Shown: positions 1 to 64,000 of the stretch, in pieces
Numbering within the stretch: the stretch's first letter is position 1
How the letters are laid out: each line of letters starts with the position of its first letter
Origin: Sphagnum compactum
Lineage: Eukaryota
Direction of reading: 5' to 3'
Length of the DNA: 64,000 nucleotides
NCBI GenBank assembly: GCA_965153455.1
Contig: OZ234494.1
Location: 10,230,001 to 10,294,000 of the forward strand
Notes under the pieces: model-generated
Told to the model about the DNA's origin: nothing
The model's input: the letters and a program-made list of their open reading frames with translations, nothing else
Databases searched by the model: none
Program-made: the position numbers and the translations under genes

Positions 1-1152
1 CTGAATTCTATGTAGTTTTTCTTAATTTGTAAATTTGAATAAGTTCTCAGTATTGAGTTTCTATCTCAGTATTGGAAGCAACTGAATGACTGAGTCACAT
101 TCAAACTGTTCATATGATTCTGGCAAAAATTTTGGGTTTAGGGTGGCCAGGTTTCATCAAGGAGTAGAGATGATTCAACTTGTGGTCTTGGTCCATTGCT
201 GACATGGGTGAAATCTACATTTATATCACCAAAAGTATTGAGGACTCCTCTAGACTCACAATGCAAGTCAACCTGAAGATCATACATGATGAAAGGGTTA
301 TGAGCTTTCAGATCTGACAACAGATCACCAATCAGGAATATTAAATCAAGCTGAAGAGTTGTTATGCAATTATTAACACAGGTTATAAGATTTCAGATCT
401 TACAACATATCAGCAATCATGAAAAAGAAGAGACCAGATGCTTTGAAAAGCTCTCTATCCATGAGATTTTTGCATTTAATCTAGAATGCTGTTTTGGCTT
501 CTACCACAAAAGGTAGGAGAGAAAAGTAACCAGTACCTGATGTTGTGGGATCACCATCCTTAATTGTTCTTTAAGAAAAGATCATGGGTCCCCCTTATCT
601 TGCAGCACAATACTGGATGGTGATCCTACATTGTGGCCAAATGCTGTCAATGTTGAATAACTTGCAGAAAGAGAAGCCTGAAGTGTAGCACAGCATCTTG
701 ATTCCCCACTATAAGGTGACTTCCAATTGGCAGATCACCAGTACTGGTTCTTGAAGCATCAACAAAGGTGGGCATTAAGCAGAAGCAGTGTGTGCAAACT
801 AGGCAATACATAGAAGTCACCATCTGGGCACCCTGAGGTATTATGAGTCTTTGAAAGAACATGTACTTGCTTGTTTCAAATGAAAAGAGAGATGGTAAAG
901 GGAGATGCAAAAGGTATTGACACTTCCGGCCACTCATCAGCCTCTTAGTTTTCCACAGCAACCTCCAGTACTGACTTATTGCACACATGAATCCAATGCA
1001 AAATTCGCCCCTCTCAATTTGCACATGACCACCTCCTCAAGGAAAAAGAACTAGAATCACTCATTCAACCTTCCCACACGCCCAAAGGTGAGAATCCTCC
1101 CAGGAAAGGGAAAAAAACGCATTGAAGAGACACTGAACCACAAGAATTTTAC

Positions 1153-1230
1153 AGGATTGTGGGCACATTGCAGGAGGTAAGGACTATGCTCCTGTGCAAG
1201 CCGCTTTGTGTACTTGTATGATGACTCCAT
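1153..1230 (-). CDS. SPATA20/YyaL-like (thioredoxin-like DUF255 family) N-terminal exon; partial gene or pseudogene fragment
   Basis: Translates MESSYKYTKRLAQEHSPYLLQCAHNP, matching the family N-terminal motif (TNRLxxExSPYLLQHAHNPV), and is followed by a GT donor at 1152-1151. I could not find the expected next exon (VDWYPWG) in 1-1150. Two normally conserved residues differ (N>K, H>C). Confidence 0.55.
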
Positions 1231-1431
1231 ATCTTCTACACCCTTCTGCACTTCTCGACTCTTCACTGTAAATGCCAATTTCGGATCTCTCCTTGCCAGT
1301 ATACCTCCCATCCACAAGGAGCAAACTTGGGGTTTTCTGGATCATCAGCAAGATTACCACCACTACAAATAGCAACAGAAGAAGAAACAGCAACAGGAGG
1401 GGCAGCAACAGGCCGCAGCCTGGGAGTGCAA

Positions 1432-1664
1432 AGCAGTGTTCTGTTCTCCGATGCAACCTTCTTGTCAACAGCAAACTAATCTCGCTTTCTAAAGAGCTCC
1501 AAACCCTAACCCTAAACCAACAGAAGAAGAAACAGCAACAGGACGACCAGAAGCAGGCCTGCGGCCCAGTAGAGCAAAACAGTGATTTGTTCTCCAATGC
1601 AACATTCTTGTCAACAGCAATCTAATATCTCTTTCTAAGGAGCTCCAAACCCTAACCCTAAACC
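1432..1664. repeat. Diverged local duplication (two ~87-bp copies, 146 bp apart), each ending in a telo-box
   Basis: tgttctcc.atgcaac.ttcttgtcaacagcaa...gagctccaaaccctaaccctaaacc occurs at ~1432-1518 and ~1578-1664. Confidence 0.85.
1501..1662 (+). promoter_or_regulatory. Telo-box motifs (AAACCCTAA) upstream of the NSRP1-like gene
   Basis: AAACCCTAACCCTAAA at 1501-1516 and 1647-1662, with GGCCCA (site II-like) at ~1563 and GA repeats just before the ATG. This combination is typical of plant genes for RNA processing and translation. Confidence 0.55.
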
Positions 1665-1804
1665 TCGCTGGGATGGGGACCGGGTGAGAGAAAAACAGGG
1701 AGAGAGAGCGAGCGACAGCGCGTCTCTTGTGTCTCGATCTAGTTCTGCATCTCTTCGAAGTCGCAGTTGTTGAGTCCTTGTTTTGGAGAAAGAGAGAGAG
1801 AGAG

Positions 1805-3572
1805 ATGGAGGGGGCGAAGGGAGGGAAGCAGTATGGATTACAGTTGCGCGTGAAAGCGCCCCCGAAGAAACCAGCGAGACCTGTCCCAGCGTTTTCCTTC
1901 GACGACGGTGCTGAGGAAGATACTGTGGAGGATGCCATCGCCCGTCAAGCCACGAAGAAACGATCTGTTCGTGAGGTATCTTGTTTTTTTTTCACAACGT
2001 CAATTTTGTTGGCATAAGAACAACATCTGGTGAATTTCCTACTGGCCTTTTTTCTCGAGTTCTAGAGGGAATTGTGGTCGTTTTGAGAGCTATATAGGAA
2101 CGAGTGTGTTCTCATCTCTGCAGCACTGCACTTTCACTTTAATTGAATAGGTAGAGCTGCAACACAAACGTGCTTTGGAGGAGGATCCCTCGGCATTCGA
2201 TTACGATGGTGTGTATGATGAGATGAAGGGAAATCAAGCCCGTCCTATCCAAGAAGATCGGGCCAAGCGTGAGGTATGTAGGAGAATTGGATCGGAACTC
2301 AGATTCTTGTTGCAAAACTGATGATGGTTTGAATCCCTTTCCTTTTCAGGAATTTCCCAGTTCTAACATATTCATCATTCAACCAAGAGAAGCTTGTCAA
2401 GAATTTTATCATTCTAGATTCTTCACTTAGCAATTTTGTTCTTAGCAATCATTCCCAATTTTGTGAATTGGGATGGTTTCTGTGTATTAAGCAGCAATGG
2501 CAATGAGCTTTTGCAGAAGCTTGTTTTGACATGAGTTTGTGTGTGAAATGCAGTCAAAGTACATTGGAAAACTGCTTGAAAAGGCTAAGTTACGAACCCA
2601 AGAGCATGATGTTGTATATGAGCGGCAGTTGGCCAAGGAGCGGGCCAAAGAGGATCATCTATATGGGGACAAGGAGAAGTTTGTGACTGGCGCCTACAAG
2701 AAGAAGTTGATGGAGCAGGCTAAGTGGCTTGAAGAGGAGCGTCTCAGGGAACTTCGAGAACAAAAAGAGGAGGTTTGACTACCTTCCTTTCGATTGTGGA
2801 GTTCTCTCTGCAATCTCATGGATATGTTATTGAATGGTAGTTGTGAAGCAGAAACAGAATTTGGTAACTACAGTCTAGTTCATGACTCAGAACATCCTTG
2901 CATCCTAATGTATGAAGGTTTGGTGTACATTAAGTTTTGATTTTCTCCTAACATGTGCTCCATATGTAAGGGCAGTATTTTGATCTACCTTGCTCTCTTG
3001 CTCTGTACTATGTTGAAATTGTGCAGGTGACAAATAAGCAAGACCTCAGTGACTTCTATCGCAATCTTCTGAAGAACAATGTGGCTTTTGGAACAAAACC
3101 TGAGTCGAAGCCATCTGAAGTCCCACTGGCACATGGGAGGAAGGAGGCTCATGCTGAGGCTCCCTCATCACACTCTGATAAAGGGCCTGTGGCTTCATCA
3201 AGCAACAGTGCAGATGGTGAAGAAGAGCATGATGTGCCAAAGAGTAGTGAAATTAGTAGGTTTTCAAGCAAGGAAGGGGTTTCAGAACATATCCATCAAG
3301 TCTCTGAGCACAAGCAGGTTGGAAATGAGAGTCAACATTCCAATCCACAGTTGCAAGGTTCACAAGAATATCATGAAGATAAAATTCTGCCAGCCACAAG
3401 CCCTACACCTCCAGCTGCTGCAGATGACATGACTTCACAAGAGGATGTAAAAGTAGGTACAGCACCTGTAGAAAGGAGTACTGATTTGAGGATGGATCAA
3501 CCTAATGCTGCAGATTCTGTAGCTGCTGCAAAGGCGCGGTATTTAGCTCGGAAACGACAGCGAAATGTCTAG
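1805..3572 (+). CDS. NSRP1: Nuclear speckle splicing regulatory protein 1 / CCDC55-like (DUF2040 coiled-coil), ~352 aa
   Basis: Exons 1805-1975, 2151-2273, 2554-2772 and 3027-3572, all GT-AG and phase 0. Motifs: KQYGLQL, ALEEDPSAFDYDGVYDEMK, SKYIGKLLEKAK, DKEKFVTGAYKKKL, DLSDFYRNLL and C-terminal AAKARYLARK. Confidence 0.93.
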
Positions 3573-5499
3573 TTGCCTTCTTGAATTTCAATGTCTTGTC
3601 TCTTCAATCTGTTCAAAGCAGATCCAAGTAGTTTTTAGATGCACAATTGCTTTCTGATTGATCACATTTGTCTGTGGCTGGATGTACTTACATCCATTAC
3701 CTCCCTTTCAGCCTCCCGCCTCATGTTGTATATCATCCTCTTCAATTGGTGGCAGAATTTTTTGATGTGAAACTGAAGTCTGGGCTTAGGCAGATTTAGG
3801 GTATAGCAAGCTATAGTTTTTCTGGTCAAAGTGTTAAGTACATAGATTTCTGGAGTTGGTGTAAGGTCCCTCCTCTTCCTAAATAGTAGGTGTAAGATAC
3901 CTCCTACTCTTATCACCTCATGATCTACAAAGGTTTAGGATTATGATAAGGTTCACATTGTGGTTTTTTTGGACGAGGCCCACTATTGGGGGATTTTCTC
4001 AGAATGCAGGGCCAGAATTGATTGACACCTCATCCTACATGGAAGTAGTGTTCCTGCCTAGTTGATTATTGGCATTGGGTGGTTCATAGGGGCTGAAAGC
4101 TTGGTGGTTACAACTATTCGGGTCTATGTTCAGTCTCACTTTAATTGACTATCAGCATTTGGATGTATACAACCTGAGATTTCCAAACTTCGGTATGCCA
4201 TGTCGAGATCTGACCATATTATCATCTCGTACTCCTGCTCGAAAGAGGAGTGCAGCTGCACATGCCCTCTTCTTTACAAATAATTTTCCACATCCCAATG
4301 GAAGACATTGAATCAGTCAAGGGTGCAAGGGCAGTGCAATAGTACTAGTATATTTTTCATTGCCTCCCCTTAGCCTGATTCATGTTTTTCCAAAAAAATT
4401 GATTGGTGAATTTTTTTGAGGAACTGTTATATGGGTGATTTTTTGGAATCTACCATATTGTATGGTCCTTACAGGACAATTTCAAAGACATTTCCTATCA
4501 TTTGATATCCCTAGACATTTCCAAAAATAAATCAAGAAACAAATATCTCATTTCTAACTCTAATTATCTCACTTTTTTCCTAATAGTTATCTCCTTTCTT
4601 ACTAATTATCTCCATCCTTATAATTACTTCACTCTTTTTCCCTACTTAGCAACATGGATATGAAAAAACAATTTTTAAAATGTCCTTTCATGTCCATAAT
4701 ATTTATATTAATTCAAATAAATTTAACATTGACATAAATTATGATGAATTAGAAAACCATATGAAAACATATGAAAAGAAAAGTTGATCATCACTGGTAG
4801 TGCGCAGCAATGTAGAGCCCAAATATGCAAAAAGCCTAGACAGATTTGTACCTGTGAATATGGACGTCGTTTTGGTCAGTAGCATTTCATGTTTTCTGGA
4901 GAGTTCATTACACTGGCAAAACGTGCATACTCACAGGCCCAAATGTGTCTCTGGGCTTCACTAGACACATCATACCAGGGGAATTGTGCACGCAGGGGAA
5001 AAAGGACCAAAATGCTCATAATTGAGCAGGCAGGGGAAAAAAATGCAACAGTACTTTTGAATCACCTGCATTTAGAACCCTTGGCTAATCAAGGTTTTCC
5101 TATCATCAAAACCCTTCAAAACTTTATATATAAACACACCACAGATTCGAAAAGTGTACAAAGGTATTTATCGACCCGCCTGTAGCTGCAAGTGAGTGCT
5201 ACCCCAGAGAAAGCTGAAGGAAGAAGCACCGGAGTCTGCGTCCGTTGAGCTTCTTCAGACGGGAGAGATCTTCGTGTTGTGGGGTAGCATTTGTGGACGG
5301 GCACTGAAGCTGAAGGTATTCTGCCGCATCCCTGAAACCTACTTGATCAGACAAACAAATCAATTAAATAAAAGAAGAAGCGGCGTGAGAACTGCAAGCC
5401 GTTGCAATAGCTTGGCAGAGCGACATTCCGAGCTAGCCATCGCACGAGACGCAGCAACAGCGATGGATTAGGGGATATGCGCAAATTACCTGATCTCCA

Positions 5500-5805
5500 G
5501 AGGTTCAGAGCCAGGTCCTGGCAATGACAGGAGGCACGTTAGTGAGGTGTCCTGACGATAGCAAGAGGAGACGGGTCGATGCCTTGGAGTGGCACAGCAG
5601 TCTGAGGTAGGTAGGGTTTTTGTTTTTTTCCTCTCTTCCTTTCTTCTTTTTCTTTCTCCCTCTCTTCTCCCTGTCTTCCCTTCTTTTTTCTTTCTTTCTT
5701 TCCTTCTTCTTCACTATTTTCCAGTGCGATGGAGGCTCTTCCTTCCTTAGCTCTTGGGCTTTCTCATTCCAGTTTGGTTTCTCAAATGACTTTCGACCTT
5801 TCTAA
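5500..5805. repeat. Dispersed repeat of unknown class; diverged inverted copy at ~59295-59715
   Basis: Both loci share the flanks around a pyrimidine tract (translations QCDGGSSFLSSWA..FQFGFS and QHDGGPSFFNSWA..FQFGFS). Confidence 0.7.
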
Positions 5806-7461
5806 TGTATCATCGTCCCTTCCGGATAGGGGTGGAACTTTTTGTGATGTTCCATGTTCTAATTGTAAACTTTATTTTCCCAACATGGCATGGTTCAACA
5901 TAAAGGCATTGTCAAGCTTATGAAGCTCTTCCTCCATATAGTTTTTTAGGTTCTTTTATCTCCTCTTTGGCCCTCTCTCCCCTCCCCCGCAACGGCCTAT
6001 GCTTGAATTGTGATGTTAAATCTTTTGAACACCTTCCATTTGGGCCTTCTCTAACCACGTTTGAATATGCGCATCCCTTTCGTTCTTCAGCAAGAAGTGC
6101 AACTTAATTTTTTGCCTTCCTCTTGACTGCCTAGCATGTGACCCATTTGATGTGACAATTTTACATTTATTCTTGTGGTGTCTCTCAGTGGTGTCTTTTT
6201 CTTCCCCTTTGTGAAGGGCTATTCGAGCATACAAAAATTAAAGCACGCTTTCAACAATTCCTTTCTGGTGAGTGGGAAGAATATTAGGCAGAGCACCTTT
6301 TATGGGCGTAAGTGCAGGTGGTTATTTTGTCTTCAATTATGGGGGTGTCACCAACTTTGCCCAATTTTGCTTCTGCCTTTATGGCACCCCCGCCCCCTGT
6401 GCCAACTCAGATGAAGTTTAGTCTTGGGGCGTCGGAAAATTTGCACATGCTGACAAGGCTTTTGCCCCTCTTGCCTAGCTATGGCATCTTCAAAAAGAGT
6501 TAACACGTTGTTAACTTTGCACCCACCACACACAAACTCCCCATGTTCGAATTCCTTGGTTGAATTTTAGAAAAATTCAAACCTTAAACTTTCTGTGAAT
6601 TTTTTTTAATTGACATTTTTGCACATGTTTCACTTCTCAACTGGTGGTCCATTTGGCATGGTCTTCGAACATTTTCAAAATTCTTTTGACCTTCAGGATT
6701 CAACAAATGGTTTCATTCAGCTTCATTAATTGTGTTCCCATGTGACCACCGACTGCATCTTTAGGTTTGTGGATTGGGTTCTTGGGGATAATTGACTTTT
6801 AATTTTGGCCAAGCCTTTTGGTGGCATTCGTCCGATTGTTATGGGAGAAGTGTTACATTAGTCGATGAGTAAGGTTTTATGCTTGCAATCTTATGATGCG
6901 TTTGTTTTTCACTTGTCACCATATAAATTTGGGCTAACGGTTAAAAAAGGTTGTGAAGCCATGGTCCATGTCATTTGGGTCACTTTGGATGCCCATCCTA
7001 ATTGGGTGGTATTTCAAATAGATATTGCAAATGATTTCAACACCATATGGCACAAGGCCATTTTCCAGGAATTTCAAATAACAAGAAGCTAAACAGCCCA
7101 ACTTTTTTTCTTTGTTTATTTCTTTTATGGCCTTCAAGTTCCTTTGTTCTTTAATCATCATTCTTCCTCTGAAACTTTATTTTTCATTTTTTCTTTTGTG
7201 AGCATTTGTTAGGCAACCAACTTACAGGGCCTCTTTATGCACTAGCTCATTTTTGTGCTTACGTTTTTCGTTCATGTTTTTTTTTTCATTAGCCGATGAC
7301 ACTTTTATCTTCAACCTTGCCCGTGTTGTCTCACTTGATTTTAATCCTACCCAGTTGGTTTTTATAAGGTTGTTTGTTTAACCCTACAAGTGTTTGGCCT
7401 GGGTTCCATCTAGCTTACCTTTTGAGTTTGTCCCCCTTGCTAAATTTTGTTGCCCCTCTAA

Positions 7462-8282
7462 TGACGCGCTCCCAAGTTCTTAGTTAGACCCAAGATGGGT
7501 CTAAGTTACTTAAACAGCATAATTGTGAGGAACTCGGGGCATGCTCCCAGCTCTCAGCACTAAAAGGGGTAGAGGGGTGTGCTGAGGCTCCGAGATGGGA
7601 CTAGGAAGAGTGACAAGCTTTAATTACTCACTCGAATCTGCATGAAACCAACCAACAAGTTGGTTAGTTCACTTTCTAGATAACCTTTAGTGCTAGGACA
7701 AGCCATGGGCAACTCTAGACTCCCAAGACTCACCACGGCCTGGACTCGGGGGAAGCCACCACCTTTCCCCACATAGTATTCTCTACGTCTCTCCGTGAAG
7801 CCTACATCCGAATGGCTTTTTGTCTCGGGACTCCCAAGGAGAAGTCTCGAAACTGTCTTAGTTTGGACTCCTGCAACTTTGCGAGACTATAACTCTTTAC
7901 TCATACCTTCGATGAGGACGAGGTCTGAAGCAAAGTTGTAGCTCTCGTCGAGAGCTTTCCAACGGTGTGTTGCACCTCACCTGCACGCACCGGGGTCGGG
8001 TCGATTCCCAACTTTTAGTGGTCGAGAATCAAATTGCCAGTTTGACTCCCGGCCCTTCTTTTGGCCATAACTTGTGCTTCAGATGTCCAAATGATTCATA
8101 CAAGCCCATTTTCGACATTTACACTTCAGTAGCTTTCTAATGACATAAAGAACTCTTCAATGCGAGGTGTTTTGACCCCCGCAATCAAACTCTGAAATTT
8201 CGAGAGTCCTAGAGGATTCCCAAGTCCCCATTTCGGGAGTGTGAGTCTCATCCTCACACTCTCTCAAAGTAGGGTTGCAACA
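7462..8282. mobile_element. Solo LTR (821 bp)
   Basis: Starts TGACGCGCTCC and ends GGGTTGCAACA (TG...CA). 5-bp TSD tctaa/cctaa with one mismatch. Homologous along its length to 9130-10042. The host CRE sequence rejoins across it. Confidence 0.85.
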
Positions 8283-9129
8283 CCTAATGGCATTAAGATA
8301 CTTAGTGTCCCTTTTGGTTCCACCTCCTTCGTTTTTTTTTTTAATAGGAGTATCTAAGTGAAGATGTTCGACATGTAAACATGTTCCCAAGATTAAGGGA
8401 CATTCAAGTGGCTTTTTGTATCTTCGCATAGAATCCCTATTTTTTACTTCATTGATTTCCCCCCCCCCCCTTCCAGGTTTTCAAAATTAGTTCGTTGTTT
8501 TTAATTTGACCTTAATGGGAATTTTTAAGAAACTTTTGGGATTAGGCTCATTGGAGTGCCTTGAAGCCCTTCTAATCCATCGACAAGTGGCTCTACTCAT
8601 TTCTAATGGGGGCATAAGGTCATTGTTCTAGCTGCCTATTTGGGAATTGCGCCTAGTTGCCCCTATCATAGTTTCCAAGTTTTTGTTAAATTATTGCATG
8701 TTCTTGTTAAAAGTGATAGCTGTGAATAACTTGAAGTCCTTTTATAGGCACATTTGATTTTAACGTAAGAACTTATTCCCCTAGGAGCTACAACATGTGT
8801 GCCCCTTTTGAACAATCGACAGAAAGAAGCACATATCACTTTCAAAATAGTATTTTAATAACGAGATTACATGACCATTCCTTTATTAACATCCTTTCTA
8901 ATTTACCTTGTGATTTGCATTGAATGCATTTAAAGTCGTGCGCGGGGCTAGGTGTAAGTGCTTGGTTATCACCTTGCCTAATCATCTTTTTTCTCATTTA
9001 GTTTCAAATGGTTTCTCCATCACATTACACATTAATTTCCCATCTTCTAATCCTTGGGGTGTCACATTCCATTTATAGCTAACCTTTGGATCCTATGGGA
9101 ATCCACCTTCTTTGTTGCGCCTATGGTGG

Positions 9130-10042
9130 TGACGCGCTCCAAAGCTCCTTGATAGATTCAAATGTGAGTTTGAGGTGAAAACAACGGAAGAGTAAAAAGT
9201 TGGGGCACGCTCCCTGGCTCGCAGCACTTTGGGGGTAAAGGGGCGTGCTGGAGCTTCGGGATGAGACTAAGAAGAATGACAAGCAATCAATCATTCACAT
9301 GGACTTACACAAACCAAACAACAAGTTGGTTAGTGCATAACTGGAGCACTTTTGGTGGTAGGACAAGCCATGGGCAAACTCGGATTCACAAGATTCACCA
9401 TGGCCCGGACTTGGGGGAAGCCACCACCTTCCCCCTTATAGTATACTCTGTGCTTGGCCACGGGACCAGAAACCAAATGGCATTTTGTTTCGGGATTCCC
9501 AAATGGGAGTCCCGAAATTCTCACAACTAGGACTTCCGCGGTTTTGGGGGCCCATAACTTTACGTGCAAACCTTCGATTGAGATGAAGTCTAAAGCAAAG
9601 TTGTAGCCTTTGTCAAGAACTTTTCAACGGTATGTCGCATGCCACCTGGACACAAGGAAATCAGGGTGATTCCCAACTTTTAGTGGTTGGGAGTCAAATT
9701 ATCAATTTGACTCTCGACCCTTCTTTTGGCCATAACTTGTGTTTGAAGTGTCCAAATGGGTCATGCAAGCTCATTTTAGACATCTAAGTTCCAAGATCTT
9801 TTCAATGATATGAGGAACTCCTTAATCCATTGGGTTTGACCCCTACCATTGTTTTTTGAAGATTCGAAAATCCATCAAAATTCCAACTCCCAAAGTGGGA
9901 ACTCCCTTGGGAGTGTGAGGGGTCATTCCATCACACTCTCCTACACTCCCAAGAGCACGAGATGTGATTCCTGGGCTTCCTTCTTGGCCCGCACCCTTGC
10001 AAGCCCTTGCCTTGGCCACGAGCCCAAGGTTATGTTGCAACA
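9130..10042. mobile_element. Solo LTR (913 bp), related family
   Basis: Starts TGACGCGCTCC and ends TGTTGCAACA. Perfect 5-bp TSD GGTGG at 9125-9129 and 10043-10047. Confidence 0.9.
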
Positions 10043-12449
10043 GGTGGGAACAAGACAACCTCGCATAATGTTGTGCGAAATGTTTTTGTGGTCATTGTGA
10101 GAGATGTGAGATCATGTCTTACGAAAGCAAACCCATGTCCTTTTAATTGTCCCTTGCATTGCAATCTTTGAACTACCAAATCAAGATTATGCTATCAGTC
10201 CATGGTGTTCGCATGTTGGAAAATGTTAACATCGTCGACCCCACTCAAGTTGATTTATTTTTTAGGGTTTTTTTTCTCGTGGGGTTGCTACAATAATTGC
10301 AAATTAGATGAAAAACAATTTTTATGATAATCATTTTTCAACATACATATTTTTCCATTTAGTTGTAAAGGTTTTTGGATATCTACACCAACAAGTGGAT
10401 GAGTTTTTTTATCAATGTGCCAACATGGTGTGGGGAGTGAAGGACACTAAAGGCCCTTCTCTTTTAGTTTTATGTGCATTTTATAAACAAAGGGTGTTAA
10501 TGGCGTTACAGCATGTGTAAGCAGTTTTTATTTTGAGATGTGTTGTTATAGTAGGTGAGGGTTCATTTAGGCTAGGTGTCCTTTAAGGAAGTCTTCCCCT
10601 TTCCTTATTTCATATGCTTCTCATGATGAAAAGGGGTTCGAGAACTTGATGTTCCCCTTATGGTTTGCCTTCTTGAGTGGTTTTTGTCGTCTTGGACATG
10701 GGTCCTTCAATTTTGTTCCTTGTTTTTCCCTTTTTTGGGTGCTTTGGTTAATATATGGTTTTCAAGGTTTCATCAAATTTATCCCCTTCGAAGTTCAAGA
10801 AGTTAAATATGCATAAGGTTTTTATTACAAGTAATATTTTTCTTTATCTACCCTAGGCTTAATCCATCTTTTTCTCAAAAAAAAAAGATGATGCTTAAAC
10901 ATAATTTCTTACTACCCATTATGGACATTTTGGGCCAATAGTAGACACTAGGTATAGTATCTAATACATGCCCAAAATATGCATAATAAGACCCAAAGTC
11001 TATAATCAACAACACCAAAATGTGTTTGGGCACCTCCAAATGTGACATCTTTGAAGGTTAAATGGGCAACCACGTAAAAAAAAGTTAGGCAATATTTTTG
11101 TATTGCCTTTAATAAAGAACCCTTCGCTTATTTAATGGTTTCCCCGAATTCCCATATAAAATTTACAAATGCATTTACACCTAGGTTTGATTCTATCACT
11201 ATTACCACCATCCTTAGTAAACTTAAACTTGGATGTCAAACTCCCTCCCATTAATCCTTAATTGACATTTGACCAAAACTATCCCACACCAAAAGTTGGA
11301 CCAATTTTCACAAACATGCTTAGGAGTCATGTAAAACATCATATTTTGAAATTTTTGACTCAGTGAAGTTGTGTAGGACCTCAAGTTAGATGATTTGGGG
11401 TAAAGAAATTACATTTGGAAAAGAAATTAAAATTGCCACCATCAAAACTTTGGAGTTTGTAATTTTGGGCAACCTTCAAAATAGCAAGTGTTTGTGAACC
11501 TAGATCAAGATTTTGTGCTTCGTTTTTTGTGACATTATTATAATATGCATAAGAATCATGGAGAAAAAAAATGTCAATAAAAAAGTTGAAATGAATGAAT
11601 AATAGATGGTCAAAGTTGATATCCAAGGTGTTTCTAAGAAATTTGTTTTTCATGTTTTGGGGCAAACAAGAGGAAAACATTGTTTGGGGTTAATTGAGAA
11701 ATAAAAAAGGTTCCCTTTGTTCCGAAGTAAAAAAATCATACTAATTACAAATGTTGGTGGTGGTCCTTTCTTGCAAGGGAATAAAAGGCAAAGGTGGGGG
11801 TAGAAGGTTTAATTATGGGGTTTCAACTTTCTATCTTTTTTTTTTGGTTGGGCAGGTGAGCGGGTGAAAAGAAAAGAGGAGGGAAAGCTATTTTTAAAAT
11901 TCTAGTATGGGGGTCGAAGTGATTGGGGGGTGGGAGGGGGTTTTTTTTTTCCAACTTTAAAAAAAAGGGCCAAAATGCAACAAACACATTGAAATATCCT
12001 AATATAACCACATGGTCATAAATGTTTTTGATTTATTGATAATTTTTTGAAATTTTAATCCCTAATAACTATCTACATTTCAAACTCTTCCAATTAATTT
12101 TTAAAGAATAAATAAATGACCAAAAATGAAATGACTTTAAAAACCAGGAACGAAATGTTATAAACAAATAAAGTTAAACACCACCAACCTTAGAGGTTGA
12201 ATTTGAGAGGTCAACCAATCATGTCATTAGTCTCATTCCACATTAAAGTAACAATCTATGTATATTGCTATGTAATTTCACAAAATAGGCACCAAAACAA
12301 ACCATAGTATCATCACAAGTAGGACAATACCAAGTCACCTTATTTTTATATATCACTCACACCCTTCTTCTCCTCAATGTTCCTATCCATAAACTAATGC
12401 AACCTTTTGAGATTGGGTATAGAAGGCTACCATTGTTGTTGCCTTTGAA

Positions 12450-14513
12450 GTAAAACATGCACCTTTTTTATCAGAACCCTAGCCAAAGCCACATTGAAGT
12501 TCAAGTGTGACATTTGTTTTCATTGACTTGTCAAGCCAAATCATATGCATGTTACACATAATGTACAAGTTCACAATGGTGGTCTCAATGACATGGACTA
12601 TTATCAGATACCACCATTTGTGATCTCGCCCTTGCAAAGTTTAATATTCACAAACTTGATTTTGAACATGAATTTTGTGCATGTGTTCCTAGTACTACAC
12701 TAACATGTCAAGGGCTAGTAAGGATCTCCAATGGACTAGTCAAATGTAATGGAGTGGCAAACATGGCACTTGCAAGGTCAATTGGATTGAAAGCAATGGA
12801 CAAAATGGAAATTGGTTTGTTGTCAAACTAAGAAATTATAGCAAGTTTACCTTAAACATGCATGCAGTAGCAAACTTGTCCTCTTTATCCACTTTTTGGA
12901 TGAATGGTTCAAGCATTAGGCCACCCTTTCTAATCAATCTTGCAAGTCTTTATGGCATGCACCTCAATTTTCAAAAAATCCTAGGACAATGAAGGGTTGA
13001 ATTTTTTTTTATCACATTTGACAGTGTGATTTTTATTCTTATACTCATACGTAATGATAATTTTGTACCAAGTTGCATGTTTAACATCCTCATGATTTGC
13101 ACCATAATAAACTTCCATTTTTGCACAAACTTGTATTTAACATTAGCCAAACACCAAATCTTTACTCCATATTGATAAGGTTTAACTTTCATGTATTGTC
13201 GAATGTGTGAGTATTTTTTAGTATATTTAACCATCATTTTATGCACACATAAATTCCAAAAGAGGCAGTAGATACATAGTTAGAATCTCCAATGGACTTA
13301 TAGGAAACATCGGGAGATGAAGACTTGAATGTACAAGCCCAAACTTGAACTTCTAGAATTGAAAATGAAGTGTCATCTTTATTTACATATCTAACCATAG
13401 CTTTTACACAATCAAAGTACTTCCATGGAGCAAAAAAAAGACTAAAAACATGTGAATACCTTCATGTGGGTCATAAAACTTTGCAATCATTGTTCTCCAA
13501 AACTCAAGCTTTAGATGAATCCTCAATGCATAATGTGGGCAATTTAGTACAAGGTATAATCACACACTTATTTCTCAAGCCTAAATTAAAAACTAGTGCA
13601 TGAAGCATTTCACATTTTTCATTATGCAACATATGTGGTTTACATCGATATGCACCATTATTGTTCCAAAACTTTTCAAACTCAAGTTATTTAGTAAGGT
13701 TTGCGTCTTTAATTTCACTTGTGTTCAGATTGGTTAACACATTGTCCAATTCGGTTTCCGGTGCAATGGAATCATCAATCCAAATTAGGTTTATTCAACT
13801 ATTATTTGCAAGAGGGTTTATAGATGCATTGTTACCAACACCTTATTGGGAAGGGACTAGGATGATTTGAATCCTTTGTGGCAAAATTTAAAAGTTTAGC
13901 TTCCTAGAAGTCCCACATCACCAAGAAATTTGAATGGAGAACTTGTGCATTGTGACTACAAGTATAAAGTTGAAAACAATTAGCCAAACAAAATTGAAAA
14001 ACATTTATTACAAATTTACAAAACAAGAAATCATTAACATAACTTGAAATTTCAACCCTAAGTTCCACTTGCAAAATTGGATGAACCCTTAAAATTTAAT
14101 CAAATCACAAGTTTGAAATTCCACAAAACAAACTTTCCTCCAAAACTTAAAAGTTGCACATTCAAACACATATCCATTATAAGTTTAAAATATTTAATCT
14201 AAAAAGATGAACAATGCATCAAAGGTGAAGGTGGCCACTCAAAAATCTAATAAACTACTTGTCCCTATATTTTTACTCCCTATTTTTTGTAGAGACCTTA
14301 AACTTTAATAGTCACTGAGGTGCCTTTTATGCCTGCATGTTTCACACACTTGAAACCTTGGAATCTTGTCACCATCGCTCAATTAGAGACCTGATGAAAT
14401 TGCATGCTTATAGTAGGCAGGCACGCGCGGCACTTTTATGGAGACTTTGCAGCGTTGGGCAGTGTGGGGTTGGGGTGGACCAAATTAATTTGGTCCACCC
14501 TGACGTTTATGGG
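12450..14513 (-). mobile_element. piggyBac-like DNA transposon relic (DDE_Tnp_1_7-type transposase pseudogene plus one terminus)
   Basis: Minus-strand VHKMMVKYTKKYSHIRQYMKVKPYQYGVKIWCLAN resembles the piggyBac DE.M..Y.G....RQY...KP.K.G.K.W.L block. Downstream GRDHKWWYLIIVHVIETTIVNLYIM (~12560-12635) resembles the C-terminal KWW block. Terminus GGG|TTAA at 14511-14517. The other terminus was not located. Confidence 0.75.
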
Positions 14514-15343
14514 TTAAGAGTAATCCACATAGCTGACAACCCCTAAAACCTACCACTATTCTCTTTATACCATGACCCAAGCCCCTTCTCTTTATCACTG
14601 CCAACTGTTGTACACTGCCTTATATTTACATTATCCTTCATTTTAGTCTCATAATATAGGTTTACTAGAGATTATGTACAGAGGTATATGTTGGCTCTGA
14701 TGAAATATTGGGACAAGATCTAACTGTAAGTCACGAGGTCCACAACCCCACCCAGGTGTTCTCTTAAGAGAAACAGTTCCTTGGCACAATGTTTATCAAC
14801 TCTCACCAATGCATGAGAGAAAATTCATACCACAAGCAGACAACTAGCATTGTAAGAGTAGCTCCACTGGCAGAAGTGTAATGGCCTGTAACAGGTAAAG
14901 TGTGTCAGATGCACCAAGAGGAGGAGTTCAAGTTTTGTTTGGACACTAAAAACAACCGAGCCCTCCCCTTGGATCTGGCCCGCCCTAAGCACTGAAGTGT
15001 TCAGTCACCAGTCGGTCTAACCTACTTCATTCTTTAAATGGATTGAAAAGATTGGTAAAGCACTGTATGAAAAAATCAGGTTTACATGTTTTGCACTGTT
15101 ATTTTTAATGTTTTATGTATTTACCAAATATCTACATGGTTTTACATAGTCGTGGCCCTGGCCATTACATTACATGTAAGCCAATTTAGTTTACACGTAC
15201 AGATTCACAATCTTACATGACATCAAATGGCCTTTACATGATTGTAAACTTATACTTACACATCTGAGGTTATACAATTACACAAATGTGATTGAGATTT
15301 CATACACTTATAGTATTATGGACTCTGAGTTTGCTCACAATTC

Positions 15344-15717
15344 GAGCATCTCCAGCAGTGCTCAGTATGTGATCCTGCACAGTAAAATTGCATGAAAGAA
15401 AGTCAAAATATGCGGGTTTGGGTCACGAAAATGGTTTTGGTTCAGCCTAATTGCACAGTTTGCGGTGCTTGGTAAAAGGCCCAGCAACGCTGTGCACCTG
15501 CAGAAAAGAGTATACTAAATATGATCTGACTGCTGGTTGGTGTTTGTGATTGGCCCATCATAATGATTGGTCCAGGTGGTTTGCTATTAGTAGTCCCCCA
15601 CCTATGTGCTGTCCCAGTTTCAGTTTTCTGGGTGAGGTTGCAGAAAAGTAAATAACAAAAATTGGATGTGCTAAATATCTTTTCATGGTAACATACTGAG
15701 CACTCCTGGAGATGCTC
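15344..15717. mobile_element. Tourist/PIF-Harbinger-like MITE (374 bp)
   Basis: 27-bp TIRs GAGCATCTCCAG(C/G)AGTGCTCAGTATGT with one mismatch. GAGCATCTCCA is a classic Tourist-type end. The 3-bp TSD is not preserved (ttc/cta). Confidence 0.8.
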
Positions 15718-16646
15718 CTACATAGCAGATAAATCTTAAACCATGTACACACACAACACCAGTTTAAAACATATGGGACATCTACCCTTTAAGCCTTACC
15801 ATGATATGGATCATGGATCGCTTTTAGAAATGCTTTTCACATGATGAATATGACAAGTTTGAACTCTAGTCACAGAAAAGAGTAGAAAGCCATATAATAA
15901 TGAATTTCACCCTATATAATTTTAAGGTTTCACCTTCATCCAATGAGAAAGTCACGGCCCCCCAAAGTAAAGGGGTTCAAAAACTCAAAAAAAATACCAC
16001 CGAACACTACCAAAGCTGGTTCCTGAACACTCAAAAAATTTCTCGTATGTTGTTATGTTGATATTAGAGTGCAAAGATACTTTGTAGAACTTCAAGTGAC
16101 GCTCCTATAGCACTTTAAATTGTTTAAAATAAATAAGAAATAAGAAAGTTATGAGATTTGAAAGTCGAAAGGGTCCAAAGAGAAGAAAAAAGAAAAAAAA
16201 CATGTTTTGTAAGTTTGGAAAGCTTATTTTTTCTTCTTGTTATTTTTTCATTAATCCTTTTCCTTGGCACTTCAAAGATGATTTCTAGAGCTTGAGGTAG
16301 CGCTCCCATAACATTTTAAATCACTCAAAATAAAGCACATAGGATGAAGATATAAATAAGTGTTCGGTCACAGGCAGGTGATCGGTGAGGGGCTGGTCAA
16401 CCCTACATAGAGATTTTAAATGACAAATTGCAAAATGTCAATCTAAGTATTGAGGTTGAATCAAACTACACTAGTTATTATTTTTCTCGCCTTGTTTAAG
16501 TTTGTATGTGAGAACGCAAATATTGCAATGAATACCATGCTCTCCTCCTAGAAAACTTTAGGAGAGATCTTACATTTATTTTTTAGGACTGGGAAAGGCC
16601 TACTTACTATATAGGCTGTGTAAGTAGAGTAAACTGTTCACAAAAA

Positions 16647-16845
16647 TTATCTTGTCAGCAATAGATGAAAATAGATGTACAATAATAACAAAACCCATCA
16701 TTATGCATTCATTATCTTGTCAACAATAGATGAAAATAGATGTCCAATAATAACAAAATCCACCAATATGCATTCATTATCTTGTCAATAATAGATGAAA
16801 ATAGATGTACAATAATAACAAAACCCACAATATGCATTCATTATT
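16647..16845. repeat. Tandem repeat, ~64-bp unit x3
   Basis: attatcttgtc..caatagatgaaaatagatgt.caataataacaaaa recurs at 16647, 16711 and 16776. Confidence 0.9.
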
Positions 16846-17409
16846 GTGCATTGATTGTCAAATTTTACATTGTACAAAAACTTGAAAATAGATTTTTTTG
16901 AAATGTAACTAGTTTTGAAGTCCATTTTTTGCAGTGATTTTTTTATAAAATATGTGATAAATAGATTCTAACAAATAGACTTTCTATTAGAATCGAACTT
17001 GAAGAATATAATGATACTTATTTACTAATTTATCACCTAATAAACATGAATATTTTTAATTTACTCTTAGAACTTATTTGGCATTTTACTTTCAAGGATA
17101 TAATGATTATACATATTCTTCAGAGTTTGTTACAATAAAAACTAGAAAATCTATTTGTCATCATTTTATTTTATTTTGGTTTTGTATGCACCATATAAGA
17201 TAAAACTAAAGACACTCATTTTTTGTGTCCACTTTATCTTGCTTGCACCATACATGGATCTCCATATGTTTAAACAAGTATGATAAAGTTCAGCTCATGC
17301 TTATGGGCTTTACAGTGAGAAAGGCTCAAGATGAGTAAGTGGCTACTGACTTATGTGTTTTAATGTACACACGTGAAATCAATCTCCTGAAATCAATCTC
17401 ATCACTCAT

Positions 17410-17860
17410 ATGACACACTGTTGTCCCCCACAATTCATGTCCCTACCATTAGCCCAGGCCAAAATAGATGATGAACACAGTAGGGAACGGAAACTCTACC
17501 CAGTCAATGCGGAATTGTCACAGCATGCACCCAATAGACCCAGTGTTTTTTTCTTTTAGGGAGGGTACAGGCAGCCGGGGTTGTATGTGTCTGAACATGT
17601 ACAAATAAACATAATTGTGTGAAAAGAAACGTCACCAGTGACACAATGTCCCCACAAATCATGCACTTCCATTAGCTTAAGCCAAAATAAGTGATGAACA
17701 CAGTCTGGAATAGAAATTCTGCTCACCCAACTAGGAAATGCAGCCTGTACCCAATAGATCGGACCCAGTGTTTGCTTTTTTTCTTCTTTTCTTTTCTTTA
17801 TTTTTTGGGAGGGACGGTGGGAGGTGGTGTTTTGGGGAGCATAAACATATGTGTCTGAAA
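17410..17860. repeat. Diverged tandem duplication, ~230-bp unit x2
   Basis: tgacaca..tgtcccc.caa.tcatg...cattagc..a.gccaaaata..tgatgaacacagt...acccaataga...acccagtgttt at ~17411 and ~17639. Confidence 0.7.
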
Positions 17861-17929
17861 TCAATCGTCACTTGTGACACTAGGGTCTGTGTCACCTTGC
17901 CCAATTCTCGCTGTCCATGAGGAAGGAAG

Positions 17930-18365
17930 GAAGGAACGTGGAAGAAGTCACGTGAATTGCGCTGCGCTGCTGCTGCGTTTCCAGAGAGACCGAGACTCCA
18001 TCAAACTGAGCGATATCGCGGACTTTGCTTCAATCCATCCTTTGAAACAGCGAGACGCCACGTACGCTTCAACAATTTCCAAGCGACATCCTGCGCAGTT
18101 GGGTGGAAATGGAGATCAGCTGAGAAAAATCAAACTCTTAGAATCTCTGATCGCTGGAGTCTGGACGTTTGATTATAAATACGCCGAGTTGATGCGAAGT
18201 CATTACATATGCATTCTCAGATCCTGTTTGCACGGTGGCATTTGCACCCAACAGAACTTGGCAGTTTATAGTTTACTTATATCTAGTCGCTGCTTAGTGA
18301 TCTGCAGCAGCTTGTCGATCGAGGTTGCAGAATCAGTTGCCGATCCAGCTTTTACCAACGTGGCT
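17930..18365 (+). promoter_or_regulatory. Putative promoter of Rds1-like copy A with ABRE/G-box cluster and TATA box
   Basis: ACGTGG 17936, CACGTG 17949, GCCACGT 18057, TATAAAT 18174 and ACGTGGC 18358. The first ACGTGG and the TATA box are conserved in copy B (33304 and 32822, minus strand). Confidence 0.55.
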
Positions 18366-18419
18366 GACACTCGCAGCTCATCACTTGTTTTGAGATATAT
18401 ATACTACTAATTAGACGAG

Positions 18420-20077
18420 ATGGTGAAGTTGCGAGTTTTGAGTAGTGATCTCCTGCGTGTGTGCGCCGCCCTGGCTATGGTCTTTGTGGTTGTCGTTCAT
18501 GTCGATGGTATGTGAAGAACCAGTTGCACTCTTTTGATTAGTGATGGAGTTGCTATACGTTATTTTTGTGTGTGCAAATAAATCGGTTGCAATAGTTTCG
18601 AGGTGCTCTAGTAGTGCCATTGCATAGCAATCATGGCCTTGTACTGCACCCGTCGAAAACATCTCACCTTCTAAAGCTCGGGAATTTGAGCTAAGGGTCA
18701 ATCACCCAGAAAGCGTGAGATCAAGCCTTGCTGTTCTTGTACAGTATCAGCTGACTCGTGGGTAACCTCAGGTCTGATGGCATTCAGATACTTGTAGCGT
18801 ATGGTGGGCATGCATATATATATTTCCTTCTTGTATAGAAAATTCTACTCGATGCGCATGCTTTTTTTGTACTATAATTGATCCAATGTTTTGTGATCGA
18901 TGTGCAGCGGCCGTTCCCAACTATAATCCATTGCGTGATCCCAGCTTTGGCCCCATCCCTGGGGAAGATCCAAGCTACTCTGATTACCTCGGCGTAGCCC
19001 CACCCTTCCCAGGCAACCTCTCCAGCCCCATCCTCAATACTACGTCTGGTACCCCGGGTCTAGATGACGTCGTCTTCCAGAACTTGCTCAGTGCAGAGTG
19101 GCTGGTGTACAACGTGTATCAGCAAGGCGTGGAGCTCTTCAACGCCAGCGACTTCATCAACGCAGGCTTCCCCAATACTACCTTTGATCGCATCGCTCAA
19201 ATTCGTGACAACGAGGCTGGACATTTACGCGTCTTCCAGGACCAGATTTCCAACGCGTCTGTCGTGCCTGGCCCATGCAAGTGACTGTCTTTTCTATTTG
19301 CAAATTGAACACAGTACGTGAAATTCGTGGAAATGGGAAGTGAATTTAGCTCTGCAGATCAGTAGTTTCTAACACCAATTACCGCAATGTCGTTGCTTCT
19401 GACGACGTAGGTACGATTATGGTCTGACGGGAGACCCGGCACAGTATCTAGCATTTGCCACGTTCGTCGAGCTGACATCCATGGCGTTTGTGAGCGGACT
19501 AACAGAACAGGTAAAACTGAACATCTCCAAGGGCGCACTAGCCGTGATTGGGCAGGCGGAGACACGCCACGAGGTCTGGTTTCTGACAGACATCTGGTGT
19601 TCGCCAAAGTACGGAGGCCTTCCTTTCGCGGGACCTGTCGACACATTCTATCCATACGCAACGCAGATCCTTGACACCACAAACGGCTTCATAGTAGACG
19701 GCTCTTGCCCGCCAGCAAATCCACCGTATCCAATCGGTGCCCAAAACTTGCCTCGACTGACCTACAACACCAACACAACGTCAACGCTGGCACCGGGGAC
19801 GACGATTGAGCTGATTGTAGAGACAAATTCCGGAAGGCAGCTGGCCAAGGCCGACAACTACTACGCCGTGTTCTTCCATGCATTGAACACCTACAGTGTG
19901 CCATTCAACAGCAGCACTGGCATCGTCACCATCCCTGCCCAAATCGAGCCGCTTGGCCTCCTTATGATAGCTATTGCCGACGAGCCTGGCGCTCCCACCG
20001 CGGAGAGTGTCCTCGCTGGTCCGTTACCGATCTTGCAAGCTCCGACTTCCCTGCGACCTTATCTAGTAGGATTGTGA
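18420..20077 (+). CDS. Secreted ferritin-like di-iron protein, fungal Rds1-like (copy A), 375 aa
   Basis: Exons 18420-18507 (signal-peptide-like MVKLRVLSSDLLRVCAALAMVFVVVVHVD), 18908-19280 and 19411-20077. GT-AG introns with consistent phases (1 and 2); 1128 nt open. Ferritin-like ligand pattern NLLSAEW / RDNEAGH / FVELTS / AETRHE. Confidence 0.9.
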
Positions 20078-21944
20078 CGAACTTGGTCGCATGTCCCCTG
20101 GACACTTGGCCGAAGGTAATAGGTACTGCTACTAGGCAGGTAATGCCTAGTACATAGCTACCTATGAAGACCGTCTTTATTAAAATCCGGGCTGCCGTGT
20201 AAGGGAGTTAGTATAAAATTATGATATAGCCTAATTTGCATTTGGTCCCACATTTTGAATGTTCACCAGGTGTTGTGAGAGTGGGCACTGAACTGTTGTT
20301 AGTGAGAAACTCGTTGGTTGGTTATTAGTCTCTGCGAACTTGGAAACCATTCCTCAGATTCATTCTCTCCCAGACCTGTTGTGGTTGCTGGTTTGTGTAG
20401 TTGCCAATAACTTTGTATGGGAAGAGCCATTATTATTATGGCATCATCATTCTAGATATTTGATTGGTTTTCTAGAATTTCTAGGTGCAAGTTTTTAAAG
20501 GCTTGCTCTCAGTTGGCTGGATTTTCCTTTTAATAACCGTGTTAATGAGATTATTATAATTTGGAAGAATGTTCACGAGGAGTCATTTGTGAAATTTTGT
20601 GAGTTCATTTTTGGGACCTTTTTATTGAACCATTTCTTATGTTAACTGTTGCTGTTTGTATCAACGTTGGGAGGGTATACAGTTTGCAATGTTAGCTTGG
20701 GGTTTCAAGGTCAGGTTTTGTGATTTGAATTTGAACTAGCACTTTTTTTTATAAATTGGACATGGTACAAGCATCAAATCATGAATTTTCATTTTATTAG
20801 ATCCAGAACCAAAAACTGGAATTGGAAAAAACATTCTTGAACATAATGTCAAACTGTTCTTTAGGTAAGCAAGTTAAATTTTTTTTAAAAATTAACATGT
20901 GAGCTGAACTTTATATTTCAAAACTTTTGTGGTGCTTTCATTAAATTATGAATTTAATTGGAATCTATCTATGAAATATAATAATTTTTATTTATTTTTT
21001 GGTTGGTTATTGTTTTATAGAATGTCAACATTAAAATCTCCCGTAATGATGATTGGACAATGTTCGGGAGATTGTTGAATTATATTTGAAGATTGTTTTA
21101 AAATGTAGAGATTAAACATGAATGAGCTCTATACACACATACAATATGTTTTTTTTTTTTTGTATTAATATCAAAAGTTATTGTTATATATTCTAAACCA
21201 TCACTAGTTATTGTATCAAAGGAATCTAAGAGCATGTCTATGTCATACATCATCATTAACCCATGACCATCATGGATTGAAATATATGCTTTTGATGAAT
21301 TTATAAATTTGTGCACATTTGTTGATGCATGGTGTATTCTTGTTTCAGTAAGACATAATATGTGAAACATTTGAAGCTTATGATCATAATTAATGTCTGC
21401 ATAATGTTGGTATAAAAAAGTTGTATTCAAGGCTTGTATAATTACATGAAAATTATGAAAAAATTTAAATTGAAAAATTAATGGTATCCAATTTGTAATT
21501 GTTTTCAATCTATTCATTTTTTACATGTACTTTTGGATGCACATAAAAATTTCATGTTGGAGAAGAGCCAACAAAAATAATTTTTCTTTTGTTAAAATGT
21601 GGGATAATGTTTTATATGTTAATTTCTGTTTTTTAACGTTAGTGGGATCGAAAACCAATTCATCTAACGATAATCCTTGAAAACGATTAATGATTTTTAT
21701 TGTTGCAAGTTAAATTGGAAATTGAATCATTGTTATGATAAATGAATGAGATTTACCAACTTTTATATCTTTGATGATATGTTCAATTAGTGTCTATTTT
21801 GATTTAATGTTGTCGTAATAATGACTATATTTTTTTCTTGTTAGTGTTCCAATTTAAAATTTTGAAACATTATCCATATAATGGTTTTTTCACAATATGT
21901 TGTTGATGCTTTAAAAATGCCATCAACTCCATTCACAAGACCAT

Positions 21945-22581
21945 GGACAAGCCCATCCTTGGGTGGTGCCACTAAAAACATCACACCTTGATTTGCCTAA
22001 ACCCATCAAACTTTGAAAAATCATAAAGAACATTTAAATGAACATTTTCATTAATTTTTTTTAATGAATACATTTATTAGGTTCCATCAATTTTGAAAAC
22101 CCAATAATATCAAGCATATCATGTATTTTGATGTTCATAATCATTGCATTTAAAAAACATTTTAAGAACATAGCATTGGTATTTTGGTTAGAAACACAAA
22201 TTTCAAACACAATTTGAAATTTTTCTTATGAATTCTTTTCTTAAGGTAATTTGAAAATCATTTTATTTTTAAGGTTTGATTTGGCAATTAATTGATTAAA
22301 TATGATTTAGTTATGAATTTCCAAATTTGAAATTATCAAAATTTTAAGGGGTTATTTTAATTAAAAATATAAAATTTCAAAATTTTTCAATTTTTTAAAT
22401 TCCCAAATAAACTTCAAACCATATATTAGAGCATGCAATTGATAAACATGAAATAAATAATAATTTATAATTGTGAAAACATTTAACGAAAAAGGCTTAG
22501 AAAAATGATTTGGATGTTTTTAATTCCTTAACCATTTTGTGAGGTGGTTCCTACTGGTACCACCCAAGGATGGGTTCGCCC
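21945..22581. mobile_element. MITE (637 bp) with ~26-bp TIRs and 4-bp TSD, inserted in the Helitron helicase
   Basis: Left end GGACAAGCCCATCCTTGGGTGGTGCC; right end reverse-complemented GGGCGAACCCATCCTTGGGTGGTACC. CCAT is duplicated at 21941-21944 and 22582-22585. Removing the insert restores helicase motif TSDGLVNG. Confidence 0.88.
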
Positions 22582-25500
22582 CCATCAGATGTTGCATAAG
22601 TACCAACACATAATTCAACCAACATACTTTTTTATATATTAATTGTAGAATGCAAACCCATAATTTTACTTAAATCATTTGAAAGTTTGTAAGATGGTGG
22701 GCATGATTGATGGTTGATGTCCATTGCTTTGAAAATAAACATGGGACCTAATGTGTTAGTGATCACATTTTCATTATGTTTTTTCACAAGTTTATTTGTA
22801 TAAAATAAATATTAAATAGTAAAATTGTTGGGTGGTTGTCGATTACAAATTAAATTTATAAGTTCAATATCCTTTGTATTTTCTATTGCAATATGAAATT
22901 TGTCCAAAATTTGTATAAATACCACATTATACTATCACATAATTTTATTTGGTTCATAACATTGGACAATTTTGGTGCTAATGAATTAACATTATCTTTG
23001 ATATTTCGAAAGATCTAAATATCTTTCACAAGGGTGTTTGATAGAAATCATCAATCATGATAACATCAATACCACCAAAGAATTTGTTTTGAATGTGTTT
23101 TATGAACCTTAGCCTAATATCGATAATATTAAACATTCTAACACCAACAAATGATATTTCATTTATCATTTCAAGTTGTTAATGTTCATATCGACATGTA
23201 AACCTATTTAATGAATCTGATGATAAGTTTAGTAAACTAAGTAAAGATTTTTGAATAGGTATGTTCAATGTTAAATGTATTGTTAAACCATCAATATTGA
23301 AGGCACCTTTACCTATTGATGCCATAAGTAAAGCCTTGGTTTTTGTTAAATCAGAATATATGTCTCTATTGTATAATCATAATAATCCTTGAATTATGAA
23401 TTTTACCAATTTGTCAAAAATAAACATATCGGTATTAAGGTACAATTGTTTTATATGCCTAACATCATCAGATATTATTATTTTTTCTTTAAACATTCAA
23501 TTGTTTAAATAAATTACGATATTCAAATTCTTCCATCATCATGGAATATGATGATTTTGTGAAATTTTCATCTTCTAAAAATTGTGATTTTTGGTTTGAT
23601 CCATTACATGATTGAATGACAAAGTTAGATCGTAAATCATAGTGTTCAATATTTTGTGTTTGTTACAAGAATTGTAGGATGTGAATCATTTATTTCATTA
23701 TCTATATCATTAGTCCAAATGTTAGTTGAACGTAATGGTTTTGATTTTGAATTTATTGAATCATCCATTTCTTCTGTATTTGGATATGGCATTTGGTAGT
23801 TGAAAATAGAGTTAGTCTTAGAAATTTCATCATGTTGTTGATAATATGCATCATGCCAAGTTACATTATTTCTAAGTTATATGTTTTTTGAATTTCAAAA
23901 TGGTGAATATAATAAAACTTATTTTTTCGACCAATTTTCAATATCTTTATATTTATTACAATTTACAAACCTGATAATTTTGGGTTTGCGATGTTTTGAA
24001 ATCCTTTTTTTTTAGTATAAAAAAATGGAAATTTTGCTAATGACAAAGATTCATATTGATAAGACAATTAATATATTTATTTATGATCAATGAACATATT
24101 ATATTAGTTGGATTTGGTTCCAATTCATTTAATGCAACTTGTGATTTTAACACAAAATCACAGTCTTCAAAAGCACAAGTATTTATGAATTGAAATGTTT
24201 GAGATGAATGATATGATGGTAAAAAAACACAAGGTAAACAACAAGTTGAGCAATCATTTGTTGAATTTTTGTATTTGCATCTATATTATTTGTGATGTAA
24301 TTTTTTATGATAGAATGTAATTTTGATGTTATTGATTTATTTATTTTTATCATATACGATGTGCAATATGTTATAACTACATACGAGTCCAAGATAAATT
24401 AAATATCTATATTTGCAAACCACAAATGAGCAACACGTATACTACATGCATTAGTTTTTATGTTTTTAAGCATTGTTTTAAAGAAAATATGTGACTTTGT
24501 TAACTTAATTTTCAAACTTAATTTATATATGTACTTTCATCAAGGTTTTTAAAATTTAGATTTTCACAATATGATATATCATCATTTCAAAAAAAAAAAA
24601 TTTAAACATTGAAATATTTTGTTTACTTGTGTATGGAAGTATTGTTGTGAAAATGGATAATTTCCATTTATTTGAAGAAGGTTTTAAATTATTTTTTTTC
24701 ACGCATAAGAGGTAATGGATAATGAAATCTACAAACATGGTTTTTTTCTTACATATACATGTGTGTTGATGTTGTTGTGCATTTTGTGAAGCGTTGGTAA
24801 TAATGATAAATCACAAGAAATACACATACAAACCATTCAAGTTCTTCATTTGTGTATGCTCCATACATAGGTGCATTTTTTATCCATAAAACTCCATGGT
24901 CATGTTCACTCCCACGATTTTGGAATTCCATGATGAAAAAAAATTAGAAATATATATCCAAAAAGAAAATTAATTTTTGTGATAAGTTTGCAAAAATAAG
25001 ATGTTTTATGGTTGTAACATATTACACATGTGACAAGGTCAATTCATGACAATTATGTTATATGAATAGATTGGAGGTCTTTTATTTTATTTGGGAGATT
25101 TAATTTTGAAGCATGTAATGTGTGTAAAGTTTTAATGAGAGGATCCCACAATCCTTCAGCAGTTGTAAACGTGACAAATAATGTTGGAACATTGAATTGT
25201 TGAATCATTGCAAATAAATTTTTTGTGACCTTTCAAAATAATCAGGTGAATTACGCAATCCTTTCAAATCACAATAACCTAAATATGATTTGAAGATATT
25301 ATCTAAATTTTATTTATTTCATATTTGATAAGCTTATAAAATTTTACCACATAGTTTTCTTTTTTCTGTATTCACACCCAACTAAAACCTATGATTTTTT
25401 GGATGGAAACTTTAGTAGCTTTAAAAAAAACTAGAAATATTTATTGAAAAATCTCCAAATTTATGAAATAATTCCCATTGAACTATTTGTTGATATGAAA

Positions 25501-27309
25501 AACCTTTAAAAATTTATTGAAGTTGCCCATAAAACAATGTTGGAAAATTTTGTTCTAGTGAATGTTTATCTTTAAATAGACTGAAAAGTTTGACTTGACG
25601 CAATATAATATATAGTATTCTCATAATCTATTATTTTCTTAGCATCTAGAAACTTATGTATCATTAAATCTATTAGTGTACAATGTATTTTCATTATCTA
25701 TATCAGAATTATCAGATGATGCATTATTATAAGTAGGAATTTGAAATTTTGAATTCATATACAAAACAAACAAACATGCCCATTGATGATGAATGGTAAC
25801 ATTCAAATATTTGTATAATGGTGTTTCAATTAAATATCATAAAACGACCATCACCATACTTAGATGTACATTTCTTGACATATAAAATGATTTGTATTCA
25901 AGATGTTGTTTAAGAAACATACCTATTGTTGCATCTCATGTGATAAACGTGGTAGCATTGATGGAGTTTGATCCACATTTGCAAAGATATCAATAACACT
26001 ATTATGCATCTTATATTGCTTATACTTTTGGTGAAATAAAATGTTCTTTTAATTATGTTAATTTTTGAATTAATGGAATGATTTTGTTTTTAAAAAAATT
26101 ATTTAGTATTTAATATAAGGGTGGTTTTTTTCATTGATATTATATAAACAACTTGTACATATGTATGATGTTGAATTAGGTTCTATTTGAATTTGAAAAT
26201 ATATAGAAAGTTGTCTTGATAATTAATTCGAAAAACATTTAAGTTGTTTTAAAAACATAACCTTTCACAATTAAAACATGGAATTATGGGAACATCTTGG
26301 ATTTTGGGATGTTTTAAAACTTTGGTAAGGGAAATTGAAATGAATGGATTAGACAAAATTTTATTGATAAAAACATTTGTGTTATTTTTCAAAAACAATT
26401 TAAGTATTGATTATGATTTGTAATTATTTTTAATAATATTTGTATTATAAAAATTGTTGAATAATGAAACAACATATTCCAATGGTGAATCCCAATTATC
26501 TTTCAAAATGTCCATTAATGCATAATCAAATTTTTCATTCCAATAAAAACATGTAGTTAGTTTTGATAATTGGATTGAAGGTTATTGCACCACTGATTCC
26601 AAAAGAGATGAAAAATCATCTAAATCTATGGTACTTTAACTTGAAAAGTATGCAAAGACCTAAATAGACCATTAACATATTGAATTGGTTCAAAATGTTG
26701 AGAACTATATGTTATATGTAAAGGGATAGATTGAAAATCCATGCCACATCAAAACATAATATGTTCGGATACTTTATTCCAAAGGTAAATTAACCTTGGT
26801 AAATATTCAGCTATCCAAAATATTGGAGTGAAATCTTTCCACAAAACCTCCCATACTAACACTTAATGCCATTTTTGTCACATATTGATGTTCATTTGTG
26901 ACCATGCCTTGATGTAAATTAAACAAAAAACTTGGATTTAATTCTCAAATATGACATTGTTGGGTTTTTCTATATTCAATAATAAACATTGATTTGAATG
27001 TGTCATGTTATTTTACCTCAACTCAAGAAATGAGAAATGATTATCCAATAAATAAGACATAAAATTTAAAAAATAATTACCTCTTTCATATTTGTATGTT
27101 AAAACTAGATGAAGGCCATATGAATGCAATGCATATTCAAGTGATGAATCAACAATATTTAATAAAGGTGTTTCCATTATTATGAACTTCAATTTAATAG
27201 GTATCTATATAAACAAAAGCATGGTTCCCACATAAACACATTCAAAAATAAATAAATCAACGATTCATTTAAGATTATTTACTTTTAATTTTTTTTGGGA
27301 AAACTCATT

Positions 27310-27730
27310 GCATTGAAAAATTCTTTATATTGGAATATTACTTAGATGGAAAAAATTGCTTGACTTGTAAATTGCAAGCATTGAAAAAAAAATCTCAAAA
27401 ATATTTGTATTAAAAATTTTCATGCACTAAAAATAAATTCATTAAAAATTATTTTCATTGAAAAACTACTTACATTGAAAAATTATTTGCATTAAAAAAC
27501 TACTTATATTGGAAAATTATTTGTGTTCAAAAACTCCTTTCATTGAAAAAACTACTTACATTGAAAAAATATTTTCATTGAAAAAATTGCTTGCATTAAA
27601 AAACTGCTTTCATTGAAAAAATTGTTCCCATTGAAAAACTTTTTCCGTTGAAAAAATTGCTCACATTGAAAAATTGCTTTCATTGAAAAAACTATTTCCA
27701 TTGAAAAATTGTTTTCATTGAAGAAATTGA
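27310..27730. repeat. Degenerate minisatellite (~19-bp unit, cattgaaaaa..tt.cttt) in the Helitron 5' region
   Basis: Periodic cattgaaaaa motif throughout the interval. Confidence 0.8.
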
Positions 27731-29254
27731 AATCAAACTTGTGTTTCACACTATGTTGAACATTATTAGTAGGAATAATTACCAAAGGAGTAATCAAACC
27801 TTCACCTTTCAAATTGGTTTCCACTTGTGGGATAAATTGTTGGATGTTTTCTTGAAAGCCAACAAGGGCAGGTGTGGTCGATGATTGAAATTTACCATGA
27901 ATTTGAATTGAAATGAAAAGTTGAACTTGTTTTGGACAAGGCAAATCCAAGAATTCAGATTTTTTCATATGCACAATTACTTCAAGCCATTTGCCCTCAA
28001 TAGTTAGTAACATAGATTAATTATTGGTTGTAATGGAACCACAAAGAAAGCCTAATTTTTGAACCATTAATCTTGAATGATAAGCGTTACAATGAACACC
28101 ACCCATTGGAAAAATGATTACATCTACTACATGACAACTTCCACATGTTTTTTGAAATGGAGGCACAATAGGGCTAGCTATGAACAACATTTTGGCCCCC
28201 TAAAAAAAAAAACAATATGTTCAAACAAAAAGGTAAATGAAGATGAACATAAACATAAAGAAAATGTGAAAAAAAAAAAATCAATCAAGAAATAAACAAA
28301 ACCATGCACACACATACACATAAATGTAAACAAAAAGAATGAAATGCATAATAAGTGCATAATAAAAGATGTTGTGGAAATGTAATAATTTAAAAACTTA
28401 ATACGTCAAGAAAAAAAAAAACAAGATAAAAAATTAATAACAACAAAAGAAATATTAAAAAAAAGGTCATTCAAGCATGAAAATAAAACATTATACCCCC
28501 TTCTTTCAAACCATATATCTCTTTCGTTTTTTACTCATTTTAAGTGATATAAAAAACTATGGTATGAAATTTAAAACTCTACAAATGATCTTTCAAATGT
28601 AAAATCATTAAACCAACGTATGTATATCTTAAGCTTTAAAACAAAAATTATTTTTTGTGTGTTTAAACCTCACATTTTCATCCCTTTCACTTCCATAACC
28701 CATATCTTGATCATCTTTTAATCAGTTCTAGTGATTTTTGTACCATTAAATGCACCAAAAAAGGGGTTACAAAATCTTTTCAATGTTCAAAGGCTATTGA
28801 CCAATGTGGAAAAATTATAAAACTTTATTTACAAAGGTTTTCCACATACTTGTTTACCTTACCATATTAAAATTACACTATGTTTTTCATTGAACAAACA
28901 CACTCCAAACATTTTATCCCATACTCTTCACCCAAAAAGGAATTCCATTGGACTATATATAGACAACTTTTTCACTACTAATACCAACATTGTACTCTAT
29001 GTCTAGTATGCAATGGAACATGAATTTTTGTTCTTTAAACCATTCTAGTAAAGAAAAGTCATCCCAATGTAATTATATTTTCTATAAGCCATTTTAGTAT
29101 AGAAAATTATGTGGCCGCCTGGTTCTCCCCTTTTCAAGAAGGGAAAAATCAAATGTTGCAATTTTGTTTTTTTTCTTTTATGTTAAATTTAGTTCGCCAT
29201 TTGAATCTCCTTACTATCCAAGTGGGAAAGAAAATGTTTGACCGTGTTACGAGA

Positions 29255-30145
29255 AACCATCTAATGGCCACCAATTGGTTTTTTTCTCTGCCTAAAAACC
29301 ATTTGGTGGCCATTAGGTCATTTTTTTTTCGTTTAGAGACCATTTGGTGGCCACTAGGTCATTTTTTTTTCGTTTAGAGACCATTTGGTGGCCACTAGGT
29401 CATTTTTTTTTCGTTTAGAGACCATTTGGTGGCCACTAGGTGTTTTCGACACTAAATTACGACAAATGACTTGGTGATCACTAAATCATTTTTTTTTGAC
29501 TTAGAGGCTTGGTGGCCACTAAGTTTTTTTGACGTTGAACTACAAATGATGACTTAGTGGCCACCAAGCCCTTTTTTTTTCTTTTTATGCTTGAAGACCT
29601 AGTGGCCATTAGGTTGTTTATTTGTTTTTCACTTAGAGACCACTTGGTGGCTACCATGTTTTTTTTTCACTTGGCCACTCGATGGCCAATAGGTTGTTTC
29701 AACATTAACTGCGAGGGACCACCTGGTGGTCACAAAGTTGTTTTTTTTGTTTGTTTGGATACCTAGTTGCCAATAGGTCATGTTGACGTTGGATTGCAAG
29801 GGACCAACTGTGGCCACTAGGTTGTTTTAATCCTGGATTACAAAGGACCATTTGGTGACCACCAGGGATTTATTTTTTTTCGCCTTAAAACCACATGGTG
29901 GCCACCAAGTTGTTTCGACACTTAACTACGAAGGACCACTTAATGGCCACTAGGTGTCTTTTGTGTTTCTTGGAAACCACTTGGTGGCCACCAAGTGGTT
30001 TCAACCTAGACTATTAAGGATCACCTAGTGACCAGCAGGTGGTTTCAACCTAGACTACTAGGGATCACCTAGTGGCCACTAAGTGGTATTGATCTTGGAT
30101 TACTAGGGGGACTACCAGTAAACACTTGGTCACCACCAGGTGGTT
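29255..30145. repeat. Array of palindromic (T/G)GTGGCCAC(T/C)A-type motifs at ~40-bp spacing
   Basis: Roughly twenty copies of tggtggccacta/ggtggccacc, including three near-exact ~41-bp units at ~29300-29440. Probably a transposon subterminal array. Confidence 0.8.
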
Positions 30146-30929
30146 TCCATCTTGATTTGCTAGGGCCCACCTAATGAATTTTTTTCTTAATTTTTTTCAA
30201 ATATTTGGAAAAAAAAGTTCCAATAGATGATATGTCTTCATATTTATGTAATTCTTTCTTGGTTTGGTTTACATGTTTTAAACTTGCATATTAATGTGTA
30301 TGATGTGTTTGATGCATGTTTTGAATAATTATGAAATATTAATTTATAACCAATGCCATGTTCAACTCCAATTATATCACCATCAACTTTAAACTCATCA
30401 ACATGCCACTAAGGTAGTTACAATAAGAAGAACTTACCGGTGAACACATGCCATAGTGGATAATGAAAATAATTTCACATATTGCCTACCCTATTGACAT
30501 TGTTAGATTTTTAAAGCTAATTTGCTTTTGATTTGTGTACAATATTTTAAGGAACTCTGTAGCCAATAGGCATAAATGTGATGACACTCTCCAAAAAATC
30601 AGTTTTCTGTTCCTTGCAGGCTTGTTTTTAAAAGAAAAAGGGAATTATAACAAAATATTCCATTTTCAGAATACTGTGTCGCCTTTTCACGATTTTTTTG
30701 GCCAAAAAAAATCCTTGGTGAACACTGGATAGCCAGACCAAATCAAAACATATTAGCTATGTACTCTCTCCCTCCGAGAGCAGGTCAATATTCCAGTGGT
30801 CGATCCTAATAAGGAGCTAGGTAAGCATTAACTTGGTGTTGGCAATATGTAGCTAGGTAGTACCTACTCCCTTCCTAGTGGTACCTACTGCCTAGGGCCA
30901 AGCGTCAAGAGGCCACTCCACCAACTTCC

Positions 30930-32580
30930 TCACAACCCTATCAGATATGGTCCAAGGGAAGTCGGAGCTTGCAAGATCGGTAACGGACCAGCGAGGACGC
31001 TCTCCGCGGTGGGAGCGCCGGGTTCGTCGGCAATGGCAATCAGAAGAAGGCCAAGCGGCTCGATTTGGGCAGGGATGGTGACGATGCCAGTGCTGGTGTT
31101 GAATGGCACACTGTAGATGTTCAATGCATGGAAGAACACGGCGTAGTAGTTGTCGGCCTTGGCCAGCTGCCTTCCGGAATTTGTCTCTACAATCAGCTCA
31201 ATCGTCGTCCCCGGTGCCAGCGTTGACGTTGTGTTGGTGTTGTAGGTCAGTCGAGGCAAGTTTTGGGCACCGATTGGATACGGTGGATTTGCTGGCGGGC
31301 AAGAGCCGTCTACTATGAAGCCGTTTGTGGTGTCAAGGATCTGCGTTGCGTATGGATAGAATGTGTCGACAGGTCCCGCGAAAGGAAGGCCTCCGTACTT
31401 TGGCGAACCCCAGATGTCTGTCAGAAACCAGACCTCGTGGCGTGTCTCCGACTGCCCAATCACTGCTATTGCGCCCTTGGAGATGTTCAGTTTTACCTGT
31501 TCTGTTAGTCCGCTCACAAACGCCATGGACGTTAGCTCGACGAACGTGGCAAATGCTAGATACTGTGCCGGGTCTCCCGTCAGACCATAATCGTACCTAC
31601 GTCGTCAGAAGCAACGACATTGCGGTAATTGATGTTAGAAACTACTGATCTGCAGAGCTATATTCACTTCCCATTTCCACGAATTTCACGTACTGTGTTC
31701 AATTTGCAAATAGAAAAGACAGTCACTTGCATGGGCCAGGCACGACAGACGCGTTGGAAATCTGGTCCTGGAAGACGCGTAAATGTCCAGCCTCGTTGTC
31801 ACGAATTTGAGCGATGCGATCAAAGGTAGTATTGGGGAAGCCTGCGTTGATGAAGTCGCTGGCGTTGAAGAGCTCCACGCCTTGCTGATACACGTTGTAC
31901 ACCAGCCACTCTGCACTGAGCAAGTTCTGGAAGACGACGTCATCTAGACCCGGGGTACCAGACGTAGTATTGAGGATGGGGCTGGAGAGGTTGCCTGGGA
32001 AGGGTGGGGCTACGCCGAGGTAATCTGAATAGATTGGATCTTCGCCAGGGATGGGACCAAAGCTGGGATCACGCAATGGATTATAGTTGGGAACGGCCGC
32101 TGCACATCGATCACAAAACATGGGCTCAATTATAGTATACAACAAGCAAGCGCATCGAATAGAATTTTCTATACAAGAAGGACATATATATGCATGCCCA
32201 CCATCGGTAAAGCCCTTCAATACAAGTATCTGAATGCCATCGCACCCGAGCTGGTTGGCGGCAAGTCAGACGATACTGCATAAGAAGACCAAAGACTGAC
32301 CACACGCTTTCGGGTTCATTGACTCTTAGGTCAAGTTGATCATGTGTTAATTTTCATGGGTACAATAGGCCGTGAATGCTATGCAATGGCAGTACTAGAG
32401 CAACTCGGTCCAATACTGCAACGAATTTATTAATTTCACATATGCAGTAAGTTCATCAGTAATCCAAAGAGTGCAGCGGGTTCTTCACATACCATTGACA
32501 TGAACGATAGCCACAAGGACCATAGCCAGGGCGGCGCATACACGCAAAAGATCACTACTCAAAACTCGCGACTTCATCAT
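30930..32580 (-). CDS. Secreted ferritin-like di-iron protein, fungal Rds1-like (copy B), 375 aa
   Basis: Exons 32580-32493 (MMKSRVLSSDLLRVCAALAMVLVAIVHVN), 32099-31727 and 31596-30930. Exon lengths equal copy A (88/373/667), the frame is intact and all putative metal ligands are kept. Confidence 0.9.
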
Positions 32581-35500
32581 CTCGTCTAATTAGTAGTATA
32601 TAGCTCCAAACAAATGATGAGCTGTGATTGTCAGTTAAGTAATTGGTAAAAGCTGGATCGACAGCTGATTCTGCGACCCCTATCGACAAGCTGTTGCAGA
32701 TCGCTAGCTACAGCGCCTCTACTTTATATAATTCTGCTATAAACTGCCAAGTTTGTGCAAAACTCAATCACTGCAAATGTGACTTAGAATACAGATGAAA
32801 CGAATTCGGTTCAAGTCGGCCTATTTATACCCAGCAGTCCTATCAGTGTGGATTGATCATGAGCTCCCTTTCCACTCTGCTGCACCGGATGCCACTTGGA
32901 AATTTTTGGAGCTCAAATACGCGCCGTCTTGCTATTTCAAAGAATGGATTTCTAAGTCCTCGACAGCGCGAACTCTGAAGGAGGTGGTCTCTATGATACG
33001 TACCCGGCGAGGGCCCAGAATAGATAGTACCAGAGCCCCCGGGTGCGGGGTATGGGACACGCCAGAGGGTAAAGGTATAAGGTTAAACCAACCAGCGACG
33101 AGGAACGTGCAATAAGTGAGTCGGGACGTACGCGATTGTCAGCAATGTAATGTAATATAACTGGAGAGCTCTTGTGCAACGGCATGGAGGTATGTAGTAT
33201 GGAGCCCCAGCGACTCCACCGAGGCATGCCACGTTAGCAAGAAGCTGGGTACAGTCCACTATGGAAACGCAGCAGCAGCGCAACGCTATCCATGTGACTT
33301 CTTCCACGTTCCTTCCTTCCTTCCTTCCTCATGGACAGCGAGATTTTGGCAAGGTGACAAAATAACAAAGTCACTCTAGGACCATCTCCAGTGTCCATAT
33401 AAAGTGTTACAAGTGACGATTGATTTCAGACACTTACGTCTTATGTTAGGCACATAAGGTAAAGCGCTAGAGCGCAAGATAAGGGGTACATATGAACAAG
33501 GCCCACATTTGTAGAATGTTCTCCACTAGTGGGCCTTTCCCATCCTGTGCATTACTCACTGTAAAGGATGAGCTCATCTTTATCCATACTTGGTCAAACC
33601 ACCAATTGATATTACAGTTGGGTTGGTTATAGTAAATAATAGCATATACTCAACAATGATTCCCAATAAGGTTCAAAATAGAGCCCTGGTTTAGTTCTTG
33701 GTTTTGAAGATAACCTTTGGTCTAGTTCTGGCTAGGATCTTCTTCATTTGGGTTAGGGAACTGGAGGTTGTGGTTGAACTATTTTAATTTGATGGATCCT
33801 TGGGTGTAGGCAGCGATGCAATTCTTCAACAAAATTCAGTCAGTTTTGGTCATAAAAATGATTTCAATAAATTATGGTCTGATTTGAAACCTATTTTGTT
33901 TGTACCTTAACTACACATAACCCCAAGATTAAAAATTGTGTAACATGAGTTAAATTTGACCAGGCATGAGTGAAAAATACATCCTACTTCTCGAGGAAAA
34001 GGAAAAAAAAGCATCAATTGTTTGCTAAAGAAACATAATCTATGTAAGGAGGACTCCAGCATTAACCGAGTTGGGGTTCTAGTTTGGTTGTAGGTTTGGT
34101 CTGTAGTCTGATTCCAACAGAGGTTGGACCACAATCCAGCTCAGTTGCAATTACAACAGGAAAATAATATGTTCAAATCCAATTGCTTGGAACTGGATCA
34201 CAATCCAGACTAGGAACCAAGCTACAACTTGGAATTGACCAACATTGGTCCACTGACATGAGCTATCCATGTCAAATAGCCCATGTCAAAGTCTTTTCTT
34301 AACACAAAACAGTGTTCACAAAATTTCACATTTGATTAGTTCTCAAGATTAGGCACACAAAAATAGGTCCATTGCAACCATGATATATGTAGTGAGACCA
34401 TGGTATATACATTGGTATTGAGTGAAATACCAATTGCGTTAGAGTGAAAGAGGTTCGCAATAAGAGTGTTGCTAGGCTGTGCCTTCGTCAGGTTTGTTGT
34501 AATCGCACTGGGTGTTGGACTCATTTGTTTAGTTGGAATTGAAGACATCCTTGTTGTGTTCTCTCACACAAATGTCAAATCCATTATTGCAGAAGAACCT
34601 TGATCACAAACCTCAACAATGTAAAGAAAACTAAAGAAGGTCACCTCACCACACTTAATGCAACACAGCTTCCTTGTGAGCAAAACCTTAGCTTACCTAT
34701 GTACCCAAACAATTAGTGTTGAAAACAATCAGTGATAGTACATAAGAACATGAAAATTGCAATCCTCAAACCCTAGACCTACTTCATTTGTAGTGCAATG
34801 CCTGCAAAAACCAAGAATGTCCTCAAAACTCCCATCCGCCTATTTTTTGAAAATATTTGAAAAGTGTCTCTTTGCATTTCCCTCCTCATTTGTAGATTTA
34901 CTGTTCGTGCTCACAGCAAAACAAGTAATTGCAACTTACAGCAAAACACGAAAGTTCTCTATCAACGGCAGAACAAGGAAACTCTTGGTCGATGAAAAAA
35001 CATGTAAAATTTCCGTTGACAACAGGTGGTCGACAGTGATTGAGATGTTTTACGAACGGCAATGAGAGGGGCTCGCATGTGTGACATGGAAGGCCGGTGG
35101 TGGGGCATTGCAACCTGGAACAAGCGTTGGACAGAGCTCGATGGGGGGGGTATTTAGAGTCTCGTTGAGTAACACCAAGGTTATTTTAATCTCAATACTA
35201 AACATATAGTATATACCTGCCACAGATCCGCCAAAAATCAGCTTTGAACCTTAATACTAGGACTAGCATGGTATGAAAAGTTGTTTATAAAACCCATACC
35301 AGTAACAGGCTGCTATATATATATTTTTAAAATCGAATACCAGTACTGAGAAGCTATGAATTTGATTCCAGTTCCTATTAGTATGTTCAAAAGTCCATAC
35401 CCACCCAACACTGGTTATCAGGGCAAAGAATTAACATATACCTTAGTCCCATCATAGTGGGGCAAGGATCAACTAATGGTAAATTGAACTACCACTTGCA

Positions 35501-38500
35501 AGGTGCTTATAAGTAGACTAGCCTTTTAAGATATTATCTTGGAGTTAGGCACCAACCAATGTTTTTTTGTGTGGCAAATTTTCATTATTTTGCAATTCTT
35601 TTAGGAGAAATACTTGAGAAAACGTACGAAAACATGGGTTTTAAAGTGTAAAAATAGTCTCCAAAGCAAAACTTTGTCACTTTTGTGAAATTAAAATTTG
35701 AGGGGAAGAAAACAAAGAAAACATAGACACCTTGAATAACAATAAGGAAAATGGACACCTTCATTGAGAGTAGTAACAAATAAGTGTGAATGCCCGACTT
35801 CAAACTGTAGACTTGCAACCACATTGGAAACCCACCCAGTGAATTATATGTTGACCTATGCATTCTGAAGTAGAATCTACACTGAAAGCCTAGCACTAGG
35901 AGTAAGACTCTGGGTTTTGGATCGATGGACTGGTAGGATCACAGCTGATTGGTAGGACAGGCCGCACAAGGTAGATGACGAATTCATGGCTTGTTTCCAC
36001 TTCTAGAGGAGTGATCTAGCTTAGGAGAAGTAGAGATGGAGTTCTTAGAGCAACTGCAGCAACAAAAAGCTCTGATAATCAACAATCCTCACAAATTTTC
36101 GCTGGCACAAAAGCCACGACTTAAAGTCATCTTCAAAAGTAACTGGCAAGTTGGCTTCTTCCCATATTTGGGTTCTTCCCCACTTACCTATCCTTAGATC
36201 AAGACAGGTGGAGCTTGAAGAGCACTGTAACAAGAATTCCCATTATCAATCCTTGACGAATTTCACTTTGGTTCACAGACTCTCTCCCTCGGTTATATCT
36301 TCAAAAAGCAACCCAACTAATTGGCTTTAGCCCGCATAATTGACTGGGTACCAGTTGTTGAAGAGGGCTTTACACATGTATACCTCAAAGATCGTGGATT
36401 TCCTATCCACATTTGGATCACCACTTGAATCCTAACACCTAAATCCACAGAGATATTTCCTACATTTATATGAAGCATGAGCAAAATGTGGGGACATGCA
36501 GCAGGCTGATGCCATCTTCTGGGTAAAAGGGATATAAAATTGAGTTGGGGATCTGGTGATCTCAACCTGGTGATGGTGTTGTGAATGTGATATGTTCATT
36601 GGAATGACAATCTAGTCAAATAGAACCATAGAATGCACCCATGTGTTGTCGAAGGTCATGTGCACATTGTCGTACATTCACTGACCCAAACAAGTGTAAA
36701 ATATGGTTTTATACTGGAGTTTATTTTCAGTAGAAGTGGTTTGATCCTTGAAGGCTGAATGAAGCTCACATTATCCAATTTGAAATTGCATGTCCATTTG
36801 TACCCTGAAGTCCAGCTGCAGATTATTTCTTGTATGTGGATTTGCCATGCAGTTTGTGCATGGGTTTCCCATTTCACTTGCGGTTTGTGATTCTTTTTGT
36901 TCACGTTGTCCTGTCATGTATATAATTTCAAAGGGTTTTTTTTAACTTGTTGAAGATCATGTAAAAAAAAAGTATTTACATTGCCATAGTTTTTTTTCAT
37001 TTTTGTGATATAGTTGAAGTGGTGATAATCCATAAGCTAGTTTAGCCATAAACAAGATTTGAAAGTAAACAAATCTAAGCATCCTTTACATTGCTACAAG
37101 CTAAAAGCCAATAAAGAAATATCCAGAAAAAAACCCATATGGGCACATCTGGACAATTGCAAAAAATGTACAACAATGTGACAAAGGGACTTGAAACTAT
37201 ATTAGGTGTGAGCATGGTGACGAACATCATTCAGCAATTATTTAAGAGGAAGAAAAGGATGGACACTTCAGCTCATTCTTCAATTTGGTGAATTTTGATT
37301 TTTCAAATAGTCAAATAAATATAAACACAAATAACATTGCCATGGGGAAAACATCCAGGGAAACCGAAAGGCTTCAGAATGTTTAGAAGTTGCACAATGT
37401 GCCATCTCATTTCTAACTTTCAACTTTAATTTTTCATCCATCAAGTACACTTTCAACTTTTCGTTCATTATGCAAAAAATTAGACCAATTTTTCATCATT
37501 TTTGCAACTTTTTTTTTCCTAATATTATGCATCATGCAATTTTAATTCTCTATTTTTCGTCCATTTTGCAAGGTTTTTCTCTCAATTTTTCATTCATTAT
37601 GCGACCTTCCTCCATAGTTTTTCAACTATTGTGCAACCTTTACAAAATTATTAAGTATTTCACATAATTTGAATGTTGGTGAAAATTGTAAATTTTAACA
37701 TAAATTCCAACTTCCTCAAGGAAGAGATCTACAAACATGCGATCCCAAACCATTTAGCTACTAGGGCATTCCCTAGGGTAACACAATCCTTTATGAAGCA
37801 TCTATTGGGCAGCAGATTTGCTTCAAGGAAAGACCATTCCCACAAGCCATACAACCATTTCCCGACATAGTCCAACACTTAGTAACAACCATTTGCTAGG
37901 CTGGGCAACACATTTGACTTGAGTAAAGAGCATTCCTTATGGCAACACAACCATTTCTCAAAGCAGTCTATTAATACATTTCTTGTGAGAAAGTTCCCAT
38001 CAAGTTCTCAATGTGTTCTGTAAGATGTTCTCAATAGCATCACATTTTATCTCATAACCTTTGCCCAAAGTTGAAATTCATAACCTAAATAGGTGGTCCA
38101 AATGGAAGCACATCTAAAATCTAGTTCAATAATGCAAACTTGTTCAAAGTTTCAAATTTTGAATTTTTTTTAAAAAAAAATTGTGATGGACCAATCAAAG
38201 TGGCTCATTCACACATCAAAACAAAAGCAAGGGAACTTTGGGATGCACCTCACAAAGGTACCCACAATCAATACGGCAATGGATCCCTTCTTGCTTTCTT
38301 CATGTTACTTGAGTTGAACCATTTCCGCGTGTAATGCCATGCTCTCAGGGTTGTGTTTAATGTAAATAAAACTAACCTGATCTTAAACCGCACTGAGCTC
38401 CAAATTGTTTTCAAAAATCTTTGACTCCAAAACTTCTACAAAATCAAAAAAAATTCATAGAATCAGACCAGGGAGATTACCTGCCCAAGTTCAACTCGTG

Positions 38501-39763
38501 CCTTGCATGGGGCTGGACTCTGCCTCACATGAGGCCTTCATTCAGGGAATGCCCCACTCCTGGGGCCTCATACTACACATTTTGAAAAGATAGGGATACC
38601 CTCAACCTATGTTAATATTAAAAAACGACTTGCACAAGCTGGGTTCCTGCCTCACAGGGGGCTTGGCTGCTACACCTCACTTGGTGTCTGGCTTTTAGGA
38701 ATGCCCCACACTTGGGACTCACCTCACACTTTCAAAAGACGGGGTCGCTCTGAATCCATGTTATGTGTATGGTAAAGCCCAAGGGTAAGGGCGGTCCCAA
38801 AGTATGAGGCCTAAGACAATAAAGTTATCGGTAAAGTCAGGCGAAGACGGCACCAGAAGCCCCTGTTTGGTCACATAGGGGACGAGATTTCAAAAAACAG
38901 GAAAGAAAAGTACACTGGGCTTCAACAGGGCATGAAACTCAGTTTAGCAGCAAATTTGGTACTAAACTGAGTTTGCCCTGTCCTTTCTTTTCCTGAACGA
39001 GCTGAACCAATCAGTTTCTGCTGCTATGCGTACTGTAGCTACAAATGTTCTCGAGCCTGGTGCATTTAATCCTGAGTCTCAGTATTTCATACTCTTATTT
39101 CATAAAATTTCATGACTTTGCGGACAACAGCCAGGAGGGGATGAAGCATCAAACGAGGGGTGCAACTCAGGCCCAACAGGGCATGACTCTATTGATAATT
39201 CTAACGTGGCAGCTCAGTCTGCCCCCTAGTTTGGGAATGTCCCGGTTCAAAAGATGACTTGCAAAACATAATTAGACCAGTTGGCAATTCTTTTTTAAAA
39301 CCCTAACCCTAATCTTAATCAATTGGAAAGCACCAGCAGAAACTTTCTAGGTTAACTTGGGCACCTTATACAACAGAATTTCTCTTTGACAAAGGGAGGG
39401 TCAGTTTGGAAAGCAAAGGGGGCATTTCGTTGTATAGTCTTTTTGTCCTGTGATATCAGAAGATACCCAGAATTGTGAGGGGTAATGGCCTCTGCTGAAG
39501 CATTATCAGAACAAGGGCCCACGCTAGGCAGGCCCCATTAAAGTAATGCCCACAGCTGAGGGCATTACAAGGCATTAAAAATTTTGACAAATCATTTTCA
39601 TTTTTATTTTTTTACCATGATACCCAGAAGGTGCCTGCTGGGTAACGGGCAGCTTTCCCCAAATAAACGGGCCGCTCCGAGGGCGTTACCCTGAACCCTA
39701 TTCTAACCCTAATGAAGGGAATTGGTTTTGTCGGAGTTTTGTTTCCTCTCGACATTGGCGTCC

Positions 39764-41573
39764 ATGGCTGCTTCTTTGCCCAGCAGGCGGCCGTTGCCAA
39801 TCGGCAGCAGGCCGGTGGATCTGGTGCTTGCTGTGTTTATGCTCATCAACATACCGATAGTGCTGCTGGTGGAGTCCCAGGCGGTTTTTCCGTCCGTCTT
39901 CTTCCCGCAGTCGTTGCTGGACGCCGTGCAATGGTACGTGCACCTGTCCGGAGACTACTTGGTGCGGGACAAACCTCCATTCTTCCGAGGTCTGGTTCTC
40001 GCCGAGCTGGTGTTTCAGCTGCCGCTTCTAGTCGTCAACTCCTACGCATTCATTGCCGGTGCGTCTACCTATCAGTCTATAACTCTGTCTCCTGGTGTCG
40101 ATCTTATTGTGATGCACGGTGGTGAGCTCAGGTGATTTTCTCTTCGGGCTGTTCATCTCTCTTGTTTGTGACAAAAATTGCATAGCATGCAGTGGGAAAG
40201 TAAGGATCGAAATTCCCAGGGAGGGCTAATCTCGCGTTTTTGTGAGATTGGGCTGCAAGATGACCGAAAGAGCTTTGCAGGAAAACATGATTTGGTAGAT
40301 ATTCTCATAAACACTAAGTTTCTGTGGCATATCCAGCTCAGAAATAGAGAGGAAAAATTGCCTTCCTCACAATGTAGGACTTGCGGAAGCCTGCAAATTC
40401 ATGTATTGAAACAACCACCCAAGAATTTGCAGCAAACTATGATTTGGTGGACCTTTGTGTACACCCTAAGTTTCTCTGGCATTTTCAGCTCAGTAACAGC
40501 GAGAAAACGTGGCTTTCTTGCAATGTAAGACTTGCAGATGCTTGCAAATTCATGTATTGGAGCAACCACCCAAGAATTTCAGCTTTGCAGGAAAACATGA
40601 TTTGATAGACATTTGTGTAAACCCTAAGTTTCTGTCGCATGTTTGGCTCAGGAACAGAGAGAAACGTTGGCTTTCTCAGAATGTAGGACTTGCAGATGCT
40701 TGCAAGGTCATGTATGGGAGCAACCACCCAGGAATTTCAGCTTTGCAGGAAAACATGATTTGGTAGATATTTGTGTAAACCCTAAGTTTCTGTGGCATTC
40801 AGCTCAAGGACAGAGAGAAACATTGGCTTTCTCACAATGTAGGACTTGCAGATTCATGTACCGGATCAACCACCCAAGAATTGAAGATTTGATGGTCTAT
40901 ACAGAACCTGGGTGGTATGTCAGAGGCTAGTCTGTTTGGTTATCACACATGCCAAGTACTTGGTTGCTGTTTTTATGATTTAGTTACTCTCTTGTTGCAA
41001 TGTAAGCAGTGCTGAGAACTCAGTTCAACTACCATGAGAGAGTGTAAGTGGTTGGTTTTGATATACACAAAGTAAGAGACAGCCTTTTCTATGCATGAGC
41101 AAAATACAAAATACTGCTTTGTCTACCTCCTGGAGGTGAAGATCAAGTGTGTCATGTGGGGTTTGCATGTGCAGGTAAGGGCTGGGGCCGGATAACAGGC
41201 ATCTTATTAGGAGCACAACTGTTCACAACAATGGTATGCACTGGTTTTCTCGCCTTTTCAAGCACTCCTTGTCAGGACTTTGGAAATGTTTTGAGTTTCA
41301 TCTTGGGTGGAAGGGAGGGTAATGGAGGTGTAATTAGTGTGTAGCTATAATTAGTGTGTAGCTAATATGCTTCAGGTTAAGTGTTGTTGGAGTGGGGTGT
41401 AGGTTCCTATATTTGCAGATCTTCTGGCAACAAATATTCCAACACGCAATCTATTGCTTGGGATCTATTTGCCCTACGTTATCATGCCGGTCATCATACT
41501 AGCGCGACTCATTCCATCAGAACACCCATTTTCAGAACCTGCTGACAGCTTGAATGGAAAGAAAGGAGATTGA
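39764..41573 (+). CDS. TMEM97: TMEM97 / sigma-2-receptor-like EXPERA-domain membrane protein, 174 aa
   Basis: Exons 39764-40058, 41175-41233 and 41403-41573 (GT-AG, phases 1 and 0). Four hydrophobic segments; motifs WYVHLSGDYLV, PPFFRGLVLAELVFQLP and IYLPY; C-terminal KKxx ER-retrieval signal (KKGD*). Confidence 0.9.
40270..40882. repeat. Intronic tandem repeat, ~158-bp unit x~4, in TMEM97-like intron 1
   Basis: gctttgcaggaaaacatgattt.g.aga.att...aaccctaagtttct.tggcat...aatgtaggacttgc...caaccacccaagaatt at ~40272, ~40428, 40582 and 40740. Confidence 0.9.
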
Positions 41574-41620
41574 TGACCAATTTGGACCTGCTTGACAACC
41601 AATGTATCTTTCAGTCATCA

Positions 41621-42236
41621 TGAGGTTATGACTGCACTCATTGTCGTGTTACCTTTAATTGTTGTTGTGGAGATTTCTCTGCAACTTCATCGATCTTTTT
41701 TCTAGTGGCTTTAGCGGATGTTCTGCATCCAAGTAGTCACCATTGGTGTGCTTAAAGGATATGTTCAGGGTGCAGGAGGCCCCAACCACTACCCTATATA
41801 TAGGCCTCTATGTCCTTTAGGCATAGATGCTTGCATATACAGGGACATGCTAAAATGAAATAAAAGCTCTTTCCTTCAGAAGCTTGTTGCAGCTTGAATG
41901 AGGATACTGTTGACTTTTTTGATTAGCAATGTCTCTTGAGTGCTAGCCAACATCACGTCTGAGTCTTCCCATTGCTTCCGGAAATGCAACAGAAACTCAG
42001 GACGCAGATTGTGTATAATGGTTTGCCCAAGTTTTTTGGGAAGATTATTATATGCTTATCTACACCCACTGTTGGGAGCTGATGAACTCAGTGGGTAGTC
42101 ATGGCAGCTCGTCACTGCCGTTCGTGATGAAGGTGATGGTCTGTCACTTTGTGAGCGACTCTCATGAGGTTATGACTGCACTCATTGTCGTGTTACCTTT
42201 AATTGTTGTTGTGGAGATTTCTCTGCAACTTCATCG
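41621..42236 (+). mobile_element. Non-coding SINE/Penelope-like retroposed element with ~72-bp terminal direct repeat and 15-bp TSD
   Basis: ATCTTTCAGTCATCA at 41606-41620 and 42237-42251. The first ~72 bp are repeated at the other end (period ~545 bp). A second, truncated copy lies at 51136-51444. Strand is inferred from the shared right end. Confidence 0.7.
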
Positions 42237-45200
42237 ATCTTTCAGTCATCAAGATACGATGACCTTCACATTGAAAATTTTATTTATCTGTTGTGAACAT
42301 TTGTGGGGTTTCCCAGTGCGTGAATTGACATTTATGTTAATTTACAAAGTGTTTTTTGTTTGAGAATTGTGATGAGTGCTTAAATTAGCACCTTCACCTT
42401 GAAATTCAATTGAAATTCTTATGTTGTAAACAGTCAGGTCTTCTCCAGATGATGGTGACATCTATGTCAATTTACAAAAGCATTTCTCAAGATTGTTATC
42501 AATAATTCAGGTAATTCTTATCTGTTTCAAGATCCTCAATTTCCCCGCTATTAGTTAAGGCCTCAGCTGTTCTGTTTTTGTCCAATCTTAGATTACGGTG
42601 ACAGCTTTGTTGAGAAGGAGAAAGTTTTTGAGATTGTTGTCTTGACCTAAATTTCCAGGGTGGGTGATGATAGCTTTTGGGAATCAGAAGAAAACTGGTG
42701 CTTCGGAGTTATTGACTTAACAGTTGTAATTTCTCCTGTCAAGTTGCTTCCATTTGCTACTGGAAACTATGAGTTTAATTTGCAAAACAGTACATGCCAT
42801 AAACCCACCAACTCCATCCCAATGCTTTATTGGTAGTATGGGAAGAAATAACCCAACACCAAAGAAGCCAGTTAGTCCACAATCTGAAGAACCTCAGCTG
42901 AAGGAAATGGTGAGGACCAAACATGTAGCAACATTCACTATGCTGCACCATGTGTAGTTCTCTGGGTGAATACATAGAAGAGGCAAACAGTAGTCTAGTT
43001 TCCTAAATGAAGTTTGTGATCATCCCTCCAAAATTAGATAGGACTTTCTGCCAGTGTTGTCTGGTTCTGGGGTGCACGCCAGTTCTAACTTCTAAGTTCC
43101 CCAGATCACAAATTCTAAATTTTGGCAAAAAACACTGGAAATGGACCAAGAAGTGGCCTCATGCTAGGATCAGAATCAATCTCCAAATTTTTTTTATCTA
43201 GGTTCTGTGTACCTTGCACTCAAGTATTTTTGTTGGCCCCTGCCCCCACATTGACAGGGACTACCGCATTCGATCCAACTGGTTTCACATTACATGAACC
43301 GGTTTCTTTGGTGAAAGTGTTTAGACTGTTTAAATTGGAACAGATGTTTTTTGGTGTTGAGAGTGTGGACACAGTAGGTAGATGTACAACATCTTATTTA
43401 TTGGCAGGGCCAACATGTTTGTGACGCCCTGTTTTCTATGCATGCAGATTATTACTTTTCCAAAAAGGTTGCAGCTAGTTGTACTGCTGACTCTGGCTCA
43501 CATGACTACTTTTTTTTTGTTGTAGAGAAATGATGCTTACAAAATCTTCAGTGTTGGGTGTGTAAGTACGCAGAACTGGATCTGGTTTCGAATTGGACCG
43601 ACTTTGGGTTCTTATTTTGAAGAACTGGAAACTGAAAGTTCATGGATGTGAAGAACCAAGTTTGGAACTGGACTGTAGATTCCATCAAATTAAAAGACTT
43701 AGGTGGGGTCCCAATGGAAATTGAAACCAAAGGTTCTATCAAATTACAAAAGTAGATGGAATCAAGACTGAAGGCTCACTTCAAGAGCTACAACTGGACA
43801 ACACTGCTTTCTACTTTCGACGTCTAGAATTGAGGCTCGAATGGCATCACCACAGCTTTGTCACCAGCCCAAGCAGTACTGCTGTCGTAGATCTCCTGCT
43901 CTCTATCTAACAACGATTTGTGAACGTGCATCTATTAAATACTTAACACCTATAACTTTTCACAATACACTTTGCAACTTAATTTGACAAAATTCTTAAC
44001 CAGACATATACATGCTCAAAATTACGACATGATAAGCTTTCAACAAACTTTATAGTGGGTCAAGTTCATACCTGCCAGAGATGATGAAGCACTCATTCTT
44101 TGTCCCATCCACTGGCAGTGGTTGAAGTGGAATTGTTGTACTAGCAGCAATGTGCCCCACCCTTTTTTGTATACTATCTGTGGTAATCACTCAAACTCTC
44201 ACAAGTACCATAATATTTGGACTACAGGTAAGTTCTGGCAAGAGTGCATGTTACCGGGAATAGTTGAGGCACTTGAGTGCCAAGAATTTTAAAGTAACTA
44301 TTTGTATGAGCGCTTGAGCTGGTTACCAGACAACCCAATCTATGGGAGCACTGAGCTTATGGGTTATGGGACACAGAAGGGGATGAATTATGAGGTTCAG
44401 CTAACTAGTGACCAAGAACATGCAAAAGAGTTATAAGATATGAAAATGTCAGATGGCAGCAGGATATGTGATATGACTGGGGAGCTCTTGTCCAACATGG
44501 TGTACTGTCACTTTAGCAAGACTCCCCCAACAATCATTTATGAAAACATATCTATGCGGTTGTTCAATTTACCTTGTTTCATTATTCCAACACAACATAC
44601 CCAAATGATCTTATGTGTACAATGTTAGACAGGATCTGCATTAGGCCTGTATACATACTCATAATACAACTGCAAGTACCATAGAAGTCCATAGGGCACT
44701 CACAAATTCAGTGTGGAAAGGGTCCATAACTCAATAAACTTCAGTAATGCAAGAATCTAGCTAGCCCCCATATTTTAGATCCGCTCACTTTTGTTACCTC
44801 TTTGTAATCTGAACAAGGTATTCTTCTCAACAATTCTTGTTTGCTCTAACCCACTGTGCCCATTTTTAATGGACACTTTGTATTACAAAGTATTATGATC
44901 AGGTTACTTGTGGGTCTTTGCATAGAACCATAAATACCAAATCATAGGAAGCAGTCAAGAATCAGCTATTTAGCTTGTGTGACTACCAACTAAGACTAAT
45001 AAGTGCATAGCCAATTAGCTTGTGTAACTATAAACTATGACAATTGGGTGCTTGGTTGAACAGCCTAATCTACTCTGCATATTTAGATAGTCAAGTAGTG
45101 AACTGGCTATGAGGTACCAGCTCCAACAATTTCTAACTAGGGTGTTATTAGTTAAAGGTTAGAGTAGTTATGAATAAAATAATTATGTTTTCTCCTAGCC

Positions 45201-46429
45201 ATGGTTTGAATAGTTATGTTATGTGTTATTCATGATTTGTTTTGCACATACTCCAGCCAAAGTTTTATCAAATTAAAATTTTGATGAAACATTGATCAAA
45301 CTATGATGTGAAATGATGCTTTTATCTAACAATAATTTAGATATGTATTATTTATTAATTAATATTTAATCGTTAAAAATTAACTTAAATAGTTCATTAT
45401 TAAATATTAAAGATTGAATATGAATGTTTTAATTTATTAATAGTTGAATAACAATTACAAAATAGTGCAAAAGTAGTATATTTATAATGACAACATAATG
45501 ATAACATAGTGACATAATTAGTTTAATAAATGGAATTGAATAGTTGATTGGTTGAAAAATGTCATATCCAATGGGTGGTGGAAATGTGCACGCGTGGTTT
45601 GATTGTATGTGTCAATGCCATACACTAGTTACAACATAGTTATTGATTGAGTGCTACATTTACATTAATTGTCACTCACAATTAAAGTGCAACTTGTTAA
45701 AAAATCAAATATGATTGATTACATCTATACGTATGATGTGTACATTACATTGTATAGGTGTTGCATTTGCAACTAGAGTTACAACTAGAGTATAACTCTT
45801 TGATTTTCTAATGTGACATTTTAGTTATTAATTATTCATGTTTTCATGTTCTAGTTCTAATGTAGTTGTATATTAATTATTTTGAAGCTTTGGTTGCAAA
45901 GTAGTGTGGTTCCGGTGGACATGCTTTTTCTTAATGCTTGAATTTCATAATATAAGTGAAAGTTCACAAACCTAATAAACTTTCGGACCCATTGTCATCC
46001 AAACATAGCCATAGGATTAGTTTCCTTAAATTTGGATCTTTCAACAACCTTTCCATGTCGAAAAAACAAGTGAGCAATCTAACCAAGCTTCATGGCCATG
46101 TCGTGTGAAATGGTTCGTTGACAAAATAACTATAACTATTTGATCATCGTCCATCAACAACAACAATCAAAATAACTCCAAGGATTTGTTTAGCTCTTCA
46201 TCTAGCTCCACATTATCATAATCCAATACCTTCACCATCACCTTAATGCACTGGGGAATAGATCAACACCTAATGTTTGTTGCTTGGATATCAACCTCAT
46301 GGCTTCATTAAGTGGCAAAAATATGATAGATGGGCTTCCATTGAAAAAATTATATGCATAGAATTAGTATAAAAATGATTGGTTTTTTTTTTTCTTTCTT
46401 TTTTGCATTAGGGTAAATTCATTTGGGTC

Positions 46430-49400
46430 AATGGGTTTAGGCTAGTAGGTAAAAATCAATGACTCAACCGCATGCAAAAGGCTTTGAGTGTCGAAGGTGC
46501 AATCGCCAATTTTGGAAGGGATGAATGCATTTATCATCAAACACTATGTGAAATTCATCAACAAGAGCAATAAATAAGAACCAAAACTCTTGAAGAAGCC
46601 TTGACAATTAAAAAACAAAATGAAGAAATTTTAGAAAGCTATAATTTCAAAGCTTCACACAATCACAATGTACCAATACCCATCCCAATGATGCTAGCGA
46701 TGAAAACCGAAAACCCAACCAACAAGTTGGAGTTGATGATTAAGCAATTCATCAAGGAGATGAACCAATTAAATGTTAATTTGGTCCAAACTTGAAAGCC
46801 TTGTCCTTTTAAGCTTAGAGATTCATCTTCCATCACTTGTTACATTGTAACAAACAAGGGAATTACGCGAAGGATTGTGTGAAGAGAGGTTCAGTGTCTC
46901 GAGGAAACCCTTCACCAAAAAACTTACTACCTTCTTCCCTTCATTAATAACATTTTAAGCAAAATTGTTGAGCATGAAATGTATAGCTTTGGGGATGGTT
47001 ATAGTGGTTACAATCAAATCAAAATTACAAAAGAAGAGATCTTAAAGATAACTTTTACCACTACATGGGGTACATTTGTTTACATAGTAATGTCATTCGA
47101 GTTATGTAATGCCCTTGGAACCTTCTAAATGTTCATGAACAAAATGTTGGAATGTTACATTGGACTTTTTGTTTGACTGTTTTTAAACAACTTTTGTATG
47201 TACATGAGGTGACAAACTCATTTACAAGATCTCAAAAGTATGTTTGATCGGTTGGTGATGGTCAATGCCTTTTCGAATAAAAAAATATGTCGATTTGAAT
47301 TCACATAATGGATTTTGCTTGGACATATTCATACAAACCTTGCCAAAATTAAAAAAATGAAGAATCTCCCATTTCCCAAAACAAAAAAATAATTGTAGGC
47401 ATTTTTGGAACAAGTGGGCTATTACCGAAGGTACATCAAAAGTTATGCATCTCAAGCATATCATTTCACAATTTTTTCCAGATATGGAATGTAAATTGTG
47501 AAAGGTGATTGAAGCATTTGAAAAGTTGAAGGAATTGTTGTCAAACACCCCAATTTTGATGGCACCAAAATGATACGAATCATTTTAGTTGTATCGTTAA
47601 AAGAATAATGTCAATTTGCAACTATAACAAGTTGTAATGAACATATGCAACTAAAAATTCATTAATTGCATAAGTGAAGCCACATGCAATGTCTAATCAC
47701 AAATGATCATTCATCATGATGTAAGCATATTATATGAATGATGTATATGGTCAACATATATGGTCTCATCCATTGACCATTCGTATATAATTTACAATTA
47801 ATTTTCATTTTTGCAATTCAAATAGCCCACTCACATTTTGACACTTGGTGGAATCAAAATTTGCCACTTGCATAATCAAAACATGCCATGTGACATTGAA
47901 AAAATCAAAATAAAAATTCAATTTAAGTATGTAAATGAGTAGGTAGGTAAGTAGATAGGTGGGTGGGTGGTAAATGGATAGGTAGGTAAGTAGATGGGTG
48001 GGTGGGTGGTAAGTGAATAGGTAGGTAAGTATGTAGGTACATTGATAGGTAGGGATTAGATAGGTAGGTAGATTTTTTAATTTAATTTAATTTTTAACCT
48101 TTAGAATAAATCCTTTTTATTGGCTCATCTCACATTATGTCATGTTATTTTCAATGTTATTTGTGTGTTTTTAATGTTTCAAATGCATCTTGTTATATAG
48201 TATATAAGATTGAAATGAAAAATATATATATGGGATAGATTTTATAATTGCAACCTAGTCACAAACTAATTTGCGATTACAAAAATTATCCCATATCTTT
48301 TGTCTTTTCTTTCCAATGTTGTAAATTATAGAACTAAATAATAAATTAATAATGAATTATTTGCCACTAATGATTATCAAATAAGTAAAAGATAATAATA
48401 AAATTATCAAATTTATTACAATAACTAATTTATTTATAATTTATTATTATTATAACATGTTAAATATAATATATAATTAATAATTTTTACTTTTATTTTA
48501 TTATGTGCGTAATTGTTTTGCCAAATAATTAACCTAACTTTGTACGCAAGTATATACTACTTACCTACCTATTCATGTACCTATTTGTTTAACTATTTGC
48601 TTAATCCACCTAGCCCATTTATAATATATTTAAAATGTATATTTAACATCTCATGAATGTAATATAATCTATAGATATATTCAAATATATATTGTAAAAC
48701 ATCATAATGCACACAAAAATATATAGGTACAACAAATTAGGTAACCAAGTTACAACTATTTTTGCAACTAATTTGACTTAGAAGGCTATTTTTGGATGAA
48801 AAGTTCAAAAAGTTAGTCAACATGAAAAGATGAAAAACTTAATAATTGTAAATTAATATCATCATAGTCGCAATAATAGTAATAGATTGAAAAGGACGAT
48901 GAGTGGTTGTAAAAATGATAAAACATAGTTACAAATGATAATTAGTCACATATAAGCACAAATTGAATGGTTGTATGACACAAGATTTGTTTTAGTGTAT
49001 GTGAATGCTTCCAACATTATAGTAGGAGCAACATTTTCAAAGTTGGATAACAAAGGATAAGATTATCCCATTAATTATGTGAGTCGACAACTCATTCTGA
49101 CTAAACAAAATTATGCTATCAACGAACAAAACCTTTAGTAATCATCTTTTCAATGAAAAAAATTTGACATTACATTTTAGAAAAAAATTCACCATTGTCA
49201 TTGATCATTAAATTTTCAAGTGTTTATTTTTGAAACCTAACCCTACAAGAAAAATTATATGATGCATTTTGTTGTTTCAAGAGTATGAATTCATCATCAA
49301 GGACTGCCCCCAAAAAAAACCATGAAAATGTGGATGCATTATTTTGAGCCCACGAAGAGGTGGGAAACAATTAAAAAGATCACAATTTTTCCTAATGTAA

Positions 49401-50570
49401 AATTATTTACCTTGATGCAAAACTTAATGAATGAACTTTATTGAATTCATAAATAAAAAAACATTAATGAATTCACTAAATTTTTTTATGTTACTCAAAA
49501 TGAGAACCACAAAATACTAAATATTTTAACATATTGAAAGACATCATTTAAATTTTCAAAATAGAAATTTATTAAATTTTTTAATGAATAACTCTTGGTT
49601 GGAAAAACAACTTTTGATAGGTAAATCAATATACATGAAAACATCATCATGGATTAGGTAACAATCATTATTTGAATTTTTATCATGAACATAATGAGAA
49701 ATAATGAATATATCATGTTTGAAATATTTTAATCACTTACTTTAATTAATACTAAATCTTATATTAAGTGTCACATACAAAATTAAGTATATTATATCCC
49801 TCAAAAAATTATAAATATACTAATTATTAAATATATCATATAATTTATTGATCATAATCGATTAACACTTAATAAAATTATGTTAAAAGGTTATAATAAA
49901 TAATACATAATTTTATACATTTAAAATATGGACAAAATACTTGTTATAAAATGTTATCCAATATTGAAATATTAATCTCAACGATGCAAAGAAACCTTAA
50001 TGAATTATTTTACATAAAAACTTTCAATGTATTTGAAACATGTATAAAATGCATTCGTTTTTCAAATAAATTAATAACTTATGATCAAGGATAATGGCGT
50101 ATTCATACAAAACGTCTAATGTTCATTAAATCATGTTTTTGAATGTCATTGTTTCAAGGTTTGTAAACCTTGATGAAAATCTTATCAGTGAACCCAATAA
50201 AACCTTAAAACTTCTAAGATATGCATATGAAAGCTAATTCACCTCTCAACGATAAATGATTAAATTTCATCATTAAAGACATTGATAATACAAGACGAAC
50301 AAAAATTATTTTATCACACTTTTGCTTCACTTTCATACAAAAGCATTATAGATAATAATTTTGTCACGTTCCATGTATAAGATGACATTAAAGAATTAAT
50401 GCTTTGGGTTCAACTTATATAGATGCTTAATCAAAATGTGAACTTCATCAATGAAGCTCATGTTGACCCCTAACTTTTTCAAATATTGTAAAAACAAAAT
50501 TTGTTAAAATCTTAAACAAATTTGAACTTGTTCGTTAATGGCAACATGTTGTGGACATTCACATTCTAAT
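46430..50570 (+). mobile_element. Highly degenerate Ty3/Gypsy LTR-retrotransposon internal region
   Basis: Zinc-knuckle remnant CY.CNKQGNYAKDC (~46835-46880); RT HEMYSFGDGYSGYNQIKI...TFTTTWGTFVYIVMSFELCNALGTF (46973-47125); RNase H LY|VNASNIIVGATF...PINYVSRQL...QNY (47590/48998-49120). RT-before-RNase H order fits. LTRs not identified; ends approximate. Confidence 0.8.
47595..48997. mobile_element. Non-autonomous CACTA-type element nested in the Gypsy RNase H
   Basis: Right end ...TTTTAGTG (reverse complement CACTAAAA); left end degenerate CGTTAAAA. 3-bp TSD TAT at 47592-47594 and 48998-49000. Removing it restores LYVNAS. Contains gcaact repeats and a GGTA microsatellite. Confidence 0.75.
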
Positions 50571-51135
50571 AATCAATTGATTGTTCAACACTCACCTCTA
50601 GTCCAAAGGAGTTGTAGAAGTTCATGACTCTGACTCTGACGAAGAAGAGAGTGCAAGCCCAGCAGGCTGAAGAATGCTTACTTTTGTGTCCCTCTGTTAA
50701 GGCACCTAATCAAATAAGTTTGTTAAACTTAGCGTGGAGTTTCACATTCAGTACATATCCTAAAGAGCAAATAGTTAATCACCCGGTAGGTCTCATTGCT
50801 AGCTTCTTGATTTTGCAAGTCTCCTCTTGATTTGCTTAAGATCAGGATAGGCAGTATGCTCAGAAGTTAATTTAATTTGCTGGCCAACTGAAATGGAAGT
50901 CTCATCATACTTGGCTTTAGATCGGGATAGGCAGGGTGCTCAGAAGTTTACATAACTTTATGTAATGTGCTGGCCAAATGAAATTCCTATTTCCCCTCAG
51001 AAATCACATTGTGCACTACTCAAATTTGTGTGGTTAAAATGTTGTAATTGATTTTCTGCATAGCGCTTATATGTATTAGTCTGTGGATACACAATCGCAT
51101 GTATTATGGCACATCATGTTAATTTGCATGTATTT

Positions 51136-51444
51136 TAGCAATGTCTCTTGAGTGCTAGCCAACATCACGTCTGAGTCTTCCCATTGCTTCTGGAAAGGCA
51201 ACAGAAACTCAGGACGCAGATTGTGTATAATGGTTTGCCCAAGTTTAAGATTATTATATGCTTATCTACACCCACTGTTTGGGAGCTGATGAACTCAGTG
51301 GGTAGTCATGGCAGCTCGTCACTGCCGTTCGTGATGAAGGTGATGGTCTGTCACTGTGTGAGCGACTCTCATGAGGCTATGACTGCACTCATTGTCGTGT
51401 TACCTTTAATTGTTGTGGAGATTTCTCTGCAACTTCATCGATCT
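51136..51444 (+). mobile_element. Truncated second copy (309 bp) of the structured non-coding element, with 17-bp TSD
   Basis: Nearly identical to 41924-42240. TTAATTTGCATGTATTT flanks it at 51119-51135 and 51445-51461. Confidence 0.8.
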
Positions 51445-52161
51445 TTAATTTGCATGTATTTGCAGTTGTTCCTGGGACATGCTTTAAGTTCTTAGGAGCA
51501 TAATACTTCCAAACTAGGTCATTAATAATCATAATCTAGCCCGTGTACACATGATCAAGAAGATGTACTCAGGTGGCTGTGATTGTGAAGTAGTCAACAC
51601 CCAGTATTGGTGAAGACCTTTGATACAAAAACCACAGTCTAGTGGGAGCTTCATATTGAAGGAGGATGCAGTGCAACTGAGATTTTTTCTTTTGCATCAT
51701 GCAACAAGTAAACCATCCTCACCCAGCAACAGTCTAAAAACCTGAAGACCTTTCTTCATTCTGTTTTTTGTTGTGCAGCTTGCTTAAGAGTGACAGCAGA
51801 CTGCATATTTACCTTTTTCAAAGAGTTCAAAGCCTGTTTCCATTATTTACTGGTAGCTATTGTTTGAGGCTTTCCATTGATAACCACTGAGTGACCTGAA
51901 GCAAAACTGCCATTTCAAATCCTTCTTTATATATATGAGCCACTCTCAAATCCTTTTATTTATGAGCAACTCTTGAAGTTCCAAGAGTTGTGCCAAGTAC
52001 CTCTGTAGTATCCTCCCTGAGTCAAGCATACATTCAGATTTCAAATTCTAGGCCAAACGTGGCAAACATCTAACCCCTTCTTTGTTCAAATTTTCTGAGT
52101 GAGTGAGTGAGTGAGTTGAAGAAACTGACAGCTCCACATTCACATGACTTGTGCAACTGGC

Positions 52162-53057
52162 TTATTCAAAAAGTGACAGAGGGATTTGAATAGAAAGAAC
52201 TTGTGTAGTAATAGAGATGTTCTTTTGAATGGCTGCCAAATGGATGGGATGCTCTTGGTAAAGCTTCAGAGCGGCCGCATCAGGGAAGTCAATAATCAGC
52301 ACCACATCTGCTGATCCATATGTGCCTGTCCATAATGCATCACACCATCAGCCTGATATGACTAAGACAAAAAAGATGTCCTATGGTGACATGGAAGGCT
52401 TATTTTGCTCTGTCCTATGGCCTGATGAACTTCGCCAACATGAACTAAGCATGGAACTGGAACTAGTCAAAAGAAAATCATGTCGAGAGACAAAAATAGA
52501 ACTTTTAGAAAGAGTTTTGGGCACAATTGTCAAGCTCAAAACCCCAAAAAGTCACTGAGCTCGAAAACACTCTGGAACACTTTTACCACAGAAACTTCAA
52601 ACCTCTCCTCTATTCTACCAGAGAAGAAAGGGAAAAAAAAACTCTGGAAAACTACAATCACAGAATTTCAAACCTTTTTTCCAATTCTGCCAAAGAAGAA
52701 AGACAGCACTCTGGAAAACTATAGTTACAGAACTTAAAACCTCTCCTCCGATTCTACCAAAGAAGAAAGAAAACACTCTGGAAACTCGACAACCACAGAA
52801 CTCCAAACATCTCCTCCAATTCTACCAAAGAAGAAAGCGACAAATTTGTCTCATTCTCCCAATGCGACAAATTCAGTTGTGGACAGAAATGGTATGAGCA
52901 AAAGGGAGGGAACAAAACCTATGTTCTCCGAGATGATGAAAGACAGTATGGGCACATCAGACTTGAGAGACTCGCGCACTTCCTTGAGCTCTTCCACACA
53001 AATTGATACATCCTCCTTCTTGCCCACCTTCAGTAACACTATGTGTCTTAGAGCCAT
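52162..53057 (-). CDS. Dabb / stress-responsive alpha-beta barrel domain protein, 100 aa
   Basis: Exons 53057-52919 (MALRHIVLLKVGKKEDVSICVEELKEVRESLKSDVPILSFIISENI) and 52325-52162 (GTYGSADVVLIIDFPDAAALKLYQEHPIHLAAIQKNISITTQVLSIQIPLSLFE*), joined by a phase-1 GT-AG intron. Dabb signatures RHIVL.K and F.D...L..Y..HP.H. Confidence 0.85.
52565..52840. repeat. Tandem repeat, ~68-bp unit x4, in the Dabb-gene intron
   Basis: ctctggaa.act...cacagaa.ttcaaacctctcctc..attctaccaaagaagaaag at ~52570, 52642, 52709 and 52776. Confidence 0.85.
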
Positions 53058-53329
53058 ATTTCTATAACACTTTAAAAACTTACAAAACTGTTTTTTGGCC
53101 TTTCTTTTTGTGTATCAGGCAGGTCCCAAGTCTCAACTATAAAAGAAGGATAGATAGTTGGGGTGTGTTTGGTAGCAGGCAGCTGAGAAGTGATGATTGA
53201 GTGACTCCTCTACTACTCTTAGAGATTATTGCTAGATACTAAATGCTCAGATGGGTACACCTTCCTTTCACATAAAAAGGCTCAAAACTTTCGAGTTTTA
53301 ACCACTAAAAGTTGCACGCAACATCATCA

Positions 53330-53961
53330 TGTAGATTGAGATTCTTTCTAATTCTTTGACTTTTGGCTGTTGTGCCCCCTTGAGTCCTTTCACCCGAAAC
53401 AACTACTACTAGCCTTGTGCAACTTGGACATTCCGTAGATTGAGACTCTTTCCATGTGACTGATTGTTGGTCCTCCTGGTCCTTTCACCCGAAACAACTA
53501 CTACTAGCCTTGTGTAACTTGGACATGCTGTAGATTGAGACTTGTTCCATGTGACTGATTGTTGGTCCTCCTGGTCCTTTCACCCGAAACAACTACTACT
53601 AGCCTTGTGTAACTTGGACATGCTGTAGATTGAGACTTGTTCCTTTTGACTGATTGTTGGCCCTCCTGGTCCTTTCACCCGAAACAACTACTACTAACCT
53701 TGTGCAACTTGGACATGCTGTAGATTGAGACTCGTTCCTTTTGACTGATTGTTGGCCCTCCTGGTCCTTTCACCCGAAACAACTACTACTAGCCTTGTGC
53801 AACTTGTACATTCTGTAGATTGAGACTTGTTCCTTTTGACTGATTGTTGGCCCTCCTGGTCCTTTCACCCGAAACAACTACTACTAGCCTTGTGCAACCT
53901 GGACATTCTGTAGATTGAGACTCGTTCCTTTTGATTGATTGTTGGCCCTCCTGGTCCTTTC
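53330..53961. repeat. Tandem array, exact 95-bp period x6 plus a degenerate leading part-unit, upstream of the Dabb gene
   Basis: cacccgaaacaactactact begins at 53391, 53486, 53581, 53676, 53771 and 53866. Confidence 0.95.
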
Positions 53962-54119
53962 CTGGCAGGCCTTAACTTCGGAGCCTGCGATGCCCTTCCA
54001 ATGGCATCTAGCCCTTCCAGTCAAGGGTAAAAAGTTGTGGGACCCCTTGTCACATGTGAAGTCCAACATTTTGTTCACTCTTTCAATGTGAAGGGCACTT
54101 GTTGGAAAAAAAAACAAGG

Positions 54120-54360
54120 GTAGAAACCCTGCAAAGCTTTATTAAAAAACACACCCTAGATTAGGAAAATGTATAAAGGCGTAAGAAAAAGGAGAAATTA
54201 CAGAAGTCAAGCTGGCTCAAAGTAAATGTCAAAATCTCTCCATGTCCAGAACTGATCGCCTGTAATAGGTCGACCATATTTCTCCATGTCAAAAATCGAC
54301 GACCTGCAATAGGTCAGCCATGATGATGGGAAGTGTGTCCTGAAGGGGTGAAAGTCAGGG
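54120..54360 (-). mobile_element. 5'-truncated 3' end of a CRE-like non-LTR element
   Basis: Minus strand LSPLQDTLPIIMADLLQVVDF* followed by a tail ending ...gcagggtttct. This resembles the C-terminus and tail of 55620-55895 and the tail at ~10770. Confidence 0.5.
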
Positions 54361-55619
54361 GAAAAAAAGCTTCACAAAACTTCATAAGAAAATCAAGAGA
54401 TGTTAATTGAGATTGAATACACTTTGTTGTTTTATAACATGCATTATCATTTATGGGGCTTGCACCAATTGTTGGATTGGGAGAAAATATACTTTTGTAT
54501 GAAAAGATGTGAAAGACAAGAAGGTCCTAGGAGATATAGTCAATAATTTTTCTATGGCAAAGAAAACTATAGATTTTTCAAAATATGTAGCTTTTTCATA
54601 TGTATTAATTCTTTTATCAAGGAAGGGCTTAGAAAATTTGTAACTTCCGATGAGCCCTCAAGAGCTGAAGCCTTTTTCAAAACTATTTTATCTCTATTCA
54701 AAGACTTCATTAGAAATTTGGTCCAATCTACTCATTTATATAAATGTGATTGCAATTGATTAAAAAATTCAATCAAAATCAAGCAAGGGCTGATGACATA
54801 GCAAAGCTAGATTGAGGTCCAAGCTAGTGCTACTTGAGGTTGGATCTAAAGTTTTGCCGACCAAACACAAATTTTTGACATGATAATAATGCATGCATCT
54901 TAATATGGCACTCAAAATGACCAAGGAAAGTACTCATAAGACAAAATTCAAGCAAAAATGCGAAATTTCAAGTAAGAATGAAACCTTTCAATTTTTGGAA
55001 TGTGAATTTAAGGATTCTTGGAAATTACTACAACATTAATGACTACAACATTACATCTATTGAAACTTTTTATTATTATTTTATTGATTATTCAACCCTT
55101 AGGTCTTTTCACTTGAAAGGACTAACTATCACATTTGATGTGACCATTTGACATTAATCCGGAGAGGAAATGGAAGTTCAAAAGAAAAGGATATAAGTCC
55201 AGGTTCATTTGTTACAAATCATATGTCAATAGAAAAATCCATAAAGTGACCCTGATTTGGGATTCTCATTTCACCCCCTAACCCCTATTTCAACTTGAAA
55301 CCTTGTCATTCACAAAATGAAGGAATTTTATTGAATCAAGGGTGATACTTTGTACCACAATATTTAATGCACAGGATTCAAAATAATTGTGGCAATAGTA
55401 AGCATTGCAAGAATGAAGGTGTTCAAGAAAAGAAAAAAAAAGGTGAAACTTAATTTACCTTAAATTTTGTGCTAATTTGAGGTTCACTTTATTTCATTCC
55501 ATTTTTAAACGCAATTTTTTTTTAAAATAATTTAATGTCATCCCCTTTAATGACCAAACTCAGGGTATTGATACTAAATTTCAATCGTTTTATGGATATT
55601 TTTAACATCTAAATATTAA

Positions 55620-55895
55620 TAGTGAAAACCTTAATTCAACTACCAATTAGTTCTAACAAACTAGCAATGAGAATGGAAGGTGGGTCGAGAAAGGTCAAAG
55701 TCAAAAGGTAATTTAATCCACTGTTATGGTTGCACTTAAGATGGAAGATAATTGGATGTTTTGTAGGGTATTGGAAATTCATTGATGAAAGAAAATGATC
55801 AAAATAAGAATTGGAAGCCCCTTTGGCCCTTTCATTTCCCAAGTTGCATTATTGTAAATGTGTAAGAAAAAATTCACTTGTTTGTGCAAACATTC
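55620..55895 (-). mobile_element. Degenerate 3' fragment of a CRE-like non-LTR element
   Basis: Minus strand CLHKQVNFFL...ATWEMKGPKGLPILIL..FFHQ*ISNTLQ parallels YLHQQVDEFF...MVWGVKDTKGPSLLVL..FYKQRVLMALQ at 10380-10515. Ends aaggttttca. Confidence 0.6.
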
Positions 55896-56265
55896 AACTT
55901 TGATTGGCCCATCACTAAAAACCCTTTGAAACTACTCCCAAGTCCAATAAAAACTTGACACATTTTTATGTTGTTTTACATGGCTAAATATAACCATGTA
56001 AGTGTATTTGTTTTACAATGACACGTAATGGTTTTACATGACACAAAATGAATTTACATAGCTTTACACTTACACATCATGAGTTGCACTTACACATCTT
56101 GAAGTATAAATTTACACTTACATAAATGTAAATGGACTTTATATATTACATTTACACATAATGTAATAAATTTCATTATAACATTTACATTTACACAAAA
56201 TGTAAGTCTTAAACAAAACACATGCACAACATTGGTGTGAACCCCATCTTTGGAAATGACAATGT

Positions 56266-58547
56266 CACTAGAAGAAATATGAAGATATGCAACCATTTTA
56301 TTTGCAACTACATCGACTATACATGTCATTTGCGACGATTTTTACAACTACTTGCCAACTTCACCAAATTTGAAGAGGTTTTCGATCCTATACTGCAACT
56401 AATGTGCAATTGTTATTTTTTTCATCCTTCTATGTGAATGTTTCTAAGATTATATTCATTCATGAATAAGCCCCCATGGCCCATTTGTTGCATGTGTAAC
56501 CAAAATTTAATCACAAATTTATGTACAATGTGTATTATGAGCATGATAAACATACATATTTGGGGTTGTACAATTAAAAAGTCTATTTAGACTATAATAA
56601 ATATGTATTATGAATATTATCTACATATTTGTACGGTTTACTATAATTTTTTTGTGAAAAATACATTAAGGGTATATTAAAGGTGTAAAAAACTGATTTA
56701 AATTATATCTACTATTTTTTTTCTTATCAATAATTATGATGCAATTAATTACTATTGAATAATCATTTAATTAATATTAATTAGTTATTAATAGTTGATC
56801 ATTAGTAATTAATAGTTAATATTGAAATATTCGAAATTAAATATTAATAAAATTCAAAGTCATTAATATTAACTAATTATTTATTTAATCTTTATAATTA
56901 CTTATAATCTATTTCGTCATTAAAATTAAATGTGTGTTATTAAACCAAACCTAGTTATTAATCAATTGATATTTAATATTTAATAAAAAAATTAGCTTAA
57001 ATTATTTATTAAATATTTAATAATTAATTAAATATTATTTAATAAACTAAAACTAGTTGTTAATCAATTGATATTAAGTAATAAATAATAAATAAATTAT
57101 GATTATTAATTAAATGGTTTGTCATTAATTAAATACTAGTTAATTACTCAATTAATTATTTATTTATGATTTTAAATAATAAATAATTATTTATTTCATA
57201 TTGATATTTTATTAATTATTAAATAATAATTGATCATTCATATTTATTAATTCATTAATTTTAGTTAATGATGGATTTCTACTATTGATTAATTAATTAC
57301 TTAATAACAACTTCTAATTAATATTTGATGCCATTACTACATGTTATTATTATTAGGTACATAAGTAATAAGTAGATAAGTAGGTAGGTAATAGGTAAAT
57401 AATAAAGTAAATAGGTTGTAGGTAGATAGGAAGTTAGTGAATTAGTTAGTTAATGAGTGAATTATTTACTTATGGAATTGACACAATTGAAAAAAATGAA
57501 GCCACACAATATGGGATAAAAAATCTAATCACGACCTAATTGCAAATTATTTGCAATTAAGTTGCAACTAGATTTTTTATCCCATATTGTGTGCTTCCTT
57601 TTCAAGTGTGTCAAATATATAACTAGATGCACTATAAACATTACAATACACAAGATTTAACAAATGGGATGAGCCAATTGAAGAAACTTAACCTTAAATT
57701 GGTTAAATCCAAAATAAAATTAAAAAATTAAAAAATAATCTTACTTATTTCAACCTACTTACCTATCTCAGTGTACTTACCTACCTACCCACCTAGGTCT
57801 ACTTACCCACCTATTAATCTAAGCCTACCTACCTACTTACATAGGTATACTTACATACATACCTACCTACTTAAACCTACTTACCTACTTACCCACCTAG
57901 GTCTACTTACCTACTTACTAATATAAGCCTACCTACCTACATAAACCTACTTACATACCTACCTACCTACTTAAGCCTATTTACATACTTACCTACCTAC
58001 TTAAGCTTGCTTACCTACCTACTCACCTAGGTATACTTACCTACCTACTTATCTAGGCCTACTAACCTACCTACTTACCTACTTATCCTAAGCTTCCTTA
58101 CCTACCCACCTATTTTATTTTAAAGGTTTGAAAAATCATAAATGTTACCACGAAGCACAAAATTATTTGTCCATGTATATGAATCAAAGACCTTAAAAAA
58201 TAAATAGTTGAGATTAAATTTTTGGTAATAAATTTGATTAATTTAATATTCTTTGAATATGTCATGTGATAACATGACATTGGTCATTAAAAATTGGTAA
58301 CTAGTTGCATGATAGTTGTGTGATAGTTGCATTTGCTATATGGTCAACAAATGAAAAATATAGTCAACTCAAATACATATTTCATCCATTGTCTATGTGA
58401 TGACATCATCATGACATAGGCATTTGCAACTAATGTTTCATACAATTTGTCCAACACAATTGCAAGTCATTTTAGTTGCAAATGTCAAACTTACAACTAA
58501 AAATTAGTTGCAAACTAAAGTCAAAAATATGCAAAAATTTTATAGCG
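56266..58547. mobile_element. Probable non-autonomous CACTA-type element related to 47595-48997
   Basis: Starts CACTAGAAGAA and ends TTTTATAGCG (degenerate TAGTG). Subterminal gcaact/agttgc repeats and a long TACC microsatellite (~57755-58110). TSD not preserved. Confidence 0.5.
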
Positions 58548-59294
58548 AATTAACATTATAATTGTATTTAGGAGCTTCTATTTTATCTATTGGAAACTCT
58601 ATTAATGCCACCACATTTGTTCATATGTTCTCATCTTGGCATGATTATTCGTTCTATTGTTGAACAATTACATCACCCATCCATCAATTTCTAGCACATT
58701 GCTTTAATCCTTTGAAGTCTGAAATAATGGAAATCAAATTTGTAGATAATGAAAGGATCAACTATTCAATCAAAGCATAAAATAAACCTATGAAAACAAT
58801 TATATAAAATAATAAAGAAATACACGAATTATTCATGTTATTTGGGGTCCACACAATTGCATACACCAACCAATAAATGATCAATAATATGATGATCTTG
58901 TGAAAATAATAATGGATTACACAATTATCAACAATATTTGAAGCCCAAAATGGAAAATATAACTTGTGAATGCATGAAGTGGCCTTGGGCAATATGAACT
59001 ACCAACTTGATGATTTTGGAAACAAATAAATATGAATTCAAAAGTAGAATGATTTTTTCAATTGAAATGTTGAGGTATATAAATAGTGGGAGGTTGAGAA
59101 AATAACAATGTATTGTTTGCAAAATAAAAGGTGATTAATTTCAAATTTTATTTCAAAAACAAACTTCATATGAAATAGGTGAATAAGAATCCATTGAAAT
59201 ATGAAATCTCAAATTTGAAATAAATTCCCCCAAAAACAAAATGATGTGCTTACAAAATTGTTTTTGTCCCTTGTATGTGCAAAGGATGATACAT

Positions 59295-59715
59295 TATAAA
59301 AGTTGTGAACTACTCGAAAAACCAAACTGGAACGAGGACCCGAAGGAGGCCCAAGAGTTAAAGAAAGAAGGGCCTCCATCATGTTGAAGGATAGGGCTGA
59401 AGAAGGAAAAGAAAAACAAGGGAAAGAAAAAGGGAAGAAGGGAAGAAAAAAAAAAGGAAAAAGAATTGAAGGAAAAGAAAAAAAAAGGAAAAAGAAAATA
59501 GGAATGAAAAAAGGGAAGAAACATATAAATAAAGAAGAAAAGAAAAGGAGAAGAAAGAAAAAATATATATATAAAGAAAAAAATAAGAAAGAAAGAAAGA
59601 TGGGAAAAAAAACCTACTTCAAATTGTCGTGCTCACTCCAACCCTTGGTTGTTAGGCACATCTTTCTCCTTCACCTCCTTGATGTTCCTCTTGCCATCAC
59701 CAAGACTTGGTTGCC
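59295..59715. repeat. Inverted copy of the dispersed repeat at 5500-5805, with an expanded purine tract
   Basis: Flank similarity described under 5500-5805. The K/E-rich ORF here comes from the GAAA tract. Confidence 0.65.
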
Positions 59716-61274
59716 CTCCTTTTGCACTCCTTTCTAGATACGTGAATTCAGCTTCGTTGGGAGTAGCCGCAAGATTGGGTGTAACTATGCCCTAAACATG
59801 GAAGTTTGTCATATATTCGTGATGCAACAATAGAAACCATACCTTGGCATCTTCATTTGCAAGTTTTCACCGTCATTTGATCAAAAGGTTAAACCATGTT
59901 TTGTTTACATTTACATATCAAACATCAACAAGAAGGAGATGAAACACATGCTAGAAAAATGCCTACCACATACTTGACACAAAAATGTTTACCACCGTGG
60001 GTGCCATGACAAAGCCATTTTCTTCTCTTGTTCCCTAAAAAGGCTTTTGGAACAAGCATGGAGCCTATATAAGATCATCTTGACTTTTGAGAAACTGATA
60101 TAATTCAAAAATCTTGGCTCCCCATGAAGATGCATTAATTATCTAAATTAGGCTGATTAATTCAAATTAATATTTATTTATTCAGTTTAATTAATCAGTT
60201 CATAATATATGTTATTCTTATAATCTTCCATAAACATGTACAAATTATGTAACATGTGAAAATGGCCCCAATTCCTAATTTGATAATTGTGAGCTTATGC
60301 TATAACATGATTGTTTTATGTTTTATGTGCAAGAGAAGGATCTATCTTTAGACCTCTTATGCAATTTGAGGTTCCTATTACAAGGCCGGTTGTCAAAAGT
60401 TGAAAGGCAAATGTCAAACAATAGACCTCTCCCCATGTAATATGTCTCATTATCTAATTTCAAATTGCCATTTTTATGCAATACATGCTATAGTAAACAC
60501 CACATATTGTACATTGCAATAGATGAAATCACAAAATTTATCTCATGAATAGCTCACACATGTCATGATGCATGACTTTTTGATGATAAAAACCATGTTC
60601 TTCTATACTGTGTTTACTGGTTGTCATCAAGATATAACACTAAGATAATAAATTTGCCTTATGTAAGTGTTCATCAATATTTTTGTAAATGTTAATTGAT
60701 TAGTTCTTAACTAATTACTAGTTATTATGAATTAGTCATTTGAATTACACTTAATGTTAAGTAACTAGGTTAAATACTAGTAATGTATAAAGAAGTTAAC
60801 ATTAATTTTTTTTCATTTCTATTCATTTGTAATACATGCGTGTTGTTTTGTTAACTTTTGAATTTGAATTTATGAATCTAATTTGAATAGCATAAGCATC
60901 AAAAAAATAGTAGATTTGTGTATTCATGCTTGAGAAGTTGAAATAATAAAAGTTTAATTTGAATTGTACAAGGATGAAAAATATTTTTTGTATGATCTTT
61001 GTCAAAGCTTAGACAATAGTCCATTATCAAAGTGTTTAAGTTAAATTTTTTCAATGAACTAATTGGGTGCAAGCACAATCCAACAAGTCAAAAAGGGCAT
61101 CAAATTGCAAAGAAACAATCAAAATTGAATAAATATTTATGTTTTGCTATTTAAAGTCATGGCATTCATGGCAAGTTGTTGTTTTTTCATTCATATGAAT
61201 GTCAAGGAATTCAAATCAAAAATCTATTTAATGAATTTTAAATTTAAGTTTTAATTTACAACCTCTAAAAATGA

Positions 61275-63480
61275 ACACCTATGGCGTGAGACAAAAGTCA
61301 ATTCACCATGCCAAAACATGGCAAATATGACTACACCCATAATTACGTTTGTAATCATGAATACCATTCATGACTACATAACTATGTAGTCCATATGGGG
61401 TCCAACCACATTATTAGGAGCCACAGGTACCCCCTTAGACCATTTCTTTATTCTTAAAATATTTTTAATATGTCTTTAACAAAAACATTAAAGTTTTTAA
61501 AGTTTTCTTAACATTATTATGTTAGGTTGTATATTTAAAAAATCCCAAAATATGTCATTACAAAAAAAATTTCAAATTGTGCTTTTAATGTCAAAACTGT
61601 TTTTAAGCTACTTTTATGTCTTTTATGTAGCTTTTAAACAATTGTTCCAAGAGGTTAAAAAAATTTATATGTATTTTTCACTCATTAAATTTATTCCAAT
61701 TTTTTATGATATGTACATAATGTATTCACAATAAAAAATTTTAAAAATAATTCTATTTATTTATTTTCATTTTTTTACAATCCAAAGTTCAAAAAATTAA
61801 GTAATGGTTATGACTGCTTTTGGTACATGTTAATATGACTACACCCATGGACATGTCGTTTATCCACTACTCGTATTTTTGTCCTAGTCGTAAATTCCAT
61901 GGAATATATTGTATATTTATAAACTGAAATATATTTATAAATGACCATTTGGTAGGTAGGTAGCCAGGTTGGTAGGTAGGTAGGTAAGTAAGATCCTATT
62001 TATTTTTTGGTGACAAGCCTTTTTTATTGGCCCATCACAAGTAATATTTGCACTTCAAATGTATGTAGTGCATGTATTATCTATAGATTGATATTTTTTC
62101 ACCTACTTATATAGTTTACAAAGTTAAACTTGTTAACAAAGGATATGGGATAAATTTACAACATTATGCTAGATCATCCTTTGTCCCATACAAAAATACC
62201 CAACTTTGACCATTATTATTTTTTTCATATTTTGTCCAAATGAAAAAAATAAAATACATTCTTACAAAAAAATTCAAGATCTACAGACTATTTTTAAAAA
62301 ACCAAAATATCAAGTAATTTGACTAAAAACGCATTTGAATCTTCACTATTTCATACATTTGAACAACAATGATATCTTGAGGAACAATTTGTAAATAATA
62401 AAATATGTTTATAAACATAATTTAAATGAACATGGCATATATATGTGTGTGTGTGTGTGTGTATGTATTTATGTATGTATAATATTTCCCCATCTTTTAA
62501 AAATATACCGAATAAATAACAAAGGCATAAATGTTGTGCTATATTTTTTTAATTATAAAAAAATAAAATATGTTATCTATGAAACATATAATATTATTTT
62601 TCAACATTTTAAAATTTTATTAAAAAATATTTAAATCATTTAAATGTCATAATTTTTATCAAATTTTATTGTGGGTGGTAAATTTTAATTTTTTAAAAAT
62701 TTTCTTTTCAATTCATTAAATGTGATTCAATATAAAATATTAAAAATTTCAAGTTGTATGACCAAATACTTTGATAAATTATTAAAGATCAAATTTTATA
62801 TTTTTTGCTACCCATGACATGGAAACATGAGAAACAATGTCATTTTGGGGCATGTGGATCTCTTTTGAAATTTGTTGGATATCATTAATAAAAATATATA
62901 TTTCATTATTTAATGACAAAAATTCAAAAATATATATTCATTTAAATAAACATTTGAGCAAGAGTCTCAATTTAAAAAATTTAATTATATTCGAGGCATC
63001 AATTTTTTATTTAATTTTATGGTTTCAAAAACTTTGGCAATTTGTTTTCCTTTTTTTGGGAATTTTTTTAAATGAAAGAAATTCCCCCAAATTTGTTTTT
63101 AGTCACTATCTAAAAGTCACATTAAATAATTAGTGATTCTAAGGCAAAAGCTTTTTAAATTATAAAGGTATTAATTATTTATTTGTGCACTAATTATGTG
63201 TTTAATCATCTACAAGTTTATAATATGCTTACTAGGTACGTATGTCTACTTTCTAATTTTTTTCCCTTTTAATTCATAAGATTTTAATGTTTCAAATTAT
63301 ATTTATTAAATAATTATATGGTTGTCATGAAAAAGGTTTTTAGTCATGTAATCATATCCATGAAAACTTTTAGTCATGTAGTTATATCCATGGTTACAAA
63401 AATATGACTAGGCACAAAAACATGACATATATGACTATATGATTAGAAAATGGTCACTAGTCAAATTTATCCTAGTCGTA
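61275..63480. mobile_element. Possible decayed CACTA-like non-autonomous element
   Basis: Clusters of atgact/agtcat motifs at both ends (61320-61400 and 63340-63470) and a GGTA tract at ~61950-61990. Termini are degenerate. Confidence 0.35.
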
Positions 63481-64000
63481 TATGTCAAGTTTTGGCGTAT
63501 TGATTTTGCAAAGGATTATCAAAAGGACTCATATAATAAAACACATTTGATGGAAAAAAATTAAGAAGATAAAGATGTATTAACTACATTGAAAAAACAC
63601 TCATACCTTAAAATATGTGGAATTTTAAAACTTTAAAAAATCAAAGAACTTTCCAAAATTGATCCAAATTTTAAAACTTTGAAAGTTTTTTACCACATAT
63701 AAATGAGGTATAATCTACATGATGTGTTAAAAAAAGTTGTAACTCATCATTAAAAAAAACATAATAATGTAGAAAATGAATTTTTGGTTATGATTTGAAA
63801 TTGTTATCATTTTTATAAATAGAACACTAAATTTACAAGGAATTAGAACACTTTCAGATTTTCATATTTATTCGAAAATGATAAACAGAAAAACATGTCA
63901 TGTATTGGGACAACTGCAAGCATTTATTTTAACAAATTACAAAAACAATTGTTCCAAAATTCATTCATATGAAAAAAAAAAGTTAGGAAAAAGGACCATG

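Follow-up and report, generated by a model that had tools for sequence, protein, structure and literature searches.

How a pair of genes resembling fungal Rds1 came to lie in the nuclear genome of a moss, and what their products do there, is the question raised by a 64,000-nt stretch of Sphagnum compactum DNA (hereafter the window). Our preferred explanation, to which we assign a probability of about 0.72 as a whole, is that an ascomycete RDS1 gene was transferred and duplicated and now encodes a secretory two-domain protein of phosphatase-like function. The nuclear Sphagnum genes would go back to a Pezizomycotina-type RDS1 gene acquired horizontally, at a time when the sampled Sphagnum lineages had not yet diverged. 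Two spliceosomal introns would then have been gained, intron 1 at the boundary of the signal peptide and intron 2 within the ferritin-like domain at the K154–Y155 junction, and a unit of ~2 kb would have been duplicated into a convergent pair, both members of which would have been kept by purifying selection and transcribed. The predicted product combines a signal peptide, a two-metal four-helix bundle (E93, E132, H135 / E174, E204, H207) and an Ig-like beta-sandwich.

A spliced and transcribed gene pair

Copies A and B are intact and convergent, each with three exons and a coding sequence (CDS) of 1128 nt that encodes 375 aa (Table 1). Between the two, 35 nt and 15 aa are different, and identity along the full gene, with introns counted, is 93.0%; the copies are opposite arms of an inverted repeat, which match at 96% over 1316 nt and at 90% over another 157 nt. 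The extents of the arms were obtained by megablast of the B-type loci L023 and L025 onto both arms in the window. GC content is 55% in the CDS (GC3 62%) versus 41–42% in the introns and 25–27% in the spacer, which contains tandem repeats and, on the minus strand, decayed Helitron remnants.

Contigs from RNA libraries confirmed both modelled introns exactly. For copy A, they linked 18506/7 to 18907/8 across intron 1 in two of four runs (X1, X2) and 19280 to 19411 across intron 2 in three of four (X1, X2, X9), with GT..AG borders in each case, so that spliced contigs were found in three RNA libraries. The 5′ UTR given for copy A is a lower bound, as 18200 is the edge of the stretch compared with the X2 contig. 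The single polyA RNA-seq run compared, X22, of which ~12% was read, yielded just four matching reads. Both copies are transcribed. Translations, intron borders and RNA contigs thus bear out an earlier note, made from the sequence alone, which had described two complete 375-aa spliced genes more GC-rich than their surroundings.

Table 1. Features of the gene pair and of the DNA between its members (window positions)
Feature	Position	Strand	Basis or remark
Copy A (A-type orthogroup), Rds1-like gene	18420..20077	+	ATG to stop, translation
Copy A exons	18420-18507 / 18908-19280 / 19411-20077	+	
Copy A introns	18508-18907 (400 nt, phase 1), 19281-19410 (130 nt, phase 2)	+	GT..AG
Copy A 5′ UTR, minimum extent	18200..18419	+	unbroken X2 RNA contig to 18506, then splice to 18907
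Copy A ligand codons, first three	E93 19096-98, E132 19213-15, H135 19222-24	+	sequence
Copy A ligand codons, last three	E174 19469-71, E204 19559-61, H207 19568-70	+	sequence
Copy B (B-type orthogroup), Rds1-like gene	30930..32580	-	translation, GT..AG introns
Copy B exons	32580-32493 / 32099-31727 / 31596-30930	-	
Copy B introns	32492-32100 (393 nt), 31726-31597 (130 nt)	-	GT..AG
Duplicated unit, arm A	18174..20131	+	~245 bp 5′ of ATG, gene, ~55 bp past stop
Duplicated unit, arm B	30876..32829	-	inverted repeat and megablast
Spacer between convergent copies	20132..30875	.	AT-rich, ~25-27% GC over 21-29 kb
Helitron_like_N Pfam match	25056-25232	-	E 2.7e-5, weak, under curated cut-off
PIF1 Pfam matches	23029-23178 (E 1e-4), 23182-23376 (E 8e-3)	-	weak, under curated cut-offs
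Spacer tandem repeats	27438-27728, 29298-29580, 29984-30087		

Fungal relatives and descent within Sphagnum

The fungal Rds1 family, whose founding member is S. pombe Rds1, includes the Pezizomycotina proteins named 'stress response protein rds1p'. Homologues of the moss protein were taken from the best 120 of 530 matches and, in a second search, the best 120 of 615. Among the best 120 of 530, 45 were named: three from Sphagnum and 42 from fungi (41 Pezizomycotina and one Basidiobolus). The fungal Rds1 proteins listed matched at 46–56% identity over 85–98% of the query, and the only non-fungal named homologues outside Sphagnum among the matches listed came from the liverwort Calypogeia and the moss Ceratodon. 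An exhaustive HMMER search returned 302 representatives at E<=1e-3; 20 of its distant members (23–40% identity) were looked up, and all 11 that carried a name were fungi, from Ascomycota, Basidiomycota, Mucoromycota and Chytridiomycota. Seen from the moss query, the family is therefore pan-fungal. The moss protein, which shares only 23–32% identity with named Basidiomycota, Mucoromycota and Chytridiomycota members, is far nearer to Pezizomycotina than the latter are to other fungal phyla. No named PCC13-62 or Deinococcus DRB0118 sequence occurred among the matches listed, and the best named non-Sphagnum matches listed were all fungal; together with the Ig-like domain described below, this agrees with the assignment to a fungal Rds1 type over a PCC13-62 type.

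The coding sequences have a higher GC content than their surroundings, as fungal DNA in the assembly or a chimeric assembly might have, but such contamination can be excluded and its probability is practically nil. Annotated proteins from S. magellanicum, S. fallax, S. jensenii and S. troendelagicum, near-identical and labelled "hypothetical", fall in the 90% cluster of P0001 and lie on contigs of 30–36 Mb. In ten metagenome loci, each assembled independently, the gene is bordered by the same flanks as in the window. Both paralogue lineages recur on other Sphagnum contigs, and two loci (L004 and L023) are convergent on one 109-kb contig. Of 11 Sphagnum copies, all but one are intact and have GT..AG borders on both introns. 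The two plant-sized introns are lacking in the 16 fungal-like loci outside Sphagnum, eight of them on contigs 17 kb or longer; at the position of intron 2, all 16 read straight through. Moreover, every fungal protein among the matches listed is 44–54% divergent from the moss protein. The ratio dN/dS was 0.23–0.44 in six of seven computed pairs and 0.71 in the seventh (L004/L023), and both copies are under purifying selection. In a DNA tree, the A-type and B-type orthogroups each received a support of 100, as did the grouping of copy B with L001–L003 and L023; the two orthogroups are older than the splits among Sphagnum lineages. These are real moss genes, domesticated and duplicated, as the earlier note had proposed when it judged simple contamination unlikely.

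To place the moss genes we relied on a careful maximum-likelihood tree of 87 hand-picked rows, exclusive of Taphrinomycotina, Saccharomycotina and early Pezizomycotina. A 100/100 branch (2.66+2.66 long) separated all plant rows and all Pezizomycotina from Basidiomycota and Mucoromycota, and forcing the 51 named Pezizomycotina into a group without any plants cost 13.1 lnL (p-AU 0.0045). Within this group, Sphagnum fell inside clades supported at 98/86 and 95/94, with Chaetothyriales and Sordariomycetes outside. A fungal origin of the pair is well supported. Vertical inheritance, by which an ancient eukaryotic gene persisted in fungi and a few bryophytes but was lost elsewhere, or else passed from plants to fungi, draws on the presence of PF13668 as a whole in bacteria, plants, animals and fungi, as described in PMC11616004. 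It is very improbable given the rejected exclusion of the plant set from Pezizomycotina, the side of the 100/100 branch on which the moss protein lies, its much closer identity to Pezizomycotina than to the other phyla, and the breadth of the family over fungal phyla, which points to a fungal source. Of the proposed fungus-to-moss transfer, then, the fungal origin stands, but the support for placing Sphagnum within Pezizomycotina in particular is borderline: placing Sphagnum alone outside the named Pezizomycotina was 3.3 lnL worse (p-AU 0.053), and corresponding tests on an earlier quick tree rejected nothing. With a stem of 1.06 changes per site, Sphagnum sits on a long branch, which makes its position fragile.

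How many transfers took place is a separate matter. Calypogeia fissa has three paralogues on contigs of 7–20 Mb and Ceratodon purpureus one homologue on an 18-Mb contig. These, and the acquisition of RDS1 from fungi by liverworts that a 2025 paper, whose main text names liverworts only, already reports (PMC12513842), overturn the idea of a novelty confined to Sphagnum. The two species form a 100/98 clade with nine unnamed sequences, split into liverwort-containing and moss-containing subgroups, as expected had a single ancient fungus-to-bryophyte transfer in the ancestor of mosses and liverworts been followed by vertical descent, losses and a fast Sphagnum stem. The window would then hold Sphagnum orthologues of the reported liverwort RDS1. 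In favour of this history, uniting all nine named plant rows, although 8.65 lnL worse in the careful tree, was not rejected (p-AU 0.081), the plants-together topology scored 4.97 lnL above the free search in the quick tree, and the long stem makes misplacement of Sphagnum plausible. However, Sphagnum stood outside both the 100/98 clade and a 96/92 clade of the other bryophytes with Leotiomycetes and Lecanoromycetes, plants formed a single group in 0 of 200 bootstrap trees, and the Sphagnum protein is no closer to Calypogeia and Ceratodon (46–51% identity) than to the fungi compared (47–53%). No alignment position held a residue common to Sphagnum and the other bryophytes yet rare in 14 compared fungi, against 18 private Sphagnum changes. 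We regard a single transfer as tentative, with odds below even.

The same topology, bootstraps and absence of shared derived residues suggest instead that Sphagnum obtained RDS1 from a moss-associated ascomycete, apart from the liverwort/Bryopsida acquisition, in which case bryophytes would have captured RDS1 repeatedly. A Sphagnum-specific insertion of five residues (220–224), missing from the fungi and other bryophytes compared, is consistent with this, and the Pezizomycotina-like copy carried by Basidiobolus in the careful tree suggests a mobile gene. Against it, the AU test retains a single plant clade, the long-branch placement of Sphagnum is fragile and the tree resolves no donor lineage; we put independent transfer only slightly short of an even chance.

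Fold and predicted activity

Exon 2 of both copies matched Pfam PF13668 (E 5e-9 for copy A, 5.2e-9 for copy B). An AF2 model (pLDDT 86.8, pTM 0.84) presents the protein as a ferritin-like four-helix bundle followed by a C-terminal, seven-stranded Ig-like beta-sandwich, the latter also recovered by Foldseek. Both copies contain the complete set E93 / E132-x-x-H135 / E174 / E204-x-x-H207 noticed earlier, and in 45 homologues conservation at each of the six positions is complete or no lower than 90%. The earlier observation of sequon richness was likewise sustained: each protein has eight N-x-S/T sequons versus 2.5 +/- 1.45 in shuffles (8 of 5000 shuffles reach eight), and N66 and N119 are each retained in 20 of 23 aligned homologues. 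Exon 1 (aa 1–29), with its basic n-region, hydrophobic core and V-x-A, fits the signal-peptide pattern as judged by sequence alone, suggesting a protein that enters the secretory pathway and is N-glycosylated. The further claim of an extracellular protein is weakened by the ER localisation of S. pombe Rds1 and by the failure of RvFeMP-1–GFP to be secreted from HEK293T cells, both described in PMC11616004.

The six best Foldseek matches were all to the tardigrade protein RvY_06210 (RvFeMP-1; E 1e-11 to 2e-10), with a TM-score of 0.77–0.80 on the target over ~290 columns that cover both domains; the sequence match to 8kce had an E of 3.4e-7. The solved structure of RvFeMP-1 has a dinuclear Zn/Mg site and an interdomain disulfide, Cys112–Cys202 (PMC11616004). 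These cysteines align with C153 and C253 of the moss protein, where a predicted disulfide probably joins the two domains. According to the same source, phosphatase activity is reported for RvFeMP-1, RvFeMP-2 and DRB0118, at levels 1–2 orders of magnitude under those of known metabolite phosphatases. By analogy with RvFeMP-1 and Deinococcus DRB0118, the only solved and assayed relatives, the moss protein is most likely a metal-dependent hydrolase with phosphatase activity of broad specificity towards metabolites or organic phosphates, which it would most likely exert in the ER, the apoplast or the cell wall. We infer metal identity, catalytic activity and a physiological role that may lie in stress or in phosphate economy.

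The low activities of the relatives count against a phosphatase, as do ligands that depart from the E/ExxH/ExxD/D of RvFeMP-1, with Ser at the Asp135 position. The symmetric E/ExxH/E/ExxH pattern of the moss protein is, moreover, the classic motif of di-Fe/di-Mn carboxylate proteins. This motif and its conservation across the homologues would suit a redox enzyme or metal handler (a di-iron or di-manganese ferroxidase, a catalase-like enzyme, an oxidase or a metal-binding stress protein), and bacterioferritins and the Mn catalase KatB rank next after RvFeMP-1 in the structure search. Those matches are weak, however (E 0.04–0.2, bundle only), no redox-partner or iron-related gene was found beside the pair within the window, and the only assayed PF13668 members are Zn/Mg hydrolases as described in PMC11616004; we consider such a function less likely than not. 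The predicted structure thus has the expected ferritin-like bundle with its ligands, but the di-iron and redox function put forward earlier is unproven because the one close relative with a solved structure is a metabolite phosphatase with a Zn/Mg site.

Comparison with known systems

The desiccation-related PCC13-62 proteins of plants and DRB0118 of Deinococcus ('clade 2') share with the moss protein PF13668, an N-terminal signal peptide and a link to stress, but they are without its Ig-like domain and are set apart by the published description (PMC11616004). RvFeMP-1 of Ramazzottius varieornatus (PDB 8KCE/8WAI/8W9K) has the same two-domain fold, M1 ligands (Glu/Glu/His) and interdomain cysteines, whereas identity is 23–24% and the M2 ligands differ, Ser177 and Glu204 of the moss replacing Asp135 and Asp162.

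Pezizomycotina Rds1 proteins resemble the moss proteins most: at 350–375 aa they have the same order of signal-like N-terminus, PF13668 and C-terminal beta domain, near-full-length identity of 46–56% among the matches listed, the six ligand positions, two invariant cysteines and several N-glycosylation sequons in common. S. pombe Rds1, by contrast, has Thr in place of E174 (PMC11616004). Unlike fungal-like loci, the moss genes form a convergent pair with two introns in a nuclear moss genome, and the long stem, private substitutions and insertion of Sphagnum distinguish its proteins from fungal Rds1. Liverwort RDS1 and the Calypogeia fissa and Ceratodon purpureus homologues likewise represent this PF13668 family of fungi in bryophyte nuclear genomes, yet the latter two share just 46–51% identity with Sphagnum and form a clade of their own. 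Transfer of fungal RDS1 into liverworts is already known; here it is a Sphagnum moss that carries the gene, as a pair.

Gene models, transcription and surroundings of the pair

Sequence reading and translation of candidate exons yielded two three-exon Rds1-like genes, copy A and copy B (table), each with a 1128-nt coding sequence (CDS) and a 375-amino-acid product. The introns of both copies are of the GT..AG type, intron 1 being 400 nt (copy A) or 393 nt (copy B) long and in phase 1, and intron 2 being 130 nt long and in phase 2. The CDSs differ at 35 nt; of the resulting codon differences, 20 are synonymous and 15 non-synonymous. Lying tail to tail, the convergent copies make up the two arms of an inverted repeat (1316 nt at 96% and 157 nt at 90% identity) around a 10.7-kb spacer. 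The GC contrast between the genes and their surroundings, remarked on in the earlier note, is real: the CDS has 55% GC (GC3 62%), the introns 41–42% and the spacer 25–27%.

Coordinates of the gene pair and associated features in the window
Feature	Position	Strand	Basis or description
Copy A, exons 1–3	18420-18507, 18908-19280, 19411-20077	+	Sequence reading and translation of candidate exons
Copy B, exons 1–3	32580-32493, 32099-31727, 31596-30930	-	Sequence reading and translation of candidate exons
KYGGL insertion in copy A	19607-19621	+	Residues 220-224
Helitron remnants	21000-28100	-	Stop-ridden; about 25% GC
Tandem arrays	27438-27728, 29298-29580, 29984-30087		Units of 17/35, 41/83 and 44 nt
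EXPERA/EBP exon-sized ORF	39716-40132	+	PF05241, E 1.7e-6

Four public sequencing runs were aligned to the copy A region (18200-20400). Intron 1 was spliced out (18506/7 to 18907/8, 400 nt skipped, GT..AG) in RNA-library contigs of runs X1 and X2, and intron 2 (19280 to 19411, 130 nt skipped, GT..AG) in those of X1, X2 and X9; these junctions coincided exactly with the modelled ones. The gene pair of the earlier note was borne out in every structural detail. One X2 contig reached upstream to at least 18200, which gives copy A a 5′ untranslated region of at least 220 nt. In this field metatranscriptome (X2) the gene had k-mer depths of 250–860, in contigs that report neither expression level nor strand. 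The polyA raw-read run X22 returned only 4 reads from the approximately 12% of the run that was read, too few for junctions; expression thus varies between samples. In X2 and X9 some RNA-library contigs retained intron 1 (18505-18920), with less depth than the spliced ones (32 versus 250 in X2); they could represent intron retention, pre-mRNA or DNA carry-over.

The spacer harbours degenerate Helitron remnants with Helitron_like_N and PIF1 helicase fragments, all scoring below the Pfam cut-offs; the Helitron may have been involved in the inverted duplication or may have inserted afterwards. Tandem arrays lie directly downstream of copy B, and part of the array region (27.7–29.9 kb) is common to three metagenome loci carrying the copy B type of the gene (L023, L001 and L003). 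An Rfam search of the 64-kb window gave no match.

Integration and paralogue history

The earlier note had placed the pair among plant genes, which the flanking ORFs did not confirm gene by gene. Only one of ten flanking ORFs tested, the EXPERA/EBP ORF, exceeded the curated Pfam cut-off, most of the long flank ORFs having no Pfam match, and a protein-cluster look-up of the EXPERA exon returned a mixture of Ascomycota and Streptophyta clusters that is uninformative on a plant origin of the flank. The case for integration is made from named Sphagnum chromosomes and shared flanks. The top protein matches were annotated proteins, labelled 'hypothetical' or 'unnamed', of S. magellanicum, S. fallax, S. 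jensenii and S. troendelagicum, encoded on contigs of 30–36 Mb; the five named 375-residue members compared differed from the window copies at 14–21 residues, and none was identical to either. A scan of metagenome contigs recovered 26 loci, 16 of them fungal-like and ten of Sphagnum type (L001-L008, L023 and L025), and in all ten the gene occurred together with the flanking DNA of the window. Contamination is ruled out by these shared flanks together with the introns, the purifying selection and the two orthogroups, which are older than the Sphagnum lineage splits.

The Sphagnum-type loci are of two kinds, A-type loci aligning to the window at approximately 15.9–20.9 kb and B-type loci, in the opposite sense, at 34.4–27.7 kb. 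A single 109-kb contig carries both L004 and L023, convergent as in the window and approximately 14 kb apart. A whole-gene DNA tree of 11 copies separated the A-type (window copy A and L004-L008) from the B-type (window copy B, L001-L003 and L023) with support of 100 for each, indicating that the duplication is older than the divergence of these Sphagnum lineages; the two window copies are 93.0% identical over the whole gene. An intact 1128-nt ORF with GT..AG borders at both introns was found in 10 of the 11 copies. In the A-type copy at L008:1446-3086 a 19-nt gap and a frame break interrupt the CDS; the lineage either has a pseudogene here or was misassembled at this locus. Six of the seven dN/dS values computed for pairs of copies fell between 0.23 and 0.44, the value for L004/L023 being 0.71. 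The latter two also have a CDS dS of 0.022, versus 0.076 for the window copies, yet belong to different orthogroups in whole-gene trees, a pattern suggestive of gene conversion within the convergent pair of their lineage.

All 16 fungal-like loci read through the intron 2 site in a single uninterrupted tblastn segment, and eight of them sit on contigs of 17–140 kb and are therefore genomic; the intron 1 site was unbroken in the five fungal-like loci whose match extends to the N terminus. Because the fungal-like loci read through these sites, both introns were most likely gained in the plant lineage.

Distribution and probable ascomycete origin

With exon 3 as the query, five Sphagnum-type proteins at 84–94% identity were followed directly by matches at 50% identity or less. 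The full-length Sphagnum orthologue P0001 matched 530 proteins at E≤1e-3; among the best 120 of these 530, the 45 with an organism name comprised 3 Sphagnum and 42 fungal proteins (41 Pezizomycotina and 1 Basidiobolus), the fungi at 46–56% identity, and many of the 41 Pezizomycotina are titled 'stress response protein rds1p' or 'Protein rds1'. HMMER, applied exhaustively to 1.84 billion representatives, gave only 302 matches at E≤1e-3. When 20 of the distant matches (23–40% identity) were looked up, the 11 with names were all fungal (Dothistroma, Acaromyces, Neolentinus, Auriculariales, Rhodocollybia, Pseudohyphozyma, Clavulina, Phellinidium, Lentinula, Umbelopsis and Thoreauomyces). Viewed from the Sphagnum query, the family is pan-fungal. 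The distance between the moss protein and Pezizomycotina is much smaller than that between Pezizomycotina and other fungal phyla, a pattern that fits transfer out of Ascomycota and not an ancient vertically inherited gene.

Exon 3 also retrieved a protein from a liverwort, Calypogeia fissa, which as a query gave two more Calypogeia paralogues (contigs of 7–20 Mb), a Ceratodon purpureus protein 67% identical to it (18-Mb contig) and nine unnamed proteins at 62–72% identity; from their tree position we would guess that these nine are bryophytic. Given the Calypogeia and Ceratodon homologues, the gene is not confined to Sphagnum.

Phylogenetic trees were built from 87 hand-picked rows: nine plant proteins (the two window proteins, three further Sphagnum or Sphagnum-like, three Calypogeia and one Ceratodon), 51 named Pezizomycotina, Basidiobolus, 22 unnamed proteins and an outgroup of three Basidiomycota and one Mucoromycota; Acaromyces and Dothistroma had been removed after a first tree for their very long branches (4.67 and 1.72). 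A quick-search tree was discarded as suboptimal, since its approximately unbiased (AU) tests rejected nothing and constrained trees scored above the free tree, and was superseded by a careful tree (LG+C20+F+G4 by PMSF, lnL -31069.0). In the careful tree a 100/100 branch parts the outgroup from every plant and every Pezizomycotina row. Sphagnum, with five rows, is a 100/100 clade whose stem is long (1.06) and which is nested in a 70-row clade (98/86) that leaves out Chaetothyriales and in a 51-row clade (95/94) that leaves out Sordariomycetes. The remaining bryophytes group together (100/98) with Basidiobolus as their sister (100/95), and a 96/92 clade to which Sphagnum does not belong unites them with Leotiomycetes and Lecanoromycetes.

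AU tests rejected a tree holding the 51 named Pezizomycotina together against all plants and the outgroup (lnL cost 13.1, p-AU 0.0045) and were borderline when only Sphagnum was forced out (3.3, p-AU 0.053). We regard an ascomycete origin as secure for the bryophyte genes taken together and, for those of Sphagnum, as very likely. A single ancient acquisition would unite the plants; that constraint on the nine plant rows cost 8.65 lnL units and was not rejected (p-AU 0.081), and plants formed one clade in 0 of 200 bootstrap trees. All three p-values are weakened by the naming of the groups after a first tree had been seen. No alignment position held a residue common to Sphagnum and the other bryophytes yet rare in the 14 compared fungi, and 18 changes are private to Sphagnum, at sites where the other bryophytes carry the fungal majority residue. 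Sphagnum also has a private five-residue insertion (table) in the loop that follows the fourth ligand helix, missing from all aligned fungal and other bryophyte homologues, where the confidence of the structural model dips (block mean 63). Between one ancient acquisition and several, we lean slightly towards a separate Sphagnum event.

Two placements concern the fungal labels themselves. The Rds1 of Basidiobolus ranarum (P0157), a zoopagomycete, lies deep in the Pezizomycotina radiation as sister of the liverwort/Ceratodon clade, which indicates a transfer into Basidiobolus or a mislabelled contig. Proteins labelled Exophiala viscosa (P0109) and Elasticomyces elasticus (P0160), from two fungal classes, are nearly identical (100/100, branches 0.07 and 0.10), a sign of mislabelling or of recent transfer.

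The fungus-to-moss transfer proposed in the earlier note is largely right but not new in kind: transfer of fungal RDS1 to liverworts has been published, in a paper whose main text names liverworts only and draws no link between Sphagnum and RDS1 (PMC12513842), and our literature search, covering that main text, found no further paper on the subject. The Sphagnum case widens the published one to include peat mosses and perhaps another event, independent of the first. The pair offers a clean, well-documented example of a fungal gene turned ordinary plant gene, with introns gained, duplicated, under purifying selection and transcribed.

Fold, putative metal site and possible function

The Ferritin_2 family PF13668 matched P0001 over residues 85-211 (56.1 bits, curated gathering score 24.7, E 5.6e-15) and exon 2 alone of each window copy at approximately 37 bits; the C-terminal 160 residues matched no Pfam family. 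An AlphaFold2 model computed from a 45-sequence alignment is confident (pLDDT 86.8, pTM 0.84) and comprises four long helices at 83-106, 121-141, 163-187 and 191-215, another helix and, over residues 270-363, a beta-sandwich of seven strands. Model and Foldseek matches agree on the Rds1-type or 'clade 1' architecture, a ferritin-like four-helix bundle followed by an Ig-like beta-sandwich, and so uphold the initial assignment to Rds1 over PCC13-62. The PCC13-62 ('clade 2') type was rejected on the same domain, which plant PCC13-62 proteins and Deinococcus DRB0118 lack according to PMC11616004.

The best six Foldseek matches in the PDB were all structures of RvY_06210 (RvFeMP-1) of the tardigrade Ramazzottius (8KCE, 8WAI and 8W9K; E 1e-11 to 2e-10), with a TM-score of 0.77–0.80 on the target and approximately 290 aligned columns spanning both domains; bacterioferritins came next, at E≥0.04. 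Sequence search alone also found RvY_06210 (E 3.4e-7). Across 45 homologues, each of the predicted ligands E93, E132, H135, E174, E204 and H207 is either invariant or conserved to at least 90%. By alignment, E93, E132 and H135 correspond to the M1 ligands Glu51, Glu90 and His93 of RvFeMP-1, and E174 and E204 to its Glu132 and Asp162, with Ser177 in place of Asp135; the predicted metal site has both the M1 set (Glu, Glu, His) and the acidic M2 ligands of 'clade 1'. C153 and C253, invariant in the 45 homologues, align with the interdomain disulfide Cys112-Cys202 of RvFeMP-1 and may form the corresponding bond.

Exon 1 encodes a candidate signal peptide, reading MVKLR followed by a hydrophobic stretch and V-x-A before AVP. 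Eight N-x-S/T sequons, far above the number in shuffled sequences, with two retained in 20 of 23 homologues, fit passage through the secretory pathway. S. pombe Rds1 has been reported to be ER-localized (PMC11616004). We infer secretion, glycosylation, metal identity and activity alike, and take the Sphagnum protein to be probably a glycoprotein enzyme of the secretory pathway that carries a two-metal centre.

RvFeMP-1 is described as a two-domain protein, ferritin-like and IgG-like, whose two-metal site contains Zn/Mg and whose phosphatase activity, weak but broad, extends to nucleotides and sugar phosphates; DRB0118 shares this activity, which is known only for RvFeMP-1, RvFeMP-2 and DRB0118 (PMC11616004). 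By analogy with these only assayed relatives, the Sphagnum protein may be a metal-dependent hydrolase or phosphatase, a reading to which we assign a probability of roughly 0.45. Di-Fe or di-Mn redox chemistry would also suit the symmetric E/ExxH/E/ExxH ligand set, and we consider it less likely; the remaining weight falls to an activity hitherto undescribed. The metal-binding or redox stress system proposed at the outset is a hypothesis, and the closest biochemical precedent, a phosphatase, points elsewhere. For the hydrolase reading, a link to phosphate economy is drawn solely from S. pombe rds1, reported to respond to phosphate, glucose and ammonium starvation (cited in PMC11616004).

The structural link to a characterized phosphatase supplies a testable activity for the uncharacterized Rds1 family and corrects the default 'iron/ferritin' annotation. 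Sphagnum stress and nutrient genes matter because Sphagnum forms peatlands, which hold much of the world's soil carbon. An encompassing scenario, in which a separate Sphagnum RDS1 capture, repeated uptake by bryophytes (and Basidiobolus) and a duplicated, highly transcribed pair converge on an apoplastic organic-phosphate hydrolase, is unlikely to hold in all its parts; were it true, the apoplastic pair would help the moss to economize on phosphorus or to survive stress in acid bogs poor in nutrients.

Among known systems, a canonical ferritin or bacterioferritin was rejected on weak matches limited to the bundle (E 0.04–0.2, TM on query approximately 0.3): canonical ferritin is the stand-alone four-helix-bundle subunit of an iron-storage cage, whereas the Sphagnum protein has an additional domain and a putative signal sequence. 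RvFeMP-1 is closer, with a similar predicted two-domain fold, putative M1 ligands and cysteine pair, and differs where Sphagnum has Ser177 for Asp135 and Glu204 for Asp162.
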